Below, piece by piece: positions 1 through 64,000 of a DNA stretch of 64,000 nt. This stretch comes from an uncultured delta proteobacterium. GTDB taxonomy: Bacteria > Desulfobacterota > Desulfobaccia > Desulfobaccales > 0-14-0-80-60-11. The notes beneath the pieces were generated by a model. That model ran no database searches. It was not told the origin of the DNA and saw only the letters and a program-made list of their open reading frames with translations. The translations under genes and the position numbers were made by a program. Positions within the stretch are counted from its first letter, which is position 1. The number at the start of each line of letters is the position of its first letter. Location: the NCBI GenBank assembly GCA_963841475.1, contig CAWJCT010000001.1, positions 613,052 to 677,051 of the forward strand, written 5' to 3'.

Positions 1-1955
1 CCGAAAAGATGAACCTGGTGGTCGGGGAGCTCTCCGTCCACCCCGACGGCTTCGGCTTCGTCACCCCGGAGACCGGCGGCAAGGACATCTACCTGGTGGC
101 CGCGAACCTGAAGGAGGCCTGGCACGGCGACCGGGTGGTGGTGCGGATCGAAGGCAGCCGGGGCCGCCGCCGGGAAGGCCGGGTGATCCGCATCCTCTCC
201 CGCCGGCTCACGGAAGTGCTGGGCCTCCTGTCCCAGGCCGGCGACACCTATTTTGTGGAGCCCGAAGACGAGCACCTCCTCTTCAATCTGGTGATCGCTC
301 CCGGAGCATCTCAACGGCGCCACCCCGGGACAGATGGTGCGGGCCGCGGTGACCCACTATCCCACGGGCCACCTGAATCCCCAGGGAGTGATCACCGAGG
401 TCCTGGGTGACGTGGAAGACGCCGAGGTCCAGACCCGGCTGGTGATTTTGAAGCACGGTCTGCCGGACGAGTTCCCGGCGGAAGTCCTGGCCGAGGCGGA
501 CGGACTCGTTCCCGACCTGTCGGGCAGACCCTGAAAGACCGGCAGGACCTGCGCCACCTGCCCTTGGTGACCATCGACGGCGAGACCGCCCGGGATTTCG
601 ACGACGGCGATCTATCTGGAGAAAAAGCCCGGGGGCGCTTTCACCCTTTACGTGGCCATCGCCGACGTCAGCCACTACGTCACCCCGGGCTCGCCCCTGG
701 ACCAGGAGGCCACCGGAGCGGGGCACCAGCGTCTATTTCCCCCAGCGGGCGGTGCACATGCTGCCGGAGAAGCTGGCCACCAACGTCTGCAGCCTCATCC
801 CCGAGAAGACCGCCTGGCGGTGACGGTAATTATGCATTTCGACCGCCGGGGCCGCCTGAAAGACTTCACCTTTGCCAGGAGCGTCATCCGCAACCATTCC
901 CGTCTGACCTACCGCCTGGTGGATGACCTGGTGGTCGAAAAAGACCGGGAACTGCGGAGCCGCTACCGGCCTTTGGTGAAGATGCTCACCCAGATGATGG
1001 ACCTCTGCGACCGCCTGCGGGAGCGCCGGGCCGAACGGGGCAGCCTGCTTGATGAGTCATTCCCGAGGCCGAGGTGGTCCTGGATGACAAGGGCTGGCCG
1101 GTGGACATGCGCCGGGTGGATCACCTGGTGTCCCACCAGCTCATCGAGGAGTTCATGATCGCCGCCAACGAAGCGGTGGCCACCTTCCTGGGGGAACCCT
1201 CCCTCTTCCGGGTGCACGAGAGCCCCGACCCCGCCAAGCTGGCCGCGTTCCGCACCTATCTTGAAGAGCCTGGGGTTTGACCTGCCCAAGGAGGTCAACC
1301 GGGACCCCCGGGTCCTCCGGGAGTTTCTGGATAAAGTCCGCCAGACCCCGCTGGCCCCCATGGTGCAGTTGATGCTGCTGCGCTCGCTGAAGCAGGCCCG
1401 CTACGCCGGGGAGAACCTGGGGCATTACGGCCTGGCCACCGACTGGTACACCCACTTCACCTCCCCCATCCGGCGCTATCCCGATCTGCTGGTGCACCGG
1501 CTGCTCCTGGCCCGGCTGGCCGGGCGCAAACCGCCGTTTTCCGTGGAGCCGGAAGACCTGGAGACCCAGGCCGGCCACCTCAACCGGCGGGAGCGCAAGG
1601 CCGGTCGAGGCGGAGCGGGAGATGCTGTCCCGCATGCAGGTGCGCTGCCTGGCCCACCGGGTGGGTGAGGCCTTCTACGGGGCGCATCACCGGGGTCAAC
1701 GCCTTCGGGTTTTTCGTCGCCCTGGAGGAGGTCTTTGCCGAGGGCCTGGTGCGCCTGGTGGACCTGCCCAACGACTACTACCGCTATGAGGAATCCCAGC
1801 AGCGCCTGTTCGGCCGGCGCACCCGGCGCATCTTTGCCCTGGGGGACCTGGTCCGGGTCAAAGTGGCCCACGTGGACATCCGCCGCCGCCACGTCAACCT
1901 GTTGTTGGTGGAGGAAGAAGAAGGGGAAAAAGGCGAAGAAGGGAAAGGGGAATAA
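1..1955 (+). pseudogene. rnr: Ribonuclease R, 5'-truncated by window edge; reading frame broken at least 5 times (artefact or pseudogene)
   Basis: Successive + ORFs (9-410, 334-534, 564-, 652-1158, 1074-1280, 1261-1668, 1665-1955) read in order. They give an OB/cold-shock domain (HPDGFGFV), an RNB domain (TIDGETARDFDD, IADVSHYV, HFTSPIRRYPDLLVHR), an S1 domain and a Glu/Lys-rich tail. Each junction needs a +/-1 shift. Confidence 0.85.
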
Positions 1956-1981
1956 ACTCTGAAACCCTGGAGATGATTATA

Positions 1982-2073
1982 GGGCGGCCCGTGGCCGCCT
2001 TATGCAATATAACCATAGTGGGGCGGCCGTCCCTGGCCGCCCGCGCCGGAGGCGGGCACGGAGGCCCGCCCCA
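1982..2073. repeat. Three tandem GC-rich hairpins (GGGCGGCC..GGCCGCCC type) between convergent genes
   Basis: Stems GGCGGCC/GGCCGCC at 1982-2000, GGGCGGCC/GGCCGCCC at 2021-2042, GGCGGGC/GCCCGCC at 2051-2070. Same core as the hairpin repeats at 8702, 11848, 48368 and 51748. Confidence 0.6.
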
Positions 2074-2180
2074 CCAGGAATAAACCGCCGGGTCGCCCCT
2101 ACGCTGGCCGTTGCTTTCGCCACGTTCCCCAGTACAACCTGGAAACGTGTTAAATCAGCGCCACCATTTACAGCCCTCTT

Positions 2181-2816
2181 TTAAAAATCCACGTATTCCC
2201 CCCGAGCCAGGTCCCGGAGATGGCAGGCGTCGTTTAAGCCCATGATGTGCCAGGTGTTCCCCACCCGGTTAAAGCGGTTGATGGCGGTGGTGTCCTGGCC
2301 GATCCGCCAGAAGTGGGAGTTGTCCAGGCCGATGAAGGCCGCGATGAGCACCTTGTTCACCGCCCGGTGGGCCGCCAGTAAGACCACTTGCCCGGGGTGG
2401 CGCCGCACCACTTCCTCAACCGCTTTAAGGGCCCGGTCTTTGACTTCGTCCAGGGTTTCGCCCCCTGGAAAGCGGACGGTGGCCGGGGCGGTTTCCCATT
2501 GACGGTAGAGGTCGGCATACCTGACCTTGACCTCCGCCAGGGGCAGGCCCTCCCAATCGCCGTAGCACAGGTCGGTGAGTCCCGGCAGGTCCGCCACCGC
2601 CAGATTGTGGTGCCGGGCAATGGCCTGGGCGGTGTCCCGGGCCCGGGACAAGGGCGAGGTGTAAGCCGCGTGGATGGTCTCCCCCCTGAGCCACTCCCCC
2701 GCCAGGCGGGCCTCCTCCCGGCCCTGGTCGTTCAGGGGAATGTCCCTGGAGCCTCGGAAAATCTTGTCCAGGTTCCAGGGGGTTTGGCCGTGGCGTACCA
2801 GAATAATCCCGGTCAT
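2181..2816 (-). CDS. Histidine phosphatase family protein (phosphoglycerate mutase-like)
   Basis: MTGIILVRHGQTPWN (RHG catalytic motif), TSPLSRA, AAHRAV. ATG at 2816 is preceded by GGAGGA. The longer ORF reaches 2861. Confidence 0.8.
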   Translation of the reverse strand: MTGIILVRHGQTPWNLDKIFRGSRDIPLNDQGREEARLAGEWLRGETIHAAYTSPLSRARDTAQAIARHHNLAVADLPGLTDLCYGDWEGLPLAEVKVRYADLYRQWETAPATVRFPGGETLDEVKDRALKAVEEVVRRHPGQVVLLAAHRAVNKVLIAAFIGLDNSHFWRIGQDTTAINRFNRVGNTWHIMGLNDACHLRDLARGEYVDF

Positions 2817-2942
2817 GAGTCGTCTTCCTCCTGCGTTTTTATCCACCCGGGCTCCGATCACGGCCTGGGCGCAAAAAGGGGCCCCGGGCGGAAGCCCTGG
2901 CCCCTACTATAATGCCTCGGTCGCTCCTTTGAAAAGAGCGAA

Positions 2943-3227
2943 TCAGCTCATGATGTCCCAATTCAGCTTAAAGGTATTGTCATAGAGGGTATATTCAAAC
3001 CCCATCATTTTGCCTACCCCGGGCCGTTCTCCCGGTTCGACCCGCCAATACATCAGATAAATGGCGGGAATCATGCGGGGATCGCCAGTCTTGGGGTCAG
3101 GTTCGATGTTGGCCCAAATCTCCTTCTTCTCCATGACCCGCCAGACCGTGCCATGCTTTTTGCTGCGCACTTCCTGCCCTACCTCGGGCAGGCCCTTTTC
3201 CCGGATGATCTTATCAAAATCCTTCAT
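2943..3227 (-). CDS. Small conserved hypothetical protein, homologous to the C-terminal tail domain of the adjacent antiporter
   Basis: 94-aa ORF with an AGGAGG RBS. Residues LPEVGQEVRSKKHGTVWRVMEKKEIWA...YWRV...GKMMGFEYTLYDNTFKLNWDIM align with residues ~410-488 of ORF 3791-5263. Confidence 0.6.
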   Translation of the reverse strand: MKDFDKIIREKGLPEVGQEVRSKKHGTVWRVMEKKEIWANIEPDPKTGDPRMIPAIYLMYWRVEPGERPGVGKMMGFEYTLYDNTFKLNWDIMS

Positions 3228-3525
3228 GGCCGCCTCCTTTTGAGGTGATGGGTGATATTCTAAAAATAAGATTTTTATTCAGTATTTCAAGTAAAGATAT
3301 AAAGATTAACAGCCTGACCAATTTTAATAAAGAAATAGTGCTTCTTACCCGGCTCAGGACTCGCCTTCGGTGTCCGGGTGGGGCGTCGATCCATATCGCC
3401 CTATTCCCCCTGAGGGGCCGGGGAGCGGCGCTATCGGGACCCCCGGGAGCTCGGCCAAGGCCAGGAGCGGCGGGAGGTGTGTCTCATGGCCCAGACCGTA
3501 ATCTGGCACCCCGGTCATATTGCGC

Positions 3526-3554
3526 TTGACTATTGCACCCCTCCGGTTCAAAAT
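3526..3554 (+). promoter_or_regulatory. Sigma70-like promoter for the riboswitch leader
   Basis: TTGACT (3526-3531), 17-nt spacer, CAAAAT (3549-3554). The predicted start falls a few nt before the P1 hairpin at 3568. Confidence 0.4.
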
Positions 3555-3567
3555 AATCAGGAGAACT

Positions 3568-3742
3568 GGCGATGGAGCTCGCCTGGGAAATTTTTCATAC
3601 TGAGGAGCAATCCAAAAGTTTTTGATGGCCGCCGCAGGCCTTAGCCGGTTGCCGGATTTTTGATTGCGAGTCGGTATCACGGCCCGAACCGCGCTGGCGC
3701 TGATGGCTCCTGATTACCCCATGGGGTTCAGGGGCTTTTTTT
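3568..3742 (+). promoter_or_regulatory. Fluoride riboswitch (crcB motif)-like leader with a ~100-nt inserted helical domain and terminator expression platform
   Basis: P1 hairpin GGCGAUGGAGCUCGCC (3568-3583). 3' half GAACC-GCGCUGGCGC-UGAUGGCUCCU (3686-3711). Pseudoknot GGAGCU (3574-3579) pairs with GGCUCC (3705-3710). A terminator stem starting at 3706 overlaps the pseudoknot strand. Both halves closely resemble the crcB-motif sequences I recall from Bacillus cereus and Thermotoga petrophila. Confidence 0.6.
3706..3742 (+). terminator. Intrinsic terminator (riboswitch expression platform)
   Basis: GCUCCUGA-UU-ACCC / GGGU-UCAGGGGC stem (about 12 bp, 2-nt bulge) followed by T7 at 3736-3742, 49 nt upstream of the antiporter ATG. 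Confidence 0.65.
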
Positions 3743-3790
3743 GTTGGCCGGGTCAAGGTTGCCCCTTTACCCCTGCTGGAGGAGACCCTT

Positions 3791-5263
3791 ATGGCGATCA
3801 GCCTGGCCTTGATCATCATCCTGGGTTTGGGTGCTGACTACCTCTTCCGCCGCCTGAAAATGCCGGGCCTGGTGGGCATGCTTTTGGTGGGCATCCTGGT
3901 GGGGCCCTATGTTCTTGGCCTGCTGCGCCCGGAAATGATCGCAGTCTCGGCGGATTTTCGCAAAATCGCCCTCATCGTTATCCTGCTCCGGGCCGGCTTC
4001 ACCCTGCGCCGGGAGACCCTGAACCGCACCGCCCGCCCGGCCCTGCTCATGAGCTTCGTCCCCGCCTCTTTCGAGATCGCCGCCGTGAGTGTGGCGGCCG
4101 TGTACCTGTTCAACTTCTCATGGCTCCAGGCCGCCATGCTGGGAGCCATTATCGGCGCCGTCTCCCCCGCGGTGGTGGTGCCCATGATGATTTACTTCAT
4201 GGAGCAGGGCAAAGGGGCGCAAAAGGGGATCCCCACCTTCGTCCTGGCCGGCTCCGCCCTGGACAATGTCTTTGCCATCGTCATCTTTACCCAGTTTTTG
4301 AGTCTCTACCAGGGGGTCAAGAGCAGCATCCTCTGGGACCTGGCCAGTATCCCGGTCGCCGTGGTCCTGGGGACCCTCCTGGGGCTGGTGGCCGGCTACC
4401 TCCTCTACCTGTTTTTCAGCCGCTATGAACTGGCCAGTCCCCGGCGCACCATCATGGTGTTGGGGGTGGCCATCGTTCTCACCTGGATCGGCGACCTGGC
4501 CAAGGACCTGGTCCCCATCGCCTCCCTGCTGGGGGTCCTGACCATGGGCCTGGTCATCCTGGAGAAGGCCGATAGCCTGGGGCATATCATTGCCCAGAAA
4601 CTCCAGCGCCTCTGGGTCTTTGCCGAACTCCTGCTCTTCGTGCTGGTGGGGGCCCAGGTGAACCCCAAGGTGGCCTGGGGCGCCGGGGCCGCCGGCCTGG
4701 CAATCATCGGCTTCGGCCTTATCTTCCGGTCTCTGGGCACCTACCTGTCCGTTCTGGGGGCCGGGCTCACCTGGCGGGAAAAGCTCTTTTGCATCATGAG
4801 CTATATCCCCAAGGCCACCGTCCAGGCGGCCATCGGCGCCATTCCCCTGGAGGCCGGGGTCCCCGGCGGCGAACTTATCCTGGCCATGGCGGTGCTCTCG
4901 GTCTTGATCACCGCCCCACCCGGGGCCGTCGCCATCTCCCTGTGGGGCGAAAAAGTCCTGGACAAGGAAGAACTCAGCGGCTACCGCTTTTTCACCCTGA
5001 GGGACAGGTTGAAACTGCCCCGGGTGGGCCAGCGGATCCGCCACAAGCGCTCCGGCGCCGTGTGGAAGGTTATCGAGGAGATGGAAATCTGGGCCGAGAA
5101 GCCCGCCGGGGCCGGCGCCACCACAGAGCAAGTCCCGGGTCTGGCCCTCCGGTTCTGGAAGGTCGACGACCACCTGCCCCGGGGCAAGGGGAAAACCCTG
5201 CGCCACACCTACACCCCCGGCGACCATACTTTTGAGCGCTATTGGGAGGTCCTGGAAGGGTGA
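3791..5263 (+). CDS. Cation:proton antiporter (Na+/H+ exchanger family) with a soluble C-terminal domain of unknown function
   Basis: 490 aa. About 390 aa are polytopic hydrophobic sequence typical of CPA-type exchangers, followed by a hydrophilic ~90-aa tail. GGAGGAG RBS before the ATG. Confidence 0.75.
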   Translation: MAISLALIIILGLGADYLFRRLKMPGLVGMLLVGILVGPYVLGLLRPEMIAVSADFRKIALIVILLRAGFTLRRETLNRTARPALLMSFVPASFEIAAVSVAAVYLFNFSWLQAAMLGAIIGAVSPAVVVPMMIYFMEQGKGAQKGIPTFVLAGSALDNVFAIVIFTQFLSLYQGVKSSILWDLASIPVAVVLGTLLGLVAGYLLYLFFSRYELASPRRTIMVLGVAIVLTWIGDLAKDLVPIASLLGVLTMGLVILEKADSLGHIIAQKLQRLWVFAELLLFVLVGAQVNPKVAWGAGAAGLAIIGFGLIFRSLGTYLSVLGAGLTWREKLFCIMSYIPKATVQAAIGAIPLEAGVPGGELILAMAVLSVLITAPPGAVAISLWGEKVLDKEELSGYRFFTLRDRLKLPRVGQRIRHKRSGAVWKVIEEMEIWAEKPAGAGATTEQVPGLALRFWKVDDHLPRGKGKTLRHTYTPGDHTFERYWEVLEG

Positions 5264-6423
5264 AATCCGCCGCCTGGAAGTTCATCATCCTGCTGGGGGT
5301 CATCAGCCTCTTCAGCGACATCACTTATGAAGGAGCCCGGAGTATCAGCGGCCCCTTCCTCGGTGAACTCAAGGCCAGCGCCCTGGTGGTGGGGGTGGTG
5401 GCGGGCCTGGGGGAGTTTCTGGGGTACACGCTGCGCCTGGCGTCCGGCTACCTTGCCGATCGTCTGGGCCGTTACTGGCCCATAGTCTTTGCCGGCTATA
5501 GTTTGAACCTTCTGGCAGTGCCGCTCCTGGCCCTGGCCGGCAGTTGGGAAATTGCCGCGGTGCTCCTGGTGGCCGAACGGATGGGCAAGGCTATCCGCAC
5601 CCCGGCCCGGGACGCCATGCTGTCTCACGCTGTGAGCGCGGTGGGGCGGGGCTGGGGCTTCGGCTTCCACGAGGCCATGGACCAGATTGGCGCAGTCACC
5701 GGGCCGCTCATCGTGGCCGCAGTCTTATATTTCCATGGAGGTTACCGGCAGGGGTTTGCCGTTCTCTTGATCCCGGCCGTCCTGGCGCTGGTGGTGATTA
5801 CCCTGGCGGCGCGTCTCTATCCCCACCCCCAGCACCTGGAGGTGAACGCCCCGGGTCTCAACCCCACCGGGTTCAACCGCCCTTACTGGCTCTATGTCGT
5901 GGCCGTGGGATTGATGGGAGCCGGCTATGCCGACTTCCCCCTGATCGCCTATCACTTCGGCCAGACGAGCCTGGCCCCTCCCGGCTGGATCCCCCTGTTT
6001 TATGCCGTCGCCATGGCGGTGGACGGTGTGGCCGCCCTCATCCTGGGCCGCCTCTTTGACCGACTGGGGCTTCGGGTAATCATGGGGACCGCGGTCCTGT
6101 CGGCTCTGTTTGCGCCCCTGGTCTTCCTGGGAGGTTTTAAGCTCGCCCTGTTGGGCATGGTCCTCTGGGGCATCGGCATGGGGAGCCTGGAGTCCATTAT
6201 CAAGGCCGCCCTGGCCGAGATGGTGCCCCGCCACCGCCGGGCCACCGGTTTCGGCCTCTTTAATTGCGGCTTCGGCCTGTTCTGGCTCCTGGGCAGCGTC
6301 CTCATGGGGTGGCTCTATGATTATTCCCTGGGCGCCCTGGTGACCTTTTCGGTAACCGCCCAACTCCTGGCTATCCCCTTTTTTCTGGCGGTCTCGAGGC
6401 GAGTGTGCTTCCAACCCCGATGA
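5242..6423 (+). CDS. MFS transporter
   Basis: 393 aa with about 12 hydrophobic segments and MFS motif A-like GYLADRLGRYWP. It overlaps the antiporter stop, so it is probably in the same operon. Start uncertain (TTG 5242 or GTG 5260). Confidence 0.7.
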   Translation: MGGPGRVKSAAWKFIILLGVISLFSDITYEGARSISGPFLGELKASALVVGVVAGLGEFLGYTLRLASGYLADRLGRYWPIVFAGYSLNLLAVPLLALAGSWEIAAVLLVAERMGKAIRTPARDAMLSHAVSAVGRGWGFGFHEAMDQIGAVTGPLIVAAVLYFHGGYRQGFAVLLIPAVLALVVITLAARLYPHPQHLEVNAPGLNPTGFNRPYWLYVVAVGLMGAGYADFPLIAYHFGQTSLAPPGWIPLFYAVAMAVDGVAALILGRLFDRLGLRVIMGTAVLSALFAPLVFLGGFKLALLGMVLWGIGMGSLESIIKAALAEMVPRHRRATGFGLFNCGFGLFWLLGSVLMGWLYDYSLGALVTFSVTAQLLAIPFFLAVSRRVCFQPR

Positions 6424-6731
6424 CCGAACGTGTCAGGCAACCGCTGAGGAGGCTGACTGGACAATAAGTCGTCAAGACCGTCCAACCTCTGTCGATAGCA
6501 AATGAGATGATCGCAAAACATAGCAAATGAATTGTCCGTTTTTACGGATTTCGGAGACTATCGCCAGGAGGCGGGCGATGAAGGTAGTGGAAGTCATTTT
6601 GTAGGCCGCGGCCAGGGAGATCAAATGGATTCAGGCGGCGTGCTATTGACGGTTTTCCGCATAAGACCTTGCCCGGCCGCTGTTTCTGTGATAGAGGATT
6701 GGAAAAGCCACGCGCCGGGGGAGGATTAATC

Positions 6732-7143
6732 ATGGCTGGGCTCAACAAGGTTATTCTGGTGGGGAATCTGGGGGCCGATCCGGAGATGCGCTATACCGCC
6801 AGCGGCACTGCGGTAGCCAAGTTCTCCCTGGCCACCAGCCGGAAATTCACCGGGAAAGATGGTCAGAAACAGGAAAAGACCGAGTGGCACCGCATCGTGG
6901 CCTGGGGCAAAGCTGGCGGAGATCTGCGGCCAATACCTCTCCAAGGGCAAGCAGGTAATGATCGAGGGCCGGATCGATTACGGGTCCTACGAAAAGGACG
7001 GCGTCAAGCACTATACCACCGACATCGTCGCCGAAAATATGCAGATGCTGGGCGGCCCCGGCGGCCGCGGCCGGGACCAGGAGCCGGAACCGCCTTTTGG
7101 ACCGCCCCAAGGCGGTGCGCCGGACGATGATATCCCCTTTTAG
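6732..7143 (+). pseudogene. ssb: Single-stranded DNA-binding protein, one frameshift at an A-run
   Basis: [22 protein letters not shown]...[10 protein letters not shown] continues in the other frame as [21 protein letters not shown]...DDDIPF (canonical SSB tail). The shift lies at ggcAAAgctgg, about 6908. Confidence 0.85.
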
Positions 7144-7203
7144 GGAGCCGCCGCCATTGCCTCTCCCCCTGAACCCCTGACGGCCAGAGGAGACAACCCG
7201 GTT

Positions 7204-7845
7204 TTGCCGAACAAACGGGTCAATTGCGGGAGAAGATCGTCCCGCTGCTCCAGGCACGGGGATTTCCCCGGCCTGACGAACCTGGCTGGCCAGGAATCAG
7301 GGGTGGCCGCCATCCTGATGCAATTCCTCTACGACCCGGGCGCCCTCCTCTATTGGCGGGCCCTGGAAGGGCTGGGGCAGGTGGCCGGCTCCCATCCGGA
7401 GCAGGTGCAGAAACTTATCAGCCGGCTCCTCTACCTGCTCAACGAGGATTCGGGCAGCAACGGCTGGGGCGCGGCCGCGGCCCTGGGGGAGATCGGGCGC
7501 AACCAGATCTCCCTGGTAAAAGAAATCATCCCCATGTTCGTCGGCATCCTGGAGGAACCCTTCTCCCGGGAGCCGATGCTTTGGGGGGTGGGCCGGTTAG
7601 CGGAAGTGCATGGGGAACTTCTTCATGAAGTTTTGCCCGTTATTGTGCCTTTTCTCACAAGCCCTGAACCCCAGGTTCGGGCTCTGGCCGCCTGGGGACT
7701 GGGCCGTGCCCGGTATCGGCCGGCCGCTGGCGCCATCCAGGCCTTGACCGGGGACCAGCACCCGGTGGAACTTTACGAGCGCGGGCATCTGGTTGAGTCC
7801 ACCGTGGGCCACATCGCGGATGAGGCCCTGGCGGGCCTGAACTGA
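7204..7845 (+). CDS. HEAT-repeat protein (DVU0298-like family)
   Basis: Repeated helical HEAT-like units (ALEGLGQV, AAAALGEIG, PQVRALAAWGLGRA). The N-terminus is possibly shifted, since ORF 7224 shares the region. Confidence 0.5.
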   Translation: MPNKRVNCGRRSSRCSRHGDFPGLTNLAGQESGVAAILMQFLYDPGALLYWRALEGLGQVAGSHPEQVQKLISRLLYLLNEDSGSNGWGAAAALGEIGRNQISLVKEIIPMFVGILEEPFSREPMLWGVGRLAEVHGELLHEVLPVIVPFLTSPEPQVRALAAWGLGRARYRPAAGAIQALTGDQHPVELYERGHLVESTVGHIADEALAGLN

Positions 7846-7921
7846 GTCCGGAGAGCCGCGACGCTCAAAATTTTCTGTGCATGCGCACCAGACTAATCTC
7901 GGATAAGAAAGGAAGGTTCAG

Positions 7922-8059
7922 ATGTTTTTAATCATTCTTGGTTTTCTCGGCGGCGTATTCGTGGGCTATAAATACCCCCAGCAAGTGGATCAGGCGGTCC
8001 AGGCCATCAAAAACGCCGTTAATGATCTGAAGGATAAGTTTTCCAAGAAGTCCTCCTAA
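7922..8059 (+). CDS. Small membrane protein (45 aa), hypothetical
   Basis: MFLIILGFLGGVFVGYKYPQQVDQAVQAIKNAVNDLKDKFSKKSS, preceded by AAGGAAGG. It is below the ORF-track length cutoff. Confidence 0.4.
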   Translation: MFLIILGFLGGVFVGYKYPQQVDQAVQAIKNAVNDLKDKFSKKSS

Positions 8060-8385
8060 AGGCGACCCCCGGTCTATCTTCCGGGAGAAAAGGCCTGCCG
8101 GACCCGGCTGCTTTTTTCCCCCGGAGGGGTTCCTCCAGGGTGCCCCCGTGGCCCTCGCCAGGAGGACCCAAGTGCGGGCGCGCTGGGGCCAGGCGGGCCG
8201 AGCCTGGCGTCGGCCTGCCCCGGTTTATACCAGGGTGAGGCCTCTGCGAACGTGGCCTAACCTGTCTTTTTGAGAGAACGGAGCGACCGAAGCCCCAGCG
8301 ACTGTTCGGGGTAACGCCAGGGCGGGGTGGCGACCCGGCTTCGGACGGTCTCGGACGACCTTGAATCTCCCGGCCGGCCACCCTC

Positions 8386-8419
8386 CCCTCGGGGGCGGGG
8401 TTAACCCCGCCCCCGAGGG
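8386..8419. repeat. Perfect 34-nt palindrome
   Basis: CCCTCGGGGGCGGGGTTAACCCCGCCCCCGAGGG, centred on TTAA. Confidence 0.9.
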
Positions 8420-8461
8420 CCTGAATTATTTAACCAAGTTCACGCAAATTGCAACTAACCT

Positions 8462-8523
8462 ACAAGAATCTCTCTTTTTAAGCCGCTGAGATTCTTCACT
8501 CCGCTGCGCTCCGTTCAAAATGA
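8462..8523. repeat. Partial copy of the GTCATYCTGAG...GAAGAATCTC repeat family
   Basis: AAGAATCTC / GAGATTCTT inverted core plus the arm GAGATTCTTCACTCCGCTGCGCTCCGTTCAAAATGAC. Compare 11713-11823 and 61833-61943. Confidence 0.6.
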
Positions 8524-8701
8524 CCTGATTATGCACTATTTTTGAATGCGCCTTACGTCTGAGAGGCTTTTGGGTTTTGAGTTTTTGGTGTTTGGTAAAA
8601 AATACGTAAAATAAAGCTCAATAAGTTACAGGGCAAGTCGGTGGATTTTGCCATGGACCATGGCAGAGCGCCAAACTTGCCTGATACCCTGATCTTTGCA
8701 A

Positions 8702-8733
8702 GGGCGGACCGGCGAGTCCGGCCTTATTTTTTG
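8702..8733. terminator. GC-rich hairpin abutting the pirin stop (T-run on + strand)
   Basis: GGGCGGAC-cggcga-GTCCGGCC followed by TTATTTTTT. The core is shared with the GGGCGGAC..GTCCGCCC repeats. Confidence 0.4.
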
Positions 8734-9636
8734 GCCTTGATAAACGTGCCGTTCTCGTACTCCTCGAAGGCCACCCGCAGTTCTTCTTCCGTGTTCATGA
8801 CGATGGGGCCGTACCAGGCCACCGGTTCCCCGATGGGGTGACCCGACACCAGGAGAAATCTCACGGCTTCCCCGGCCGTGGTGACCATGATCTGATCGCC
8901 GTCGCCAAAGAGGACGAGCATTTGATTGGCCACGAAAGGTTCTCTCTGCATGTCGAAATAGTTGACCCCTTCCACCTCATAGGAAAACGGATTTTTCTCC
9001 TGGCAGAAGTACCCCTGGCCTTCGATTACGTAGGCGAACACGGTGTGGCCCCGCCGGGTGGGGTGCAGGAATTCCCCGTGGGGAGGCACGGTGACATCGA
9101 GGTATTCCGGGTCAATGACGATGTCGGTCACCGGTCCGTCCACCCCCCTGGACCCGGCCGCAGATGATCCTGATCTTGACGCCGTTGTCCAGGATGACTT
9201 CCGGGATGGTCCGGCTCTTGACGTCCCGGTAACGGGGAGCCATCATTTTGTGGGATTTGGGCAGATTAGCCCAGAGCTGAAACCCGTCCATCACTCCCTG
9301 GGGGTCCCCCTGGGGCATTTCCTGGTGGATGACCCCGCTGCCCGCGGTCATCCACTGAACGTCGCCGGAAGTGATAATACCCTTATTGCCCATGCTGTCG
9401 CCGTGCTCCACGTCGCCGGTAAGCACGTAGGTGATGGTCTCGATGCCCCGGTGCGGGTGCCAGGGAAACCCCTTGAGATAGTGCTCCGGCCGGTTATTAC
9501 GGAAATCGTCCAGGAGCAGAAACGGGTCAAACTGGGGCACTTCGCTGAAGCCGAAGACCCGGTGCAGATGCACCCCCGCTCCTTCCAGCGTCGGTTTGGC
9601 TTTCAAGACCTTGCGGATTTGGCGCGTTGTCGTCAT
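8724..9636 (-). pseudogene. Pirin family protein, one frameshift near a C6 run
   Basis: N-terminal frame: MTTTRQIRK...FPWHPHRGIETITYVL...MTAGSGVIHQE...IRIICG. C-terminal frame: DGPVTDIVIDPEYLD...GEPVAWYGPIVMNT. The shift is near 9143-9148. GGAGGA RBS before the ATG at 9636. Confidence 0.85.
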
Positions 9637-9929
9637 GGTGGTCCTCCTACGAGTCTCGGGGGGCATAGGGAGGCAGCCGCGGCCCGAACTTGACGGGATG
9701 CGCCGTCTTTGCGGTTGCCTGGTCCCCGAATCGATGTACCCAATATAAGACCGGTTGGTTAATAAATCAAAGACCGGGCAAAAGAAAATTCCGACGATAT
9801 GGCCGATAAAGAAAAAGGAAACAAGCCCTTACCGAAAAGGCTCTTATCCGGACCTCCCCAAGCCCATTTTTTTGACAAAAAATCTCACCGGCCCCTTGTG
9901 TTTTTGGCAAGGATGATTAATATGATAAT

Positions 9930-10295
9930 TGCTAGGAGGGTCAGTCTGAGCACCGGGAAAAACGGTTACGGGGAGCAGGCCATTAGGCCGCACCCGGAAG
10001 AGGGCAGGGTCGCCCTCCGGACTGAACTTCACGGCAACCTGCTTTGGCCCTGAGCCAACGGCTAACATGGCCCACTGATGTTCGGATGGGTTGGCCGGGA
10101 GCTGCTAGCCGGAAAAGGCGACAGCCCGCTCCGCTGCCGGAGCAGAGAGAATGGCTACGGAACGTTTCGGGCGCAAGCCCGGCGCCTCTCCCTGCGGGAG
10201 GAGTGAAAAAGGTTTCGTGGTTCCGGGAAGCCGGGGATTTTCAGAGGAGTCTCCTCGTACAGCGGAGGCGTCTGAACCCCGGCTTCTTTTCATTT
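9930..10295 (+). ncRNA. Candidate structured RNA of unknown class ending at a strong intrinsic terminator
   Basis: 830-bp divergent spacer with no convincing ORF. Weak promoter (TTGTGT 9896-9901, TAATAT 9918-9923). Many local hairpins (GGGC-GCAA-GCCC, CCTCCC-TGC-GGGAGG). Terminator at 10227-10295. Confidence 0.2.
10227..10295 (+). terminator. Intrinsic terminator-like long hairpin
   Basis: GAAGCCGGGG...TTCAGA / TCTGAA CCCCGGCTTC (10 + 6 bp) followed by TTTTCATTT. The reverse strand has no T-run. Confidence 0.5.
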
Positions 10296-10485
10296 CAGCC
10301 CCTGGCCTTATCCCACCGCTTAGAGCCCTCAGGTATCGCACCATGACCAGGGGGGTTAGATGACCTGTCGATAATCCCCACTAAATCACCTTTTAAAAAA
10401 GGGGGGAATTACAACCCCCGGCCTTCAGGGGAGGGCTGTTTTTTATACCCCGGAGACCTCCATTTTGAGCAAAAATTTTGATAAA

Positions 10486-11550
10486 ATGGCAGCCATGGAC
10501 CGACGGGAATTTGTCAAGCGGGTGGGTCTGGGCCTGGCCGCGGGCTGGGCCGGGGGGCGGCTGTCTTGGCCCTGGCCTGCCTGGGCTGCGGGTCCGCAGG
10601 TGCGCTTGGCGCTGTTGGCCGACGCCCATCTCAAGGACGGCAATGACCGGCGGCCCGAGGCCCTGGCCCTGGCCCGGGCGGTAGCGGAGATCGGCGCACT
10701 CTCGCCCCGGCCGGACCTGGTGCTCTTCGCCGGGGACCTGGCCCACCGGGGCCGGCCCGACGCCCTGGATTTGGGCCGGGAAATCCTGGCGGACCTGCCC
10801 GGGCCCTATTGGGCCGTGCGGGGGGAAGGGGACCACGGCCCGGGGGGGAAGGCTGCCTGGGTCCGGCGCTGGGGGGAGCCCTGGTTCTCCCGGGCGTTTC
10901 GGGGTTTTCAGCTCATCGGGTTAGACACCTCCCTCACCCCCGGGGCCGCCGGGCCGGTCTTCGAAATCGGGAGGGCCCAGCGCCAGTGGCTGGCCCGGGA
11001 GTTGGCCCAGCTTGCCCCGGCCACGCCCCTGATCATCTTATCCCACGCCCCCCTGGCCCGGCTCTTTCACCCCTGGCAGCAGTGGACCGGGGACGCCCCG
11101 GAAGTGGTCCGCCAGTTGGGGCACTTCTCCCAGGTGCTGTTTCTGCATGGCCACGCCCATGGAGCCGGGATCAGTGAGCCGGGCCGCAGGGTCGACGGAA
11201 AAATCCCCCCTATCCCCCCTTTAGAAAAGGGGGAGAAGGTTGCGGGTCTCTTTGGTGGAGCAGGGGTTGGGGCTGCGAGTCTCCCTGTGCCAAAGGAGGA
11301 TTTAGGGGGATTTTCAGGGGGCCGGTTTGGTTTCAATAACTTCAGCCCCGGCGCTGATGTCAGCGCCAACCACAAACTTGAGGCCGGAAGCCGGGTATCC
11401 CTGCCCGCCACCGCCTGGCCCCGGCCCCTGGCGGTCCAGGGGACGCCGGCTACACCGCGCCCCGGACGGGGCCCCCGGGGTTGCGGCTGGGCCCTGGTAA
11501 CCCTGAGCGCCGCCGACCGGCACTTCCAGCCCTATCTCTGGCAGGCCTGA
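10486..11550 (+). CDS. Tat-signal metallophosphoesterase (calcineurin-like / CpdA-like)
   Basis: MAAMDRREFVKRVGLGLAAG twin-arginine signal. Motifs LLADAHL, FAGDLAHRG, ILSHAPL, LHGHAHG. The C-terminal part contains a palindromic insert. Confidence 0.75.
   Translation: MAAMDRREFVKRVGLGLAAGWAGGRLSWPWPAWAAGPQVRLALLADAHLKDGNDRRPEALALARAVAEIGALSPRPDLVLFAGDLAHRGRPDALDLGREILADLPGPYWAVRGEGDHGPGGKAAWVRRWGEPWFSRAFRGFQLIGLDTSLTPGAAGPVFEIGRAQRQWLARELAQLAPATPLIILSHAPLARLFHPWQQWTGDAPEVVRQLGHFSQVLFLHGHAHGAGISEPGRRVDGKIPPIPPLEKGEKVAGLFGGAGVGAASLPVPKEDLGGFSGGRFGFNNFSPGADVSANHKLEAGSRVSLPATAWPRPLAVQGTPATPRPGRGPRGCGWALVTLSAADRHFQPYLWQA
11198..11315. repeat. MITE-like palindromic element lying inside the metallophosphoesterase ORF
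   Basis: Terminal inverted repeats GAAAAATCCCCCCTA (11198-11212) and TAGGGGGATTTTC (11303-11315). Internal hairpin TCCCCCCTTTAGAAAAGGGGGA. Translated as IPPIPPLEKGE. Confidence 0.5.
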
Positions 11551-11712
11551 GGCTTTTGAGAGGAGGCCCCCGAGCCTCGAACTCCCTTCCTGTCTCCCGG
11601 CACCGGCCAAAGAGTTCTGCAAAAAATCCCCCAGAGTTGAGGTTCGGGAATACTTTTATCGACTCATTCTTGCCTCTCATACGGAGTTGAGGGGCCGGTG
11701 CAAAGCTTTGTT

Positions 11713-11823
11713 GTCATCCTGAGCGGAGTGCAGGATCTCATAATTTCTCGTAGTTATGAGATTCTTCAGTCGCTCCGCTCCCTCAGAATGACAGGTGAGG
11801 GGGACTTTAGCAGAGGTCTCACG
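11713..11823. repeat. 111-nt repeat element (family A), inverted copy of 61833-61943
   Basis: GTCATCCTGAGCGGAGTGCAGGATCTCATAA...TTATGAGATTCTTCAGTCGCTCCGCTCCCTCAGAATGAC plus a 31-nt flank. The reverse complement matches 61833-61943 over the full length with few mismatches (by eye). Confidence 0.8.
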
Positions 11824-11847
11824 TTGCAGATAAGCGGTAATTCTTTT

Positions 11848-11909
11848 GTAGGGGCGGACCTGTGTGTCCGTCCTTGTTTTAGGGCGCGCCCCGCTAGGGG
11901 CGCCCCTAC
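11848..11909. repeat. GC-rich hairpin repeats (family B)
   Basis: GTAGGGGCGGACCTGTGTGTCCGTCC and GGGCGCGCCCCGCTAGGGGCGCCCCTAC. Same family as 48368-48429 and 51748-51808. Confidence 0.7.
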
Positions 11910-12173
11910 GATTGCGCGCTTTTTGATGGCGAACTGGCATAAAATTAGTCTGCGCTCAAAAAGGTAATTTTCCTGAGCAGGTTGCGTCTGGCGCACCAAG
12001 AATGGCTCGTGAGACGCGCCCTGCGGATTCTATTTCCTTGGGAGACTATTCTCTGGGCTCTATGATGCTTTTTCGGGAGTAACCCGGTGATAGCCTAAAG
12101 ATGCCCAGGCAGACAGACGGGGCGGGCCTGCACTCGACACGAGCCCCAAGGCGGTATATAATGCGAACCGGCT

Positions 12174-12998
12174 ATGATTGCTGATAAAAAAGAGCCGTTA
12201 CTCCGCATCGAAAACCTCACCGTGCACTACGGCGCGGCCCAGGCGCTGTTCGGCGTCGATCTGGCGGTGGGGCCGGGGGAGACCGTGGCCCTGGTGGGGG
12301 CCAACGGGGCGGGCAAGACCAGCCTGCTCAAGGCCGTCATGGGGCTGGCGCCGCCGTCCGGGGGCCGTATCTGGCTGGACGGGGACGACGTCACCGGTTC
12401 AACACGCCGCGGCCATGGCGGCCCAAGGCGTGGCCCTGTGCCCCGAGGGCCGGGAGATGTTCGGGGACCTGACGGTCAAGGAGAACCTGGAACTGGGGGC
12501 CCTGGCCTTAAGGATCGGCGCGGCCGGAGATGGCCCGGCGCCTGGCCGCGGTTTCGGCCCGGTTCCCGCAAGCTGAAAGAACGGGCCGGCCAGCGGACCA
12601 ACACCCTCTCCGGCGGCGAGCAGCAGATGGTGGCCATGGGCCGGGCCCTGATGGCCCAACCCCGGCTGTTGCTCCTGGATGAGCCGTCCCTGGGGCTGGC
12701 GCCGCTGATCACCGACGAGATCTTCGACATCATCAAGCAGCTGACCCGGGCCGGGGTAACCATCCTCCTGGTGGAGCAAAACGCCGCCCGGGCCCTCACC
12801 GCCTCCAGGTCGGCGTATCTTTTGGCCAACGGCCGGATCGTGGGCCAGGGCCGAAGCGACGAACTCCTGGTGGACCCGGAATTGCGCCGGGCCTTCCTGG
12901 GGGCGGGTTCCGACAACAACCCGGCGGCGTCCCGGCTGGGCGCGGCGGGATTGACCAATATCAGACTGGAGAAGCCGAATTTGAGCAAGCAGACCTTT
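12174..12998 (+). pseudogene. livF: Branched-chain amino acid-type ABC transporter ATP-binding protein (LivF-like), two frameshifts, no stop before the next gene
   Basis: Walker A GANGAGKTS, then the alternate frame QGVALCPEGREMFGDLTVKENLELGA, then LSGGEQQMVAMGRAL and LLLLDEPSLGLAP, ending ...RRAFLGAG near 12905. The frame stays open into the paaK ATG. Confidence 0.8.
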
Positions 12999-14291
12999 AT
13001 GCCGTCTTTCAAGACCGAGGACGAACTCAAGGCCCACCAGCTGGCGGGGCTGAAGTGGACGGTGCGCCACGCCTACGAGGGCTCCAGCTTTTACCGGGCC
13101 CACCTGGACGACGGCCGGGATTTCCCCGGACGATATCCGCTACTCTGGACGACCTGCAAAAACTGCCGCTGACCACGGGCGAAGACCTCCGGGACGGTTA
13201 CCCCTTTGCCTTCCGGTCCGTGCCCTTTGAGCAGATCGTGCGCATCCACGCCTGCAGCGGCACCACCGGCAAACGCAAGATCCTGTGCTATACCCAAAAG
13301 GACGTGGACGACTGGCGGCATTTCTTCGCCCGGGCCTACGAGATGGCCGGCGTCACCCCCCTGGACCGGGTGCAGATCGCGGTGGGCTACGGGGTCTGGA
13401 CCGCGGGGGTGGGCTTCCAGGCGGGCTGCGAGGCCCTGGGGGCCATGGCCCTGCCGGTGGGGCCGGGAAACGTGGACCTGCACTGCGAGTTCCTGGTGGA
13501 CCTGCAGAGCACGGTGCTGTGCTGCACCGCCTCCATGGGCCTGCTGATGGCCGAAGAGGTCAACAAGCGGGGCCTGGCCGACAAGATCAACCTGAAAAAG
13601 GTCATCTATGGCTCGGAGCGCTCCTCGGTCTCCATGCGCCGCAAGATTTCCGAACTCTTCGGCGGGGTCGAGCTCTTCGACATCCCCGGCATGACCGAGC
13701 TCTACGGGCCCGGGACCGGGATCGAGTGCCCGGACCACGACTGCATCCACTACTGGGCCGACTACTACATCCTGGAGATCCTGGACCCGGAGACCCTGAC
13801 TGCCGGTCCCCGACGGCGAGTGGGGGGAGATGGTGGTCACCACCCTGTGCAAGGAGGCCGCGCCCCTGATCCGCTACCGCACCCGGGACATCACCCGCAT
13901 CATCCCGGGGCCCTGCACCTGCGGCGTCGTCCTGCCCCGGCACTCCCGCCTCCGGGGCCGCACCGACGACATGTTCAAGTTCCGGGCGGTGAACATCTAT
14001 CCGTCCAGCGTCGACCGCATCCTCTCGGAGGTCCCGGGCCTGGGCTCCGAGTACCAGATTCACCTGACCCGGGACGACGCCGGCCGGGACCACATGCTCC
14101 TCAAGGTGGAGCGGGGCGAAGGGGTGGAGGCGGGCCGCACCGACGAACTGGGCCGGGAGGTGCGCTACGTGGTCAAGCACCGGCTCATGGTGACCCCGGA
14201 GGTGGTGGTGGTGGGCTACGGCGAACTGCCCCGCTCCGAGCGCAAGAGCCAGCGGGTTTTTGACGGCAGGATTACGGATTCGGTGGTTTGA
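12999..14291 (+). pseudogene. paaK: Phenylacetate-CoA ligase family protein (PaaK / F390 synthetase-like), two frameshifts
   Basis: MPSFKTEDELKAHQLAGLKWTVRHAYE..., IHACSGTTGKRKILCYT, ...EMVVTTLCKEAAPLIRYRTRDITRI...RTDDMFKFRAVNIYP. Shifts near 13110 and 13805. Confidence 0.8.
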
Positions 14292-14311
14292 TACCGTTAA
14301 GAGGTTATATA

Positions 14312-14622
14312 TCAAGGTGTTAAAATAACTTGGCCAACAGATTGGTCACTTGCAAATTCAGTTGATTCATCAAGCCACTCCGTATTACTGCCCATAGCGC
14401 CGTCCAGATCATCTTCAGAGGTGGCCATAGAGTGCACGTTCATTCCGACAAGGCTGTAGCCCAAGATCGTATCCCTCTACCCCTTATCAACCCCGGCACT
14501 CAGCATAATAGTTTTGACCGTCCGCCGACTATCGTGAAAGGTGATCCCAGCAGGCACCATCTGGCCGCGAGCGATTCCAGCCTTTGCCCAAGCTTGATTT
14601 GAGCCCGGGCCGACGAAATTCT
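14312..14622 (-). pseudogene. Tyrosine recombinase (phage integrase) C-terminal fragment, degenerate
   Basis: The minus-strand frame reads NQAWAKAGIARGQMVPAGITFHDSRRTVKTIMLSAGVDKG*RDTILGYSLVGMNVHSMATSEDDL. The HDxRRT and LGH-like boxes are recognisable. It has an in-frame stop, the catalytic RY is lost and no N-terminal part is present. Confidence 0.6.
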
Positions 14623-14727
14623 CTCAGCCCGGTGCCGACCCTCGCACGACGGGACTTAATATGGTAAATTGTTTTTTCTATCCAAGCCGTTAGTACTGCT
14701 GCCTCATCCTGGAGACAGGGAAAAATC

Positions 14728-17700
14728 ATGTCGAAATTTTCTCTATCCAGCCTGCGTAGTCGTGCCGTTATCCTGGTCCTGCTGGCCATTTTTCCGCTGC
14801 TGGCCTTGACGTTCTATTCGTATTTCGACCAACGCGACCGGGCTATTCATGAGGTGCAAAGAGACGAGTTAGTTGCGGCCAGGCTCCTCGCCACTATCCT
14901 GGAGATCACAATCAGCGACGCCCGGCAGCTTCTGGCGACCCTGGCCGAATTGCCCCAGGTGCAGCGTCGGGACCGGGCCGCCTGTGATCGGCTGTTTGCC
15001 AGGGTGCTGGAGCAGACCCCCTGCTATGTGTCCCTCGTGGGCGCCGACCCGGAGGGCATGCTTTTCAGCAGCGCACCTGCCGTCTCCGGTCCAATCAATT
15101 ATGCGGATCGCCTCTGGTTTCAGAAAACCATTCAGACCCGGGCCTTTTTCGTCGGCGAACCTCTTTGGGGCCGTGTCAGCAACAGGTACACCTTCAATGT
15201 GGCTTACCCCATTCTGGACGATGCCGGGCGGCTCCGGGGGGTAATTACCGCCGGGATAAATCTGGACTGGCTGGGAACCCTGCTGGCCAAAAGCGATTTC
15301 CCGCCCACCACCGCTATGGTTTTAACCGACTCCTCCCGTAAGGTTATCTTCCGTTATCCCGAACCCAGGAAATATGTCGGCAAAAAGTTGCATGATTTTC
15401 TGGTCAAGGCCATGACCCTCAACGATGAAGGGGTGGCGGCAGGGGTGGGATTGCCCGGAGATGCGCGCCTCTTCGCCTTTGCCCGGCTGTCACCGCCCTG
15501 GCAGGAGATGCTGGTGGCCATCGGACTCCCCAGGGTATGGGCTGTGGATCCGGTTAATCGCGTCTTGTGGCGCAACCTTATCTGGCTGGGCCTGGTGGCA
15601 ATCTTCGCCATGGCCGCGGCCTGGTTCGGCGGGGACCTTTTTATCGTACGGCCGGTAAAGAAGCTGAGAGCCGTTACCCAACGGCTGGCGGCAGGGGATT
15701 TGACCGTGCGTGCCGGTCCCGATTTCGCCGGGGGGGAAGTGGGGTTCCTGGGTCAAGCCTTCGATCAGATGGCCGACTCCCTGCAAGAGCGCGAGGAGGC
15801 GCTCAGGGAGAGCCAGCGCCAGGCGGCTTTCCTGGCGGACTTGCTGGAGAGTTCCTCCCAGCCTTTCGGGGTGGCGCGTCTGGATGGAGGCCTTGAGTTC
15901 TTTAATTCCGCCTATCCTCATATGCTGGGTTACAGCGAAGAGGAATTTCATAACCTTGATTGGGCTCGAGACCTCACGCCACCGGATTGGCTTGAGAGGG
16001 AGCAGACGCACCTGCAGGAACTGGAGCGTACCGGCCAACCGGTGCGCTATGAGAAGGAATATTTCCGCAAAGACGGCAGCCGTGTGCCGGTGGAATTATT
16101 GGTGCATTTGCGTCGGCTTGAGCAGGGGTCAGCCGCATTGTTCTTCGCCTTCATTACGGACATAACCGAGCGCAAGCGGGCCGAGGCGGCCTTGAAAGAG
16201 TCGGAGGAACGCTACCGCAGCCTCTTTGAGAACAGCAACGCCGTAATGTTCCTGGTGGATCCCGGAACAGGCGCCATCGTGGACGCAAATCTGGCGGCGT
16301 GCAGCTATTACGGCTATTTCCGGGAAGATCTCCAGGCCAGGAAAATCACGGACCTCAACACGCTCTCTCCGGAGCAGGTGTTCGCCGAGATGCGGAGGGC
16401 CAGGGAGAGACAGCAGGATCACTTTTACTTCCAACACCGCCTGGCCAGCGGCGAAGTGCGTGACGTGGAAGTGTTCAGCGGGGTGATCCAGATTAACGGG
16501 CAGGACTTGCTCTACTCCATTGTCCACGACATTACCGCCCGCAAGCAGGCCGAAGGGGCCCTTAGCGAGAGCGAGGAGCGTTTGCGCCTGTTGGGGGACA
16601 ACCTGCCGGAGAGCGCCGTCTATCAGTATGTCCATGAGGATGACGGCCGCGTCCGCTTCCTTTATATGAGCGCGGGCATCGAACAGCTCAACGGCGTCAG
16701 TGTTCAAGACGTGCTGAACGATGCGGGCACGCTGCGCAGGCAGGTCCCGCCCGAGTATTTCGAGCGGCTCGTCGAAGCCGAAGCCAAGAGTGGCCGCGAA
16801 CTGTCAGACTTCGATATGGAAGTGCCGATGCGCCGGCCCGACGGCCAGGTGCGCTGGATGCAGTTGCACTCTCGTCCCCGCCGCATGGCACATGGCCGCA
16901 TTATCTGGGACGGCGTGCAAACCGACATCACCGAGCGCAAGCGGGGGGAGGAGGCCCTGCGGGAGAGTGAAGGCAGGTTCCGAGGGTTATTCGAAAGTAT
17001 GACCGAGGGGGTGGCGCTGCACGAGATCATTTACGATGACCGGCATAAGCCGGTGGACTACCGCATTCTCGCCATCAATCCCGCCTTCACCGTACACACC
17101 GGTCTGCAACCCGAACAAATCAACGGCCGGCTGGCCAGCGCCGCGTATGGCACAGGCGAGGCCCCCTTCCTGGAGACCTATGCACGCGTGGCGCAGACCG
17201 GGGAACCTGTTTCTTTCGAGACCGTTTTCAAACCGTTGCAACGGTGCTATTACATTTCCGCCAGTTCCCCCCGGTCTGGTCAATTCGTTACCGTTTTCGA
17301 GGACATTACCGCCCGTAAAAAGATGGAGGAGGCCCTTCGGGAGCGCACCTCCCAGTTGGAGTTTGCCAATCGGGAGCTTGAGTCCTTTTCGTATTCCGTG
17401 TCCCACGACCTCAAAGCCCCCATCCGGGCCATCGCGGGCTTCTCCCGGATGCTGGCGGGCGAACATGCGGCGCGGCTGGATGAAGAAGGGCTCCGGCTGC
17501 TGAACGTCATCACCAGCAATACCAAGCTTATGAGTGCCCTGGTCGACGACCTGCTCGCCCTCTCCCGTTTGGGCCGCCGCGAAATCAGGAAGGGCAGCAT
17601 CAACTTAACCGTTCTGGCCCGGCAAGTTTTTGAACAGCTCAAAATTCAAGAACCCGAACGGGATCTGCAAGCTATTCTTAAAGACCTGCCTCCAGCCCTG

Positions 17701-18045
17701 GGCGATCAAGCCTTGCTGCACCAGGTCCTGGAGAATCTGCTTTCTAACGCCATTAAATACACCAAGACGAGAAAGGCTGCAGTCATTGAGGTGGGGGGCA
17801 GGGAAGAGGAAAACGAAACCATTTACTATGTCAAGGACAACGGGATCGGCTTTGATATGCGGTATGCCGGTAAGCTGTACGGCGTCTTTCAACGCCTACA
17901 CGGCGGCACGGAATACGAAGGCACCGGCGTCGGCCTGGCCATCGTCAAGCGCATTATCGAGCGCCACGGCGGCCGGGTCTGGGCTGAGGGGAATGTCAAT
18001 GAGGGCGCGACCTTTTATTTTGCTCTGCCCCAGGACAGGGTTTGA
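14728..18045 (+). CDS. Sensor histidine kinase: TM-Cache-like-TM-HAMP, four PAS domains, HisKA, HATPase
   Basis: 1105 aa, intact. Periplasmic Cache-like region (YADRLWFQKT...NVAYPILDD), HAMP (LAAGDLTVR), repeated PAS units ending in DITERKR, H-box FSYSVSHDLKAPIR, ATPase DNGIGFD...GTGVGLAIV. Confidence 0.9.
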   Translation: MSKFSLSSLRSRAVILVLLAIFPLLALTFYSYFDQRDRAIHEVQRDELVAARLLATILEITISDARQLLATLAELPQVQRRDRAACDRLFARVLEQTPCYVSLVGADPEGMLFSSAPAVSGPINYADRLWFQKTIQTRAFFVGEPLWGRVSNRYTFNVAYPILDDAGRLRGVITAGINLDWLGTLLAKSDFPPTTAMVLTDSSRKVIFRYPEPRKYVGKKLHDFLVKAMTLNDEGVAAGVGLPGDARLFAFARLSPPWQEMLVAIGLPRVWAVDPVNRVLWRNLIWLGLVAIFAMAAAWFGGDLFIVRPVKKLRAVTQRLAAGDLTVRAGPDFAGGEVGFLGQAFDQMADSLQEREEALRESQRQAAFLADLLESSSQPFGVARLDGGLEFFNSAYPHMLGYSEEEFHNLDWARDLTPPDWLEREQTHLQELERTGQPVRYEKEYFRKDGSRVPVELLVHLRRLEQGSAALFFAFITDITERKRAEAALKESEERYRSLFENSNAVMFLVDPGTGAIVDANLAACSYYGYFREDLQARKITDLNTLSPEQVFAEMRRARERQQDHFYFQHRLASGEVRDVEVFSGVIQINGQDLLYSIVHDITARKQAEGALSESEERLRLLGDNLPESAVYQYVHEDDGRVRFLYMSAGIEQLNGVSVQDVLNDAGTLRRQVPPEYFERLVEAEAKSGRELSDFDMEVPMRRPDGQVRWMQLHSRPRRMAHGRIIWDGVQTDITERKRGEEALRESEGRFRGLFESMTEGVALHEIIYDDRHKPVDYRILAINPAFTVHTGLQPEQINGRLASAAYGTGEAPFLETYARVAQTGEPVSFETVFKPLQRCYYISASSPRSGQFVTVFEDITARKKMEEALRERTSQLEFANRELESFSYSVSHDLKAPIRAIAGFSRMLAGEHAARLDEEGLRLLNVITSNTKLMSALVDDLLALSRLGRREIRKGSINLTVLARQVFEQLKIQEPERDLQAILKDLPPALGDQALLHQVLENLLSNAIKYTKTRKAAVIEVGGREEENETIYYVKDNGIGFDMRYAGKLYGVFQRLHGGTEYEGTGVGLAIVKRIIERHGGRVWAEGNVNEGATFYFALPQDRV

Positions 18046-18422
18046 GGTCGTCAGAGGTTTTGCTCAGTCAGCCGCTAGGCTTTTTATGCCAGGTCGGAGG
18101 ATATTGCTTTTCCAGCGCCTTTGCAGGTCATTGCCTCCACCCGACCAATGCTCCCAAAGAGGCAACTCTCCAAAGGATTTCTTGACTGCGGTGGCCAGGG
18201 TTGCCGAATAATCCCGGAAAAAAGAAAGATGTTCAACTCTCTCCTAAAATTTCTGGTAATGGTTCCCAGCAAAGATTATAAAGCTTATATTTTTTGACTG
18301 CCTGAGCAAAAAGATCGCCGCACGGCATGAGGGTCCCATGAGGCTGAAGCACACCTCTGGGCCGGCTTAAACATTTTACCTTACCTGGCCTGCAACTCAT
18401 TGCAGGGACGGGGATTGGACCG

Positions 18423-19436
18423 ATGCGCACGTTTGGGCACATTGCGGCCAGGCCTGGTTTAAGGATGGTTCTGGCACTGGTTGTCCTGGTGGCCCTCTGG
18501 GGATGCCAGCCCAACGCGGAGCAGGCGCCGCAAGGCCCTCCGCTCAAGCTCTCGGTGGGTTTGGCGCCTTTCCCCTACTCAGGCCTGGTCGCCATCGCGG
18601 CAGAAAAAGGCTTTTTCAAAGAGGCCGGTCTTGATCTATCCATAAAGGATTACTCTTTCGGTTTTGCCACTCTGGAGGCCTTGTCTCGAGGTGAGATCCA
18701 GATGGCCATGGGAAATGAGTTTTCTTTTGCCATGATGAGCGACCATGATCCGTCCCTGCGGCTCGTAGCCTCGATAGCTTTGGTCAATACCAACGAGATT
18801 GTTGCCCGGAGGGATCGGAACATCCATATACCTGCCGACTTGAAAGGCAAGCGGATTGGCTTTTGCCCTAACACTTCGAGTGAATACTATCTCATCGCCT
18901 TTCTTCTGGTGAACAAGATACCTCTGTCCGCGGTGACCATGGTGCAACTCCCGGCTGGCGGTTTGGTCAAGGCTTTCGTGAACGGCGACGTCGACGCGGT
19001 GTCCGGGTGGGACACCATTGTGTTCAATCTCAAGAAACAGATGCCGCAGAATACCGTGTGGTGGCCGGCACAAAACAATCGGGATTGGCAATGGATTCTG
19101 GCAGTCAAGGAGAGCCTGACCAAATCCCCCGAGCCGATAAAGCGTTTTCTCAGAGCCCTCCTCAAGGCCGAGGACTTCGTCCTGAACAATGGGGACGAAG
19201 CCAAAAACATCATTGTGCGCCGGTGGGGCTTTGAGCCTGCATTCATAGATCAGATTTGGGATAAAACCAGGCTGAGTGTTACGCTCAACCAGTCCCTGAT
19301 CATCTCTCTGGAAAGCTTCTCCAAATGGAGCAGGGAGAAAGAAGGTAAAGAAGGGGAAGGTCCGAATTTTCTGAAATTCCTTTACAGCGACCCTTTGGCT
19401 CAAATCGATCCCAAGGCGGTCACGATTTTTAAATAG
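18423..19436 (+). CDS. Periplasmic solute-binding protein (NMT1/THI5, NitT/TauT-like), orphan
   Basis: 337 aa with a signal peptide. KLSVGLAPFPYSGLVAIAAEKGFFKEAGLD is typical of ABC SBPs of this class. There is no permease or ATPase nearby. Confidence 0.7.
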   Translation: MRTFGHIAARPGLRMVLALVVLVALWGCQPNAEQAPQGPPLKLSVGLAPFPYSGLVAIAAEKGFFKEAGLDLSIKDYSFGFATLEALSRGEIQMAMGNEFSFAMMSDHDPSLRLVASIALVNTNEIVARRDRNIHIPADLKGKRIGFCPNTSSEYYLIAFLLVNKIPLSAVTMVQLPAGGLVKAFVNGDVDAVSGWDTIVFNLKKQMPQNTVWWPAQNNRDWQWILAVKESLTKSPEPIKRFLRALLKAEDFVLNNGDEAKNIIVRRWGFEPAFIDQIWDKTRLSVTLNQSLIISLESFSKWSREKEGKEGEGPNFLKFLYSDPLAQIDPKAVTIFK

Positions 19437-19444
19437 GTTCTCGA

Positions 19445-21829
19445 ATGCGGGCCCAATCCAAAATCTGGATCAGCATTACCGCTTCCCTCGTGGTTGCCGC
19501 GGTCATTGCGTATTTCGCCTTCATCATCGTGCGCGGGATGAGCAATGACTTCGCACAATATCAGAGATATAGCGAAATTATCAATGAAGCCTTCGACTTG
19601 AACATCCTCATAGATGCCGCGTTGAAGGAGGGATCAAACCCGCGCCGTATCCAACAGATCGGCCAGGTGAGCCGCACCTTGAACAAGGCCCTCGAGTCCA
19701 TCTCCTCCTCAAATTCCCGGGAAGAATCCCTTCTCCGGCAAATACGCAGAAATAACCTGGAACTCGGGCCTCTCCTTGAACAGTTATTCGACCAAAAGGA
19801 AGGATCAGGCGGCAGCATTGCCCTCGAACGCAGGAGCCTTCTCGCTTCTCAACTCATGGTCAAGGTGCGTTTTATCACCGATGACGTCAACCGTCTCATG
19901 GAGACCAGCGGCACCAGGATCGTTTCTGCACAGGCCAAAACCAGTCTCATCGTCCTGATTCTCATTGTTGTGGTTATTCTCACCAAGTCCATCATTTATT
20001 TTTTCTCCAGCCGGAGCATCGTCAGGGCTCAAGAAGCGCTCCAGGAGAGCCAGCGGCAAGCGGCGTTACTGGCCGATTTATTGGAGAGTTCCTCTCAACC
20101 TTTTGGAACGGGTTTTCCCGACGGGCACATGGGTATGTGCAATCCGGCTTTCCCCCGGCTGTTGGGTTATAGCAAGGAAGAGTTTTTTGCTCTTGACTGG
20201 GGTAAAGATCTGACCCCGCCGGAGTGGCTGGAGAAAGAGGCCGCCATCCTTGCAGAGTTGCATCGCACCGGCCAGCCGGTACGCTATGAAAAGGAATACT
20301 GGCACAAAGACGGAACCCGCGTGCCGGTGGAATTATTGGTGCATTTGCGTCGGGATGAGCAAGGAGAGCCATCCTATTATTACGCCTTCGTCACCGACAT
20401 CACCGAGCGCCAGCGCGCAGAAGAAGAAATTAAGCGCTTGGCCTCCTTTCCGCAGATGAATCCGACTCCGGTGTTAGAACTAGATGCCACCGGCGCCATC
20501 AGCTTCTATAACCAGGCTGCCATTGAGGCCCTGGGAAAAATCGGCCCGGAAGCCGAGTTGGCCTGCTTGTTACCTGCGGACATCGGGGAAATTGCCACTG
20601 CCGCCAGACAGAAACATGAACAGGTCTTTTACCGGGAGGTCAAGCTGGAGGATACGGTGTTCGGCCAGACCATCTCTTATGCCGAGTCCTTCGACGTCCT
20701 GCGTATCTACAGCATGGACATCACCGAGCGCCAACGGGCCGAAGAGGCGTTACGCCAGTCGGAAGAGCGGTATCGCACCTTGTTTAACACCCTGATCGAA
20801 GGGTTTTGCACGATCGAAATGGTTTTCGACGCCGACGGAAGCCCCGTGGATTATCGTTTCCTGGAAATCAATCCGGCCTTTGAAAAGCAAACCGGATTGC
20901 ACAACGCGGCGGGGAAATTAATGCGCGACCTGGCTCCGGAACACGAGGCGCATTGGTTTGAGATTTATGGCAAAATTGCCTTGACAGGTGAGCCCGCGCA
21001 CTTTGAGAACGAAGCGAAGGCGTTGGGCCGTTCCTATGATGTTTATGCCTATCGGATCGGCGGGCCGGAAAGTCGGAAAGTTGCAATCCTGTTCAACGAC
21101 ATCACCGAGCGCAAGCGGGCGGAAGAGAAATTACACCGGACCCTGGAGGACCTGGAGCGCTCTAACCGGGAATTGGAGGAATTTGCCTATATTTCCTCCC
21201 ACGATCTCCAGGAACCCTTGCGCCAGATCGCCAACTTCTCCGAGATGTTGGCCAAGGAGTACCAGGAGCGTCTGGATGAACGGGCGATCCGTTATTTCGG
21301 GTATATCACCATCGGCGCCAAACGCTTGCAGTCCCTGATCAACGACATCTTGTCTTACTCCCGGGTAGATCAGGGCACAATTCCACAAGTCCCGGCCAGC
21401 CTGGAAGATATCCTCAGTGCGACCCTCAACGACTTGCATATCCTGATTCGGGAAAGCGGCGCCGCAATCAGTTTTGATCCTCTGCCGGCCGTGAAAGTAA
21501 ATCCCCGCCAGATAGGCCTCTTGCTGCAGAATCTGATTGCCAACTCTATCAAATTTAATAACGGGAAGTCCCCCATGATTCACCTGGCGTCAAAGCGGGA
21601 AGGCGGCGAATGGGTGATCTCTCTCCGGGATAACGGCATCGGTTTCGATCCCCAGTATGCCGAACAAATTTTCAAGGTATTTAAGCGCATGCACACCCAG
21701 GAAAAATATCCAGGCACCGGCATCGGTCTGGCCATCTGCAAAAAAATTGTCCAACGGCACGGCGGGCGTATTTGGGCCGAATCGCAGCCAGGGCGTGGCG
21801 CCACGTTTTATTTCACTATTCCGGCGTAA
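19445..21829 (+). CDS. PAS-domain sensor histidine kinase
   Basis: 794 aa. Two TM segments flank a helical periplasmic region, followed by PAS domains, H-box FAYISSHDLQEPLR and ATPase DNGIGFD...GTGIGLAIC. It starts 8 nt after the SBP stop. Confidence 0.9.
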   Translation: MRAQSKIWISITASLVVAAVIAYFAFIIVRGMSNDFAQYQRYSEIINEAFDLNILIDAALKEGSNPRRIQQIGQVSRTLNKALESISSSNSREESLLRQIRRNNLELGPLLEQLFDQKEGSGGSIALERRSLLASQLMVKVRFITDDVNRLMETSGTRIVSAQAKTSLIVLILIVVVILTKSIIYFFSSRSIVRAQEALQESQRQAALLADLLESSSQPFGTGFPDGHMGMCNPAFPRLLGYSKEEFFALDWGKDLTPPEWLEKEAAILAELHRTGQPVRYEKEYWHKDGTRVPVELLVHLRRDEQGEPSYYYAFVTDITERQRAEEEIKRLASFPQMNPTPVLELDATGAISFYNQAAIEALGKIGPEAELACLLPADIGEIATAARQKHEQVFYREVKLEDTVFGQTISYAESFDVLRIYSMDITERQRAEEALRQSEERYRTLFNTLIEGFCTIEMVFDADGSPVDYRFLEINPAFEKQTGLHNAAGKLMRDLAPEHEAHWFEIYGKIALTGEPAHFENEAKALGRSYDVYAYRIGGPESRKVAILFNDITERKRAEEKLHRTLEDLERSNRELEEFAYISSHDLQEPLRQIANFSEMLAKEYQERLDERAIRYFGYITIGAKRLQSLINDILSYSRVDQGTIPQVPASLEDILSATLNDLHILIRESGAAISFDPLPAVKVNPRQIGLLLQNLIANSIKFNNGKSPMIHLASKREGGEWVISLRDNGIGFDPQYAEQIFKVFKRMHTQEKYPGTGIGLAICKKIVQRHGGRIWAESQPGRGATFYFTIPA

Positions 21830-21844
21830 GAGGAGGAGGCACCG

Positions 21845-22279
21845 ATGATATTCCAGGCGGCAGAAGTTCTCTTGGTGGAAGACAACCCGGCGGACGTGGA
21901 ACTGACGCAGTATATGATGAAGAAAGGCAAACTTGTAGTCAATCTGCATGTGGCCGTGGACGGCTTTGAAGCCATGGCCTTTCTCCGGCGGGAGGGTATG
22001 TATGCCGGGGTTCCCCGGCCGGACATCATTCTCCTGGACCTCAATCTGCCGGGTATGGATGGCCGGGAGGTCCTGGCCGAAGTGAAGGCCGACCCCGTCC
22101 TGAAAGCGATCCCGGTGGTGGTCCTGACGACTTCCCAGTCTGAAGAGGATGTCTTGAAAAGTTATAATATGGGAGCCAACTGCTTCATCACCAAGCCGGT
22201 GGGCATGGACGAATTCGCCAAGGTGGTCAATACCATCGATGACTTCTGGTTCACGATCGTCCGGCTGCCCCAAAGTTAA
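21845..22279 (+). CDS. Response regulator, receiver domain only
   Basis: [36 protein letters not shown]. 144 aa, no output domain. Confidence 0.9.
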
Positions 22280-22404
22280 TAGGGACACCTGGCCAAATTT
22301 AATCGAACAAAAATTCAAGCTCTCCTAAACATATCGACGCTTTCGGGGTCGAAAAATTTCGCTGCACTGGGTGCCAGCTGCTTTCTGTGGGTCCACATTG
22401 GCGC

Positions 22405-23223
22405 TTACCTAAGCAGCTCTTCCAGTTGTTCGAGATTGAAAGAGGTCTCGTGAGCCTGGGACATCCACCTGGCACATCGATTTGCATTCAAGGGAATGCC
22501 AATAGGTGAGATGCCCGCGCGGATACACAGCCTCATGCCCATGGCCAGTTCCGGGATACAGGCGATCCCGAGCGCACCGAGGCTGGGGTGTTCTTGCTTG
22601 AGTCTCTTAAAAAGTTTTTCCTGGTCCATTTCTACAGAAATATAAGGTTTGATGCCGTATTTCTCGAGGAGGACACTCCCCAGGCGAATGAAACAGTCCT
22701 CGGTGCAACCCTTGCACACGGCCTCGATATCACCCTTTACCGAGCGGCAATCCGGCCTGAAGTCGCGGAGGCAATGGGCGATGAGGGCGAACTTGTATTC
22801 GGAGCGTTTGAACCCTTCTCGATAGATCCTGTTTACTAATTCAATCTCAAGCATGTACAGGTGGTATTTCTCCTCCGTCGTTGTCAGCGTGCTGTCTACC
22901 CGCTTGGCGTAGGGCAGGCTTTTTAAGTGGTTCGCAACGTTCCGGGTATAGATGGACAAGGACTGCTGGAGAGTTTCTCTGACAAACTGCAGCGTCTTCT
23001 GATCGGACCCCGTGGTTTTTGAGCCCAAAAGCCAGGGCTTCCTGCCCACTTGCTGGATCAGACCCAAAAGCCTTTTTTCGTCAAGGCCGCGTTGGAGGAA
23101 GACGTCAGCCAAGCGCTTGATTTCGGCATAGTAAGGTTCGCTATCGTCGTCCTCAGCAAACAGTGAGTACGTTTTCCCCTGGACTGGCGTGTAGAGCTTT
23201 TCGTGATTTGGCAATGCCTTCAA
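22405..23223 (-). CDS. Cys-rich hypothetical protein, DUF116-like
   Basis: 272 aa. The C-terminal half with CKGCTEDC, GIACIPEL and LNANRCARW resembles the DUF116 family as I recall it. Confidence 0.4.
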   Translation of the reverse strand: MKALPNHEKLYTPVQGKTYSLFAEDDDSEPYYAEIKRLADVFLQRGLDEKRLLGLIQQVGRKPWLLGSKTTGSDQKTLQFVRETLQQSLSIYTRNVANHLKSLPYAKRVDSTLTTTEEKYHLYMLEIELVNRIYREGFKRSEYKFALIAHCLRDFRPDCRSVKGDIEAVCKGCTEDCFIRLGSVLLEKYGIKPYISVEMDQEKLFKRLKQEHPSLGALGIACIPELAMGMRLCIRAGISPIGIPLNANRCARWMSQAHETSFNLEQLEELLR

Positions 23224-23308
23224 CGTATTCTCTCAATTACCCGAGACAAAAGGGCTGGGGGGAACTTCATCCCGGCGGCTTTCACTACAGAAAGCCTTTT
23301 ACCATCAT

Positions 23309-23470
23309 TCAGCCGGGTGAAGGGCCGAACTGTGGGCCTGATCGCGAATCATCCTGAGAATATCTGAGCCCGGAAGGGTCTGTCGGGACTTGATGGTATC
23401 TCTCCATGGCACATCCGCTGAGGAATCCAATTGACCACAAAATAAGGATCCAGAGAAATGGCTTATGCAT
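23309..23470 (-). CDS. Putative small lipoprotein
   Basis: MHKPFLWILILWSIGFLSGC lipobox-like signal at an internal ATG of ORF 23309-23527. Confidence 0.3.
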   Translation of the reverse strand: MHKPFLWILILWSIGFLSGCAMERYHQVPTDPSGLRYSQDDSRSGPQFGPSPG

Positions 23471-23568
23471 CTTCCTGTCCAAGGGGGATGGCTCAGTTCC
23501 ATTCGAGGGAAGGAGCCAGAGGTTCATCCCCTTCTCCCGTCACCCCTTGATTGTAACCTTTTTGGAAG

Positions 23569-24606
23569 TTACCAGAGCATCTTTTGCTTTTCTGGCGCAG
23601 ATTGACGCTTCGGCAAGAATTTCTCCGCAATCGCCTGGGCAATCAAAGGAGCGTTCCCGCCTGCCCGATTATTGATGATAAGGTTTACCAGCATTCCTTT
23701 GCCGATTGCGTCCTTAATAATGTCCCCCGTCTCTAAAATCATCTCCGTGGCCAGCATCCCTTCCACCAGTTGGTCGAAAGGATAGGCGCGCCCATAAGAA
23801 TCTTCATATCGCATCCCCAGTGGCGTCAAAAGCCGGATCACGCATTCATTCCCAGAATTGAAAAACCGCCCGTCAGCTTTGGCCAGCTGCTTTCTTAAGG
23901 GCGGCAGCCAGGTCCAGTGGGATAAGACTTGCCCTACGCCATGTTTGGCCAAAACTTCGAAAACCTGGCCTCTCAAATACAGGTCGGTTCTCAGTTCCAG
24001 ATGGTACCGGCAGTCTTTGGGGATCTGGCTGAAGAATGTATCCAGGACCTGAGCCATCGCCTGCACCGAAGCCCGATCTTCCTTCCGCTGATATTCCTGT
24101 TCAAAAATGAAGCCGGTGAGGTTGGGGCCCAACAGGTTCAAGGCCGGTTCATAGAATTGCCCGGTGAAAATGGCAGGGCTCAGGTAGGCTTCATTCTTGA
24201 CGTACTGTTCGCCTCTGTGGAACTTCTGGGCCGTGATCATCTGCGGAACCTTGAGAATGATCCGGTCATTATCTTTCAAATGCCCGGCGTAGGTCTTCAA
24301 TACCTGATAGCTCTGGGAGGGGTGGCCATTATGGTCCAAAAGCGGCCGGTAAAAAGTGAAGTCAATCTCCAGGACCGGGAAATGTTCGAAATACTCCTCC
24401 ACGCTGTCAACCGGGAGCACTTCTTCGACAAAAGATTTTCCGGAAATGACTTTGGTGCGTTTGGTTATGCGGCCTCGGTAACGGTCTGGTGAATATATTT
24501 GCCCGAGCCAGCCGGCATAACGGTCGCTCGCCGTCCCCAGGAGAATTTGGGGATGGAGATTGCGAAAGTTAAAGGTGTGAAGATTGGTCGTGAAGACTTC
24601 GGACAT
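23569..24606 (-). CDS. DUF72 domain-containing protein
   Basis: LLGTASDRYAGWLGQIYSP and FPVLEIDFTFYRPL match the DUF72 signature (GTSGW.y..W.g.fYP ... vE.N.tFY). Confidence 0.6.
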   Translation of the reverse strand: MSEVFTTNLHTFNFRNLHPQILLGTASDRYAGWLGQIYSPDRYRGRITKRTKVISGKSFVEEVLPVDSVEEYFEHFPVLEIDFTFYRPLLDHNGHPSQSYQVLKTYAGHLKDNDRIILKVPQMITAQKFHRGEQYVKNEAYLSPAIFTGQFYEPALNLLGPNLTGFIFEQEYQRKEDRASVQAMAQVLDTFFSQIPKDCRYHLELRTDLYLRGQVFEVLAKHGVGQVLSHWTWLPPLRKQLAKADGRFFNSGNECVIRLLTPLGMRYEDSYGRAYPFDQLVEGMLATEMILETGDIIKDAIGKGMLVNLIINNRAGGNAPLIAQAIAEKFLPKRQSAPEKQKMLW

Positions 24607-24742
24607 GATTCCATTTTAGAGGCAAACCAAGGGTTACCCAACCTCAGGCCAAACCGAGGAGTTCGGCTATTCAGGGCCTATCCGGTATTTTTCTGTAAAT
24701 CCCCTAACTTTCTCATAGGGCGGGCTATCTCGCCGCGCCCGG

Positions 24743-25141
24743 TTAAACCCTTAGCAGGATGGAGAGGAAAGCAAAAAGGCCGATGACCAGCAATAAGATC
24801 GCGGTTATCATTACCACTGGCCGGAACCCGGTATATTGGAAATCCTGAAACTTGATATGTTGCAGAATTCGCCAATGTTGGACCACCGCGGCGAGAAGAC
24901 CGAGGATACCGAGGGAGATAAAACTCAACCCGAAAATCAGGGTGGAGTTCATGTGGCCGCCGGCCGGGTGCGCCAGCCCGCCTTCGACCAGAATGTCCCG
25001 GAATTTTGCGATGCCGAACCCGAAGCCGATCAGCGACAGGCAAGTGCGAATCCACGCCATGAGGGTGCGGTCGGCAGCCTCGCGAGTGCGCTCTTTGGCG
25101 AGTTCATCGGAGACTTTCTTGCCGGCGGGAGATTCGTCCAT
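24743..25141 (-). CDS. DUF202 (YidH-like) membrane protein
   Basis: LAKERTREAADRTLMAWIRTCLSLIGFGF plus three hydrophobic segments. Start uncertain (ATG 25141 or TTG 25165). Confidence 0.65.
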   Translation of the reverse strand: MDESPAGKKVSDELAKERTREAADRTLMAWIRTCLSLIGFGFGIAKFRDILVEGGLAHPAGGHMNSTLIFGLSFISLGILGLLAAVVQHWRILQHIKFQDFQYTGFRPVVMITAILLLVIGLFAFLSILLRV

Positions 25142-25225
25142 AGCTTTTTGCCAACCTTTCCGCAAGAGTGAGGTAAATTGCCTTTGGAAACCACGTTATG
25201 AAGCTGTCCGGCCTGGTCAAACCCC

Positions 25226-26263
25226 TCACTCCCAGGCGAAGAGCTTCTTGAAATCCTTTTTCATCGAGATGACGACCCAGCCGCGCTGCTGCGCTTCGGC
25301 CATCAGCGCCTGAGGGAAGGTACCGACCTTGGTGTCCGGCAGACCCGCGGCAGGGCCGTACGCATACTCGCGCTCCGGGTCGTCGTGAAGCAGCAGCATC
25401 ATGAGACGCGCCCCGCGGCCGGCGTTGGTCCATTCCAGCATTTCCCGGTCACCCGCGGAGTTGCCGAAGGCCGCGAGCGGGCGCCTGCCGATAAAGAGGT
25501 TGATGCCGATGGCCTTGCCGGCGTGGTCATCGATGAAAAACACTTTTGGCAGCCGCATCAGCACCGGTTTGCCATTCTGGTATTCGTATTTGGTGGCGAT
25601 GCTTGAGCCCACCACCTGCTCGGGTGGCACGCCGTAAACCCGCTCACTGTAAACCCGGACAAACTCCTGACCGCCGCCGGTGACGATATAGATCTTGAAG
25701 CCGTTGGCCCTGAGATACCGCATCACTTCCAGCATCGGCAGGTAGACGAGATCGGTGTACGGCCGCTGAAAACGGGGGTGTTTGGCGTGGGCCAGCCACC
25801 CCCGGACTATCTCCCGGAACGCCTCGGTGGACATGCCCGCGTGCGTCGCCCCAATAATTCTGGCCCAATCCTGCTCGGTGAACTTGGCCATCCCGGCCCG
25901 GTCGTTTGACAGGACCACGTTAAAAGGCGGCTCGGTCTTCCACTCCGGATGGTTGGGAGCGAGTTCGTGCACCCGATTCAGGGCAAACACGGCCTGGGTG
26001 TAGAGGGGATGCTCCACCCAAAGCGTGCCATCCTGGTCAAAGCTGGCTATACGGTCTGCTATCGGCACATATGCGGAACTGGACTTATCCGTAACTTTCC
26101 GTACAAAGCTCACGATGGCTTGTTTCGCCCGCCCTGCCTGCCAGGAGGGCAAGGGATCCTGGGCCTTGGCCTGGGCCAGTCCCATGGCGGTGAAGATCAG
26201 GACCCCCAAAAACCCGGTGAGGCAGAGAAAACCGATCTTGTCGAGAATAGTTCTTCGTTTCAT
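25226..26263 (-). CDS. Secreted HAD-superfamily hydrolase
   Basis: Signal peptide MKRRTILDKIGFLCLTGFLGVLIFTAMGLAQA. HAD motif I FDQDGTLW and motif IV FGNSAGDREML. Confidence 0.65.
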   Translation of the reverse strand: MKRRTILDKIGFLCLTGFLGVLIFTAMGLAQAKAQDPLPSWQAGRAKQAIVSFVRKVTDKSSSAYVPIADRIASFDQDGTLWVEHPLYTQAVFALNRVHELAPNHPEWKTEPPFNVVLSNDRAGMAKFTEQDWARIIGATHAGMSTEAFREIVRGWLAHAKHPRFQRPYTDLVYLPMLEVMRYLRANGFKIYIVTGGGQEFVRVYSERVYGVPPEQVVGSSIATKYEYQNGKPVLMRLPKVFFIDDHAGKAIGINLFIGRRPLAAFGNSAGDREMLEWTNAGRGARLMMLLLHDDPEREYAYGPAAGLPDTKVGTFPQALMAEAQQRGWVVISMKKDFKKLFAWE

Positions 26264-26363
26264 GGCAACGGTCACGATGAAAAACACGCCCAGGCTGAAT
26301 AGTGCCGTTGCAGGACCATAAAGGAGTCCGCTCGACCCAGCTTAAGGCAGGCAGGTTTTTCCT

Positions 26364-27013
26364 TTATTGGACCATATGGCCCAAGGCCCCTAAACGAACC
26401 AGGCCATTGATGATATATTGCGCCGCCAGCGCCGCCTGGAGCACGGCCATCACCCATCCCAGGACTTTAGAACCGGTGCGGGGCCGCGTCTTTGAAATCG
26501 CCTCGATGTTCAGGAGGGTGACCAGGTTCAGCCCCATGATCACCAGTAAAGCCGCCAGGACGATGCCTTTTTGCGTCCAGTCGCCCCCGGCAATAGCCAT
26601 GAACCCGGCAATGGCCGCAATGCCGGGAGCAGTGACCAGGGCAGGAATGCCAGGGAAAATTGGGCCGTCGCCAGGGTTGGCGGAGTCTGCCCGGCGTCTG
26701 GCTGGGGAGGCGATGACGCCACGGCCCCGGGATGCATGATCATCTGGAAAGCCTGGCAGAAGAGAATGATGCCGCCGGTAATGACGATCGCGGCAACGGA
26801 AACATGCCAATTTTTCAGGACCAATGCCCCTAACAGGGCCACCACCAGAACGATGAGGGTGGCAATCGCCGTGCCCCGCCAGGCCAAGGTCCGGCGAAAG
26901 GCAGGGTCGGATCCCTGGGTCAACTGCGCAAAAGGGGCGATGGCCTTGAGCGGACCCAGGGTTAAAAAGAAAATTATTAAAGCGTCTGAGATTGCGACGT
27001 GCAAGAGGGGCAT
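26364..27013 (-). pseudogene. MarC family (UPF0056) membrane protein, one frameshift
   Basis: The N-terminal frame MPLLHVAISDALIIFFLTLGPLKAIAPFA...ITGGIILFCQAF joins the C-terminal frame ...PALVTAPGIAAIAGFMAIAGG... near 26720. Confidence 0.7.
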
Positions 27014-27074
27014 GCGAACCTCGAGGCGCTCGTCATATCGGGTCTGCTACTTCGACCCCAGTAAACGATGTCTT

Positions 27075-27127
27075 AGTGAAAAGAAGTGACCCCCGCAGAT
27101 CCACCAACGGCCGTAGAATCTGCGGGG
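27075..27127 (-). terminator. Hairpin downstream of the sulfatase operon
   Basis: CCCCGCAGAT (27091-27100) and ATCTGCGGGG (27118-27127), followed on the minus strand by GTCACTTCTTTTCAC. Confidence 0.4.
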
Positions 27128-27152
27128 AATGGGTGTCCGGTTCATGGCAACG

Positions 27153-28647
<1,495 letters not shown>

Positions 28648-28838
28648 AAATCCTCCTTTTAGAGGGGTGGACGTTAATCATCAAGCCAGGAGATCCTGAT
28701 TCAGGACCTCCCGGCATTGCTTAGGCGGCGTTGATTACAGGGAAGTTCTCTTGGCCTGGACAGTTACTTTCCTGCTTTCAAGAAAGGCAGGAGATTGTAG
28801 CCGTCGAGGTGTACCTTGAAGGTCTTGGCGCCGGCCAC
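28648..28838. repeat. Duplication scar: copy of a sulfatase 5' region, an anSME 3'-end relic and a sulfatase internal fragment
   Basis: About 28611-28775 resembles about 30371-30530 (by eye). 28776-28838 is near-identical to 27535-27597. Confidence 0.75.
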
Positions 28839-28847
28839 CAGTTAAGC

Positions 28848-30407
28848 TTATTTCCCGTGATGGGCCAAAATTGCTTTCTGGATTTGCTCCTTCACCGCAT
28901 CCATGTTGAAGCTGGCGCCCTTCTGCATGGGCGGGAACTCGATGAAGCTTAGCCCGGCCTTCATCACCTCCTCCTGCACGAAGACGAAGCGCCAGAATTC
29001 GTACATGAACCAGTCCATATAGCATAACGAGCCACCCTTGCCGGTGGGCATGCCCGTGCGCTCGAAAGGATCCAGACGGAGATTCACCAGGAACGGCGCA
29101 TCGACCTTCTCCGTGGCGCCCAGCCAGCCGTTGGGCTGATCAGTGAAGCGGTACTTGTAGTCGTCGATGCGCACCGCGCTCAACGTGGTCTCGGTGAGGT
29201 AGAAGACCTCGTGGCGCTTTGACGGCCCCTTGCCGGTGAGCAAATCCATCTGGTCGTAGCCGTCCAGGTGCACCTTATAGGTGCGGTCACCGAACTGCTT
29301 ACCCTTCTTGAGGTCCTCCACGATGTCGCCCTGATAACCTGCCGCCGACACGAAGGTGGGGAACCAGTCGAGACTGGAGACGATGCTGTTTTCCACCTTG
29401 CCAGCGGGCACCTTGCCCGGCCAGCGGATGATGGCGGGCACGCGGAAGCCGCCTTCCAGCGCCGTTCCCTTGCCCCCGGCGAAGGGCGTTTGGCCGCCGT
29501 CGGGCCAGGTGAAGTTCTCGGTGCCGTTGTCGGTCGAGAAGACGATGATGGTGTTGTCATCGAGGCCATTGTCCTTGAGGTACTGCATCACCGCACCGAC
29601 GATGTCATCCAGTTGCGCCATCCCGGCTTCATGGATGCTCCAGCCATTTTCCGGAGTGCGCATCTTCTGGTATTTCTCCGACAGGTGCGTGACGACGTGC
29701 ATGCGCGTCGGGTTCAGCCAGACGAAGAAAGGTTTGCCATCCTTCCTGGCTTTGTCCATGAACGCAAAGGCGAAGTCGCGAATCGCCTCGTCCACGGTCT
29801 CCATATTGTATTTGATGCCCTGCATAGGGTGCGGAGGCAGCGGCCCGGCGTCTTCGATCTTCTGTTTGCCCACCTTGCCCCAGCGCGGCTGTTCAGTGGT
29901 ATCGTCCACGTTGGTTGCCCAGGAATGGATCATATTCCTGGGGCCTACCTTGTCCTTGAGCTCCGGCGGGTAGTTGGGATGGAAGGGGTCCTCCATGGCG
30001 TCCAGATGGTAGAGATAGCCGAAGAACTCGTCGAAGCCGTGCACCGTGGGCAGAAACTTGTTCAGGTCCCCCAGGTGGTTCTTGCCGAACTGCCCGGTGG
30101 CATAGCCCATGGACTTCAGCACCGTGGCGATGGTGGGGGCCTCATCCGGGATTCCCAGGGTAGCGCCAGCCTGCCCCACGGTGGTCAGCCCGGTGCGGAT
30201 GGGCAGCTCTCCGGTGATAAAGCTGGCCCGGCCCGCGGTGCAGGAGGCCTCGGCGTAGTAATCAGTGAAGCGCATACCTTCCGCGGCCATCCTGTCGAGG
30301 TTAGGGGTCTTGCCGGACATGATGCCCTGGTGATAGGCGCCGATGTTGAACCAGCCGATGTCATCACCCATGATAAACAGAATGTTTGGTTGCTTCCCTG
30401 CTGGCAT
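28848..30407 (-). CDS. Arylsulfatase (Cys-type), intact, no signal peptide
   Basis: MPAGKQPNILFIMGDDIGWFN, ASCTAGRASFITGE, GKNHLGD, STDNGTE. 519 aa. Confidence 0.9.
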   Translation of the reverse strand: MPAGKQPNILFIMGDDIGWFNIGAYHQGIMSGKTPNLDRMAAEGMRFTDYYAEASCTAGRASFITGELPIRTGLTTVGQAGATLGIPDEAPTIATVLKSMGYATGQFGKNHLGDLNKFLPTVHGFDEFFGYLYHLDAMEDPFHPNYPPELKDKVGPRNMIHSWATNVDDTTEQPRWGKVGKQKIEDAGPLPPHPMQGIKYNMETVDEAIRDFAFAFMDKARKDGKPFFVWLNPTRMHVVTHLSEKYQKMRTPENGWSIHEAGMAQLDDIVGAVMQYLKDNGLDDNTIIVFSTDNGTENFTWPDGGQTPFAGGKGTALEGGFRVPAIIRWPGKVPAGKVENSIVSSLDWFPTFVSAAGYQGDIVEDLKKGKQFGDRTYKVHLDGYDQMDLLTGKGPSKRHEVFYLTETTLSAVRIDDYKYRFTDQPNGWLGATEKVDAPFLVNLRLDPFERTGMPTGKGGSLCYMDWFMYEFWRFVFVQEEVMKAGLSFIEFPPMQKGASFNMDAVKEQIQKAILAHHGK

Positions 30408-30494
30408 AAATCCTCCTTTCAGGGGGGTGGACGTTGATCATCATGCCAAGAATCCTGATTCAGGGCATTCTATTCTGCTTGAGACCGCGTTGAC

Positions 30495-31827
30495 CTACCG
30501 GGAAGTTCTCCCGGCCTGGACCGTCACCTCCCGGCCATGACATTTCTTGAACTTGCGGCCGCTGCCGCAGGGGCAGGGGTCATTGCGGCCGGTTTTGGCC
30601 GGCGCCGGGACCGGCCTGCCAGCATCCTCGGCGAGAACCTGCATGACCTGCGCCGCCGGGTAACCACGGCGCAGCAGACCGGCCATGATCTTCAGGGGAT
30701 GGTCGACGTGCTGGAAGAAGGCCCGGTAACCGAGGCACAGGTAGTTCAGCCCCGGCTCCCCATCCGGGGCGGTGAGAAACCGATTCTTGGGACATTCACC
30801 CTTACAGGCAAATCCCACCTCGCATTCCCGGCAATAACGGGGCAGCTTCTCCAACTTGGCGCGGCCAAAAGTGTGCTGCTGGTCGGAGCCTGCCAGGTCG
30901 ATCATGTGGTCTTGCCCGATGTTGCCCAGGAGGTGCTTGGGCTCAACAAAATGGTCGCAGGAATATAGATCGCCGTTGTGCTCCAAAGCGAGTCCATGAC
31001 CGCAGGTGGCATCGAAGACGCACATGCCGGAAGAAGGCAGGCCCAGCCAGTTTCTCACCGTGGCCTCGAAGGTCTGGACGAACACCCGCCCGACGTCATG
31101 CCGGACCCATTCGTCAAAAATAGTGATCAGAAAATTACCGAACTGTCCCGGCGTCACCGAGCGGTCCGAAACGGTAGTTCCTTCCTGACAGAGAGAGACC
31201 CCGGCGTCGTTGAGCCGCTCGATGGCCGGGATGAATTGCATCCAGGGAGCGCCGGCTTCGTCCCGGAGAAACCGGTAGACCTCCAGGGGATGATCAGCGT
31301 TGAGCCGGTTAACGGTGGTCAGGATATTGTATTCTACCTCATGCTTCTGCAGCAGCCGGAGGCCCTGCATTACCCGGTCAAAGGTCGGCCTGCCGCGCTT
31401 GTCCACCCGGTGGGCATCGTGCAGTGCGCCAGGCCCGTCGATACTGATCCCGATGAGAAAGCCGTGCTCCCGGAAGAACTCGCACCAATCGTCATTGAGG
31501 AGCGTGCCGTTGGTTTGCATGGTGTTCTCGAAGACCATGCCCGGCCGCTGATACTGTTGCTGGAATTCCAGGGCCCGCCGGTAGAAGTCGAGGCCCATCA
31601 GGGTCGGTTCTCCACCCTGCCAGGCCACCGTCACCCGGTCAGCACTGTGGGATTCGATGAGTTGGCGGATATAGTGTCTCCAACACCGCCTCACTCATGC
31701 GAAAGTGACTGCCGGGATAGAGCTGTTCTTTGTTCAGGAAAAAGCAATAGGAGCAGTTCAGGTTGCACGTCGCCCCGGTGGGTTTGGCCAGCACGTGGAT
31801 GCGCGGCGGTATTTTTTTGTCGGCCAT
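30495..31827 (-). pseudogene. Anaerobic sulfatase-maturating enzyme (radical SAM/SPASM) with a C-terminal SEC-C motif, one frameshift
   Basis: HVLAKPTGATCNLNCSYCFF (CX3CX2C), WQGGEPTL, SPASM cysteines CRECEVGFACKGECPKN, tail NDPCPCGSGRKFKKCHG. The shift is near 31680. Confidence 0.85.
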
Positions 31828-32098
31828 GGGGAAGGCACTCGGAGTGAGAATATGCGAAGCTTTAATCTGCGTCTAAAGGTAGTGCTCATTAACCCCTTGT
31901 CAAGCAGTCATCGCTCCGGTGGAAATGAACCAGGTATTCATGGTGGTGCGGCATCGGGCCCAAGCGAAATCACTGGAATGAAATGGCCATTATATGATAT
32001 GAGAAACCAGCATCTCAGGTGACCAAAGCTTAGGTTACGGCCAGCAATAGTGGTGTGCGGTCAGTAAAGCCATGATAATTTTTAGGGGGATGGGGGCG

Positions 32099-33094
32099 AT
32101 GACCAGTTTCTGGAGTAAGGTGTTGCGGGTAGGATTGCTTGCCTGTCTTTTGATGACCCTGGCCGGGCGGGACGGTTCGGCTGCCGATAATCCCACTTCC
32201 CAGGATGAGCCCGGCGCCGCCACGGAGAAGGCCGCGACCCCCAAGGAAGATGACCGCCTCCCCCTCTATAAAGAGGGCTGGCAGTTTTTCCTGGCCCCTT
32301 ATCTCTGGATTCCGGGCGTCCATCTTGACCTCAGCCACCAGGGCCGCTTCAGTGGCACCACCGTGGCCAATGTGCCCTGGTATGAGCTCGTGCCCCTTCT
32401 CTTCAGCAAGGCTATGGGGGGCATGGGCCGGGTGGAGATTTGGAACGGCAGGTGGGGGATCTTTTCAGACACCACGTTTCTGTATATCGGCGAAAGCATC
32501 AGTGCGGGCGGTGCCAGGGAACTCAAACTTAACCCCAAGCAAGCGCCCGCGACCATTCCGGTTCGCCTGCAACTTTCAGGTGACCTGAAGATCTGGACGC
32601 GGCTTCTGTGGCAGGACGTGGGGGTGCGCTATCTGCTGGGGACCGTGCCCCTCCAGTCCGCCAAACCGCTGCCCGTGGTTTCTTTCGAGCTGATGGGCGG
32701 GCTCCGCTACACCTACTATAATCAGGACACCAGCCTGAACCTCAATGCCACCCTTACCGGTCCTCTCGGTCAGCAAAGCATCAGCCGGGGCGGGAATGTT
32801 TTTAGCGACTTACAGGCGTCGATTTTTGAACCGTTCCTGGGGATGCGGGTCGGCTTCTGGTTGACGCCGAAACTTAACCTGCTGTTAAGAGCCGACTGCG
32901 GCGGCTTTGGCTTTGTCGCCTACAATAACGTGGACAGTGTGCTCGAAGCCTTGATTGGCTACCAGGTGCATAAAAACATTCGCATGTATGCGGGATACCG
33001 CGGCCGTTATTTTTCTGGGAGCGGCAGTACCAAGGATATCACCGTCCATGGCTGGTTCCACGGCCCCATGCTGGGGGCGGCTTTCAATTTCTAG
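32099..33094 (+). CDS. Outer-membrane beta-barrel protein, hypothetical
   Basis: Signal peptide, alternating hydrophobic beta-strand pattern, C-terminal ...GAAFNF. Confidence 0.55.
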   Translation: MTSFWSKVLRVGLLACLLMTLAGRDGSAADNPTSQDEPGAATEKAATPKEDDRLPLYKEGWQFFLAPYLWIPGVHLDLSHQGRFSGTTVANVPWYELVPLLFSKAMGGMGRVEIWNGRWGIFSDTTFLYIGESISAGGARELKLNPKQAPATIPVRLQLSGDLKIWTRLLWQDVGVRYLLGTVPLQSAKPLPVVSFELMGGLRYTYYNQDTSLNLNATLTGPLGQQSISRGGNVFSDLQASIFEPFLGMRVGFWLTPKLNLLLRADCGGFGFVAYNNVDSVLEALIGYQVHKNIRMYAGYRGRYFSGSGSTKDITVHGWFHGPMLGAAFNF

Positions 33095-33168
33095 GAGTCG
33101 GTACTTTTGTTCTTTTCTCTATGGATGGCAGGGAGCGATTAAATCATTGCTTAAAAATCAAGCGATGT

Positions 33169-33930
33169 TCAATGGTGTGGAGATATTATGATATTGGATT
33201 GGCTGCAAAATAGATTTATTGCATTAAAAAGTGCGGCGACGATTTTGTGTTGATACTGAGGATCTTTGAGCTGTAATTCTTCATTTCGATTTTTTATGAT
33301 GCCGCATTCAAATAATACTGCCGGCATATGTGCTTTTTTCAGCACAACCAAATTATTATATTTATAGATGCCTCTGGTTTTGTCGATCAGCTCCTTGTCT
33401 CCCCCCGTAAATTTTTCGGCATGATGCAAGGTAGGGCAAAATCGGCTCTTTAACATCTCGGAGCCGAGGATAACGGCGAAGGTGAGGCTGTCGAGGGGAC
33501 TGCCGTTTTTTTCCGAATAATAGAGGGAATATCCGCTGAACTTGTCGCAATAGGGCAAAATTTTCCCCTGGCACAGCCATTGAGACAGGTCCTTGGGCTC
33601 CACGGAATCATGGTGGATAGAGATCAGGAGATGGGCCCCCCGTTGATTGGCGATGGCGGCCCTGGCCGGGAGGGAGATGTCATCCCCGGTCTCGTTGATG
33701 ATAAACGAGCCTTTGAACCTCTTATCCTGCAGGAGTTGCCGATGCAGCAGGGTGCCGATGTTCTGGTTGAAGCGATATTCCGGCGCACCTCTGGCGCTGG
33801 TGGCTCCCGGAGTATTGATGGTGTGGCCGATATCGATGGCAATGATAAAATCCTCAGCCCGACAATCACCGTTTATCGTGGCCACAAAAATCAACACCGA
33901 AAAACAGGACATGATCAGGTAATAAAACAT
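33169..33930 (-). CDS. N-acetylmuramoyl-L-alanine amidase (Amidase_3 family)
   Basis: Signal MFYYLIMSCFSVLIFVATING. Motifs IAIDIGHT, LLISIHHDS, LFECGIIKN. Lower-GC segment. The longer ORF reaches 34035. Confidence 0.7.
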   Translation of the reverse strand: MFYYLIMSCFSVLIFVATINGDCRAEDFIIAIDIGHTINTPGATSARGAPEYRFNQNIGTLLHRQLLQDKRFKGSFIINETGDDISLPARAAIANQRGAHLLISIHHDSVEPKDLSQWLCQGKILPYCDKFSGYSLYYSEKNGSPLDSLTFAVILGSEMLKSRFCPTLHHAEKFTGGDKELIDKTRGIYKYNNLVVLKKAHMPAVLFECGIIKNRNEELQLKDPQYQHKIVAALFNAINLFCSQSNIIISPHH

Positions 33931-34031
33931 TGGCGGTGATTTTCCCTGGCTAAAATAAGTTTCGTCGCGCCGTAGCGCCCTGGGGCGGGTAAGCGGAGCG
34001 CATCCCGCCTGTTGCCTGGCCCCGGGTGGCT

Positions 34032-34937
34032 TCACGCTTGTCCCTCGCCCGACTCGACCTGAGGGAGTTCATGGCCGCACTTAAAACAGAAATTATCGTT
34101 CCGCGGCACCCTCATTTGGCAGTTGGGACAGATCCGAAAAAATTCACTGCCCGCACCTAACGGCAAGCCGCAGTTGATACAAAACTTTGCCCGGGCGGCA
34201 TTGCACTTTTGACAGTGTTGACAGATATTCCCCGTTAAACAAAGGGATTGATCTCTCAGGTAGAGTAATTTTTGATTGGCGTACCAGACGATGAATAGCA
34301 AGAGGGGAAGAATCAGGACGATGGTCCAGGTTCGCAGAAACACAAAAAAATCAAAAGCCGCATGAACCCCCGCCGCCGCCAGGAGATACGGGAGGACGGT
34401 GATAAAGTACCGCCTATGCCTGCTGATAAACCTGGCCCGGGCCAGGCCGTAACCCCAGATGGCGGCACAGGCCAGATGGACAGGTATGGACAGCATGGAG
34501 CGCGTGATCAGCACCCCTGGACCAAAACGCACCGTGTACTCCAGGTTTTCGATGGCGGCAAAGCCGAGAGCCACGGTCATGGCGTAAATCATCCCATCAA
34601 GGGGTTCGTCGAATTCCGGCAGTCTCCTTACCAGGCGGAGCGTGGCCAGGAACTTCCAGGTCTCCTCGTTGATGCCGATGAAGATGGCCGAGATGAGGGC
34701 CAGGGGCAGGCTGACCTTCCGGGAGAGATCAGTGACAAAACCCGTCAGGCCCAGGAGATGGTCGACCAGGTTATTGCAGACGATGGCGGGGATGACGCTC
34801 AATACCCCCCCCAACAACCCCACCCGAAGCAAGACCTTGAGCGGTTCTGGCTCCAATCTATCGTAGCAGCGCAATACCCAGAGCCATATGCCCGTGGAGA
34901 CCAGCAAGCCCGAGGCGCCCCAGAGAAAATGTGCCAT
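34032..34937 (-). CDS. PrsW-family intramembrane protease with a C-terminal double zinc ribbon
   Basis: EETWKF and HAAFDF motifs in a polytopic core. Tail CQHCQKCN...CINCG...CPNCQ...CFKCG. Confidence 0.7.
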   Translation of the reverse strand: MAHFLWGASGLLVSTGIWLWVLRCYDRLEPEPLKVLLRVGLLGGVLSVIPAIVCNNLVDHLLGLTGFVTDLSRKVSLPLALISAIFIGINEETWKFLATLRLVRRLPEFDEPLDGMIYAMTVALGFAAIENLEYTVRFGPGVLITRSMLSIPVHLACAAIWGYGLARARFISRHRRYFITVLPYLLAAAGVHAAFDFFVFLRTWTIVLILPLLLFIVWYANQKLLYLRDQSLCLTGNICQHCQKCNAARAKFCINCGLPLGAGSEFFRICPNCQMRVPRNDNFCFKCGHELPQVESGEGQA

Positions 34938-35608
34938 GCCTGACTTTCCTTCCTGTTGTTGAGAACCTGCGCCCCCAAACCGGCTTCAAGGGCGGGAGGC
35001 TTTAATGGGGCAAGGCCAAGCCCGTGGCAGAACCTTGCCGGGCGGCCCCCCCGAGCCTGGGCGCCCGCGCCGGCTGAGGCTCACCACCCTGGCCCCACCG
35101 GTTTATTAGGTATGACCTGCTCAAGGTCTGGGGCATCAGCAGTCTGATCCTGACTTGCCTGGCCAAAACTCGACGGGAGCACCAACTCCTTAACAGGGAC
35201 CAGCCTGGACTTTATTAGCTTCTCATAATTTTCCCCGGGCTGTCCATCACTATCAAGGCTGGATTATCCTGAAAGGGGGAGATACGGAATGGAGCGAGGG
35301 ATCAACCTGGTTTGGCTGGTATGGTTCCTTCTGCGCCGAAGGGAGGTGGAGAGGGTTCGGATGATGAGGGAAGAAATCTTCATGGAGTCTAAGTCATGGG
35401 TTAGCTTGAACGTAGTTGGCTCCGAGAAATAAAATCCACTTGCCCCTTGATCTGAGGCGACAAATTTCTCTATAGTTAGGGAAAATCTGCTGAGGAGAGC
35501 CGCTGAAAGCCCGGCTCGCATTTTTGCAGACCCCGGCGGGGACAACGACGCCGGGTTGATCCGGACCGGGCGGTAAGACCACACCAAATCTTATTGAGGT
35601 GACTTGTG

Positions 35609-36142
35609 ATGATGTTCGTGTTCCGCAGCAACTATGGTATCTGCCTGCTGGCCCTGTCTCTGGTCCTGCCCCTGGTGGGCATCGGCTGGGGCCAAACCAC
35701 CCCGCCCCCGGCCTCTGACCCTGTCAAGGCCTACCGCCAGGCGGTTTCCCTCCTGGAAGAGGCGCAGCAGCAATTAGAGGCCAAGAACCTCCCTGGGGCC
35801 CTGTCCCTGGTGAAACAGTCCAATGCGCTCTTTACGCTTCTTCAGAAGGAAAGCGCCGCCAAACTGGCGGAGCATGAGCTTTCCTCCCAGGAAAGCCAGC
35901 AACTGGCCATCAACCAAAAACTGGCTACCGGGACCCAGGCCCAGGCGGATAAATTGCTGGAAACCGCCGCGGCCAAGAAGAAGCAAGCTGAGGAGTTGAG
36001 AGCCCAGGGCAAGGCAGATTCGGGTGACGCAGCCGAACGTGAGTCCAAAGAACAATATCTCCAGGTCCAAACTCTCTCCATCAAGGCGGCAATTTACGCC
36101 CTGCGCAATCAGCAGATAATCTTCCGCTTCCTGGCGCCATAA
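35609..36142 (+). CDS. Secreted helical/coiled-coil hypothetical protein
   Basis: Signal peptide followed by a Gln/Ala/Lys/Glu-rich helical sequence. GAGGTGA RBS. Confidence 0.5.
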   Translation: MMFVFRSNYGICLLALSLVLPLVGIGWGQTTPPPASDPVKAYRQAVSLLEEAQQQLEAKNLPGALSLVKQSNALFTLLQKESAAKLAEHELSSQESQQLAINQKLATGTQAQADKLLETAAAKKKQAEELRAQGKADSGDAAERESKEQYLQVQTLSIKAAIYALRNQQIIFRFLAP

Positions 36143-36323
36143 TTCCCGTAACCGGGCCCCAAAGGGATGTGGGTCCCGGGGCCGGTCTGCCTCAGATAAC
36201 CGTCCGCCCCGGTGCGGGGCTCCAACTTACTCCGATAATTGCCGGCGGCGAGATTTTTGAGTTGACATCATGGCCTCATCTAGACCAACAATGAGGGCAT
36301 ATTTTCTGAGGAGGGAGGACACT

Positions 36324-37499
36324 ATGAGTCGAGTACTGTCAAGGGTTCTCGTGGCTGCAGCCCTGGTGATGCTGGTGGCAGGCGGGGTCCAGGCTGCGGA
36401 CCAAAAACAGCCTATCAAAATAGGGGCCATGTTCGCCCTGTCGGGGCCGGCAGCCCATATCGGCACCCCCACCAAGCTGGTGGCGGAGATGGTGGTGGCT
36501 CAGATCAACAAGGCCGGGGGCATCAATGGCCGGCCCCTGGAGCTGATCATCGGCGACACCGAGAGCGACCCGGCCAAGGCTGCCACCATCGCCAAGAAAT
36601 TTATCCACTCCGACAAGGTGGCGGCCATCATCGGGCCCACTACTACGGGCTCGGGGATGCAGGTCAAGAAGATCGTCGAGGAAGCCGGGGTCCCCACTTT
36701 TATGTGCGTGGGCGGCGACCCGGTAATCATGGGCGGGAAATTCGGCCCCTTCACCTATGTGTTCAAATCCCCCCAGCGCTCCTCCGTGGCGGTGAAGCGG
36801 CTGTTCACCTATCTGAAAGAAAAGAAAATCACCAAGCTGGGGCTGCTCTACGCCTCGGACAGCTTCGGCAAAGACGGGGCAGCGTGGCTGGAGAAACTGG
36901 CGCCGGATTACGGCATCACCCTGGTGGCCAAGGAGTCCTTCGGCCCCAAGGACACCGACATGACCGCGCAGCTCACCAAGATCAAGAACGCCGGGCCCCA
37001 GGGGATCATCTGTTGGACCATCGGGCCGGCCGGGGCCATCGTGGCCAAGAACAAGGCCCAGCTGGGCCTTAACCTGCCCCTGTTCCAGTGCCACGGTCTG
37101 CCTGACCCCAAGTATATCGAACTGGCCGGCAAGGCCTCCGAAGGGGATCGCATGCCGGCCACGAAACTGATGGTGGCGGCGGATTTGCCGGATACCGACG
37201 CCCAGAAAAAGGTCATCCAGAACTTCATCCACCTCTACACGGACGTCTATCATTTCGACAAGCAGTTCCCCATCAACACCCACTCGGGGTATGCCTGGGA
37301 CGCCATCAGCATCGTGGCTAACGCCATGCGGAAGGCGGGCACCGACCCCAAGGCCCTCCGGGCCGCCATCGAGGAGACCAAGGGCTACGTGGGGGTGTCC
37401 GGGATCTATACCCTGAGCCCCGAGGACCACAACGGCTTGGGCCCTGATTCCATGGTCATCATCCAGGTCAAGGACGGCAAGTTCGTGATGGCGAAATAG
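36324..37499 (+). CDS. ABC transporter substrate-binding protein (LivK / Peripla_BP_6 type)
   Basis: Signal MSRVLSRVLVAAALVMLVAGGVQA, then IKIGAMFALSGPAAHIGTP. No cognate permease genes are adjacent. Confidence 0.8.
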   Translation: MSRVLSRVLVAAALVMLVAGGVQAADQKQPIKIGAMFALSGPAAHIGTPTKLVAEMVVAQINKAGGINGRPLELIIGDTESDPAKAATIAKKFIHSDKVAAIIGPTTTGSGMQVKKIVEEAGVPTFMCVGGDPVIMGGKFGPFTYVFKSPQRSSVAVKRLFTYLKEKKITKLGLLYASDSFGKDGAAWLEKLAPDYGITLVAKESFGPKDTDMTAQLTKIKNAGPQGIICWTIGPAGAIVAKNKAQLGLNLPLFQCHGLPDPKYIELAGKASEGDRMPATKLMVAADLPDTDAQKKVIQNFIHLYTDVYHFDKQFPINTHSGYAWDAISIVANAMRKAGTDPKALRAAIEETKGYVGVSGIYTLSPEDHNGLGPDSMVIIQVKDGKFVMAK

Positions 37500-37528
37500 G
37501 GCCGGCTTCTCAGACTTAAACCTACCCA

Positions 37529-37566
37529 CAGCGGGGCCCGCGGCGACGGGCCCCGCTGCATTTCTT
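37529..37566. terminator. Bidirectional terminator hairpin between convergent genes
   Basis: Perfect 12-bp stem CAGCGGGGCCCG / CGGGCCCCGCTG with a 6-nt loop, followed by CATTTCTT. Confidence 0.6.
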
Positions 37567-37606
37567 ACCGCCGTCCCTTTCTCCCCGTCCCGGGATCACC
37601 CCCGGC

Positions 37607-40278
37607 CTAATACTTAAATTTCCGGTAAAATATCCGTTTCAGGACCTCGGCCGACAGGATGTAGAGGAGCAGGATGGCGGAAAGGACCAGGTAAAACTCC
37701 AGGGGCAGCACCTGGAATTCGAAAACGCCCCGGAGCGGCGAGGCCGGGAAGATCAGGGTGATCCCGATAATGACCAGGGACACGATCAGCAGGTACTTCC
37801 CGGGGCGGCTCTTGATGAACGGGCGCCGGGTCCGGATGACCAGGACGATCATCACCGCCGAGATCACCGATTCCTGGAACCAGCCGGTCCGGAACAACTC
37901 CGGGGTGGCCCGGAGGATATAGATCAGGGCGCCAAAGGTGAGGTAGTCAAATACCGAACTCAGGATGCCGAAGAAAAACATGAAGCGGCGGATAAAGCCG
38001 ATATCCCACCGGTGCGGCCGGTCCACCAACTCCTGGTCCACACTGTCGGTGGCAATGGTCATCTCCGGGAAATCCGTCATCAGGTTGGTAAGCAATATCT
38101 GGGTGGGCAACAGGGGCAGGAAGGGCAGCAGCAGCGAGGCCCCGGCCATGCTGAACATATTCCCGAAGTTGGCGCTGGTGGCCATAAAAACGTATTTGAG
38201 GGTGTTGGCAAAGGTCTTGCGGCCTTCCTGCACCCCCTGCAAAAGGACGTCCAGGTTATGCTCCAGCAAAACGATGTCCGCGGCTTCCTTGGCCACGTCC
38301 ACGGCGCTGTCCACGGAGATGCTCACGTCCGCGGCATGTAAGGCCGAGGCGTCGTTGATCCCGTCACCCATATACCCCACCACGTTGCCGGCCTTTTTCA
38401 GGGCCAGGATGATCCGCTCCTTCTGGTTGGGCTCGACCTCCGCAAAGATGTCCACTTCCTGAGCCCTTTGCATGAGGGCTTCGGGGCTCATCTGGCGCAT
38501 ATCCTGGCCGGTGAGGATACTCGTGTTGGCCATCCCCACCTGGCGGGCGATGGTGCCGGCGATCAAATGGTTGTCACCGGTAATCACCTTCAGGGTGACC
38601 CCGAGGCCGGCCAGCCGGTTGATGGTCTCAAGGATACCCGGTTTGGGAGGGTCCTGGACGATCAGGAATCCCAGTAAGGTCATGGCAGTTTCATGCTCTT
38701 TGGTGATGTCCGTGACCGAGCCCACATCCCGATAGGCCAGGGCCAGAGTCCGGCTGCCTTGCTCGCTGGCCGTCTTCACCAGGTCGTGGATCTGGGCCTC
38801 AATCTCGCACAAATCGATGGCTGGCGCCGTCCGCAGTTTCCGCGGCGGAGCAGACGCTTAGCACATTGGGAACGGCCCCCTTGGTAATCATCACCCGGCG
38901 TCCCTCGTGGCCCACCAGAATAGTCAGGCGTTTGCGGATAAAGTCATAGGGCACTTCATCCAGTTTTTCATAGCCGGTGATGTCGCAGGCAGCCTGGTTG
39001 CGGATGGCCAGGTCGATGGGGTTGGTAAAGCCGGTCTCGAATATGGCGTTGAGGTAGGCGTACAGAGCAACTTTCTTGGCTGTCGCAGCCATCCACGCCG
39101 ACCATGGCATGGAGGTGCACCGTGCCTTCGGTGATGGTGCCGGTCTTGTCGGAGCACAGCACGTTCATGCTGCCGAAGTTTTCGATGGAGGCCAGGCGCC
39201 GGACGATGACCTTGGCCGCGGCCATGCGTTTGGCCCCGGTGGCCAGGTTGACGCTGATAATGGCAGGGAGGAGCTGGGGGGTGAGGCCCACGGCCAGGGC
39301 CAGGGCGAACAGGAAGGACTCCAGGATCGGGCGCTTCAGAAGGATATTGCCCACGAAGATGACGCCCACCATGACCAACGTCACTTGCATCAGGAGGAAG
39401 CCGAAGCGCCGCACGCCGCGTTCGAATTCGGTTATGGGCGGGCGCAGCACCAGCCGTTCGGAGACCTGGCCGAACTCGGTTTGGGTGCCGGTGCCGATGA
39501 CCAGGGCCCGGGCGCTGCCGCTGACCACGTGGGTCCCCATAAACAGGGTATTGACCCTCTGGTTGAGGGAGGTGTCCGCCGGCAGCACCGCGACCGACTT
39601 TTCGGCGGGAAAGGTCTCGCCGGTTAAGGCCGCTTCATCCACGAAGAGTTCGTTGGAGGCAAGGAGAAGGCAATCGCCCGGGATCACATCGCCGGCGGCC
39701 AGGATGACGCTATCCCCGGGGACGATCTGCTCCACCGGGATTTCCGCCTGCTGTCCGTCACGCCACACCGTGGCCTTGATCTGCACCACCGCCAGGAGCT
39801 TCGCCAGGGCATTGGCCGCGCCCCGCTCCTGCCAAAACCCCAGCAGGCTGCTGATCACCACGATAAAACAGATGATGATGGCATCGGCCCGGTCGGCCAG
39901 GAAATAGGAGAGGATGGCCGCACCCAGCAAAATGATGATGATGGGGCTCTTGAACTGGGCCAGGAGCAGGGTGAGGGAATCGGTCTTGCGTTTCGATTTG
40001 AGGAGATTGGGGCCATAGAGGGCCAGGCGCTGCCGGGCCTCAGCCGTGGTCAACCCCGCCGCCGTGGTTTTAAGGCGATTAAGCAGTTCGTCCGGGGGAA
40101 TACTCCAGAAGGCTGCGACGTAGGGTTCCTGGGGATTTTCCTCTTTAGTTCGCGATGGCCGGCCTCCCGAGGCCCGGCTGGGGGCCGGCCGGCAAATATC
40201 AGGAAGTGGCGGCTGACGAGCCGGAGGTAATATCCCCACAGGGGAGCCCGGGCCGATACGGTCCGCACCCCGCTGCAA
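37607..40278 (-). pseudogene. mgtA: Magnesium/cation-transporting P-type ATPase (MgtA-like), two frameshifts
   Basis: FVDEAALTGETFPAEK, CSDKTGTITEG, KVITGDN, GDGINDASAL. The C-terminal helices are similar to MgtA. The fragments 38968-40278, 38799-39110 and 37607-38812 join in order. The start codon is uncertain. Confidence 0.8.
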
Positions 40279-40339
40279 CTTTGACCTTGATGATCCATCG
40301 CCATAAAATCGTTGCGGAAATAAGCGTCAGTCCTTGCGC

Positions 40340-40368
40340 CTTATATGATAAATTCTATTTTAAATCAA
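40340..40368 (-). promoter_or_regulatory. Sigma70-like promoter upstream of the P-type ATPase
   Basis: Minus strand TTGATT (40368-40363), 17-nt spacer, TATAAG (40345-40340), in an AT-rich divergent spacer. Confidence 0.4.
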
Positions 40369-40573
40369 GGGGATTTCCTATAATCTTAACACGGTTGCAG
40401 GCCTTTTTTCGCCGCCGCATCCGGCGGCAGGTATTTTAAAGATATATTAATAAATATAAGCTGTTATGCCGATAATTTCTGGTATCCCGGGTGACGGTGG
40501 TCGGTGCGAGCCTGGGATGAAGGCGTAGGGGCCTCGGATCACGGTTATCCATCGGTGCAGGAAGGGGTAGAAC

Positions 40574-43500
40574 ATGGGCTTATCAAGCAAGATGTCCCCG
40601 CAGTCGTCCCGGGGCGCCGGCGCAGTCGCCCGCCAACTGGCTCTTTTATTGATTATGGCGCTGGCTCTGGCCTGGTCGGCGGCCATAGGCCCGGCCGCAG
40701 CCCAGGAACGGCCCGCCTCACCCGCCAAAAACGGGTTCGACTCCAAGAAACACTTCACCATCGTCAAGATCGAACCGGACGCCATGCAAGAGGAGGTCAG
40801 GATCTTTTTCAGCCAGCCGCTGTTGGTTGAGAAGCCTCCGGGGCAATCTGCGGTTGTTGCCCCGGGTCAAGATCGATTGGCAACGCATCACCTTGAGGCC
40901 GAAGGGGTCCTGACCCTGCGGGGCGCGTTTCCGGTACGCCACCGGCTATCTCATCAGCCTGCCCGAAACCCTGCGGGTGGGGAAAAAGACCTACCACCAG
41001 ACGGTCAAATCCTTTTTCATGCCCGACCGGCCGCCCAAGGTGGAATTCGTGGGCCCCCAGAGCGTCATCGAACGGGACAGCCGGCAGCTGCTGCACGTCC
41101 GGGCCCAAAACGTCAACAACTTGAGGTTTGAAGGCATCCGGGTGCCGCCGCTCCTCTTGCCCCTGGCCCTGGCGGTGGAGAAGTCCCCGGCCGACTGGGA
41201 CCGGCGTCTTGGCCGAACTCAAGACCGCCGTCGCTGGCCTCAAACCCTTCCTGACCTCCCATAAGGACCTGGCCGACGTTTGTCTCCCCGCCCCTGGCCG
41301 AGAAGCAACTCTTTCCCGCCGCCGGGGAGAAGAACAAGGCCTGGGCGGTGTCTCTGCCCCTGAGCTTCGACAGGGCAAGGAGGCCGGCGCCCTGGAACTA
41401 ATCCGGGTGGCCAGGACAACGAGGCCGGCAGTTCGGCGGCCACCCCGCCCCGGGTTTTTGAAATCACCAATCTGGGCCTGACCTATAAACGCGGCCAACA
41501 AAATCTGCTCCTCTGGGTGACCTCGCTCAAGGCCGGGACTCCCGTGGCCGGGGCCCGGGTTATGGGCTTCACCCGGGACATGGAGGCCTTTTCCCTGGGG
41601 CGCACCAACGCCGACGGCGTGCTGCTTTTGCGAACGCCATGACCTGGCGGGGCTGTCCCTTAAGAACCCCAAACAACCTGCAGCCGGTCAAGCGGGCAGT
41701 GAAGGAGGACGACCTGGTGCTGCTGGTGGCGGGGACCGGAGACGACGTGGCTTTCATCCAGGTCGCTGCCCCAGGGCAACCTCAAGCCCCAGGGGATCTG
41801 GCAGGTGAAGGCCGGCGAAAAAATCCGCAATCTCCGGGGCAACGTGTTTACAGAACGGGGCGTCTACCGGCCCGGGGAGAAGGTCTACTTCAAGGGCACG
41901 GTGCGGGAATACGGCCATGGGCCGCATTTTCCCGCCCACAGGGCGAAGTCTGCTCCTTTGAGCTCATCAGCCCCAAAGGCGAGCAGGTCTTTACCTATGA
42001 GGGCCGGACTTCGGATTTCGGCACGGCCGCCGGGGAAATCCTCACCCAGAGTTACTGGCCCCTGGGGACTTACACCCTGAACATGACCTATGGCCCGGAA
42101 ACCCCCGCCGCAAGCTCGCCGACGGCCCGTAAGGGCCGCCGGAGCGAGGACCCCTCCCTGGAGGGGGCGGCGACCGGCCCCAAAAACCAGGTGAGTGTCA
42201 CCTTTCAACTGCAGGAGTTCAAGCCGCCCCGGCACTTCGTCGGGATCAACTTCCAGCAGATCGTCAAACCCCTGAAGGGATACGTCAACCGGGGCGAGCA
42301 GCAATGCCCCCTTTGTCAGGATCGGCCTCACCGGCTCCTACTACGCCGGAGGGCAGGTCAAGCACGGCCAGGTGCGCTGGAAGATTTATCAATCCAAGAC
42401 CAGCTATCAGGTGCCGGGATATGACAACTTCACCTTCGGTTACGGCGGCGAAGATCAGGGCGCGTTGATCGAAAGCGGCCAGACCATTCTCGACGAGCAG
42501 GGGAGGGCGGAGCTGGAGTTTCCCCTGGACCGCCAGGTCATGAGACGGGGAGCACGGCCTCTCCGTGGTGGCCACCGTGGTGGACTTCGACGGCCGGGCC
42601 GCGTCGGAAACCAAGGTGTTCCAGGTGACGCCGGAAAAATTGGTGGGCATCAGCCGCCACCCGGAAGACGGCCCGGGCCGATGAGGAACAGGTCCTGAAC
42701 GGTTATGCTGGCCAGGCCGGACGGCAAGCGGATTACCCAAGGGCGCCGTCCAGGCCGAAATTCTGCAAAAGAGCTGGGCCTACGTGCCCAAGCGCAACGA
42801 GCAGGGCGACCTCTATTGGGATGGACAGGAAATCTGGCGCAAGACCGTGTCCAGCGACCTTACCCTGGAAAAAGGCACGGCCACCTTCCGTTTCAACTTC
42901 GCCTGGGGCGGCCGCTATCTTGTGGCCTTTACCTATACGGACGAAGGCCGGCCGCAGTTTCGCTTCGGCCACGGCCTTCGAGGTGAGCGGTGAAAACTAC
43001 GCTTACGAGAACCGGGAACGCCCTACCTGCCCCTGGCGTTGTCCGCGGACCGGCCGGCTTATAAGCCGGGGGAGACGGCCAGACTCACGGCCCGGTCCCG
43101 AACGCCCGGTGTCCCGCTACCTGGTCACCCTGGAGCAGGAAGGCGTGCTGAAGTACCAGGTGATTACCCCGAAAGCGGAGGCCGAGAACCTGGAAATTCC
43201 CATCCGGGCCGAATACGCCCCCAATGTCTTACGTTTCGGTCCTGGGACTGACGCCCCGGGGGGAATTCCCGGTGTACGCCGGCCACTATGACTCCCAGGC
43301 GCCCGGCTTTTACTGGGGCACCCTCAACCTGCCGGTCCGCCACGAAGTGGAAGGCCTCCAGGTCAAGATCAGCCCGGCGGTCAGGGAACTCAAGGCCGAG
43401 CCCGGTGCCAAGGTCACCCTGGACTTCACCGTCCAAAATCCCAAGGGCGGCGGGGCCGAAGCCGAAATGGCCGTGGCGGTGGTGGATGAAGCCGTCCTGG

Positions 43501-45783
43501 CCTTGACCGGGTTTAAGACTCCCAGCCTGGAGGGCCTGACCCGGTTCGACCGGCCCCTGGGGGTGTTTACCGGGGAACTACGGGCTTTGCTGGTTCACCA
43601 GACTCCTTTCTATCTTTCTAAGAACGAGCCCCTGACCGGCGGCGGCGGCTGAGCGAAGAGGTCATGTCCAAGCTCCGGCGGCGCTTCGAGGCGGTGGCCT
43701 TATTTCAACGCCCAGGTGCACACCGACGCCCAGGGCCGGGCCCAGGTAAGTTTCACCCTGCCCGACAACATGACCACCTACCGGATTTACGCCGTGGTCC
43801 TGGACCGAAGGCAGCCGCTTTGCCAGCGCCGAGCGGCCCCTGCTGGCCACCAAGGACTTTTATCTGGAACCGGGTCTGCCCGGATTTCTTCACCCAGGGC
43901 GATACCTTTAAGTTTCAGGTGGCCGCGTTCAACGCCACCGGCGAGCACGGGGCCGGTGAAATTCAGCGCCGTGGGGGACGGCGGGCTGTTTCTCACCGCC
44001 ACGGAACCCGAAGGCAGACAGCTCAAACCCAAAGACAGCCTGAAGCTCAAGGTCACCGGCAAAGCGGCCACCAGCCGGCCCGGCCGGCGGCCCGTTTCGC
44101 AGGCGAGTTCCAGGGGCGGACCGACGCGGTGGAACTCAAGCTGCCCATCAACTCCGGGTACGTCCGGGATACCCAGGTCTGGTTCGGTTCCCTGGCCGGG
44201 GCCTCCGAGATCAAGGTCCCGCTCCCCGCTTACCTGACCGGCAAGGACGCCGGCCAGATCAACCCGGAGGAGGTCCAGGCGGTGCTGACCCTGGCCGGGT
44301 CGCCCTTCTTGCGGATGACCGACGCCATCCACTACCTGCTCAATACCCGTATGGCTGCGTGGAGCAGACCAGTTCCGGGGTCCTGGCCCTGGCGGCCTTC
44401 CGGGGGGTGATCCAGCAAGGGCTGGTGTCCGGGGTGAGCCTGGCCAGACACCGATAAATATCTGAACCGGGGGGTGCAGCGCATCTTGAGCCTGCAGACC
44501 GACTCCGGCGGCTTTGCCTATTGGCCGGGGCAGCGGGAACCCCACGTCTGGGGTTCGATCTATGCCGCCGCGGCCTTGAGCCTGGCCCAGGAGAAACGGC
44601 CTCGACGGTGCCGGAGAGGCCCTGAGCCAGGCCCTGGATTACCTGAAAACCCAGATCCAGGAGCCGAAACGCTCCCCCGCCGTCAAGGCTTTTGCCGCCT
44701 ACGTCCTGGCCCTGAACAAGTCTCTGGACCGGGACACTTTTAGCGCCGCCAGGCGCAATTATGCCAAGATGCACCGGGAGAGCAAAATCCTGCTGCTGTT
44801 GGCGGCCAGGCTGGCGGAACTGCGGCCCGTGCCAGGAACTTCAGGCCGCGCTGAAACCGCTGTTGGGCGGCAGGTGCCGGAGCCCGACTGATGACGATCC
44901 CGAGGAATTCCCGGCCGAGTTCCGCAGCCCGGCCCTGGCCCTCCTGGCGGCTGCCAGCCATCATGCCGCAGGACCCCGCTCACCAAAGAGGAGGCGCTGC
45001 TCCTGCTGGGGGGCCTGGACCGCCAGGGCATCTGGACCTCCACCAGCCGACACCGGCTGGGCCCTCCTGGCCCTGGGAAGCTACTTCAAGGGTGTGAGCT
45101 TCGGGACCGAGCCGGTGGAGATCGCCATCAGCCAGCCCGGCGTCCCCGCCAGCCCGAGCGCTCAAACTGGACCCCAAGGGCTTCCGCACCGTGGGCCTGG
45201 ACGCCGCAGGCCCTGCTCAAGAACCCGGTGGTCAAGATCGAAGGCCAGGCCGGCAAAACCTGGCTCTACAAGCTGGAGCTGACCGGCCCCCGGCTGGATA
45301 TCGCCGGCACCGGGGCCGCCCACGGCTTTAAGGTCCGCCAGGTCATCAAGAACACCGATGGCTCGGAGGACATCAAGGTGGGCGACCTGGTGAAGGTTAC
45401 GGTCTTCCTGGACGTGGCCGGCAAGGAGCAGCGCTACGTGGTGCTGGATGACCCCCTGCCTGCGGGGCTGATGGCCCTCAACACCGCCTTCAAGACCGAG
45501 GAGCCGGTCCCGGCAGGACGAGCGAGTCGGAATCCGACGACGACTTCGATTACGTCACCGCCGAAGGCACCATGCGGTTCCGTCCCAATTATTTCGAGAT
45601 CCGGAACGACCGGGTGCTGGCCTTCCGGGACCAGGTCTACTCCGGCTCCTACGGTTCGAGTATTATTGCCGGGCCGTGTGCGAGGGCAAGTTCGTGGTCC
45701 CCGCCACCCGGGTGGCGGCCATGTACTCGCCGGGGGTGAACGGCTACTCCCCCCAGGGAGAGCTGATCGTCAAGGGGCGCTGA
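40574..45783 (+). pseudogene. yfhM: Alpha-2-macroglobulin family protein (YfhM-like, thioester-containing), at least 12 frame breaks
   Basis: Signal peptide. MG-domain strings lie across different frames (YRPGEKVYFKG, VSVTFQLQEFKPP, PAYKPGETARL, MAVAVVDEAVLALTG, LPDNMTTYRIYAV). Thioester motif YPYGCVEQ is at 44356-44367. C-terminal ...MYSPGVNGYSPQGELIVKGR. Confidence 0.85.
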
Positions 45784-48214
45784 TGCTGAAGCGGCTGCCA
45801 TGGGGGCGTCCCGCCTGGTGCCTGACTGCGGCCTTGCTGGCCCTGGCCGTCCTGGCCTGGCATTTCGCGGCCGCCTCGCGCCTGGACCTGTCGGCCCTGG
45901 AAGCGAGGCCCGGCCCCCTGGTGCTGGACCGGACAGGCCGGCCCTTGCGCCTGGTGTCCGGGGCCCAGGGGCGCAAACTGGTCACCCTGCCCGACGGAGC
46001 CGTGCCCGCCCTGGTGGCCGCGGCCTTCGTGGCCGCGGAGGACCAGAGATTCTGGCGCCATCCGGGCCTCGATCCCCTGGCCATCCTCCGGGCCGCCATG
46101 AGCAACCTGAGCCACGGGCGCATCGTGTCCGGGGCTTCCACCATCACCCAGCAACTGGCCCGCCTCACCTACCCCGGGCCCCGGAGTTATTACCGCAAGC
46201 TGGTGGAGATCTGCCGCAGCCTCAGGATGAGGTGGCCCTCAGCAAGGACGAAATCCTGCGGCGCTACCTCGACCGGGTGCCCCTGGGCAATAACCTCATG
46301 GGGGTCGAGGCCGGGGCCTGGGCCTATTTCGGCAAGCCCGCCTCCCGGTTGGACGTCAGGTGAAGCCGCCACTCCTGGCCGCCCTGGTCAAGGCCCCTGG
46401 GACCCTGAACCCCTACGGCTCCCACCGGGAGCGCCTCCTGGCGCGGCAGCGCTGGGTCCTCAGCCGCATGGCCCGGCTCGGGCTATCTCAACCCCGGGGA
46501 ACTCCAGACCCGGCAGTCCGAACCCGTCAGGTTTCTGGGCACCGGCCCCCGGCCGCCGGCATTCCCCTTTGAAGCCCCCCATTTCGTCAACCTGGTCCTG
46601 GCCCGGGAGAAGCCGGCGGCCCCGGGTCCCCAGCGGCTCAGGACCACCCTGGACCTGCCGCTGCAGCGGCGGGCCCAGGCCATCGTGAACTCGCACCGGA
46701 CCCGGCTCCTCAAGGCCGGCGCCTCCCAGGCCGCCGCGGTGATCATCGCCAACCGCTCCCGGGAAGTTCTGGCCCTGGTGGGCTCCTGCGCCTATGGCTC
46801 CCGGGACCGGGGCTTCAACAACGGCGCCGCGGCCTGGCGCTCGCCGGGTTCGGCGCTGAAGCCCTTTCTCTACGCCCTGGCCCTGGACCAGGGGTTCACC
46901 CCCGCCTCGGTGCTGGAGGACGTGGAACGGCGCTACCGCACGCCCCGGGGCGAGTTTATCCCGGCCAACTTCGACCGCGTGTCCCACGGCCCCGTTTCTT
47001 TCCGGGAGGCCCTGGGCAATTCCCTCAACCTCTCCACCGTCCATCTCCTCAACCTGATGGGGCCGGAGACCTATTACGACACGCTGGTCGGGCTCAACCT
47101 CATCAACCACCCGGAATTTACCCCGGAGCACTACGGCCTGGGCATGGTGGTGGGCAACCCCGAAGTCAGCCTCCTGCAACTGGCCGCGGCCTATGCCTGC
47201 CTGGCCAATGGCGGGAAATTCGCCCCCCTGCGCCTGACGCTGGATTCCCCCAAAGCCGACGGGACGCCGGTCTTTACCCCCCAGGCGGCCTTTATCATCA
47301 GCGACATCTTGAGCGATCCCATGGCCCGGACCCGCATCTTCGGCGGCGCCTCGGCCATGAACCCGCCTTACCGGATGGCCATCAAGACCGGGACCAGCAC
47401 CCACTACCGGGATTTGTGGGCCGTGGCCTACACCCCGGAGTATACCGTGGCGGTGTGGGTGGGCAATTTCGACGGCCGGCCCACCGCGGGTCTCAGCGGC
47501 GCCACCGCCGCCGCCCCGATTGTGGCCGACCTGGCCGGAGCCCTGTTTGCCGGGAGTCGCCGCCGGCGTTTAGACAAGCCCGCCGGGGTCGCCACCGCCG
47601 AGGTGTGCGCCTTCTCCGGCCTCAAACCCGGGCCGGCTTGCGGCGACCTTCGCCAGGAGCTGTTTATGGCCGGCACCGAACCCCAGGCGATCTGTTCCTA
47701 TCACCACCCCCAGGAACCCTGGCACCGCATGCCCGCCAATTTTGCCGGCTGGCTCCATCAGCGCTACGAGAAAGGGGGCGAAGGCCGATTCCGCCTGGCT
47801 GACTTCGATCAGGATTTGGGGAAAACCTTTCAGGGGCCGGGGCCCGCTGACCCGAAGGCCGGGGCTGGGCCCCATCGCCGGGGCGACGCCCTGGTACTCG
47901 GCCGCCCCACGACCCCGCCGCTGGGCGGTTATCCCCCCGCCAGGGCCGGCGGCCTGGGGCTCCGGGTCAGCATCAGCTACCCTCTGCCCGGAGACCGGTT
48001 TCTGTTGGCGCCCCGGGCCGAGGTCATCCGGGTGATTTCCAAAGTTTTGTGCCGTGACCCCCTCAAGGCGGTCACCTGGTTCGTGGACGGCCGGGAAGTG
48101 GCCGCCACCGGCCCGCCCTATGAACTGCCCGTCGACTTAACCCGGGGCCACCACCGGCTCACCGTGGTGGGGCCGGGCGGTCAGGGCGATGCCGTGGAGG
48201 TGGTGGTCCAGTGA
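45783..48214 (+). pseudogene. pbpC: Penicillin-binding protein 1C, about 3 frameshifts
   Basis: AEDQRFWRHPG and GASTITQQ (glycosyltransferase). SPGSALKP, GNSLN and IKTGTS (transpeptidase). The ATG overlaps the A2M stop (TGATG at 45781-45785). Confidence 0.85.
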
Positions 48215-48367
48215 GGCCTGACGCTCCGGGAGGGTGATTTTTGCTCTTGGGTGGTCGCCAACGAATTATATTTGAAGGAAGGGGACCCGGAGGGCCGTCG
48301 TTGGGGTGGGCAGGTGCCGGTTTAACCAGATTCCGTTCTAAAGAGATAAGGAAATTTTCGGGATCGC

Positions 48368-48429
48368 AGGGACGCACCTGCGTGTGCACCCTTTGGAGGG
48401 CGGACACCCAGGTCCGCCCCTACAAAAGC
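48368..48429. repeat. Family B double-hairpin repeat
   Basis: GGGACGCACCTGCGTGTGCACCCTTTGGAGGGCGGACACCCAGGTCCGCCCCTACAAAAG. Near-copy of 51748-51808. Located between convergent genes. Confidence 0.8.
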
Positions 48430-48458
48430 TTCTAGTACCTGTTTGAGCGTATCAACCC

Positions 48459-48983
48459 TTACTTGGGAACCGGGTTTTCTATCGTCTCAATCTTGAGAGG
48501 TTTCTTGAGAGCGGCTCCAAGGGATTTGGCCGCGTCCTCGGCTTCGCTCTGGGAGGAAAATGGCCCCAGCCAAACCTGAAAGCGGTTTATATCCCTGGGG
48601 TCCCGCTGAACAAAGGCGGGTTTTCCTGCCTTTTTTAGCCGGGCCAGCATCTTCTCGGCATCCCGGTATTTTTTATAAGTCCTCGCCAAAATGCCGTAGC
48701 GCTGGCTCGGCTCCAGGGGCGGGAGAACCGTAACTTGCGGTTCCTGGCTGGAAGCCGCCCCCATGGGGGGGCCGGCGGGTTCAATGGGGGGGGCGGGTGT
48801 TGCGGGCGCCGGGACTGCCGACGGTGCCGGCTTGGCCGGAGCCGTCGCCGCGGTCGGACCAGGGGCAGTGCCGGGGCTCGGCCCGGTTTTCCCAGGGCCG
48901 CCGGTAAAGAGGTAATACAGGACCACTAACAGGACAATTACTCCGGCCTCAACTGCCAATCCGCGCCAGGATTTCAGGTTCAT
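48459..48983 (-). CDS. SPOR domain-containing protein
   Basis: N-terminal TM, Pro/Ala-rich linker, C-terminal SPOR-like YGILARTYKKYRDAEKMLARLKKAGKPAFV...WLGPFSSQSEAE. Confidence 0.75.
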   Translation of the reverse strand: MNLKSWRGLAVEAGVIVLLVVLYYLFTGGPGKTGPSPGTAPGPTAATAPAKPAPSAVPAPATPAPPIEPAGPPMGAASSQEPQVTVLPPLEPSQRYGILARTYKKYRDAEKMLARLKKAGKPAFVQRDPRDINRFQVWLGPFSSQSEAEDAAKSLGAALKKPLKIETIENPVPK

Positions 48984-49017
48984 AGAGCCTCGGCCCGCAC
49001 AATATTGGTCCAGTGTC

Positions 49018-49341
49018 CTACCGCACCGGCTGGACGAGAGGCGGTGTGGTGATCAGGAGTTCCGGTGGAAGCATCATGCGTTGGTTCCATACCTCGTCAT
49101 AGGTCAGGTAGCCTTTGTTACCAGTGTCGCACTTCTGGAAAACTTCCAAACCCTTGTTTTTGTCATTGGTGCGCGCCATGAACTCCTCCGGAGTGATCTT
49201 GCCGTCACGGTTCGTGTCCAGGGCCGAACACAGGGCGTTCCGGTCCGTTTGGGCCTGCTTGTCCTCCGTGGTCGCACAACCAGCCATCAGGAGTGCAGCT
49301 AACAGGGTTGCCAGCGCGATCATGCCTAAGCGCCTTATCAT
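49018..49341 (-). CDS. EF-hand lipoprotein
   Basis: Lipobox LLMAGC. EF-hand loops DTNRDGKITPEEF and DTGNKGYLTYDEV. Confidence 0.7.
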   Translation of the reverse strand: MIRRLGMIALATLLAALLMAGCATTEDKQAQTDRNALCSALDTNRDGKITPEEFMARTNDKNKGLEVFQKCDTGNKGYLTYDEVWNQRMMLPPELLITTPPLVQPVR

Positions 49342-49575
49342 CTGCGGCCTCCTTACTCCCTCCCGGAATCTTGGACTGATTCCACCATAGCACAGAAGGT
49401 CTTCCCAAGAAACTGTTTATTAAATTGGCCCAAGACGAACGCTTTCATGACCCGGGTTCAGGAGGCGCCGGACGCCCGAGCTTGACAGGCAGGCGCCGGT
49501 GGGATAACAATGAGCGGGAGAACGGCCAGCGCACCGGCAAAATTTCTCTTGAGACTCGGATAAGAGGTTAAACTC

Positions 49576-50553
49576 ATGGAACTGTTATTTCGTCCCCGGC
49601 GCTTGAGACGGCGGGAACCCCTGCGGCGCATGGTGCGGGAGACGCACCTGCGCCCCGAAGATTTCATCTACCCCATGTTTGCGGCCCCGGGCAGCCGGGT
49701 GCGCCAGGAAGTGCCGTCCATGCCCGGCGTGGCCCGCCTGTCCGCCGACCTGCTGGTGGAGGAGGCCAAAGCTGCCCTGGATGTGGGGGTGCCCGCGGTT
49801 CTCCTCTTCGGACTGCCGGTCAAGAAAGACGACACCGGTTCCGAGGCCGCCTCCCCCAAGGGCGCGGTGCAGCAGGCGGTCAGACAGCTCAAGAAAAAGC
49901 TTTCCGAACTGGTGGTGATCACTGACGTTTGTCTGTGCGGCTATACCTCTCACGGCCACTGCGGCTTGCTGTCCGGCCAGGAGGTGGACAACGACACCAC
50001 CTTGGAGGTCCTGGGGCAGGTGGCGTTATCTCACGCCGAGGCCGGGGCCGACATGGTGGCGCCGTCCGACATGATGGACGGCAGGGTAGGGGCCATCCGG
50101 GAGGCCCTGGACGAGCGGGGCTTCGAGATGGTGCCCATCATGTCCTACGCGGTTAAATACGCCTCCGCCTTCTACGGGCCTTTCCGGGACGCGGCGGAGT
50201 CCGCCCCGGCCTTCGGGGACCGGCGGGCCTACCAGATGGACCCGGCCAACATCCGGGAAGCTCTGCGGGAAGCCGCCCTGGACGTGGAGGAGGGGGCCGA
50301 TCTCCTCATGGTCAAGCCCGCCCTGCCGTACCTGGACGTCATCGCCCAGCTGGCCGCCGAGTTCGAACTGCCCCTGGCCGCCTACCAGGTGAGCGGCGAA
50401 TACGCCATGATCAAGGCCGCCGCGGCTAACGGCTGGCTGGATGAGACCGCGGTGATGCTGGAGTCGCTCCTGGCCATCAAGCGCGCCGGCGCCGACTTGA
50501 TCCTCACTTATTTCGCCAAACAGGCGGCCCAGGTACTGGCCAAACAGGGTTAG
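49576..50553 (+). CDS. hemB: Porphobilinogen synthase (delta-aminolevulinate dehydratase)
   Basis: RPRRLRR, Zn site [12 protein letters not shown], active-site [10 protein letters not shown]. 325 aa. Confidence 0.95.
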
Positions 50554-50570
50554 GGAACCGGAGGTAAGAG

Positions 50571-51704
50571 ATGTTCGGCCATCGTGTGAAACTGTTTAAA
50601 CTCCTCGGGTTCGAGGTGCGCATCGATGCGAGTTGGATCGTCATCGCGGTGCTGGTCACCTGGTCCCTGGCCAAAGGGGCCTTTCCTTCCTGGTATCCGA
50701 ATCTTACCCCGGAGACCTACTGGATCATGGGGGTGGTGGGGGCCCTGGGGCTCTTCGTCTCCATCGTGGCCCATGAGTTCTGCCATTCCCTGGTGGCCCG
50801 GAAGTTCGGCATGGCCATGAAGGGCATCACCCTGTTCATCTTCGGCGGCGTGGCGGAGATGGGGGAGGAGCCGCCTACTGCCAAAGCCGAATTCATGATG
50901 GCCATCGCCGGCCCCCTGTCCAGTCTGGCGATTGGCGGCTGCTGTTACCTGATCTACCTTTTGGGGTTGCAGAGCCATTGGCCCACCCCGGTCAATGCCG
51001 TCAACTATTACCTCTTCTACATCAACGTCATCCTGGCGGCCTTCAACCTCCTGCCGGCCTTCCCCCTGGACGGCGGCCGGGTGCTGCGCTCCATCCTCTG
51101 GGGCGCCAAGGGCAACATGCGCTGGGCCACCCGGGTGTCCTCCTCCATCGGCTCGGCCTTCGGCCTCGGCCTCATCTTCCTGGGCGTTATCCGGTTCATC
51201 AGCCACGACATCATCGGCGGGGTGTGGATGTTCCTCATCGGCATGTTCCTGAGGAACGCGGCCCAGACGTCATATCAGCAGCTCCTGGTGCGCAAGGCCC
51301 TGGAGGGCGAACCGGTGAGCCGCTTTATGAACGCCCACCCGGTGACCGTGCCGGATTCCCTCACCGTGGCCCAACTGGTGGACGACTATATCTATAAATA
51401 TCATTATAAAATGTTTCCGGTCATGGCCGGGGAGAAGCTGGCGGGCTGCATCACCACCCGGCAGGTGAAGGAGATTCCCCGGGAGGCGTGGGAGCGGGAG
51501 ACCATCCGGGAAGCGGCCAGCCCCTGCTCGCCGGAAAATACCATCTCGCCCGGGACCGACGCCATCAAGGCCCTGGCCATGATGAACCAGAGCGGGGTCA
51601 GCCGGCTGCTGGTGGTGGAGAAGGGCCGCCTGGTGGGACTGGTCTCCTTAAAAGACCTGCTGGATTTCTTCTCTCTCAAGGTGGAACTGGAAGAGCAGGA
51701 TTGA
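50571..51704 (+). CDS. Site-2 protease family (M50) metalloprotease with a C-terminal CBS pair
   Basis: HEFCHSLVA (HExxH), NLLPAFPLDGGRV, then two CBS-like repeats. Confidence 0.85.
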   Translation: MFGHRVKLFKLLGFEVRIDASWIVIAVLVTWSLAKGAFPSWYPNLTPETYWIMGVVGALGLFVSIVAHEFCHSLVARKFGMAMKGITLFIFGGVAEMGEEPPTAKAEFMMAIAGPLSSLAIGGCCYLIYLLGLQSHWPTPVNAVNYYLFYINVILAAFNLLPAFPLDGGRVLRSILWGAKGNMRWATRVSSSIGSAFGLGLIFLGVIRFISHDIIGGVWMFLIGMFLRNAAQTSYQQLLVRKALEGEPVSRFMNAHPVTVPDSLTVAQLVDDYIYKYHYKMFPVMAGEKLAGCITTRQVKEIPREAWERETIREAASPCSPENTISPGTDAIKALAMMNQSGVSRLLVVEKGRLVGLVSLKDLLDFFSLKVELEEQD

Positions 51705-51747
51705 TCGAAGGTTGAGACCTCCGGGAAAAGCTCGGGTGAAATATAGT

Positions 51748-51808
51748 GTAGGGGGACACCCGCGTGTGCCCCTTTGGAGGGCGGACACGCAGGTCCGCCC
51801 CTACAAAA
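51748..51808. repeat. Family B double-hairpin repeat
   Basis: TGTAGGGGGACACCCGCGTGTGCCCCTTTGGAGGGCGGACACGCAGGTCCGCCCCTACAAAAG, between convergent genes. Confidence 0.8.
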
Positions 51809-51878
51809 GATAGACTACCTGCATGGGCGCAATTCGGTCTCCGGCTGTTGAAGCAAGGAATAAACCTGGAATCCTCAC

Positions 51879-52664
51879 CTAAAGCAGCTTCCTCAACGTT
51901 TCCTTAAACTCCTGCACCTCATCCTGCACGCCCGCCAGGATTTCTTTATAACGGTAAAAATCCAGCACCCGGATATTGGTCAGGGCCGGCTTGACGTAGA
52001 TGTCCGGCGGGGAGAGTTCCTTCTTGGCCGCCACTATGGAGGCCTGCATTATCTGGAAAGTGGACAGGATACTCTCTACCATGTTGGGGACCGGGTCCCC
52101 CGGGGCATAGGTCTTCTCGCCGGAGACATCAATGGCAATGGTGAGATCACACTCATCGCGGAGGAGGTCATAAGGCAGGGGGTTCACCGCGCCGCCATCG
52201 ACGAGAACCGTGTCATTGAGGAGCACCGGTTCGAAAACTGCCGGCATGGCCAGAGAGGCCCGGATGGCGGTGATGAGGTTGCCGCGGTCGAATACCACCG
52301 GGCGGCGGTCCCAAAAATTCGTGGCCACTACTTTCAAAGGGATCTCAGTCTCCTCGAAGGTGCGGACCGGAATCTCCCGGGAGAGAAAATTTTCCACGGC
52401 TTTGCCGGTGAAAATCGCTGACTGGCTCAGGATGGAGAAGTCCAGGACGATCTTGTAGAGGTCACGGAAGCCGATGTCCTGGAGCAGTTGCGCCAGTCGG
52501 TCCCCGGAGACCCCGGCGGCGTAAAAGCCCCCGATGACGGCTCCGATGCTGGTACCGGCGATGACTGCCGGCCGCACTCCCAAATCGTCCAGGGCCTGGA
52601 GAAAGGCTATGTGGCTGAGACCCTTGGCCCCACCGGCCCCCAGCGCTACTCCGATTCTTTTCAT
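51879..52664 (-). CDS. Patatin-like phospholipase
   Basis: GAGGAKG oxyanion motif, GTSIG nucleophile elbow, VDGGAV aspartate motif. Confidence 0.85.
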   Translation of the reverse strand: MKRIGVALGAGGAKGLSHIAFLQALDDLGVRPAVIAGTSIGAVIGGFYAAGVSGDRLAQLLQDIGFRDLYKIVLDFSILSQSAIFTGKAVENFLSREIPVRTFEETEIPLKVVATNFWDRRPVVFDRGNLITAIRASLAMPAVFEPVLLNDTVLVDGGAVNPLPYDLLRDECDLTIAIDVSGEKTYAPGDPVPNMVESILSTFQIMQASIVAAKKELSPPDIYVKPALTNIRVLDFYRYKEILAGVQDEVQEFKETLRKLL

Positions 52665-52671
52665 GGACTTT

Positions 52672-54420
52672 TCAGAACCTCCGGTCAGGTTGCTGGTTCA
52701 GGCAGGTTAGTGAATCCTGGGACAGGCCGCACCAGCGCCCCCTGGCGGCAGGAAAGGCAAACACAGCCCCAGGCCGCCGCGCCGCAGTTTCCGCATAGAG
52801 ATTACCCAGGGGGTGGAGGCGCAGTAAATAGGTCCCCTGGGGGTAGAATATGACTTCCAGCAGGGCCCCGGACACCCCCGGCCGGTTCTGGTCAAAGATA
52901 AAATTGCCCAGGGAGAAGGCCAGACACTGCTTGCGGTCGCCGGTGAGAGCCCCGGCCCGGTGGGGATGGCTGCCGATGATGAGTTCGACGCCTTTGGCGG
53001 CGAGCCTGGCCGCCAGGGCTTGTTCCCGGGGACCGGGCACCGCCCTGAACTCCTCGCCCCAGTGCAGGAAGGCGAACCGGGGTTTGTCCGGTTTGAGACC
53101 GTCGAGCCGGTCCAAGTCGGTCTCCCTCAGCAAGGCCCGGACAGGTTCTTGGCGGTTGTCCAGGTCGGTGAAGGCGGCCAATTGGAACGGCCCGAGATCC
53201 TTGACGGCGCCATTTTCCAGCACGATGATGCCGGCATCAGTAAGGAGATGCTGCATGGTGCGGCAGGCAGGATTACCGAAGTCATGGCTGTGATTGTTGG
53301 CCAGGCTCACCGCCACCACGTTGAGGTCCTTGAGGACATCCAGGCTTAGCGGGGCGGCCATGCACAACCTGAGGGGGCCGGGGTTAGCCGGGCACTGGGC
53401 CATCATGACGCCCTCCAGGTTGACGATGAGGGGGGCGCCGCCCGTGAGTTGCCTGACGCGGTTGACCAGGCTGTCCCGCCACGGCCGCCGGGCCAATTTC
53501 GCGGCCAGGTAGCGGCCAAAGAAGGTATCGCCCGCGAAGAAGAACCTTTGGACCGCGCTTATGGGGAGGTTTTCCGGGCTATAGACCTGGACGAGGTAGC
53601 TGGTGGTCGACTTAAGGGGCTGGGCCGTATATTCCTGGGAGTTGCGGGAAGCCACCACCGCACATCGGGCCTGATACATGTGTTTCTGAAGCCGGAGTTG
53701 GAGGTATTGGGCTCCCCGGGAATCCAGGTGCTGCGGTTGGGTGAGACCGATGACCCCGCCGGGGTCCCCGGCGCTCAGGACCCGGAGGGTTTCCTGGTCA
53801 AACTGCCGGGCCTGGGGCCAGGGAAGGTAGTGGGAAAAGTCGGTGCTCTGAAGCAGGAGGGTGTCGCCCGTCAGGAGAGGGGCCAGGGTTTGGGCCAGGG
53901 AATCCCACTGGGCGGGCTGGCTATCCCGGTGAATGGCCACGGCCACGATCCGGGCCCGAGGGAAGTAATGCGCCACAAAAGGCAGAAGCGCCCTGACGCC
54001 GTGTTCATGGGAGAAGAGATTGGACACCGAGACCAGGGGGTTTTCCCGGAGGCGGGCGACGGCGTCGGCGTCGATCCTCACCTCGCCCAGTACCGTCAGA
54101 AAGTTACGGATGGAGACCGCAAAAGGCGTCCGGCTCCGGCTAAAGTGGTCGGGGCTGAGGATAATGATCCGCCGGTAATCCTGGCCGGAGGCCAGGGCAA
54201 AGGCGCTGGCGATGAGGTTGGCGGCCAGGAGGTGATGCGGCACGGTCAGACCGGTGATGCGCTGGGCCAGGGGTGCGGTCTTGGTTTGGCGAATAGCGCT
54301 CAGAAAGGGCTGCGCCTCGGGGTAAAAAAGCGGCAGAGCACCCCCCGGGGTTGCGGCGTCCTGGCCGCAGCCGCACAAAAGGTGCCCCAGGAGGAGGCAG
54401 AATGTGGCGAGGCGGCGCAT
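52672..54420 (-). CDS. Lipoprotein fusing a MEMO-like (AmmeMemoRadiSam protein B-type) domain to a CapA/PGA_cap metallophosphatase domain
   Basis: Lipobox LLCGC. N-half: TVPHHLLAA...IIILSPDHF...SHEHGVRALLPFV. C-half: FFFAGDTFFGR...LIVNLEG...SLANNHSHDFG...FLHWGEE. The stop is 7 nt before the patatin start. Confidence 0.65.
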   Translation of the reverse strand: MRRLATFCLLLGHLLCGCGQDAATPGGALPLFYPEAQPFLSAIRQTKTAPLAQRITGLTVPHHLLAANLIASAFALASGQDYRRIIILSPDHFSRSRTPFAVSIRNFLTVLGEVRIDADAVARLRENPLVSVSNLFSHEHGVRALLPFVAHYFPRARIVAVAIHRDSQPAQWDSLAQTLAPLLTGDTLLLQSTDFSHYLPWPQARQFDQETLRVLSAGDPGGVIGLTQPQHLDSRGAQYLQLRLQKHMYQARCAVVASRNSQEYTAQPLKSTTSYLVQVYSPENLPISAVQRFFFAGDTFFGRYLAAKLARRPWRDSLVNRVRQLTGGAPLIVNLEGVMMAQCPANPGPLRLCMAAPLSLDVLKDLNVVAVSLANNHSHDFGNPACRTMQHLLTDAGIIVLENGAVKDLGPFQLAAFTDLDNRQEPVRALLRETDLDRLDGLKPDKPRFAFLHWGEEFRAVPGPREQALAARLAAKGVELIIGSHPHRAGALTGDRKQCLAFSLGNFIFDQNRPGVSGALLEVIFYPQGTYLLRLHPLGNLYAETAARRPGAVFAFPAARGRWCGLSQDSLTCLNQQPDRRF

Positions 54421-55157
54421 TTATATGACCATTACGGCATCATACCATAAATTCCCGGGGGAAAGGCGCCGAGGTTGGGCGTCAAACTATCATCCGCAGT
54501 ATTTTCACCTCTGACCTGGTCCAGGCGCAACCGGGGCCGAGGCCTGCTGGTGAAGATTTGGTTCGTCATTCTTTTTCACCCGGCGGATCGTAGGTTCACC
54601 TCGGGAATATTCTCAAGCAGTTTCGATCCGGAGGAGTGATGAGTTTCTTATAGTTCATTAATTTTGTTAAAATAAATCAAACGTTAGTTAAATAATTAAT
54701 GACGTTACTGAAAAATAGAGTTCAGAGTTGCTTACAATACCTGCCGATGGTCGGTGGAGGTCGCATCCACCTTTACTTTGGCAGACTAGGAGCGGATAAC
54801 GCCGGCTCCAAGCCATGGCCGGCAAGACCAAGATGTACGGGCGCACCCGTGGGCTGGTAGGTATAACTTGCAGGGCTGATTAGATATTTCTGGTTTTACT
54901 CAAAACCTAATCGTTTGGGGAGGTTAATTCTGGAGCAAGCGTTGTGATGCACCGGCCTTGGGCGACTCTATTTGGGGGGGCAGAAATTTTAGTTAATCTC
55001 AGAATAAAATAATTGCTTTTCAAACAAGTGAATGTTAATTTTCTTTTTGAAAGGTAGGTCTTACTTGATGAAGGGACTTTTTGAGGGGTAAGATCGGGGA
55101 AAGAGAAAAAGATTTGGTGTGTCAGTGAGGCGTTAACCTCTGAAAGGAGAATTTGTG

Positions 55158-55448
55158 ATGACCAGAAAAGGGCCCAACCAAGAGCCGGAAGAAGCCCCGA
55201 AAGATGAGGGCTTGACCAGGCGCACGGCCATTAAGCGGATCGCCGCCGGTCTGGCGGGTGCAGGCATCGTCGTCGTCGCCGGGATTTTCGGCCAGGGGCA
55301 GGACCGCCAGGTCTATGAAAAAGGGAAGTACGGCGACTCAGCCAGTGAACCCTATGGCGATTCCGCGCCGAAGAATAGAAATGAGATGGCGACGCCGCCT
55401 TACGGTGATTCGGCCAAGCTGCCCTACAGTGATAAGGCGCCAAATTAA
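55158..55448 (+). CDS. Candidate RiPP precursor: Tat-like signal/anchor plus a C-terminal region with P-Y-G-D-S-A repeats
   Basis: AAGGAG RBS 8 nt before the ATG. LTRRTAIKRIAAGLAGAGIVVVAG, then KYGDSASEPYGDSAPKNRNEMATPPYGDSAKLPYSDKAPN. The three YGDSA units use different synonymous codons. Confidence 0.6.
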   Translation: MTRKGPNQEPEEAPKDEGLTRRTAIKRIAAGLAGAGIVVVAGIFGQGQDRQVYEKGKYGDSASEPYGDSAPKNRNEMATPPYGDSAKLPYSDKAPN

Positions 55449-55454
55449 TCAGGC

Positions 55455-55562
55455 GTGAAACGCCGCCCGTATCTGAAATACCCTGCCGGCCGTTACCGCC
55501 ATTGGTGGTTCGGCTTTTTCCGTGGTGATTTCCGCCTGGTTGGCGGTCCCGCCCTGCTGTAA
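55455..55562 (+). CDS. Possible 35-aa aromatic/basic mini-ORF (speculative)
   Basis: A GTG 6 nt after the precursor stop opens VKRRPYLKYPAGRYRHWWFGFFRGDFRLVGGPALL. There is no clear RBS. Third-position GC is consistent with coding. Confidence 0.15.
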   Translation: MKRRPYLKYPAGRYRHWWFGFFRGDFRLVGGPALL

Positions 55563-55577
55563 CGCCTGCCCTGGGGA

Positions 55578-56618
55578 ATGACGACCATGGCGACCATTCT
55601 GCTGAACTCCCCCTGCCACCGAGCCCGCCCCCATGGCAGCGCCGCTAACGAGACCTACGGCCCCACGGGGGCCCAGTCGCTGTCTTGGGAAAATCTCATC
55701 TACATCGCGGATTTTCTCCGGGCCTCCGGCCAATTCCGGGTATCTCTCGGAGGAGGGGAGCCGATTATCCACCCGGAGTGCGTCGACTTCATCCTCTACC
55801 TGCTGGACCGCGGTTTCGACGTGACCCTGTGCACCGATGGTATCCTGAGCCCGCTCCGCCTGAAGGAGTTTAGGCAGCATCTCACCGGGGTCCCCATCGA
55901 GGGGTTCCAGGTGCTGTGCCATTTCCCTGATCCGGTTCAGCCTCCGGGTTTGCCCCGGGAAACGCCAGGGCTGCACCGTTTCCTGGCGGTCATGGGACCC
56001 TGGACCCAGGGGGGCTTTACTATCCATGGGCCGGATTTCAGCCTCGATTTTCTGTTCGAGGCCATAAGCCGGTTCGGCCTGAAGCGCCAGGTGCGCCTCA
56101 GCCTGGCCCATCCTGCCCCCGGCAGCCAGGCCGGGTTCATCGAGGCTGGGGAGATGCGGCGGGTCGTTGAGGGGCTCAATGAGCACCGGCAGCTATTCGA
56201 GAGCCAGCGCGTCCGCCCGGACCTCGACTGCGGCTGGCCCCTCTGCACGTTCAGCGACGGAGAACTCGGATGGCTCCACCGCCTCCGGGGCCAGGCCCCG
56301 GGCGGCTGCCGGCCTGCCTTCGCCATTGCGCCGGACATGACGGTGTCTTTCTGCCTGGCGCTGTCTCATTATCAGAGCACGTCCCTGTTCGAGTTCGATG
56401 ACCTGGAGCAGATCGACCGACATTTTTCCCGGCTGCAGGATAGAATCAAAGCGGAGGCCGCCGGCATCTATCCGGAATGCGATGGCTGCGCTTCCCGGGA
56501 AAACGGTGGCTGCAGCGGCGGGGGGCTGTGCCAGATTGTCAGTCGCAGCATGGGCCAGGCGCCCAGACGCGGCGCGGGGGTGGAGGATGGGGTTTCCCAG
56601 GATCGTCTGCCCGGATAG
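55578..56618 (+). CDS. Radical-SAM-fold/SPASM-type protein lacking the canonical CX3CX2C motif
   Basis: GGGEPIIHPE SAM-binding motif. SPASM-like cysteines (DLDCGWPLC, MTVSFC, CDGCASRENGGCSGGGLC). The N-terminus reads ILLNSPCHRARPHGS where CX3CX2C is expected. Confidence 0.55.
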   Translation: MTTMATILLNSPCHRARPHGSAANETYGPTGAQSLSWENLIYIADFLRASGQFRVSLGGGEPIIHPECVDFILYLLDRGFDVTLCTDGILSPLRLKEFRQHLTGVPIEGFQVLCHFPDPVQPPGLPRETPGLHRFLAVMGPWTQGGFTIHGPDFSLDFLFEAISRFGLKRQVRLSLAHPAPGSQAGFIEAGEMRRVVEGLNEHRQLFESQRVRPDLDCGWPLCTFSDGELGWLHRLRGQAPGGCRPAFAIAPDMTVSFCLALSHYQSTSLFEFDDLEQIDRHFSRLQDRIKAEAAGIYPECDGCASRENGGCSGGGLCQIVSRSMGQAPRRGAGVEDGVSQDRLPG

Positions 56619-57387
56619 CGAGATTTTACTCCAAAGCTTTACGGGGCTGTCGGTGGCTCTGAGGCTGAACCATTGCCAGGGCATCGCGGCCTGTGCGGAA
56701 CACGTCCTGAAGTCCGGCAACACCCTTTTCTGTGTCATCGTGGAATCGGACCGTCCGCTGGCGGATATGGAATTCGATGACTGCCACCGGGGCATCCCCC
56801 TGGCGGTCATGGCCCCTGCCCTGGGGCGTTTCCGGGACCTGGCCCGGCATCTTGACCGGCTGCGCAGCCTCAACCTGCGGGTTTATTTTCCCGGCGACCA
56901 GCCCGGAAACCTGAAAGGTTTGCGCATCTTGTCGTCAGTGGGAATCCACTGCTGCGCCGATTTCCGGCAAGGCGGCACAGATTGGGAGGCCCTGGCCGAT
57001 TTGGCCACCTACGCGGTGCTGGAACGGACGCCCCACGCCGCCATGGAACCCTTCGCCTTCATGGCCGCGCACTACCCTGCGTCCCATCGCCTCGACTGGG
57101 GGCGGGTCTGCTTCGATGATCCCCGGCATTTTCTCCATCTGGACGGCAACGGCCGGGTCGCACTTTCCCAGGCGGAATTGGCCGAGGGTCGGTTTGTGGC
57201 CCACAGCCTGGATGAAATAGGGGCGCCAGCGGAATTTCCGCCGATCCGGGAGCGGCTGCAGTCCTGGAGACGCTACTTCGTTGACAGCCACCCCTGCGCC
57301 TTCTGCGGCGGGTGGCGGCTCTGTCTGGGAAATTCTCCCGGGATCCCGCCGCCAGGGGCGGATGTTCCGCATTCTTTCAGGAAATGA
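56587..57387 (+). CDS. Hypothetical protein with a SPASM/twitch-like C-terminus
   Basis: It overlaps the upstream gene by 32 nt. FLHLDGNGRVALS, then HPCAFCGGWRLCLG. A +1 shift after CLG would give KFSRDPAARGGCSAFFQEMIDL... ending at TGA 57451-57453, overlapping the next ATG. Confidence 0.45.
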   Translation: MGFPRIVCPDSEILLQSFTGLSVALRLNHCQGIAACAEHVLKSGNTLFCVIVESDRPLADMEFDDCHRGIPLAVMAPALGRFRDLARHLDRLRSLNLRVYFPGDQPGNLKGLRILSSVGIHCCADFRQGGTDWEALADLATYAVLERTPHAAMEPFAFMAAHYPASHRLDWGRVCFDDPRHFLHLDGNGRVALSQAELAEGRFVAHSLDEIGAPAEFPPIRERLQSWRRYFVDSHPCAFCGGWRLCLGNSPGIPPPGADVPHSFRK

Positions 57388-57442
57388 TCGACCTGGTGCG
57401 CCAGTCTATGGCGTTGCAGGCGGCCCCGGAGGAGCGCCGCAT

Positions 57443-58572
57443 ATGGCAACCGTGATCTTCAAACCCACGGAGGCCTGTAATTCCCGGTGCATATACTGCG
57501 AAGTGGTGAAGAAAACCCGCGGTCCGCGGCGGATGACCTTCAAGATCCTGGAATTATTTTTCCAGCGAGTCAATGAGTTCCTGGTAGAACGGCCGCAGGA
57601 AGAAATGGAAATCATCTGGCACGGCGGCGAACCTCTCCTCCTGGGCCCCGGCTATTTTGAACGGGCTCTGATTTATCAGGAAAAGCATTGCGCCGGGACC
57701 GCCGGCCGCATCGAGCACTCTATTCAGAGCAACCTCACCCTGCTATCCAGGGAATTCCTCGATCCCCTGAGAAGACTGGGGATCACCACCATCGGTTCCA
57801 GTTATGATCCCGTCGCCAACATTCGGGGCCTGGGGGCGAACCGGGACTGGAGGGAGTATAACCGTCGTTTCCTGGATGCCATCGGACTCCTGGAAGACGA
57901 AGGGTTTAATTGGGGCGTGGTCTACGTGGTGACCCGGCAGTCCCTGGCCAGGCCGGTGGAGATCTTCAATTACCTGACCAACATGTCACCCCGGCGCGGC
58001 CTCAGGTTCAACCCCCTTCTGGCGTATGGCGAGGGACTGGAGCACCTCAAGATTTCCCCGGCCGAGTATGCGGAGTTTCTGGGGACCATATTCCCGGTGT
58101 GGTGGCAGCATCGGGCTGATTTCGGCCACGTCGAGCCCTTGGTTTCTCTGGTCCAGAAACTGGTTGGCGAGGGCAAGGCATTGACCTGCACCGAAGCCGG
58201 GGCCTGCGCTTCCAGCCACCTCAGTGTGCGTCCCGACGGCAGCACCTCCCATTGCGGCCGTTCCGCGGATTGGGGGTTGCTGGATTACGGCTCCATCCGG
58301 GACCGATCATTCTCGCAGATTTTCGCCGATCCCCAGAGGGAGGTCCTCCAGCGGCGGGGTGCCGTCCTGCCGGAAACCGAGTGCGGGACTGCCGGGTTTG
58401 GGATTTCTGCCACGGCGGCTGCCCCCTGGATGCCTGGTATACCGGGGGGTCGTTTCTTCATAAAACCGGCTGGTGCCTGGCCCAGAAAGCATTGATCGAA
58501 AAATACATCGAACCCCTGGTCGTCGGGGGCAACGCCGGCTCGGTCGAGAGTCACAGGGCAACTCTGCCATGA
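57443..58572 (+). pseudogene. Radical SAM/SPASM peptide-maturase-like enzyme (anSME family), one frameshift
   Basis: GGAGGAG RBS. MATVIFKPTEACNSRCIYCEV (CX3CX2C), WHGGEPLL, and after a shift near 58385, CRDCRVWDFCHGGCPLDA (SPASM). Confidence 0.75.
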
Positions 58573-58585
58573 GAGGGGAATAACC

Positions 58586-61015
58586 ATGGGCCCAAAAGGG
58601 CTGTTAGAAGTGGTGTTAGGGGTGGTCGTGGTGTTTGGTTTCTGCCAGGCCGGTTGGACCGGTAATGGCGACATGAACCGGCTGGCCAAGGAAGGCAAGC
58701 AGGCGTATGACGCGGCCAATTACCTCGAGGCCCTGGCCAAGTGGCAACAGGGACTGGAACTGGCGGAAAAATCAATGAATCAACCGGCGGCGGCGGAATT
58801 TTTAGCCAATCTGGGCCTGGCCTATGATGCCCTGGACCAGTATGAGCGGGCTTTGGAAAATGCCCAGGCGGCCCTGGCCATCCACCGGGACCTCAAGGAC
58901 CGCCGGAGCGAAGCGCATGACCGGAATGACCTGGGTGTGGTCTATCGTCACCTGAGCCAGTATGACCGGGCCCTGGAGAATCACCAGCAAGCCCTGGCTA
59001 TCCACCGGGAGTTCAAGGACCTCCGGTTTGAGGGGAATGAACTGATCAACCTGGGCGAGGTGTACTATGACATCGGCCAGTATGAACAGGCCCTGGAATG
59101 TTTCCAGCAGGCCCTGGACATCTTCCGGAAGATCAAGGGCCGCCGGGGCGAGGGGCAGGCCCTGAGCGACATGGACGGGGTGTGCCGTGACTTGGGCCGG
59201 TATGACCAGGCCCTGAAGACCTTACAGGAGAGCCTGAAGATTGGCCAGGAAGTGGGCCATCCGGAAAACCTCTGGAGGGCGCAGCGAGCCCTGGGAGCTG
59301 TGGAGGTCAAACTGGCCAGATATGACCAGGCCATCGATCATTACCAGCAGGCCCTGGATACCATTGAAGGCCTGCGGGCCGGCCTGGACAGCAAGGAAAC
59401 CAAGTCCACCTACATGAAGAACAAGCTCTTTGTCTATGACGAATTAATCGAGCTGCTCAGGTCCCTGCACGGCAAAGATCCGGGTAAAGGCTATGACCGG
59501 GGCGCCCTGGAGATTTTTGAGCGCAAGCAAGGGCGCCTCTTCCTGGAAGAGATGGGCCAGAGCGGCGCCCGGAACTTCGCCGGATTGCCGGAGCAGGTGA
59601 AAAGCCGGGAAAGCGCTTTAGAAAGCCGCCTGGATAAGCTCCAGGCCGACCTGGTTAAGGAGCGGTCCCGGCCCACGGTGGACCAGGCGCGCCACCAAGC
59701 CCTGGAAACCGAGTTGCAGCGGGCCAGGGCAGACTTCCAGGCCCTGAAAGCCGAACTGCAAGCCGGCTACCCCGACTACTTTGCCCTCAAATATCCTCAA
59801 CCCGCCAAGCTGGCCGAACTCCGGACGAAGGTCCTGCAATCCGGGGAGGTCATCATGGTGTACGGGGTCATGCAAGATAAGACCTGCCTGTGGGTAATCG
59901 GCCCGGAGGTCTTCCAGCTCCATACCATACCCGTGGGGGAGGAAGACCTGGGCCGCAAGGTGACTGCCTACCGGCGCCAGGTTTTGAAGACCGAGGGGGA
60001 GGGTGGCGAAGCGGCGGCCCCCCAGGGCCAGGCCGAAAAAGAGCGGGAGCGGCTCCACCATGAATTGTATAGTCTGCTCTTCCCCGCCCCGGTCCCTTCG
60101 GCCCTGCCCGCCGGTTGCCGCCTGTATATTGTCCCCACCGGCCCCTTATATGGCCTGCCTTTCGAGGCCATGGAAACCCAGGCCCCGGGGCAGCCGCCCC
60201 ACTATCTGATAGAGGATTATGCCATCGCCTACCTGTCCTCGGCGTCGCTGCTCAAAACCCTCCGGGAAGCCCAGGCCCGGAAGCAGACCCGACCTGCTTA
60301 TCCCCTCCTGGCCTTTGCCAACCCGCGCTATGGAAAGGTCTCGGGGGACCAGGATAAGGACAAGAAAAGGTCGGTGCGCGATTTGCAAACCCGAGCCTAT
60401 AGAGCGATCCTGGGGGGTACTTTCGAGGAACTGCAGGAAACCGAAGATGAGGCCCGGGCCATCAAAGAGGTGCTCAAGGCCCCGGACCGGAGCAACCCCC
60501 TCCAGGTCAAGGAAGCAGCCTCCCGGAGCACGGTCTTAAACCTGAACCACACCGCCAGGCTGGCGGCTTACCACTACCTGGTGTTTGCCTGTCATGGGGT
60601 CTTGCCCGGTCAAGTGGACCGGGTGGTGCAACCGGCCCTGGTCCTTTCCCATCCCGAAAAGGACGGCTACCTGACCATGGGGGATGTCTTCAGCCTGCAG
60701 CTCAATGCCGATCTGGTATCCCTGTCCGCCTGCAACACCGGGCGAGGCGCCCAGGTCAAGGGCGAAGGGGTGGCGGGCCTGACCCGGGCCTTTATGTACG
60801 CCGGGACCCCGGCGGTGGCGGTCACCCTGTGGTCGATAGAGTCGGAATCCGCCAAGGAGCTGAATGTGGGCATGTACCGCTGCCTCAGCCAGAAGTACGG
60901 CCGGGCCGCGGCCCTGCAGCACATTAAGCTGGCCCTGCTCCGGGGTGAGAAAGGCAAGCAATACTGCGACCCCTTCTTCTGGGCCCCCTTGGTGGTTTTC
61001 GGGGATGGCCAGTAA
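58586..61015 (+). CDS. TPR-repeat CHAT-domain (caspase-like) protease with an N-terminal hydrophobic anchor
   Basis: N-terminal LLEVVLGVVVVFGFC. At least 5 TPR units with 120-bp DNA periodicity (58838-59400). CHAT dyad FACHG and LSACNTG. It starts 14 nt after the rSAM stop. Confidence 0.8.
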   Translation: MGPKGLLEVVLGVVVVFGFCQAGWTGNGDMNRLAKEGKQAYDAANYLEALAKWQQGLELAEKSMNQPAAAEFLANLGLAYDALDQYERALENAQAALAIHRDLKDRRSEAHDRNDLGVVYRHLSQYDRALENHQQALAIHREFKDLRFEGNELINLGEVYYDIGQYEQALECFQQALDIFRKIKGRRGEGQALSDMDGVCRDLGRYDQALKTLQESLKIGQEVGHPENLWRAQRALGAVEVKLARYDQAIDHYQQALDTIEGLRAGLDSKETKSTYMKNKLFVYDELIELLRSLHGKDPGKGYDRGALEIFERKQGRLFLEEMGQSGARNFAGLPEQVKSRESALESRLDKLQADLVKERSRPTVDQARHQALETELQRARADFQALKAELQAGYPDYFALKYPQPAKLAELRTKVLQSGEVIMVYGVMQDKTCLWVIGPEVFQLHTIPVGEEDLGRKVTAYRRQVLKTEGEGGEAAAPQGQAEKERERLHHELYSLLFPAPVPSALPAGCRLYIVPTGPLYGLPFEAMETQAPGQPPHYLIEDYAIAYLSSASLLKTLREAQARKQTRPAYPLLAFANPRYGKVSGDQDKDKKRSVRDLQTRAYRAILGGTFEELQETEDEARAIKEVLKAPDRSNPLQVKEAASRSTVLNLNHTARLAAYHYLVFACHGVLPGQVDRVVQPALVLSHPEKDGYLTMGDVFSLQLNADLVSLSACNTGRGAQVKGEGVAGLTRAFMYAGTPAVAVTLWSIESESAKELNVGMYRCLSQKYGRAAALQHIKLALLRGEKGKQYCDPFFWAPLVVFGDGQ

Positions 61016-61064
61016 GATAGGCGGCTGCCACACCGCCATGGGCCGGGCTTTTGGTGACCCGCGG

Positions 61065-61592
61065 CTAATCCAGGTTGTCCTCATCCTCCGGGATATATTC
61101 CGGCCAATCTCCAGTAGCCGTAGACCCCGGCGTCGGCCAGGTCTCAAGATACTTGCGAAAATTGGTTTGCAGGAAGAAAATGGACGCCGGCGGCAGGGGG
61201 CATTGGGACAGGAGCCAGCCCGAGGTCGCTGGTTTAATGGGTAGGCTCTGGTGACCCCCCGGGGCCGGGCAACTGGCCAGCTGCAGGCGGGAATTTCTGA
61301 GGTTGTTGGCAGCTGGGCGTAAATCCCTGGGGGGGGCCTGCCGGGCACAGGGTTTTGCCGGATCGTCCCAGGGGTTTTCCCGGCCGGGCGCCGGCAACTG
61401 GTGATCCGGCGGTCCGGGATGCTGTCGGCTTGCTACTGCCGCCCCCGGAGGGGAGAGTGGGGAAACGTCCGGCCCCCCGCCGGATTGCCCCCGGGCGGTT
61501 GCGGGAAGCAGCAGCAGGGTGATCAGTCCCAGGAGGATAAAGCCGGGGCCGGCGGCCCCCCACAGAGATTGTTCTCGGCACATTATGGTCAT
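61065..61592 (-). CDS. Pro-rich secreted hypothetical protein
   Basis: 175-aa ORF with a signal-like GFILLGLITLLLLPATARG. No recognisable domain. High GC makes a spurious ORF possible. Confidence 0.3.
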   Translation of the reverse strand: MTIMCREQSLWGAAGPGFILLGLITLLLLPATARGQSGGGPDVSPLSPPGAAVASRQHPGPPDHQLPAPGRENPWDDPAKPCARQAPPRDLRPAANNLRNSRLQLASCPAPGGHQSLPIKPATSGWLLSQCPLPPASIFFLQTNFRKYLETWPTPGSTATGDWPEYIPEDEDNLD

Positions 61593-61832
61593 AGTTGAGC
61601 TCCAGGGCTAAGATTTACTAGCCCTATCGGCGGGACTTAAAATTAACTTTAGCCAGGTTCAAATTTAGTGAAGCGAAGGAGGCTGGTGGCGGCGTGGCGG
61701 CTGGGATGAGGTGATCTCAACCCCCGCTGGGTGCGGAAGGGGATAACCGCACTACTCTTATACCGATTGAGTCTGCATGGAGTTCAGCCTGACGCCTGAT
61801 AAACGTCCATCATGAGGACGTTTCGAGAGCGA

Positions 61833-61943
61833 CCTGAGACCTCTGTTCAAGTCCCTTTAACCTGTCATTCTGAGGGAGTGGAGCGACCGAAGAATCTCAT
61901 AAGTGCGAGAAAAGAGGAGATCCTTCGCTCTGCTCAGGATGAC
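61833..61943. repeat. 111-nt repeat element (family A)
   Basis: CCTGAGACCTCTGTTCAAGTCCCTTTAACCT + GTCATTCTGAGGGAGTGGAGCGACCGAAGAATCTCATAA...GAGATCCTTCGCTCTGCTCAGGATGAC. Reverse-complement match to 11713-11823. Confidence 0.8.
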
Positions 61944-62036
61944 AAAATGGCTTTGTGCGGATCTCTCAATCGGTTATCAGGCGGTTCGGGAGCGTCCGGA
62001 GAGACCGGCAGGTCAGGCCTGACGTCGGAAAAACTC

Positions 62037-62065
62037 TTGACATATTTGCTGGAATTTATTATACA
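62037..62065 (+). promoter_or_regulatory. Sigma70-like promoter for tRNA-Gly
   Basis: TTGACA (62037-62042), 17-nt spacer, TATACA (62060-62065), 17 nt before the tRNA 5' end. Confidence 0.5.
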
Positions 62066-62082
62066 TACTCGTTGAGCATTGA

Positions 62083-62158
62083 GCGGGCATAGCTCAGCTG
62101 GTAGAGTACAAGCTTCCCAAGCTTGGTGTCGCGGGTTCGAATCCCGTTGCCCGCTCCA
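62083..62158 (+). tRNA. tRNA-Gly (anticodon CCC)
   Basis: GCGGGCA/TGCCCGC acceptor stem, AGCTCAGCTGGTAGAGT D-arm, anticodon loop TTCCCAA, GGTTCGAATCC T-arm, encoded CCA. Confidence 0.95.
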
Positions 62159-62431
62159 GCCCCGGGGGCGAGACGGTTGGCGATAGAGGCCAACCGGTCC
62201 GCCGGGGAGACCCGCTTCCCCCATCGCGGTTACCGGCAGTAAGGGGCAGGATGGCCGGCTGACTTTGAGGGTGGAGATAAGTAGTTGCTCTGGGGCGCCC
62301 CGAGATTAATTATTCTTGGAATTTCCCGGAAGTGGGCCGCGGCCCGCTTTTTTTATTGGCCAGGCGGAGCCCGGGAGAAGAATTTGGGAGCAGGACAAAC
62401 CGTGCCAGGAGAAACACAACCGAAGGCAGCC

Positions 62432-62902
62432 ATGATCTCCCGGCTGGAGGAGTTAATCCAGCCCCTGGTGGAATCCCAGGGAGCGGATCTGGTGGAGCTG
62501 CAATACGGCATGCCCAGGCGGGGCCGGGGCGTCCTGAGGCTGTTTGTGGACCGGACCGGGGGCATCAGTATAGAAGAACTGGCCCGCATCAACCGGATGG
62601 TGGGCGGCCTGTTGGAAGTTCATGACGTCATTCCCGGGGCTTACACCCTGGAGGTGTCGTCGCCGGGCCTGACCCGGGCCTTGAAGACGCCCAAGGATTA
62701 TCAGCGATACGTGGGCCGGTTGGTGCGGGTGACCACCCGGGCCCCCTGGGAAGGCCGCCAGGTGCACAGCGGCATCCTCCAGGGCCTGGAAGACGACCAG
62801 GTGAGTCTCAAGGAGGGAGAGAGCGTCGTCTCTATCCCCTTGAGTGAGATCGCCCGGGCCCGGCTGGATCTAGACCTGAAAAAAATGAGCAAGGAGGGCT
62901 AG
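62432..62902 (+). CDS. rimP: Ribosome maturation factor RimP
   Basis: MISRLEELIQPLVESQGADLVELQY...LRLFVDR...YTLEVSSPGLTRALK. Immediately upstream of nusA. Confidence 0.9.
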   Translation: MISRLEELIQPLVESQGADLVELQYGMPRRGRGVLRLFVDRTGGISIEELARINRMVGGLLEVHDVIPGAYTLEVSSPGLTRALKTPKDYQRYVGRLVRVTTRAPWEGRQVHSGILQGLEDDQVSLKEGESVVSIPLSEIARARLDLDLKKMSKEG

Positions 62903-62910
62903 CACCTCTC

Positions 62911-64000
62911 ATGAATCTGGAATTGAAACGGATCATTGACCAGGTAAGCCGCGACAAGGGAATCGATAAGGACCTGCTCGTGGGGGCCATCAAGGACGCC
63001 ATCCGTTCGGCCGCCAAGAAGAAGCACGGGCCGCGCCTGGAAATCGAGGTGGAATACCGGGACGAAACCGGGGAGATCGAGGTCTTTCAATATAAGGAAG
63101 TAGTGGCCGAGGTCAAGGACCCGGGCCAGGAGATTTCCCTGGAAGAGGGCCGTCTACAGGACCCGGAATGCGAGGTGGGCGACAGCCTGGGCTTCAAGAT
63201 GGACGCCTCGGCGTTTGGGCGGATTGCGGCCCAGTCGGCCAAGCAGGTGATCATGCAGCGCATGAAGGACGCCGAGCGGGACCTGGTGTATGAAGACTAC
63301 AAGGACCGCAAAGGCGACATCATGAACGGCATCGTGCAGCGCCTGGACCCCGACGGCATCATCGTCAATTTGGGGCGTACCGAGGCCCTGCTGCCGCCCA
63401 TGGAGCAGGTCCCCCGGGAGATTTACCACAAAGGCGAGCGCATTCGGGCTTATGTCCTGGACGTGAAGCGCCAGACCCGGGGACCCCAGATCATCTTGTC
63501 CCGGACCCATCCCCAGTTCCTGATGGCCCTGTTCAGCGCCGAGGTGCCGGAGATTTCCGAAGGCATCGTCCAGGTTCTGGGCTGCGCCCGGGAGCCTGGC
63601 AGCCGTTCCAAGATTGCGGTATCCTCCCGGGACTCGGACGTGGACCCGGTGGGGGCCTGCGTCGGCATGAAAGGGGCCCGGGTCCAAAATATCGTCCAGG
63701 AGTTGAGGGGCGAGAAGATCGACATCATCCCCTGGCATCCCGACCCGGCCAAGTTTGCTACCAATGCCCTGGCGCCGGCCCAGGTAAGCCGCATCGTCCT
63801 GAGCAAGGAAAGCCAGACCATGGAGGTTATCGTGCCGGATGACCAGTTGTCCCTGGCCATCGGCAAGCGGGGCCAGAATGTGCGGCTGGCCTCCCGGTTG
63901 GTGGGATGGAAAATTGACGTCAAGAGTGAATCCAAGTACTCGAAATCCTTGAAAGAAGGTTATCTCTCGCTGTTGAGCATCCCCGGGGTCGGGGAAATCA
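62911..64000 (+). CDS. nusA: Transcription termination/antitermination factor NusA (3' partial, runs off the window)
   Basis: MNLELKRIIDQVSRDKGIDKDLLVGAIKDAIRSAAKK, S1 domain GDIMNGIVQRLDPDGIIVNLG, KH domain GACVGMKGARVQNIVQELRGEKIDII. There is no stop before 64000. Confidence 0.9.
   Translation, partial: MNLELKRIIDQVSRDKGIDKDLLVGAIKDAIRSAAKKKHGPRLEIEVEYRDETGEIEVFQYKEVVAEVKDPGQEISLEEGRLQDPECEVGDSLGFKMDASAFGRIAAQSAKQVIMQRMKDAERDLVYEDYKDRKGDIMNGIVQRLDPDGIIVNLGRTEALLPPMEQVPREIYHKGERIRAYVLDVKRQTRGPQIILSRTHPQFLMALFSAEVPEISEGIVQVLGCAREPGSRSKIAVSSRDSDVDPVGACVGMKGARVQNIVQELRGEKIDIIPWHPDPAKFATNALAPAQVSRIVLSKESQTMEVIVPDDQLSLAIGKRGQNVRLASRLVGWKIDVKSESKYSKSLKEGYLSLLSIPGVGEI

Follow-up and report, generated by a model that had tools for sequence, protein, structure and literature searches.

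A probable fluoride riboswitch with an overgrown peripheral hairpin in the leader of an antiporter–MFS operon

The leader of a two-gene transporter operon in the DNA analysed here (the window, a stretch of 64,000 nucleotides) very probably constitutes a transcriptional ON-type fluoride riboswitch of the crcB motif (Rfam family RF01734), in which a peripheral hairpin has overgrown to about 100 nt as a tolerated expansion. This reading is built on the observed family match, on the architecture and conservation of the leader, on pairs that covary in related leaders and on the neighbouring genes; fluoride binding and control of read-through would follow by analogy with the class. The insert is probably no more than tolerated, and comparison of the relatives indicates that closure of its base is kept. 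The biology predicted by this analogy is ordinary, namely induction of the antiporter operon by fluoride.

Family match and architecture of the leader

In a permissive covariance-model scan, the Rfam Fluoride model RF01734 matched positions 3559-3719 over its full length, model positions 1-64. At 29.5 bits the match stays below the gathering score of 34, with E-values of 3.3e-6 for a scan of the 600 nt at 3300-3900 and of 3.6e-4 for the whole 64-kb window against all 4227 Rfam families, a scan in which it was the sole sub-threshold match in the window. Because the score is lower than the gathering score, Fluoride is not reported by a default Rfam scan of the window. In the alignment to the model, the 99 surplus bases all fall into one insertion after model position 26, where a short, unconserved segment leads from the 3' side of P1 to the AACC linker, and 3686-3711 is placed on model positions 27-57 with a posterior probability of approximately 1. 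In sequence and structure the leader agrees with RF01734 on every point, the curated gathering score being the single exception. The original prediction had read this leader as a fluoride riboswitch signature split by an inserted helical domain; the full-length match, significant even with the insert in place, bears this out, and P1, the 3' half, the pseudoknot, the terminator and the insert all lie in the sequence exactly where they had been put (Table 1). The models of the nhaA-I and DUF1646 cation riboswitches, which likewise occur ahead of antiporter genes, gave no match in 3300-3900 at E ≤ 10. A match to nhaA-I was found only at one unrelated locus (L012).

Table 1. Features of the leader and of the downstream operon, in window positions
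Feature	Positions	Strand	Basis
Sigma-70-like promoter: TTGACT, 17-nt spacer, CAAAAT	TTGACT 3526-3531; CAAAAT 3549-3554	+	Promoter scan
P1 hairpin GGCGATGGAGCTCGCC, i.e. GGCG-AUGGAGCU-CGCC	3568-3583	+	RF01734 model positions 10-25
Inserted rod	3585-3685	+	Single insertion in RF01734 alignment; RNA folds
Linker GAACC (Rfam consensus uuAACC)	3686-3690	+	RF01734 alignment
Second aptamer hairpin GCG-CUGG-CGC (P2 or P3 in the literature)	3691-3700	+	RF01734 alignment, consensus fold
UGAUG, then pseudoknot 3' strand GGCUCC (3705-3710); UGAUGGCUCCU	3701-3711	+	RF01734 alignment
Intrinsic terminator, with inner stem 3716-3719/3724-3727, then U7 3736-3742	3705-3713/3728-3736	+	Fold, consensus hairpin
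Ribosome-binding site GGAGGAG, 6 nt ahead of ATG 3791	3778-3784	+	Sequence
NhaP-type cation/proton antiporter (Na_H_Exchanger), 490 aa	3791-5263	+	Pfam PF00999, E = 1.6e-45
MFS transporter; ORF open from TTG 5242	5260-6423	+	Pfam PF07690, E = 7e-30

In the P1 hairpin GGCGATGGAGCTCGCC, 15 of 16 bases are those of the Rfam consensus GGcGAUGGaGUUCgCC, and the conserved GAUGG loop segment is present. On the distal side, the DNA letters at 3686-3711 read GAACC, GCGCTGGCGC and TGATGGCTCCT. The P1 loop segment GGAGCU (3574-3579) is complementary to GGCUCC at 3705-3710 over five Watson-Crick pairs and one U-G pair, which gives the pseudoknot. As a whole, the aptamer spans 161 nt here, and the strands of the pseudoknot are about 125 nt apart.

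The flanking elements complete a transcriptional switch. Transcription probably starts near 3560, approximately 8 nt ahead of P1. The block of TTGACT and -10 element is kept in seven relatives (L001, L002, L003, L008, L014, L032 and L033), and relatives with a short insert likewise have TTGAC-type promoters just upstream. The terminator hairpin at 3705-3736 has a folding energy of -19.4 kcal/mol (z = -3.4; 0 of 200 shuffles as stable), is conserved in the RNAalifold consensus fold of the 11 long-insert leaders described below, and overlaps the 3' strand of the pseudoknot with its 5' arm, sharing 3705-3710. A simple terminator scan did not detect the terminator at 3705-3742, presumably owing to a UU bulge that interrupts the stem. 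The ribosome-binding site is kept in all 11 long-insert leaders, the remaining spacer being variable and containing indels. A further candidate for a regulatory pairing, between 3554-3563 and 3707-3716 (10/10 complementary), was rejected, as its 5' side coincides with the -10 region and falls for the most part ahead of the presumed transcription start. An ON-switch layout, as foreseen in the original prediction, is present and conserved; it comprises the promoter, a terminator that uses the 3' strand of the pseudoknot as its 5' arm, the ribosome-binding site, the antiporter gene and the MFS gene.

Fluoride is bound as a Mg2+-F- cluster in this riboswitch class. By analogy with the class, we propose a hypothetical order of events in which (i) transcription would begin near 3560 and P1 (3568-3583) would fold first; (ii) the segment 3584-3685 would fold on itself as a rod closed by GGG/CCC, so that the end of P1 adjoins the AACC linker; (iii) the second hairpin (3691-3700) would form next, followed by the UGAUG-GGCUCC tail; (iv) with fluoride and Mg2+, the tail at 3705-3710 would pair with the P1 loop at 3574-3579 and the 5' arm of the terminator would be withheld; (v) with the terminator blocked, RNA polymerase would read through into the antiporter and MFS genes. 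Without fluoride, the terminator at 3705-3736 with its U7 tract would form instead.

Homologues of the first gene product are annotated as NhaP-type Na+/H+ or K+/H+ antiporters. The MFS gene likely starts at GTG 5260, overlapping the stop codon of the antiporter gene as GTGA, an arrangement that points to translational coupling of the pair; the two genes also occur together in L025, L029, L030, L038 and L042. The original prediction had counted cation/proton antiporters among the minor gene classes under fluoride riboswitches. A passage in PMC11139923, citing Baker et al. 2012, names Na+/H+ antiporters as the next most common riboswitch-associated class after fluoride exporters. Because the class ranks second there, the association with an antiporter gene would be typical of this riboswitch and not minor.

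Relatives, covariation and selection

Antiporter homologues run into the thousands, chiefly from Desulfobaccales-like and Thermodesulfobacteriota MAGs, and 42 loci were fetched as the comparison set. The long insert, 101-103 nt in length, is present in 11 distinct leaders (alignment A1: the window, L001, L002, L003, L006, L008, L014, L030, L032, L033 and L034), whose antiporters are about 89-97% identical to that of the window where measured. These leaders score 25.3-29.7 bits with RF01734, with the exception of L030, for which a match was absent at E ≤ 0.01. At the identical insertion site, orthologues with 68-85% protein identity (L005, L019, L021, L022, L025, L027, L029 and L039; also L042) carry a short hairpin of 17-23 nt, with a stem of 4-7 bp and a loop of 5-10 nt; these orthologues come from Desulfobaccales-like and Thermodesulfobacteriota MAGs. 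In eight of these leaders the stem opens with GGG and is closed by CCC (UCC in L021); an example is the 6-bp hairpin GGGCGG-GUUAU-CCGCCC of L019, which has 85% protein identity. L042 has a different stem at this site, GGAA/UUCC. No riboswitch was recognisable by inspection of the leader sequences of L040 (65% identity) and L041 (62% identity), and in L038 (69% identity) only a degenerate P1-like segment was seen, with no Rfam match.

The short-hairpin orthologues served as natural equivalents of an in-silico deletion of 3584-3685. Six of them (L005, L019, L021, L022, L025 and L029) exceed the gathering score with 38.4-43.1 bits, and two fall below it (L027 with 32.9 bits and L039 with 29.8 bits). 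Because scores of 38.4-43.1 bits in short-hairpin orthologues stand against 25-30 bits in the long-insert leaders, the low RF01734 score of the latter is accounted for by a penalty for insertion length, amounting to about 12 bits for approximately 82 extra nt. In the Firmicutes leader L015, an insertion of 16 nt is found at the identical model position, yet the score is 49.1 bits. Since this leader tolerates additional sequence there, the stretch from P1 to AACC is a soft spot of the Fluoride family in general. The long insert itself was seen only in the close relatives, and the 85% relative L019 has the 6-bp hairpin, which points to one recent event in which an already existing stem was lengthened.

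Covariation was assessed in the eight short-hairpin leaders (alignment A2) for a structure consisting of P1, the pseudoknot, the extra hairpin and the second hairpin. Here, 98% of cells are paired, compared with 36-52% when the partners are slid. Five pairs are changed on both sides, one in P1, one in the pseudoknot and three in the extra hairpin; this number was reached in 16 of 500 shuffles and the covariation score in 0 of 500. The covarying pair of P1 occurs as C-G, U-A or U-G, including a compensatory change from C-G to U-A. That of the pseudoknot, its sixth pair, takes the same three forms among relatives, and both elements thus show in homologous leaders the covariation expected of the structure originally predicted. 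In the extra hairpin, C-G is replaced by U-A in three sequences, for example. These changes mark the short extra hairpin as a genuine stem on the periphery, whose pairs covary and whose loop is unconstrained in sequence. The pseudoknot pairs are kept to 100% in both alignments (8 short-hairpin and 11 long-insert leaders), and in the long-insert leaders the sixth pair switches only between U-G and U-A. In these 11 leaders P1 is identical throughout, and the GAACC linker varies at its first base alone (A in L001). The second hairpin shows one-sided changes in relatives that keep the pairs.

Mean pairwise identities within the long-insert set (n = 11) are graded along the leader. They amount to 100% in P1, 97% in the 3' aptamer core, 95% in the remainder of the terminator 3' of the core, and 91% in the basal part of the insert. 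The 4-fold synonymous sites of the antiporter gene, a neutral yardstick although themselves not strictly neutral, are about 86% identical in a comparison in which the L008 and L014 assemblies appear frameshifted (frame-wise amino acid identity of approximately 0.4). The insert as a whole has 85.5% identity, its apical part 79% and the terminator-to-ATG spacer 77%. Variable columns make up 3 of 32 in the rod core versus 36 of 71 in the rest of the insert (Fisher p = 5e-5), and insert length varies by ±1 nt, whereas the 48-nt terminator-to-ATG spacer shows indels of 6-9 nt. This pattern points to strong purifying selection on both halves of the aptamer. The base of the rod is probably kept closed by selection, at a length of approximately 100 nt, with an apex that drifts roughly neutrally.

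The inserted rod and rival readings

The inserted segment covers 102 nt (3584-3685), of which U3584 is a 1-nt spacer before the rod. Three helices build the rod: GGG/CCC (3585-87/3683-85), AUACUGA/UCGGUAU (3597-3603/3671-77) and GCAAUC/GAUUGC (3607-12/3662-67). They appear both in the minimum free energy (MFE) fold of the insert alone and in the RNAalifold consensus of the 11 leaders. The apical region (3613-3661) is ambiguous: the consensus shows two small hairpins (3627-30/3637-40 and 3645-47/3653-55), the single-sequence fold an uninterrupted rod. The fold of the insert is no more stable than that of shuffled sequence (z = -1.1). For the whole leader, the global MFE structure contains other pairings and lacks the rod (z near 0 to -0.7), and only the centroid retains P1, the rod and the terminator. 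The closed rod of the original prediction therefore stands as regards its helices in the insert alone and in the consensus, but not in the global MFE fold, and the two capping hairpins that it had included are found in the consensus only. Given the competing global pairings in these models, misfolding of the leader is conceivable.

With the insert attached directly behind the 3' strand of P1, the rod would extend outwards where P1 is open and would point away from its loop, the pseudoknot and the ligand pocket. No compensatory double change was found in any rod pair across the 11 long-insert leaders; the changes present are one-sided and preserve the pairs (A-U to G-U, C-G to U-G, U-G to C-G). 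This lack of covariation inside the long insert is due to the 11 sequences being too alike. The pairing proposed for the rod draws on complementarity and on conservation within a shallow clade.

Three features of the insert in the window that look regulatory were examined and rejected. The GAGGAGC segment (within 3598-3612), which could pair with the pseudoknot strand, is replaced in relatives by GAAGTGC, GAGTTGC, GAGTGGC and others. A leader peptide of 12 codons from ATG 3625 has no Shine-Dalgarno sequence, and its start is lost in L003 and its frame altered in L002. For an internal terminator or pause site at the hairpin 3645-3655 with U5, the U-run is not conserved in relatives.

A different view of the 100-nt rod would make it a selected accessory module, acting either co-transcriptionally, as a delay or pause element that sets the moment of pseudoknot formation, or as a docking site for a protein or for another ligand, through which the fluoride switch would gain a second input. 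We consider this unlikely. The length held at 101-103 nt in 11 leaders next to a spacer with indels would fit such a role, as would the conservation of the basal helices above that of synonymous sites (91% versus 86%) and the scarcity of variable columns in the rod core; moreover, the length of a spacer tunes riboswitch sensitivity elsewhere (PMC11754884), in that case in the expression platform and not at this site. However, basal conservation is equally expected from the mere closure of a tolerated stem, and the apical half changes no more slowly than synonymous sites do (79% versus 86% identity). No conserved loop motif was seen in either the short or the long version of the insert, and the decoy segment, the U-run and the 12-codon ORF described above are not kept in relatives. 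No other Rfam family was matched inside 3584-3685, even at E ≤ 10 in the permissive scan of 3300-3900, and a second riboswitch nested in the insert was rejected on this account. Should the rod nevertheless prove to be an accessory domain, which we doubt, this would be the first member of the fluoride class to carry a second tier of control within itself.

The sub-threshold Rfam score, the competing global folds of the leader and the failure to detect L030 at E ≤ 0.01 might alternatively be taken as signs of a dead relic, that is, an aptamer split by the insertion ahead of an operon that is otherwise regulated, or constitutively terminated or read through. A relic should lose its sequence as fast as the neighbouring spacer does (77%); instead, the two halves of the aptamer, the complementary strands of the pseudoknot and the terminator are conserved above synonymous sites across 11 lineages (100% in P1 and 97% in the 3' core versus 86%), and the sixth pseudoknot pair alternates only between U-G and U-A. 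Because both aptamer halves appear to be under strong purifying selection, we regard decay of the switch as highly improbable. There is likewise very little to recommend the idea of a mobile or repetitive element, MITE- or REP-like, inserted into the riboswitch and with independent copies elsewhere. This idea goes back to a metagenome scan with a 23-mer specific to the insert, in which an unrelated intergenic region matched at 25 of 27 nt (L031 and L035, the same sequence in two samples). The likeness is confined to these 27 nt, the locus folds differently, and about 0.5 chance matches are expected by a rough estimate for 21 specified bases; the scan returned seven stretches, of which the other five are all antiporter leaders. 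Neither the 64-kb window nor any of the fetched loci contains a second copy. The insert has no terminal repeats or target duplication, and its GGG...CCC base is common to the short hairpin of the relatives. We judge the 27-nt match to be chance or a stray fragment. An overgrown peripheral hairpin in a fluoride riboswitch remains the reading that we prefer for this leader.

Implications and comparison with known systems

If this assignment is correct, a clade of real fluoride riboswitches lies under the gathering score. Because the long insertion alone lowers the score, standard annotation of these Thermodesulfobacteriota genomes would miss them; they would be recovered by a model adapted to the clade, or by penalising insertions at model position 26/27 less strictly. 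The P1-AACC site accepts from 0 to about 100 nt, which could be of use in engineering for grafting reporters or second aptamers. The separation of the pseudoknot strands by approximately 125 nt offers a natural test case for studies of co-transcriptional folding.

The original prediction had named no precedent for such an insertion in this class. Precedents do exist, since a short hairpin is usual at this site in the clade, L015 has its 16-nt insertion there, and a long member is already on record. Hertz et al. 2025 list the RF01734 entry MGTH01000159.1/17659-17500, of 160-161 nt, as having an 'extremely long aptamer' and treat it only as a length outlier (PMC12667848). It belongs to the same family and has a nearly equal span (161 nt here; 160 nt in L002 and L034). 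At least one long RF01734 member is thus already listed, though not analysed there. In the literature searched, no inserted-domain or three-way-junction variant of the fluoride riboswitch is described.

The leader resembles the class of Bacillus cereus crcB and Thermotoga petrophila in its P1 with a GAUGG loop, its AACC linker and its second hairpin; a crystal structure of the Thermotoga petrophila fluoride riboswitch was reportedly presented by Ren et al. in 2012. It further shares with the fluoride class the CUGAUG-xxCUCCU tail, the 6-bp pseudoknot between P1 loop and tail, a terminator that shares the 3' strand of the pseudoknot, a short 5' leader after a sigma-70 promoter, and a cation/proton antiporter gene downstream. 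In contrast to that class, a 102-nt rod separates the linker from the 3' strand of P1, and the aptamer extends over 161 nt instead of about 60-80. With its short-hairpin orthologues the leader has the gene, the core sequence and the insertion site in common, whereas the hairpin itself is far longer. Other riboswitches also vary in peripheral length, as in the linker between the sub-domains of ZTP (pfl) riboswitches and the P3 extension of TPP riboswitches. As in these, a conserved ligand core is combined with one site that is free in length and holds optional hairpins; unlike in these, the insert outweighs the aptamer itself. We therefore place the long-insert leader within the established fluoride class, as a size variant of it.

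Flanks of the antiporter–MFS operon

The conserved 94-aa ORF that diverges from the riboswitch promoter has no Pfam or NCBIfam match, and it occupies the same position at two of the more distant antiporter loci, with identities of 78% (L019) and 71% (L022). Between this gene and the promoter lies a GC-rich stretch (window 3330-3520), and even among the closest relatives conservation of the segment that includes it (3228-3530) reaches no more than 70-80%. The stretch holds no credible match to an RNA family; an sX7 match, at 15.8 bits, was dismissed as noise.

On the other side of the operon, two tRNA genes directly follow the MFS gene in close relatives (L001, at 5241-5402; L002, L003 and L034). 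The window has no tRNA gene behind its MFS gene (6300-7300) and carries an SSB-domain ORF in their place, so that synteny with the close relatives ends just 3' of the operon. L002 also carries a group II intron D1-D4-2 match (125-237, minus strand; 49.3 bits against a gathering score of 36) approximately 2 kb upstream of its riboswitch.

Features of the window and of related or compared loci
Feature	Location	Strand	Score (bits)	Remark
94-aa conserved ORF	window 2943-3227	-		divergent from riboswitch promoter
SSB-domain ORF	window 6669-7130			where close relatives have two tRNA genes
tRNA gene	window 62083-62155	+	68	
Second canonical fluoride riboswitch	L027 3028-3100		47.6	
Second canonical fluoride riboswitch	L039 2805-2877		42.4	
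Second canonical fluoride riboswitch	L009 1707-1770		57.0	
27-nt stretch TTTTGATTGCGAATCGGTATGACGGCC	L031 1235-1261	-		almost identical to insert 3' arm
27-nt stretch TTTTGATTGCGAATCGGTATGACGGCC	L035 481-507	+		almost identical to insert 3' arm

Candidate pairing near the RBS and an insert-like stretch

Just 5' of the RBS, GCCCCTTTACCCC (window 3761-3773) shows 85% complementarity to GGGGTTCAGGGGC (3723-3735), the 3' arm of the terminator, and the GCCCC block ahead of the RBS is kept in most relatives. GGGGTTCAGGGGC and GCCCCTTTACCCC could pair to form a structure close to the RBS after read-through. The likeness of TTTTGATTGCGAATCGGTATGACGGCC in two other loci to the 3' arm of the riboswitch insert is probably a matter of chance. 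Its site there is an unrelated intergenic region upstream of an ORF that is likewise of 94 aa and is not homologous to that of the window.

Successive riboswitches at related antiporter loci

In L027, L039 and L009, the second canonical fluoride riboswitch is located immediately 3' of the riboswitch-controlled antiporter gene and precedes the next gene, so that these loci carry two fluoride switches in succession. At a further locus (L012), an antiporter homologue with a fluoride riboswitch upstream is followed downstream by a match to the nhaA-I (Li+/Na+) riboswitch (3392-3445, 46.8 bits).

Follow-up and report, generated by a model that had tools for sequence, protein, structure and literature searches.

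A candidate RiPP-like operon of a Tat-like repeat peptide, radical SAM cassette and TPR-CHAT gene in an uncultured delta proteobacterium

The window, a stretch of 64,000 nucleotides of DNA from an uncultured delta proteobacterium, carries an operon of five reading frames, all on the + strand (Table 1). A short peptide gene is followed by two proteins of radical SAM (rSAM) fold, a rSAM/SPASM enzyme and a TPR-CHAT protein, here called g2 to g5. We compared the operon with 87 loci from many phyla, in which every organism-named record is a MAG. Five genes on a single strand behind an AT-rich spacer had been reported in the preliminary description and are present; the spacer itself holds only three ORFs, of 52-54 aa. 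It is presumed to be the promoter and regulatory region of the operon. It matches no Rfam family at E <= 0.1, and no sigma-54-like site was found within it. The motif AAAATAATTGCTTTTCAAA (~55006-55024) also occurs upstream of the peptide genes in loci L002, L051 and L089, a recurrence to be read as weak evidence. In the gap that separates the peptide gene from the enzyme genes, a terminator-like scan picked out ACCGCCATTGGTGGT followed by TCGGCTTTTT, which might possibly form a partial terminator; this evidence is also weak, and the intergenic region as a whole folds with no unusual stability (z = -1.5).

Table 1. Coordinates of the features of the operon within the window
Feature	Position	Strand	Remarks
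AT-rich spacer	54421..55157		737 bp; GC 0.45-0.47 vs 0.60-0.65 in both flanks
putative precursor peptide, 96 aa	55158..55448	+	leader motif, hydrophobic stretch, four Y-x-D units
hairpin then U-run	55495..55527	+	between peptide gene and enzyme genes; terminator-like scan
g2, rSAM-fold, Cys-rich C-terminal half	55578..56618	+	homologues begin at ATG 55587
g3, rSAM/SPASM-like fold	56587..57455	+	one base missing at 57330; printed frame stops at 57387
g4, canonical radical SAM/SPASM, CNSRCIYC	57443..58572	+	one base missing at 58384, within SPASM CxxC
g5, TPR-CHAT, 809 aa, N-terminal hydrophobic signal/anchor	58586..61015	+	Pfam CHAT and TPR

The peptide gene has an AGGAG ribosome-binding site about 10 nt upstream of 55158, and a GTG at 55155 offers an alternative start. 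From a polar N-terminus the peptide runs through the motif RRTAIKRIA (55218-55244) and a hydrophobic stretch (AGLAGAGIVVVAGIF) into a core with four units, KYGDSA, PYGDSA, PYGDSA and PYSDKA, which start at 55329, 55353, 55401 and 55425. Across all six translated frames of the 64-kb window, the pattern Y[GSTRA]D[SAK][AVIGP] turns up four times in the peptide and only twice elsewhere. The core had been described as a P-Y-G-D-S-A repeat; a motif is indeed repeated, but Y-x-D captures the unit better: in the CHAT clade, Asp stands at +2 of 21 of the 23 core Tyr (z = 12). In the remaining 51 cores Tyr recurs with a period of 3 (z = 17), and Asn, Ser or Asp is enriched at +2 (z = 10-20). Judged by sequence, this spacing is the aromatic-x-x pattern of cyclophane precursors. 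No curated family matches the peptide. Its top family match is the Tat signal model TIGR01409, so that the Tat-type leader proposed earlier agrees with the best model, but at 14.4 bits the window copy stays just under the cut-off of 16.7, which the relative in L005 passes with 16.8 bits. Going by these leader features, export of the peptide by Tat seems rather probable. Many non-CHAT leaders have AxA directly before the core (AWA/G, AQA/A, ADA/Q), and none of the CHAT-clade leaders does.

Two frameshifts, at 57330 in g3 and at 58384 in g4, had been missed. They emerge from comparison with contig L001, which is 96.6-97.7% identical to the window over the main alignments. In g3 one A is missing (A4 to A3), which cuts off the true C-terminus; as the printed frame stops early, a gap of 55 nt precedes g4, contrary to the report that from the second gene on all gaps are 14 nt or less or the genes overlap. 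Once repaired, g3 is 289 aa long, has RIWQP as its C-terminus and extends 13 nt into g4, the same as in its relatives. Nor is g4 the intact gene it was taken for: 57443-58572 measures 1130 nt, not a multiple of three, and the frame is not open. As printed it is split over two frames, in the ORFs 57281-58495 and 58252-58572, with one C missing relative to L001 (TGCCGGGAC to TGCGGGAC) between both Cys of the SPASM CxxC. With the base restored, g4 has 376 aa and is 99% identical to the database protein P0001.

In g2, too, a change had been overlooked: the protein of this lineage lacks two of the three SAM-cluster Cys, the second and third of CxxxCxxC. It reads C-HRA-R-PH-G where 77 other loci have CxxxCxxC, that is, CHRARPHG compared with CHRYCPPC in L002 and C.R.CPYC in most other loci, and the loss is by substitution, with no indel. 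Its radical-SAM matches are weak and sub-threshold (Pfam Radical_SAM 26.4 bits, cut-off 29.5). All eight aligned g2 sequences share GGEP, C218, C223, C244, C259, C301, C312 and C318, and seven of them also have C304, the exception being L093. Two 1-nt deletions inside 1.1 kb, two lost cluster Cys and the absence of window positions 54484-56590 (spacer, peptide gene and g2) from L001 at ~97% identity could together mean that the operon is a decaying relic here, with real frameshifts in g3 and g4, a catalytically dead g2 and loss under way. We consider this quite unlikely. Both deletions lie in short base runs (CC to C in g4), L001 shows about ten 1-nt differences of like kind that break genes intact in the window, and the genuine anSME gene of the window (30495-31694) is frameshifted as well, which together indicate assembly error. 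The degenerate g2 motif is moreover common to the window, L089, L091 and L093, and in these three loci g2 is open over its full length and keeps most of the remaining conserved residues and auxiliary Cys, which argues for a retained non-catalytic role and not for decay.

The middle protein, g3, matches nothing in Pfam or NCBIfam, and no curated family covers it. Its family comprises 396 clusters at 50% identity; CxxxCxxC, and with it the SAM cluster, is absent from every member, and four C-terminal Cys (CxxCx5C...C, positions 237, 240, 246 and 260) are invariant. An AlphaFold2 model of g3 (pLDDT 90) finds CteB (5why) as top Foldseek match, with probability 1.00 and TMq 0.51, and the remaining rSAM/SPASM matches are PqqE (6c8v, 0.96) and SuiB (5v1q, 0.80). 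The claim of three SPASM-type proteins is thus true at the level of the fold.

Repaired g4 matches Radical_SAM (53.9 bits) and SPASM (22.0) in Pfam and the SPASM model TIGR04085 (37.5) in NCBIfam. Its best NCBIfam families are DynA (1.4e-39) and anSME (4.6e-36), then DarW, DarE, AmcB, YhhB, FxsB and GrrM. The scores remain far under every family cut-off: 136 bits vs 450 for DynA, 108-136 vs 450-650 for the darobactin/dynobactin models and 66-84 vs 310-445 for the cyclophane families. In the PDB the closest solved structure is anSME (4k36, 7e-17), and ChlB (9gm3) follows at 8e-10. The nearest named relatives of g4 are anSME and the aromatic ring-to-beta-carbon linkers DynA, DarE/DarW, AmcB, YhhB, FxsB, GrrM and ChlB. 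As closest structure and second-best NCBIfam match, anSME raises the alternative that g4 is a plain anaerobic sulfatase-maturating enzyme to which the peptide is irrelevant. This is extremely unlikely: g4 reaches 124.7 bits against the anSME cut-off of 349.45, a genuine anSME (431 bits) lies beside a sulfatase elsewhere in the window (28848-31694), and the genes conserved beside g4 itself encode the peptide, g2 and g3 and no sulfatase.

Across the comparison set, g2, g3 and g4 lie side by side or overlap on a single strand in 76 of 87 loci. At least 51 loci also have peptides that share the leader RRxA[ILM]KR[IM]A, followed by hydrophobic residues and a core rich in Tyr, and more than 60 related peptides adjoin the cassette in other loci. 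The expected co-occurrence of the rSAM homologues with similar peptides is therefore found. Most often the fourth gene encodes a GT9 glycosyltransferase (53/87 loci). Seven loci have a g2-g3-GT9 module without g4, and in six of these it sits immediately downstream of lasso-peptide B2 and cyclase genes, which links it to an established RiPP class. The four peptides found at the g4-less loci combine RREA[IML]K[RK]I[AS] with a lasso-like core and have no hydrophobic stretch; kept in such peptides, the RR motif does more than signal export. Conserved ABC exporter genes were not found next to the cassette, nor did we find a paper describing this system. The radical-SAM cassette family is widespread and uncharacterised and was found only in uncultured anaerobes, and the operon is a real one, probably for modifying a small exported peptide. 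That the locus is a peptide-maturation cassette is very probable.

The frame of g5 is intact and, as reported, encodes a TPR-CHAT protease: Pfam CHAT scores 205.9 bits (1.2e-60), several TPR families match as well, and the dyad His670 (VFACHG) and Cys716 (LSACNTG) is present. A hydrophobic, Sec-type-like segment forms the N-terminus (orthologues ...CQVAKA/D and ...CQVAGA/E). The TPR region matches HaaT at 4e-23, and in the PDB sequence matches are confined to the TPR repeats. CHAT is not a general partner. It lies downstream of g4 in only nine of 87 loci, from a Desulfobaccales-like clade and from Nitrospirota, and being absent from about 90% of loci it is an accessory at most. The RiPP-like interpretation thus stands for the conservation of cassette and peptide, and does not for intact frames or a general CHAT partner. 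The TPR-CHAT gene might even be a neighbour of unrelated function that does not act on the peptide, an alternative that its rarity favours, as does our finding no paper on a CHAT protease in RiPP maturation. TPR-CHAT genes are common in the CHAT-bearing phyla, and the adjacency to g4 could therefore be partly fortuitous. Still, we find this somewhat unlikely, since the gene follows g4 on the same strand (13 nt after it in the window, ~70-130 nt in relatives), the position is held in two phyla despite only 34% identity of the CHAT domain between the two distant lineages, and CHAT fills the exact GT9 slot, the two never occurring together in one locus. Action of the CHAT protein on the peptide is tentatively retained.

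What the analysis shows is the gene content, the conserved pairing of cassette and peptides, the motif statistics, the folds and the lost cluster ligands. From these observations we infer chemistry, export route, protease substrate and biological role as follows. The small gene would encode the substrate, with RRxAIKRIA as recognition handle for the rSAM-fold proteins; together with the hydrophobic stretch, this motif would double as a signal for twin-arginine (Tat) export. Before export, g4 would modify each Y-x-D unit in the cytoplasm. The likeliest chemistry would be a C-C link from the Tyr ring to the Asp beta-carbon, giving a three-residue cyclophane and -2 Da per unit; with g4 scores far under the family cut-offs this draws on distant homology, and Tyr-Asp cyclophane formation is put forward as a possibility. 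As non-catalytic partners, g2 and g3 would serve in leader binding, as scaffold or in electron relay, as expected from a SAM cluster that is absent or lost and auxiliary-cluster Cys that are kept. Tat would then export the crosslinked peptide, which, as the CHAT-clade leader has no AxA signal-peptidase site, would stay membrane-anchored until the periplasmic TPR-CHAT protease releases or trims it. We lean slightly towards this overall reading of cytoplasmic Y-x-D crosslinking, Tat export and periplasmic CHAT processing.

The same lack of an obvious signal-peptidase site in CHAT-clade leaders also suits a product that is a matured small envelope protein, periplasmic or membrane-anchored and active at that site, and not a released natural product. 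CHAT and TPR domains often occur in conflict systems, which can be counted in its favour. By analogy the model would be HxsA, as the HXS system likewise combines two rSAM-fold enzymes and another partner with a substrate that carries repeats and is bound for the periplasm (PMC13128918). Against this, the operon does not belong to the HXS family (HxsB model 48 bits vs a cut-off of 370, no HxsD match), PADLOC defence models give only generic viperin-fold and TPR matches, and the surroundings of the cassette have no conserved phage-defence genes. We regard an envelope protein as unlikely and keep to crosslinking, Tat export and CHAT processing as the preferred reading.

Several known systems share parts of this arrangement. 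In type III-E CRISPR systems the TPR-CHAT protease is Csx29; as in g5, its TPR repeats precede a caspase-like CHAT domain. The N-terminus of g5 differs in being signal-like, and g5 lacks any CRISPR context. The anSME, a cytoplasmic radical enzyme acting on its sulfatase before export, resembles the role proposed for g4, although the peptide has no sulfatase motif and g4 is under the cut-off. DarE, DarW and DynA of the darobactin and dynobactin pathways, the best NCBIfam models for g4, likewise belong to the rSAM/SPASM enzymes and form crosslinks at the aromatic side chains of short peptides; their precursors differ, and the cassette has no conserved ABC exporter genes beside it. With the triceptide or three-residue cyclophane synthases (XyeB, GrrM/OscB, FxsB, YhhB, HaaB and ChlB) the operon shares an anSME-like rSAM/SPASM enzyme and a repeated aromatic-x-x precursor, and the motif targeted by ChlB, YDR, contains Tyr (PMC11499958). 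Some cyclophane pathways also include a TPR protein, comparable to the TPR region of g5 and HaaT. Unlike in these pathways, g4 is under every cut-off, the leader is Tat-like, two extra rSAM-fold paralogues are obligatory and the accessory is a CHAT protease or GT9. In HXS (HxsABCD), paired rSAM enzymes mature a His-x-Ser repeat protein, HxsA, with the help of a partner protein, yielding a periplasmic antiphage effector (PMC13128918). Both systems have two rSAM-fold enzymes and a third partner, and the HXS substrate is repeat-bearing, N-terminally processed and periplasmic; however, sequence membership is lacking, repeat and substrate architecture differ, g3 is a rSAM-like fold of ~289 aa compared with the small HxsD, and the defence role has been shown for HXS. 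Bufferins, finally, are RiPPs modified by MNIO enzymes, with a Sec signal peptide as leader (PMC11626156). They differ in using MNIO and not rSAM enzymes, a Sec and not a Tat-like signal, and Cys as modified residues, but have in common with the pathway proposed here an export signal as leader and a modified peptide product in the periplasm.

The five reading frames that the preliminary description had proposed as an undescribed RiPP-like operon (a repeat peptide, three SPASM-type proteins and a TPR-CHAT protease) were all found on the plus strand behind a spacer of 737 bp, whose GC content of 0.45-0.47 compares with 0.60-0.65 in the surrounding region. The first frame has an AGGAG ribosome-binding site and encodes a candidate precursor, in which a polar N-terminus is followed by the segment L-T-R-R-T-A-I-K-R-I-A, a hydrophobic stretch of 18 residues rich in Gly, Ala and Val, and a core of four units (KYGDSA, PYGDSA, PYGDSA and PYSDKA). 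A pattern built on these units has four matches within the peptide and only two in the remaining six-frame translation of the whole window.

Features of the operon, its surroundings and related loci (L numbers denote loci in other genomes or contigs; P0058 is a database protein)
Feature	Record	Positions	Strand	Remarks
Short same-strand ORF runs in different frames	window	0-3700; 8000-10400; 41639-43652
Sulfatase gene and adjoining anSME gene	window	28848-31694	-
anSME gene	window	30495-31694	-	TIGR03942 431 bits (cut-off 349)
CNLNCSYC region of the anSME N-terminus	window	~31.7 kb		in another frame
Divergent neighbour	window	52672-54420	-	582 aa
Spacer	window	54421-55157
AT-rich motif	window	55006-55050		AAAATAATTGCTTTTCAAA; ~110-150 nt upstream of peptide start
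Peptide gene	window	55158-55448	+	96 residues
g2, rSAM-fold protein	window	55578-56618	+	346 aa
g3, Cys-rich protein	window	56587-57455	+	289 aa after repair
g4, rSAM/SPASM enzyme	window	57443-58572	+	376 aa after repair
g5, TPR-CHAT protein	window	58586-61015	+
ORF between g5 and tRNA-Gly	window	61065-61592	-
tRNA-Gly (anticodon CCC)	window	62083-62158		~1.1 kb downstream of g5
Absence of 2107 bp	L001	7146-7148		corresponds to window 54484-56590
g4-GT9 fusion (P0058)	L007	7001-8965
DDDFF-motif protein	L012	287-1576		~400 aa
g2-g3-GT9 without g4 (n=7)	L015, L018, L027-L030, L032	about 3900-9700		in 15-kb loci
TPR-CHAT loci, Desulfobaccales-like clade (n=7)	window, L001, L002, L051, L089, L091, L093
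TPR-CHAT loci, Nitrospirota (n=2)	L037, L038			only 34% identity in the CHAT domain

Species-representative genomes were scanned with a g2 profile, which, with contig look-ups added, yielded 87 non-duplicate loci from Thermodesulfobacteriota, Acidobacteriota, Nitrospirota, Bacteroidota, Elusimicrobiota, Spirochaetota, Ignavibacteriota, Planctomycetota and others. The genome records among them are MAGs without exception (80 of 80), and those named by organism are all MAGs of uncultured bacteria from soil, sediment, groundwater, peat or gut. In 76 loci, g2, g3 and g4 stand side by side, mostly with overlaps of a few bases, and small same-strand genes with the strict leader pattern R[RK]x[AS][ILMV][KRQ][RKNT][ILMF][AGS] occur at least once in at least 51 of the 87, amounting to more than 60 distinct peptides. 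A short precursor gene is thus conserved beside modifying enzymes across genomes, as is generic for RiPP clusters, and the RiPP-like reading proves largely right. The core also carries the aromatic-X-X motif of triceptide-type precursors. Within the Desulfobaccales-like loci that encode TPR-CHAT proteins (hereafter the CHAT clade), 21 of 23 core Tyr residues are followed by Asp at +2 (z = 12); the 51 cores outside this clade consist of 28% Tyr, which recurs with a period of three (z = 17) and has Asn, Ser or Asp two positions further on (z = 10-20).

The enzyme expected to act on these cores, g4, had been taken for one canonical gene, which the printed sequence contradicts: its 1130 nt do not form a single open frame, and the radical SAM part and the SPASM end lie in different frames, so that the SPASM motif (CxxCx5Cx3C) is divided between them. 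Comparison with L001, a contig 96.6-97.7% identical over the main alignments and used as reference for missing bases, places the absence of one C at 58384, between both Cys of the SPASM CxxC. With this base restored, g4 is 99% identical to the database protein P0001 and is a canonical rSAM/SPASM enzyme, with the cluster motif CNSRCIYC, a PF04055 score of 53.9 bits versus a cut-off of 29.5, and SPASM scores that exceed their cut-offs only after the repair (PF13186, 22.0 versus 21.5; TIGR04085, 37.5 versus 27). The end given for g3 had to be moved as well, since one A is absent at 57330 (A4 to A3); the repaired protein terminates in RIWQP and its coding sequence extends 13 nt into the following gene, an arrangement common to every close relative examined. 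Assembly error is the probable origin of both frameshifts: they fall within short base runs, L001 has about ten comparable differences that disrupt genes which the window has in intact form, the genuine anSME gene of the window is itself frameshifted near its start, and the record names suggest long-read metagenome assemblies. The operon copy in the window is imperfect as sequenced. Elsewhere in the window, the three stretches with runs of short ORFs suggest further single-base assembly indels. Missing from L001 are the entire spacer as well as the genes for the peptide and g2, whereas g3, g4 and the TPR-CHAT gene are retained; the 2107-bp gap reflects a natural deletion or else a collapse in the assembly.

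The best NCBIfam matches of g4 are DynA, anSME, DarW, DarE and the cyclophane maturases AmcB, YhhB, FxsB and GrrM, all far under the curated cut-offs. Among solved structures it matches best anSME (7e-17) and, next, ChlB (8e-10), a cyclophane synthase that acts on a Tyr motif. It falls outside the named cyclophane (triceptide) synthase families XyeB, GrrM/OscB, FxsB, YhhB and AmcB (36.6-84.2 bits versus cut-offs of 310-450) and outside the darobactin and dynobactin maturases (DynA, 136.1 bits versus 450; the two Dar models, 110.6 and 108.1 versus 650). An anaerobic sulfatase maturase can be discounted too, with 124.7 bits against 349.45 for TIGR03942 and no conserved sulfatase motif, (C/S)xPxR, in the peptide; the Ser of YGDSAP was considered as an anSME-type target (S-x-P) and rejected, because it is not conserved among the peptides of the clade. 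A genuine anSME gene, adjoining a sulfatase gene, lies in another part of the window.

The preliminary description called g2 an rSAM-fold protein; its radical SAM matches are weak (PF04055, 26.4 bits versus 29.5) and the window copy reads C-HRA-R-PH-G where relatives have CxxxCxxC. Its codons align one to one with those of the related locus L002, so the change arose by substitution and involves no frame error; a compensating pair of indels is rejected on the same alignment, no Cys codon being present in any frame. The motif is intact in 77 loci; only four, which make up a sub-branch of the CHAT clade (the window, L089, L091 and L093), have it in degenerate form. All four degenerate copies keep a full-length open frame, the GGEP motif and most C-terminal Cys: seven Cys of the C-terminal half are invariant across eight aligned sequences, an eighth, C304, is absent in L093 only, and the window protein has all eight. 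We read this pattern of conservation as a retained, putatively non-catalytic role for the degenerate g2, which would leave g4 as the sole radical enzyme in this lineage. For g3, Pfam and NCBIfam gave no match. An AlphaFold2 model built from 35 homologues is confident (pLDDT 90, pTM 0.88). Its top Foldseek match is CteB (probability 1.00, TMq 0.51), an rSAM/SPASM enzyme; the other matches of this type are PqqE at rank 3 (0.96) and SuiB at rank 12 (0.80). On the strength of this model and its matches, g3 is predicted to have an rSAM/SPASM-like fold; it lacks a SAM cluster and carries four invariant Cys towards its C-terminus. In a set of 1.84 billion representative proteins, the g3 family makes up 396 clusters at 50% identity.

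The gene that follows g4 is variable. In the window it is g5, a TPR-CHAT protein with a hydrophobic N-terminus that reads as Sec-signal-like; a PF12770 score of 205.9 bits versus 24 and an intact catalytic dyad, His670 and Cys716, place it among the CHAT proteases (caspase-like, clan CD), while a sequence search of the PDB returned TPR proteins only and no CHAT relative. A TPR-CHAT gene occupies this place in 9 of the 87 loci, whereas a glycosyltransferase gene of the heptosyltransferase family (GT9) follows g4, or is fused to it, in 53, and the two never co-occur. CHAT is thus a clade-specific accessory rather than a hallmark of the family. The operon stands as a real system, but as the member of a much wider uncharacterised family in which the proposed CHAT partnership is the exception. 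Fusions of g4 and GT9 in one polypeptide were seen in several lineages (P0058 and other matches of ~650 aa). A protein with a DDDFF motif and no match in Pfam or NCBIfam was located by tblastn in L012 and nine other loci, in most of them between the peptide gene and g2; it may be a further glycosyltransferase-like tailoring enzyme.

The leader combines an RR motif with a hydrophobic region, and scores 14.4 bits with the Tat model TIGR01409 (cut-off 16.7), compared with 16.8 for L005 and 12.2 for two other relatives. Many leaders outside the CHAT clade end in a signal-peptidase-type AxA directly before the core and none within the clade does so, which, from our reading of the sequences, would fit the need for a dedicated protease there. 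In six of the seven loci without g4 (L015, L018, L027, L028, L030 and L032) the g2-g3-GT9 module lies directly downstream of lasso genes, namely a B2 protease (NF033537, 74 bits) and an Asn-synthase-like cyclase, which connects the module with a recognised class of RiPPs and adds support for the RiPP reading. The peptides of L015, L018, L030 and L032 keep RREA[IML]K[RK]I[AS], lack the hydrophobic stretch and end in the lasso-like core T-A|GQGGDSKD-YGGYCIPV. The RR motif therefore persists even where no export is anticipated, and probably serves g2 and g3 as a handle for recognition.

At its downstream border, the opposite-strand ORF and the tRNA-Gly gene fit an operon end at g5. Upstream, a scan of 50000-64000 against Rfam (E <= 0.1) matched that tRNA-Gly only and no family in the spacer, which also contains no sigma-54 promoter consensus, window-wide matches being fewer than in shuffles; fold stability between the peptide gene and g2 is not significant (z = -1.5). 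The AT-rich motif in the spacer includes a TTTCAAA...TTTGAAA inverted repeat and has similar strings upstream of the peptide genes of L002, L051 and L089; a role as operator or promoter element is possible. The divergent neighbour fuses a Memo-like domain (TIGR04336, AmmeMemoRadiSam system protein B, 91 bits) to a second domain, annotated as PGA_cap on the related contig.

Tentatively, and as a possibility we hold to be on the unlikely side, the family could represent a new RiPP class. The leader peptide would double as a Tat export signal; in the cytoplasm the rSAM-fold trio, only some of its members catalytic, would install Tyr-to-Asp/Asn cyclophanes on the Tyr-rich cores; the rigid product would cross the membrane via Tat; and one clade would employ a periplasmic CHAT protease, a caspase-like enzyme, to free short cyclophane peptides from a membrane-anchored precursor. 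Such a leader, at once enzyme recognition handle and Tat signal, would be unusual and would account for the passage of bulky crosslinked or glycosylated peptides across the membrane; obligatory pseudo-enzyme paralogues and alternative finishing enzymes, GT9 or CHAT, would be unusual too. The CHAT protein would be the first protease of its kind assigned to RiPP processing, and a large untouched family of ~400 clusters at 50% identity would join the rSAM-modified peptides. The signature, a Tyr-rich core behind the leader RRxA[ILM]KR[IM]A, is simple to search in genome mining, and intact relatives such as L002 or L051 offer a better experimental starting point than the window copy.

The literature yielded neither the cassette, nor Tat-type leaders with rSAM maturases, nor CHAT proteases in RiPP processing, an absence that is not proof given the thin coverage of subscription journals; the cassette is not mentioned in a survey of Bacteroidales RiPPs (PMC10352776) or a review of RiPP proteases (PMC10885120). 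PADLOC defence models gave generic viperin-fold and TPR matches only. Leaders that are signal peptides are also known from bufferins, but there the signal is of the Sec type and the enzymes belong to another class (PMC11626156). In chemistry, the closest systems are the three-residue cyclophane (triceptide) pathways and the darobactin and dynobactin maturases, and in architecture the HXS system; score cut-offs and substrate motifs exclude the operon from each. In the HXS system, a repeat protein becomes an antiphage effector in the periplasm through maturation by two rSAM enzymes and a partner (PMC13128918), whereas the operon described here reaches 48.4 bits versus 370 for HxsB, has no match to HxsC or HxsD, and encodes a peptide without HxS repeats.

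Follow-up and report, generated by a model that had tools for sequence, protein, structure and literature searches.

The window analysed here, a 64,000-nucleotide stretch of DNA from an uncultured delta proteobacterium, carries an operon in which a gene for a precursor peptide precedes three overlapping genes, referred to as genes 1, 2, and 3, and a gene for a TPR-CHAT protein. Genes 1 and 2 overlap by 32 nt and genes 2 and 3 by 13 nt, and the operon is best explained as a RiPP peptide-modification cassette comprising a precursor with an L[TS]RRxA[IM]KRIA leader motif and three translationally coupled proteins of the radical-SAM fold. Its features are the following.

55158..55448, + strand: precursor peptide gene, an open reading frame with a Tat-signal-like leader and a repeat core
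55587..56618, + strand: gene 1, a radical-SAM-fold protein with a SPASM-like C-terminal cysteine set, its CX3CX2C evidently lost
55614..55637, + strand: remnant of the gene 1 cluster loop, C-HRA-R-PH-G, with codons TGC ... CGC ... GGC
56478..56531, + strand: C-terminal motif CX2CX7CX5C of gene 1 (C298, C301, C309, C315)
56587..57455, + strand: gene 2, 289 aa, with a radical-SAM/SPASM-like predicted fold and no rSAM motif
57295-57365: conserved CxxCx5Cx13C motif of gene 2
57443..58572, + strand: gene 3, an intact rSAM/SPASM peptide maturase
57476-57499: CX3CX2C of gene 3
58382-58422: SPASM motif CX2CX5CX3C of gene 3
58586..61015, + strand: TPR-CHAT protein, a candidate processing protease (Pfam CHAT 1.2e-60, TPR_12 6.5e-32)

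The precursor has a leader that reads LTRRTAIKRIA followed by a hydrophobic stretch, and a core of three YGDSA units and one YSDKA unit. The leader is reminiscent of a Tat signal, which consists of S/T-R-R-x-F-L-K and then an h-region, and it scores 14.4 against the TIGR01409 model, below the cut-off of 16.7. In about 40 loci a homologous peptide with the same leader motif is encoded near gene 1 or on its upstream side. Lasso-type precursors, which lack a hydrophobic region, likewise conserve RRxAIKRIA, and this suggests that the leader serves as a recognition motif rather than, or besides, an export signal. Lasso-peptide clusters of this kind contain genes 1 and 2 without gene 3, together with a precursor bearing LTRREAIKRIA, and the leader motif thus appears to travel with the gene 1-gene 2 pair. 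The TPR-CHAT gene is found downstream of the cassette only in L004, L005, L021, L033, L035, L049, L053, and L054, and so accompanies only the lineage with YGD-type precursor cores and one distant locus.

Genes 2 and 3

The original prediction described genes 1 to 3 as three SPASM-type paralogs of which only one keeps CX3CX2C, the ligand motif of the SAM-cleaving [4Fe-4S] cluster, and the sequence strings that it quoted are all present where it placed them. Two of the genes are interrupted in the window. Gene 2 stops at CAFCGGWRLCLG, with the remainder (..FSRDPAARGGCSAFFQEM..IWQP) in another frame, and its orthologs are unbroken proteins of 289 aa; gene 3 carries KPTEACNSRCIYC, and its SPASM motif CX2CX5CX3C, which reads CRDCRVWDFCHGGC once a missing C is allowed for, sits in another frame of the window assembly. 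The A missing behind 57329 in gene 2 is supplied by contigs from three other soil-metagenome runs and the C missing behind 58383 in gene 3 by contigs from two, and the restored bases give CLGKFS in gene 2 and ETECRDCRVWDFCHGGC in gene 3. Because other contigs have the missing bases, both frameshifts are attributed to assembly errors, and the +1 shift suspected at the end of gene 2 is a genuine break of frame in the window that reflects a single A missing from the assembly. Genes 2 and 3 were also considered as cases of programmed frameshifting, which is rejected because the other contigs and all orthologs have the extra base.

Gene 3 scores 53.6 against the Pfam Radical_SAM model, and its ortholog in L052 (92% identical) passes the TIGR04085 SPASM model with 39.7 against a cut-off of 27. 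Its best NCBIfam matches are DynA, anSME, DarE, and DarW, each short of its cut-off (134.9 vs 450 for DynA, 129.6 vs 349 for anSME, and 115 vs 650 for DarE), and gene 3 is an intact rSAM/SPASM enzyme of anSME/DynA-like type.

Gene 2 is a different matter. Its orthologs have no match in Pfam or NCBIfam, and their family comprises 393 or more clusters at 50% identity. CX3CX2C is absent from the first 120 residues of all 133 full-length representatives, in agreement with the earlier statement that the middle protein has no rSAM core, and a four-Cys motif is present in 129 of them; C237, C240, C246, and C260 are invariant in the ortholog alignment. For an ortholog of 90% identity, an AF2 model (pLDDT 86) is matched by Foldseek to CteB (5why; E 6e-4, prob 1.00, TM 0.50), and also to PqqE (TM 0.47) and SuiB (TM 0.44), giving moderate support for a radical-SAM/SPASM-like fold that is devoid of the rSAM core. 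A comparison of the gene 2 and gene 1 profiles by hhalign returned a probability of 0.4%, that is, no relationship. The three proteins proposed as paralogs are thus not detectably so by sequence, and the kinship of gene 2 derives from its predicted fold alone.

The lost cluster motif of gene 1

The N-terminal region of gene 1 reads MATILLNSPCHRARPHGS and then GGGEPIIHPE, and CDGCASRENGGCSGGGLC lies near the C-terminus. Where relatives have C-NRS-C-PY-C, the window has C-HRA-R-PH-G. The codon at the second cysteine position is CGC (Arg) and that at the third GGC (Gly), each one substitution away from TGC, and a Cys motif is absent from both other reading frames at this loop; the loss reads as two point substitutions and not as an indel. 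Gene 1 scores 26.4 bits against Pfam Radical_SAM (PF04055), over residues 28-100 only and below the gathering threshold of 29.5, and PF04055 is assigned to intact gene 1 relatives in precomputed annotation. Judged by CX3CX2C itself, gene 1 of the window falls outside the Radical SAM superfamily; a Cys of the triad is missing in 30 of the 92 full-length family members.

A total of 134 homologues of gene 1 were found. Among the 92 full-length members, the other 62 have an intact CNRSCPYC. All but one of the 30 degenerate proteins form a single clade (SH-aLRT 98, in a tree from which the N-terminal columns were left out), and the loss is by these alignments a conserved, clade-wide absence, in support of the original prediction. 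Its statement that only one of the three proteins keeps CX3CX2C holds within the window's clade and fails for most of the gene 1 family. Outside the clade gene 1 is a normal CX3CX2C enzyme, and the ancestral system would have had two active radical-SAM enzymes and one pseudo-rSAM protein. Intact genes 2 and 3 are kept in all of the degenerate loci.

Within the clade the loop is hypervariable and carries indels, and no replacement pattern of Cys or His is conserved. Close relatives of the window read CHRSRPHG or CNRSRPSG, with the Arg and Gly of the window shared by P0002 and others, whereas CNRSCPYC occurs in more distant family members; the partial relative L047 reads CHRPSPHG and has the Gly alone in common with the window. 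The GGEP motif is kept in 24 of the 29 clade members, and other readings in the clade include DGGP, EGEL, and ESES. One locus, L005, nests within the degenerate clade and has a triad that is present but atypical (CHRYCPPC), so both the number and the order of the cysteine losses are uncertain; a single origin of the loss, which the first tree supported, is weakened by this placement.

The note that first drew attention to the degenerate motif allowed that it might be an artefact of the indels in this region. An assembly or sequencing error is a fair concern with an indel-rich long-read MAG, here with a completeness of 70% in just 4 contigs and with two real single-base assembly deletions in the neighbouring genes 2 and 3. 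Moreover, no independent contig was found over the motif codons at 55622-55657: runs X1-X4 are without coverage of 55622-55768, and the contigs of relatives (X5, X7, X9, X11) end at 55609 and 55658. The changes in gene 1 are substitutions, however, which no frame restores to a motif; relatives whose assemblies are independent of the window (ENA, JGI, NCBI, and Logan) share its Arg and Gly, for which reason the motif codons of the window are trusted; and the degenerate state marks a clade of 29 members. An artefact is thus exceedingly improbable, and the indel explanation fails.

Constraint on the degenerate gene 1

Selection on gene 1 differs along its length. In the degenerate clade, pN/pS for codons 1-32 is 1.23, a neutral value, as compared with 0.16 in intact relatives, and for codons 33 to the end it is 0.48 as compared with 0.15, with omega below 1 at p = 8e-13. 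These degenerate-clade figures derive from four independent pairs, pairwise dN/dS was calculated with a home-made Nei-Gojobori script, and the intact-clade values resemble upper bounds because synonymous sites are partly saturated in those pairs. Outside its N-terminal codons, gene 1 is under relaxed purifying selection in the degenerate clade. The ratio of gene 1 to gene 3 distances is 1.82 in this clade and 1.03 in intact relatives, and the signal may be partly lineage-wide, since dN/dS is also raised in the degenerate clade for gene 2 (0.42 vs 0.31) and gene 3 (0.23 vs 0.14).

The cysteines of the C-terminal half tell a similar story of retention. SPASM/twitch domains (TIGR04085, PF13186) have a seven-Cys pattern, CX9-15GX4C...CX2CX5CX3C...C, and gene 1 has no match to either model. 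It has eight conserved cysteines in a variant spacing (CX4C, then GC, C, and then CX2CX7CX5C), namely C215, C220, C241, and C256 together with C298, C301, C309, and C315, which we take as a SPASM-like auxiliary-cluster set. In the degenerate clade C215, C220, C298, C301, and C309 are invariant, and conservation is 90% or more at C241, C256, and C315; in intact relatives all but C315 reach that level. More broadly, 116 columns show at least 90% conservation among intact gene 1 proteins, and the degenerate clade retains 91 of them, including the seven SPASM-like cysteines; 15 further columns are conserved in the degenerate clade only.

The 25 columns that are lost comprise the cluster loop together with F82, N112, N114, N145, Y147, G172, and others. 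An AF2 model from the degenerate-clade alignment has six beta-alpha units at a pLDDT of only 58, and was used for strand positions and coarse fold matching alone; the best Foldseek matches of this weak model are PqqE, BlsE, SuiB, viperin, and SkfB (E 5e-6 to 4e-5). Searched against PDB sequences, the degenerate gene 1 profile gave no match at E <= 0.01, and the intact profile matched SkfB, GDGT-MAS, CteB, viperin, MoaA, and PqqE over the N-terminal ~100 residues only. The lost columns outside the loop map to predicted strands b3-b6, at the C-terminal ends where SAM and substrate bind in radical-SAM enzymes, and this mapping to the active site is approximate because the model is poor.

These data bear on two alternatives to a retained, non-catalytic function. 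Gene 1 could simply be decaying and functionless in the clade, persisting because its loss is slow or because an open frame is needed for coupling to gene 2, with which it overlaps by 32 nt. Its dN/dS of 0.32-0.57 is the highest in the locus (flanking genes, 0.06-0.48) and keeps slow decay in consideration, the cluster loop evolves neutrally, and some clade members have also lost GGE. We nonetheless consider decay unlikely, as omega is significantly below 1, the 36 degenerate-clade sequences placed in a later tree are all full-length, no internal stops occur in the loci examined, most conserved columns are retained with the seven auxiliary cysteines of the intact relatives among them, and the clade has conserved positions of its own; coupling would preserve a frame and not specific residues.

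Alternatively, gene 1 could still be an enzyme with another chemistry, using its SPASM-like clusters for SAM-independent redox reactions or electron transfer, or holding a cluster by non-canonical ligands. The conserved auxiliary cysteines, the GGEP motif in most of the clade, and the newly conserved positions would all suit such an enzyme. It is rather unlikely, though, given a hypervariable, indel-bearing loop with no conserved Cys/His substitute and the relaxed constraint at the barrel-strand ends, and an electron-relay role would overlap with that of a partner subunit and not compete with it.

A possible partner subunit and its precedents

Since the catalytic motif is lost clade-wide and yet the protein is kept by selection, gene 1 is probably a non-catalytic partner, and we favor, with somewhat better than even likelihood, a subunit of a complex with one active enzyme, much like TrnD. 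The suggestion that a degenerate paralog acts as a scaffold or recognition subunit is accordingly strengthened as regards purifying selection and the retained auxiliary cysteines; the scaffold function, complex formation, and chemistry outlined below are inferred.

A change of substrate may have set the loss in motion. Cores of the YGD type are present in all 10 degenerate loci with a visible precursor, and Tyr/Ser-rich cores in about 20 intact loci. L005 combines a YGD core with its remaining triad, which suggests that the core switched before the cysteines were lost, within the uncertainty over the order of losses. The association of core type with cysteine loss represents essentially one evolutionary event and is an unreplicated correlation.

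In the scheme that we propose, genes 1 and 3 would ancestrally both have been active radical-SAM enzymes, and gene 2, itself an old protein of the radical-SAM fold, would have had a single four-Cys site and no SAM cluster. In the window's lineage the precursor core would have changed from a long Tyr/Ser-rich form to short YGD(S/A)xK and LPYSDK repeats, whereupon the chemistry of gene 1 may have become dispensable, with decay of its CX3CX2C loop and of several residues that lie where the barrel strands end on the inner side. Gene 1 would have been kept with its auxiliary cysteines because a complex of the three proteins continued to depend on it as a subunit, whether for structure, leader binding, or electron relay, and gene 3, which resembles anSME, DynA, and cyclophane formers, would provide the sole remaining radical chemistry, its product probably being a cross-link on Tyr-x-Asp units.

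A broader and more tentative proposal, for which we would not claim more than a modest chance, is that the cassette encodes a heterotrimeric maturase in which radical-SAM-fold proteins twice became non-catalytic, gene 2 anciently and gene 1 recently, and in which the gene 1-gene 2 pair is a portable reader of L[TS]RRxA[IM]KRIA leaders. If so, this reader replaces the usual PqqD-like recognition element, serves both lasso-peptide and Tyr-cross-linking clusters, and has in the window's clade a natural knock-out in which it functions without radical chemistry.

Radical-SAM peptide maturases are usually regarded as self-contained enzymes, and to our knowledge TrnC/TrnD is the one well-studied exception. 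These two radical-SAM sactisynthases of thuricin CD form a tight complex on one precursor; a TrnD mutant without the rSAM cluster still supports full modification, modelling places TrnD on the leader, and activity is lost in double mutants of its auxiliary Cys (PMC12093266). By this published behaviour, and not by sequence, the co-encoded rSAM-fold maturases TrnC/TrnD are a much closer precedent than HxsB/HxsC, to which the genes of the window had been compared. They differ in that natural TrnD has an active cluster, which mutagenesis revealed to be dispensable, whereas the gene 1 motif was lost naturally throughout a clade; the cassette also has a third, older pseudo-rSAM protein in gene 2, and its active enzyme, gene 3, is anSME/DynA-like and not a sactisynthase. 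HxsB/HxsC share with the cassette two adjacent rSAM-family genes and a small repeat peptide, but the analogy is poor: both Hxs proteins keep CX3CX2C, scores against their equivalog models fall far short (48.8 vs 370 for HxsB and 18 vs 268 for HxsC), and His-Xaa-Ser repeats are absent from the cassette precursor.

Other systems offer partial parallels. Triceptide maturases and their relatives (DynA, DarE/DarW, anSME, YhhB, FxsB, GrrM/OscB, AmcB, XyeB) are the best profile matches of gene 3; in triceptides, or 3-residue cyclophanes, one rSAM/SPASM enzyme forms a C-C cross-link from an aromatic ring to residue +2 of an aromatic-x-x motif. The cassette resembles them in its precursor with repeated aromatic-x-x units (Y-G-D, Y-S-D) and in the TPR protein beside it, as with FxsT and HaaT, but gene 3 is far below the family cut-offs (135 vs 450 for DynA, 130 vs 349 for anSME), and those systems use a single rSAM enzyme, none having the gene 1-gene 2 pair or the leader motif. 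The TIGR04347 'pseudo-SAM/SPASM protein' family, which is not known to carry the Cys triad, is a named precedent for SPASM-type homologues without radical-SAM chemistry; genes 1 and 2 do not match it, the SPASM region of gene 3 does so weakly (30.8 bits vs a cut-off of 525), and its lineage and context are different. Among the non-catalytic partner proteins of RiPP enzymes, the partner subunits of MNIO enzymes (MbnC, TglH) guide the precursor to the subunit that carries out catalysis (review PMC12141560). They belong to other folds, whereas the proposed partner here is a degenerated radical-SAM enzyme.

A search of the literature on pseudo-rSAM partners, Tat-leader rSAM RiPPs, and CHAT proteins found no description of the cassette, which is weak evidence, as subscription journals were mostly outside its scope. 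We are left with an uncharacterised three-gene cassette, one of whose families, with at least 393 clusters, is absent from Pfam and NCBIfam, and in which it can be tested directly whether an enzyme of a RiPP pathway has become a scaffold. In effect, evolution would have run the cluster-removal experiment, the clade having kept the protein and its auxiliary cysteines and dropped the SAM-cleaving cluster just after a change of substrate. Counts of rSAM genes overestimate the number of modifications in such a case, and caution is warranted in genome mining.

We note that wetland metatranscriptomes contain contigs from relatives at 90-95% that span genes 1-3, one of them with a degenerate loop (..YGNRS..). 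The hosts of the cassette are anaerobic soil and wetland bacteria.

The operon and its reading frames

A tight operon of five genes occupies 55.1-61.0 kb of the window on the plus strand:

55158-55448, +, precursor peptide, 96 aa
55587-56618, +, gene 1, 343 aa
56587-57455, +, gene 2, overlapping gene 1 by 32 nt
57443-58572, +, gene 3, overlapping gene 2 by 13 nt
58586-61015, +, TPR-CHAT protein

All of the strings cited in the original prediction are found in the window. The window's genome has an estimated completeness of 70% in 4 contigs, as is usual for long-read assemblies rich in indels. The frame breaks in genes 2 and 3 were checked against contigs from four further soil-metagenome runs, with identities of 99% or more over the parts covered; these runs may share the window's study, so that their independence is one of method and not of sample. 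An extra A behind 57329 is present in contigs of runs X1, X3 and X4, and an extra C behind 58383 in those of X1 and X2, with no contig spanning either position without the extra base. The A restores gene 2 as CLGKFS...GGCSAFF...IWQP and the C restores gene 3 as ETECRDCRVWDFCHGGC, a canonical CX2CX5CX3C; the orthologs are unbroken, at 289 aa and 376-377 aa respectively, and both frame breaks are assembly errors. We note that the single-base deletions sit at an A run (57329) and at CC (58383). Given the genome's completeness and contig number, many of the apparent pseudogenes in the window are probably errors of the same single-base kind. Of the sites that the original prediction wanted confirmed by resequencing or read pile-up, those at 57329 and 58383 are corrected by other contigs; the gene 1 motif codons are covered, among the runs compared, by no contig other than the window's own. 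Contigs of relatives (from four peat and wetland DNA runs, and also from RNA runs) stop matching at 55609 and resume at 55658, and the gene 1 segment between them (55610-55657), the former cluster loop, is therefore hypervariable.

Loss of the Cys triad in gene 1

The cluster-ligand positions of gene 1 encode Cys (TGC), Arg (CGC) and Gly (GGC), a change of two single-base substitutions with no indel, and neither alternative frame of the gene contains a Cys motif. Gene 1 falls below the Pfam Radical_SAM threshold (26.4 against 29.5), and no Pfam or NCBIfam model covers it. A homology search yielded 134 proteins, of which the distant ones start MANILLTTRCNRSCPYCFA and the closest read CHRSRPHG, CNRSRPSG, GRRSRPQG, C-T---SG and similar. 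The triad is complete in 62 of the 92 full-length members; the other 30 lack at least one Cys, and five of these have also lost the GGEP motif. In a tree from which N-terminal columns were left out, a single clade holds 29 of the 30 degenerate proteins (SH-aLRT 98), and the proposed ortholog comparison thus identifies the missing Cys as a clade-level trait. An indel artefact, which the original prediction had allowed for, is contradicted by this trait, by the substitutions and by the alternative frames, and even with the motif codons read from a single assembly an artefact of any kind is hardly credible.

The remaining degenerate protein, P0093 from a JGI metagenome, is a separate single case outside the clade, in which the first cluster Cys was lost independently (H-NRS-C-PR-C), by real loss or sequencing error. 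The triad is intact in all 23 GTDB-representative loci. Once added to the tree, L005, a locus from the window's genus, falls within the degenerate clade, a placement without strong support; it reads CHRYCPPC, with the triad intact and the usual aromatic residue absent. Our reading of this is that the cluster constraint was released close to the clade's base and that decay then occurred several times independently.

Of the 116 gene 1 columns whose conservation among intact proteins is 90% or more, 91 are still conserved in the degenerate clade, including C111 and the SPASM-like C215, C220, C241, C256, C298, C301 and C309. The 25 lost columns comprise the cluster loop (positions 10-18), F82, N112, N114, T119, N145, Y147, G172, F239, D246, F257, R264 and a few others. 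Radical-SAM enzymes bind SAM and substrate at the C-terminal ends of strands, and in a low-confidence AF2 model of gene 1 F82, N112/N114, N145/Y147 and G172 lie at those ends of strands b3-b6. Fifteen columns are conserved in the degenerate clade only, as is C315.

Selection was compared among the three genes in loci from genome, metagenome and assembly collections. The median protein distance of gene 1 relative to gene 3 is 1.82 among degenerate loci and 1.03 among intact ones; relative to gene 2 it is 1.39 and 0.76.

Table. pN/pS (pooled Nei-Gojobori, independent pairs) in the degenerate clade; intact relatives. Flanking-gene values are dN/dS between the window and its syntenic relatives L052 and L053.
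Gene 1, codons 1-32: 1.23 (indistinguishable from neutral); 0.16
Gene 1, codons 33 to end: 0.48 (p for omega<1 = 8e-13); 0.15
Gene 2: 0.42; 0.31
Gene 3: 0.23; 0.14
ALAD, flanking: 0.06
Patatin, flanking: 0.11-0.13
M50 peptidase, flanking: 0.21-0.26
MEMO-CapA, flanking: 0.31-0.48
CHAT, flanking: 0.20-0.35

From these values no gene of the locus is under weaker constraint than gene 1, yet it is clearly not neutral. A slow decay of gene 1 with no function would accommodate the behavior of the first 32 codons and the weak constraint relative to the rest of the locus; set beside the constraint on the rest of the gene and the 91 kept columns, it is improbable.

The cassette, its partners and its precursors

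Genes 1, 2 and 3 are adjacent and in the same order in about 40 loci, with MAG labels that include Thermodesulfobacteriota (Desulfobaccales, Syntrophobacteraceae, Geobacter), Nitrospirota, Armatimonadota, Verrucomicrobiota and Phycisphaerae, and the cassette is present in only 3 of 60 relatives of the window's genome. Gene 1 is similarly patchy: within the genus, counting the window's genome, 2 of 18 have it, and across the 61 genomes searched 4 do; despite this, the window, L052 and L053 have common flanking synteny (ALAD, M50 peptidase, patatin, MEMO-CapA).

Gene 2 has no match in Pfam or NCBIfam. Its family is uniform (about 289 aa) with C237, C240, C246 and C260 invariant (CxxCx5Cx13C), and an exhaustive profile search yielded 393 clusters at 50% identity, 242 of them at E <= 1e-30. 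The prediction that the middle protein has no rSAM core holds: among the best 150 of the hits, CX3CX2C occurs in the first 120 residues of none of the 133 full-length proteins, 129 of which have the four-Cys motif. An AF2 model made from a 90%-identical ortholog (pLDDT 86) best matches the rSAM/SPASM maturases CteB (E 6e-4, TM 0.50), PqqE (TM 0.47) and SuiB (TM 0.44); profile-profile comparison of gene 2 with gene 1 found nothing. Because of these model matches and the absence of CX3CX2C, we regard gene 2 with moderate confidence, by fold only, as an ancient protein of radical-SAM fold that lacks radical-SAM features.

Pfam clearly identifies gene 3 as an rSAM, and its best NCBIfam matches (DynA, anSME, DarW, DarE and several cyclophane formers) are all far under cut-offs. 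Its intact, 92%-identical ortholog in L052 passes the SPASM model TIGR04085 (39.7 > 27) and none of the NCBIfam equivalog models. In the Phycisphaerae-labelled locus L022 (8840-10764), gene 3 is followed immediately by a further homologue in tandem (44% identical).

Nearly all loci encode one to three precursors with the leader L[TS]RRxA[IM]KRIA. Tandem precursors, two or three in number, that share a leader but differ in their cores are seen at L054:4772-5860, L032:272-830, L053:5307-5760, and in L014 and L016 (about 11.1-11.7 kb). Core type follows the state of gene 1: where gene 1 is intact, the cores are long and rich in Tyr and Ser (for example ..SYYTSYRSHYTSVPPPYSSRR), and where it is degenerate they have short YGD(S/A)xK plus LPYSDKAPN repeats, in every one of the 10 loci in which a precursor can be seen. 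L005 already has the YGD core with the triad still in place, and in L004, the sister lineage, whose triad is canonical, the core is short and of a different kind. Apart from the distant locus L021, only the degenerate clade, L005 and L004 have a TPR-CHAT gene behind the cassette (outside the window: L004, L005, L021, L033, L035, L049, L053 and L054). Its product may act outside the cytoplasm, as its N-terminus is hydrophobic (..VVVVFGFCQAGW).

Gene 3 is absent from five loci of Syntrophorhabdus and relatives (L017, L019, L024, L026 and L040). In L017, the one checked in detail (Pfam), genes 1 and 2 lie within a lasso-peptide cluster (2289-9755) that also encodes an Asn-synthetase-like cyclase, an ABC exporter and a PqqD-transglutaminase. 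Gene 2 carries a fused GT9-like glycosyltransferase domain there (584 aa), and the precursor, with the motif LTRREAIKRIA, ends ..DVTAGQGGDSKDYGGYCIPV. The visible precursors of L017, L019 and L040 have LTRREA[IM]KRIA and no hydrophobic stretch, and the equivalent motif in L024 and L026 is LTRREATKRIA. Judged from these sequences, the leader motif therefore travels with the gene 1-gene 2 pair, and neither with gene 3 nor with export.

Possible roles of gene 1

Gene 1 has probably become a non-catalytic subunit in the window's lineage. A switch of precursor core would have made its chemistry unnecessary, its SAM cluster and active-site residues would then have decayed, and its fold, auxiliary clusters and surfaces would have been retained because, as we propose, gene 3 still depends on the module formed by genes 1 and 2. 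Gene 3 itself lacks a recognition domain at its N-terminus, and the module could recruit the leader, stabilize the complex or relay electrons. The kept SPASM-like Cys would suit auxiliary clusters that have taken on a new role independent of SAM, an unlikely alternative that overlaps the non-catalytic partner we favor.

Because TIGR04347 already gives pseudo-rSAM proteins a named precedent and complexes of two rSAMs are known, this is a known kind of system and not a wholly new one. A description of the three-gene cassette was not found in the literature searched; what is new is an undescribed cassette in which one catalytic cluster was lost naturally across a clade, in connection with a substrate change. 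The nearest experimental precedent for gene 1 as a non-catalytic partner is TrnC/TrnD of thuricin CD, where modification is still complete with a TrnD mutant that lacks the rSAM cluster, TrnD was modelled on the leader, and double mutants of its auxiliary Cys have no activity (PMC12093266).

Wetland metatranscriptome contigs (X13-X16; window 55000-58700) that are 90-95% identical to genes 1, 2 and 3 suggest that relatives transcribe the cassette in situ, with DNA carry-over possible; one of them runs on as ..Y-G-N-R-S.., a degenerate loop variant.
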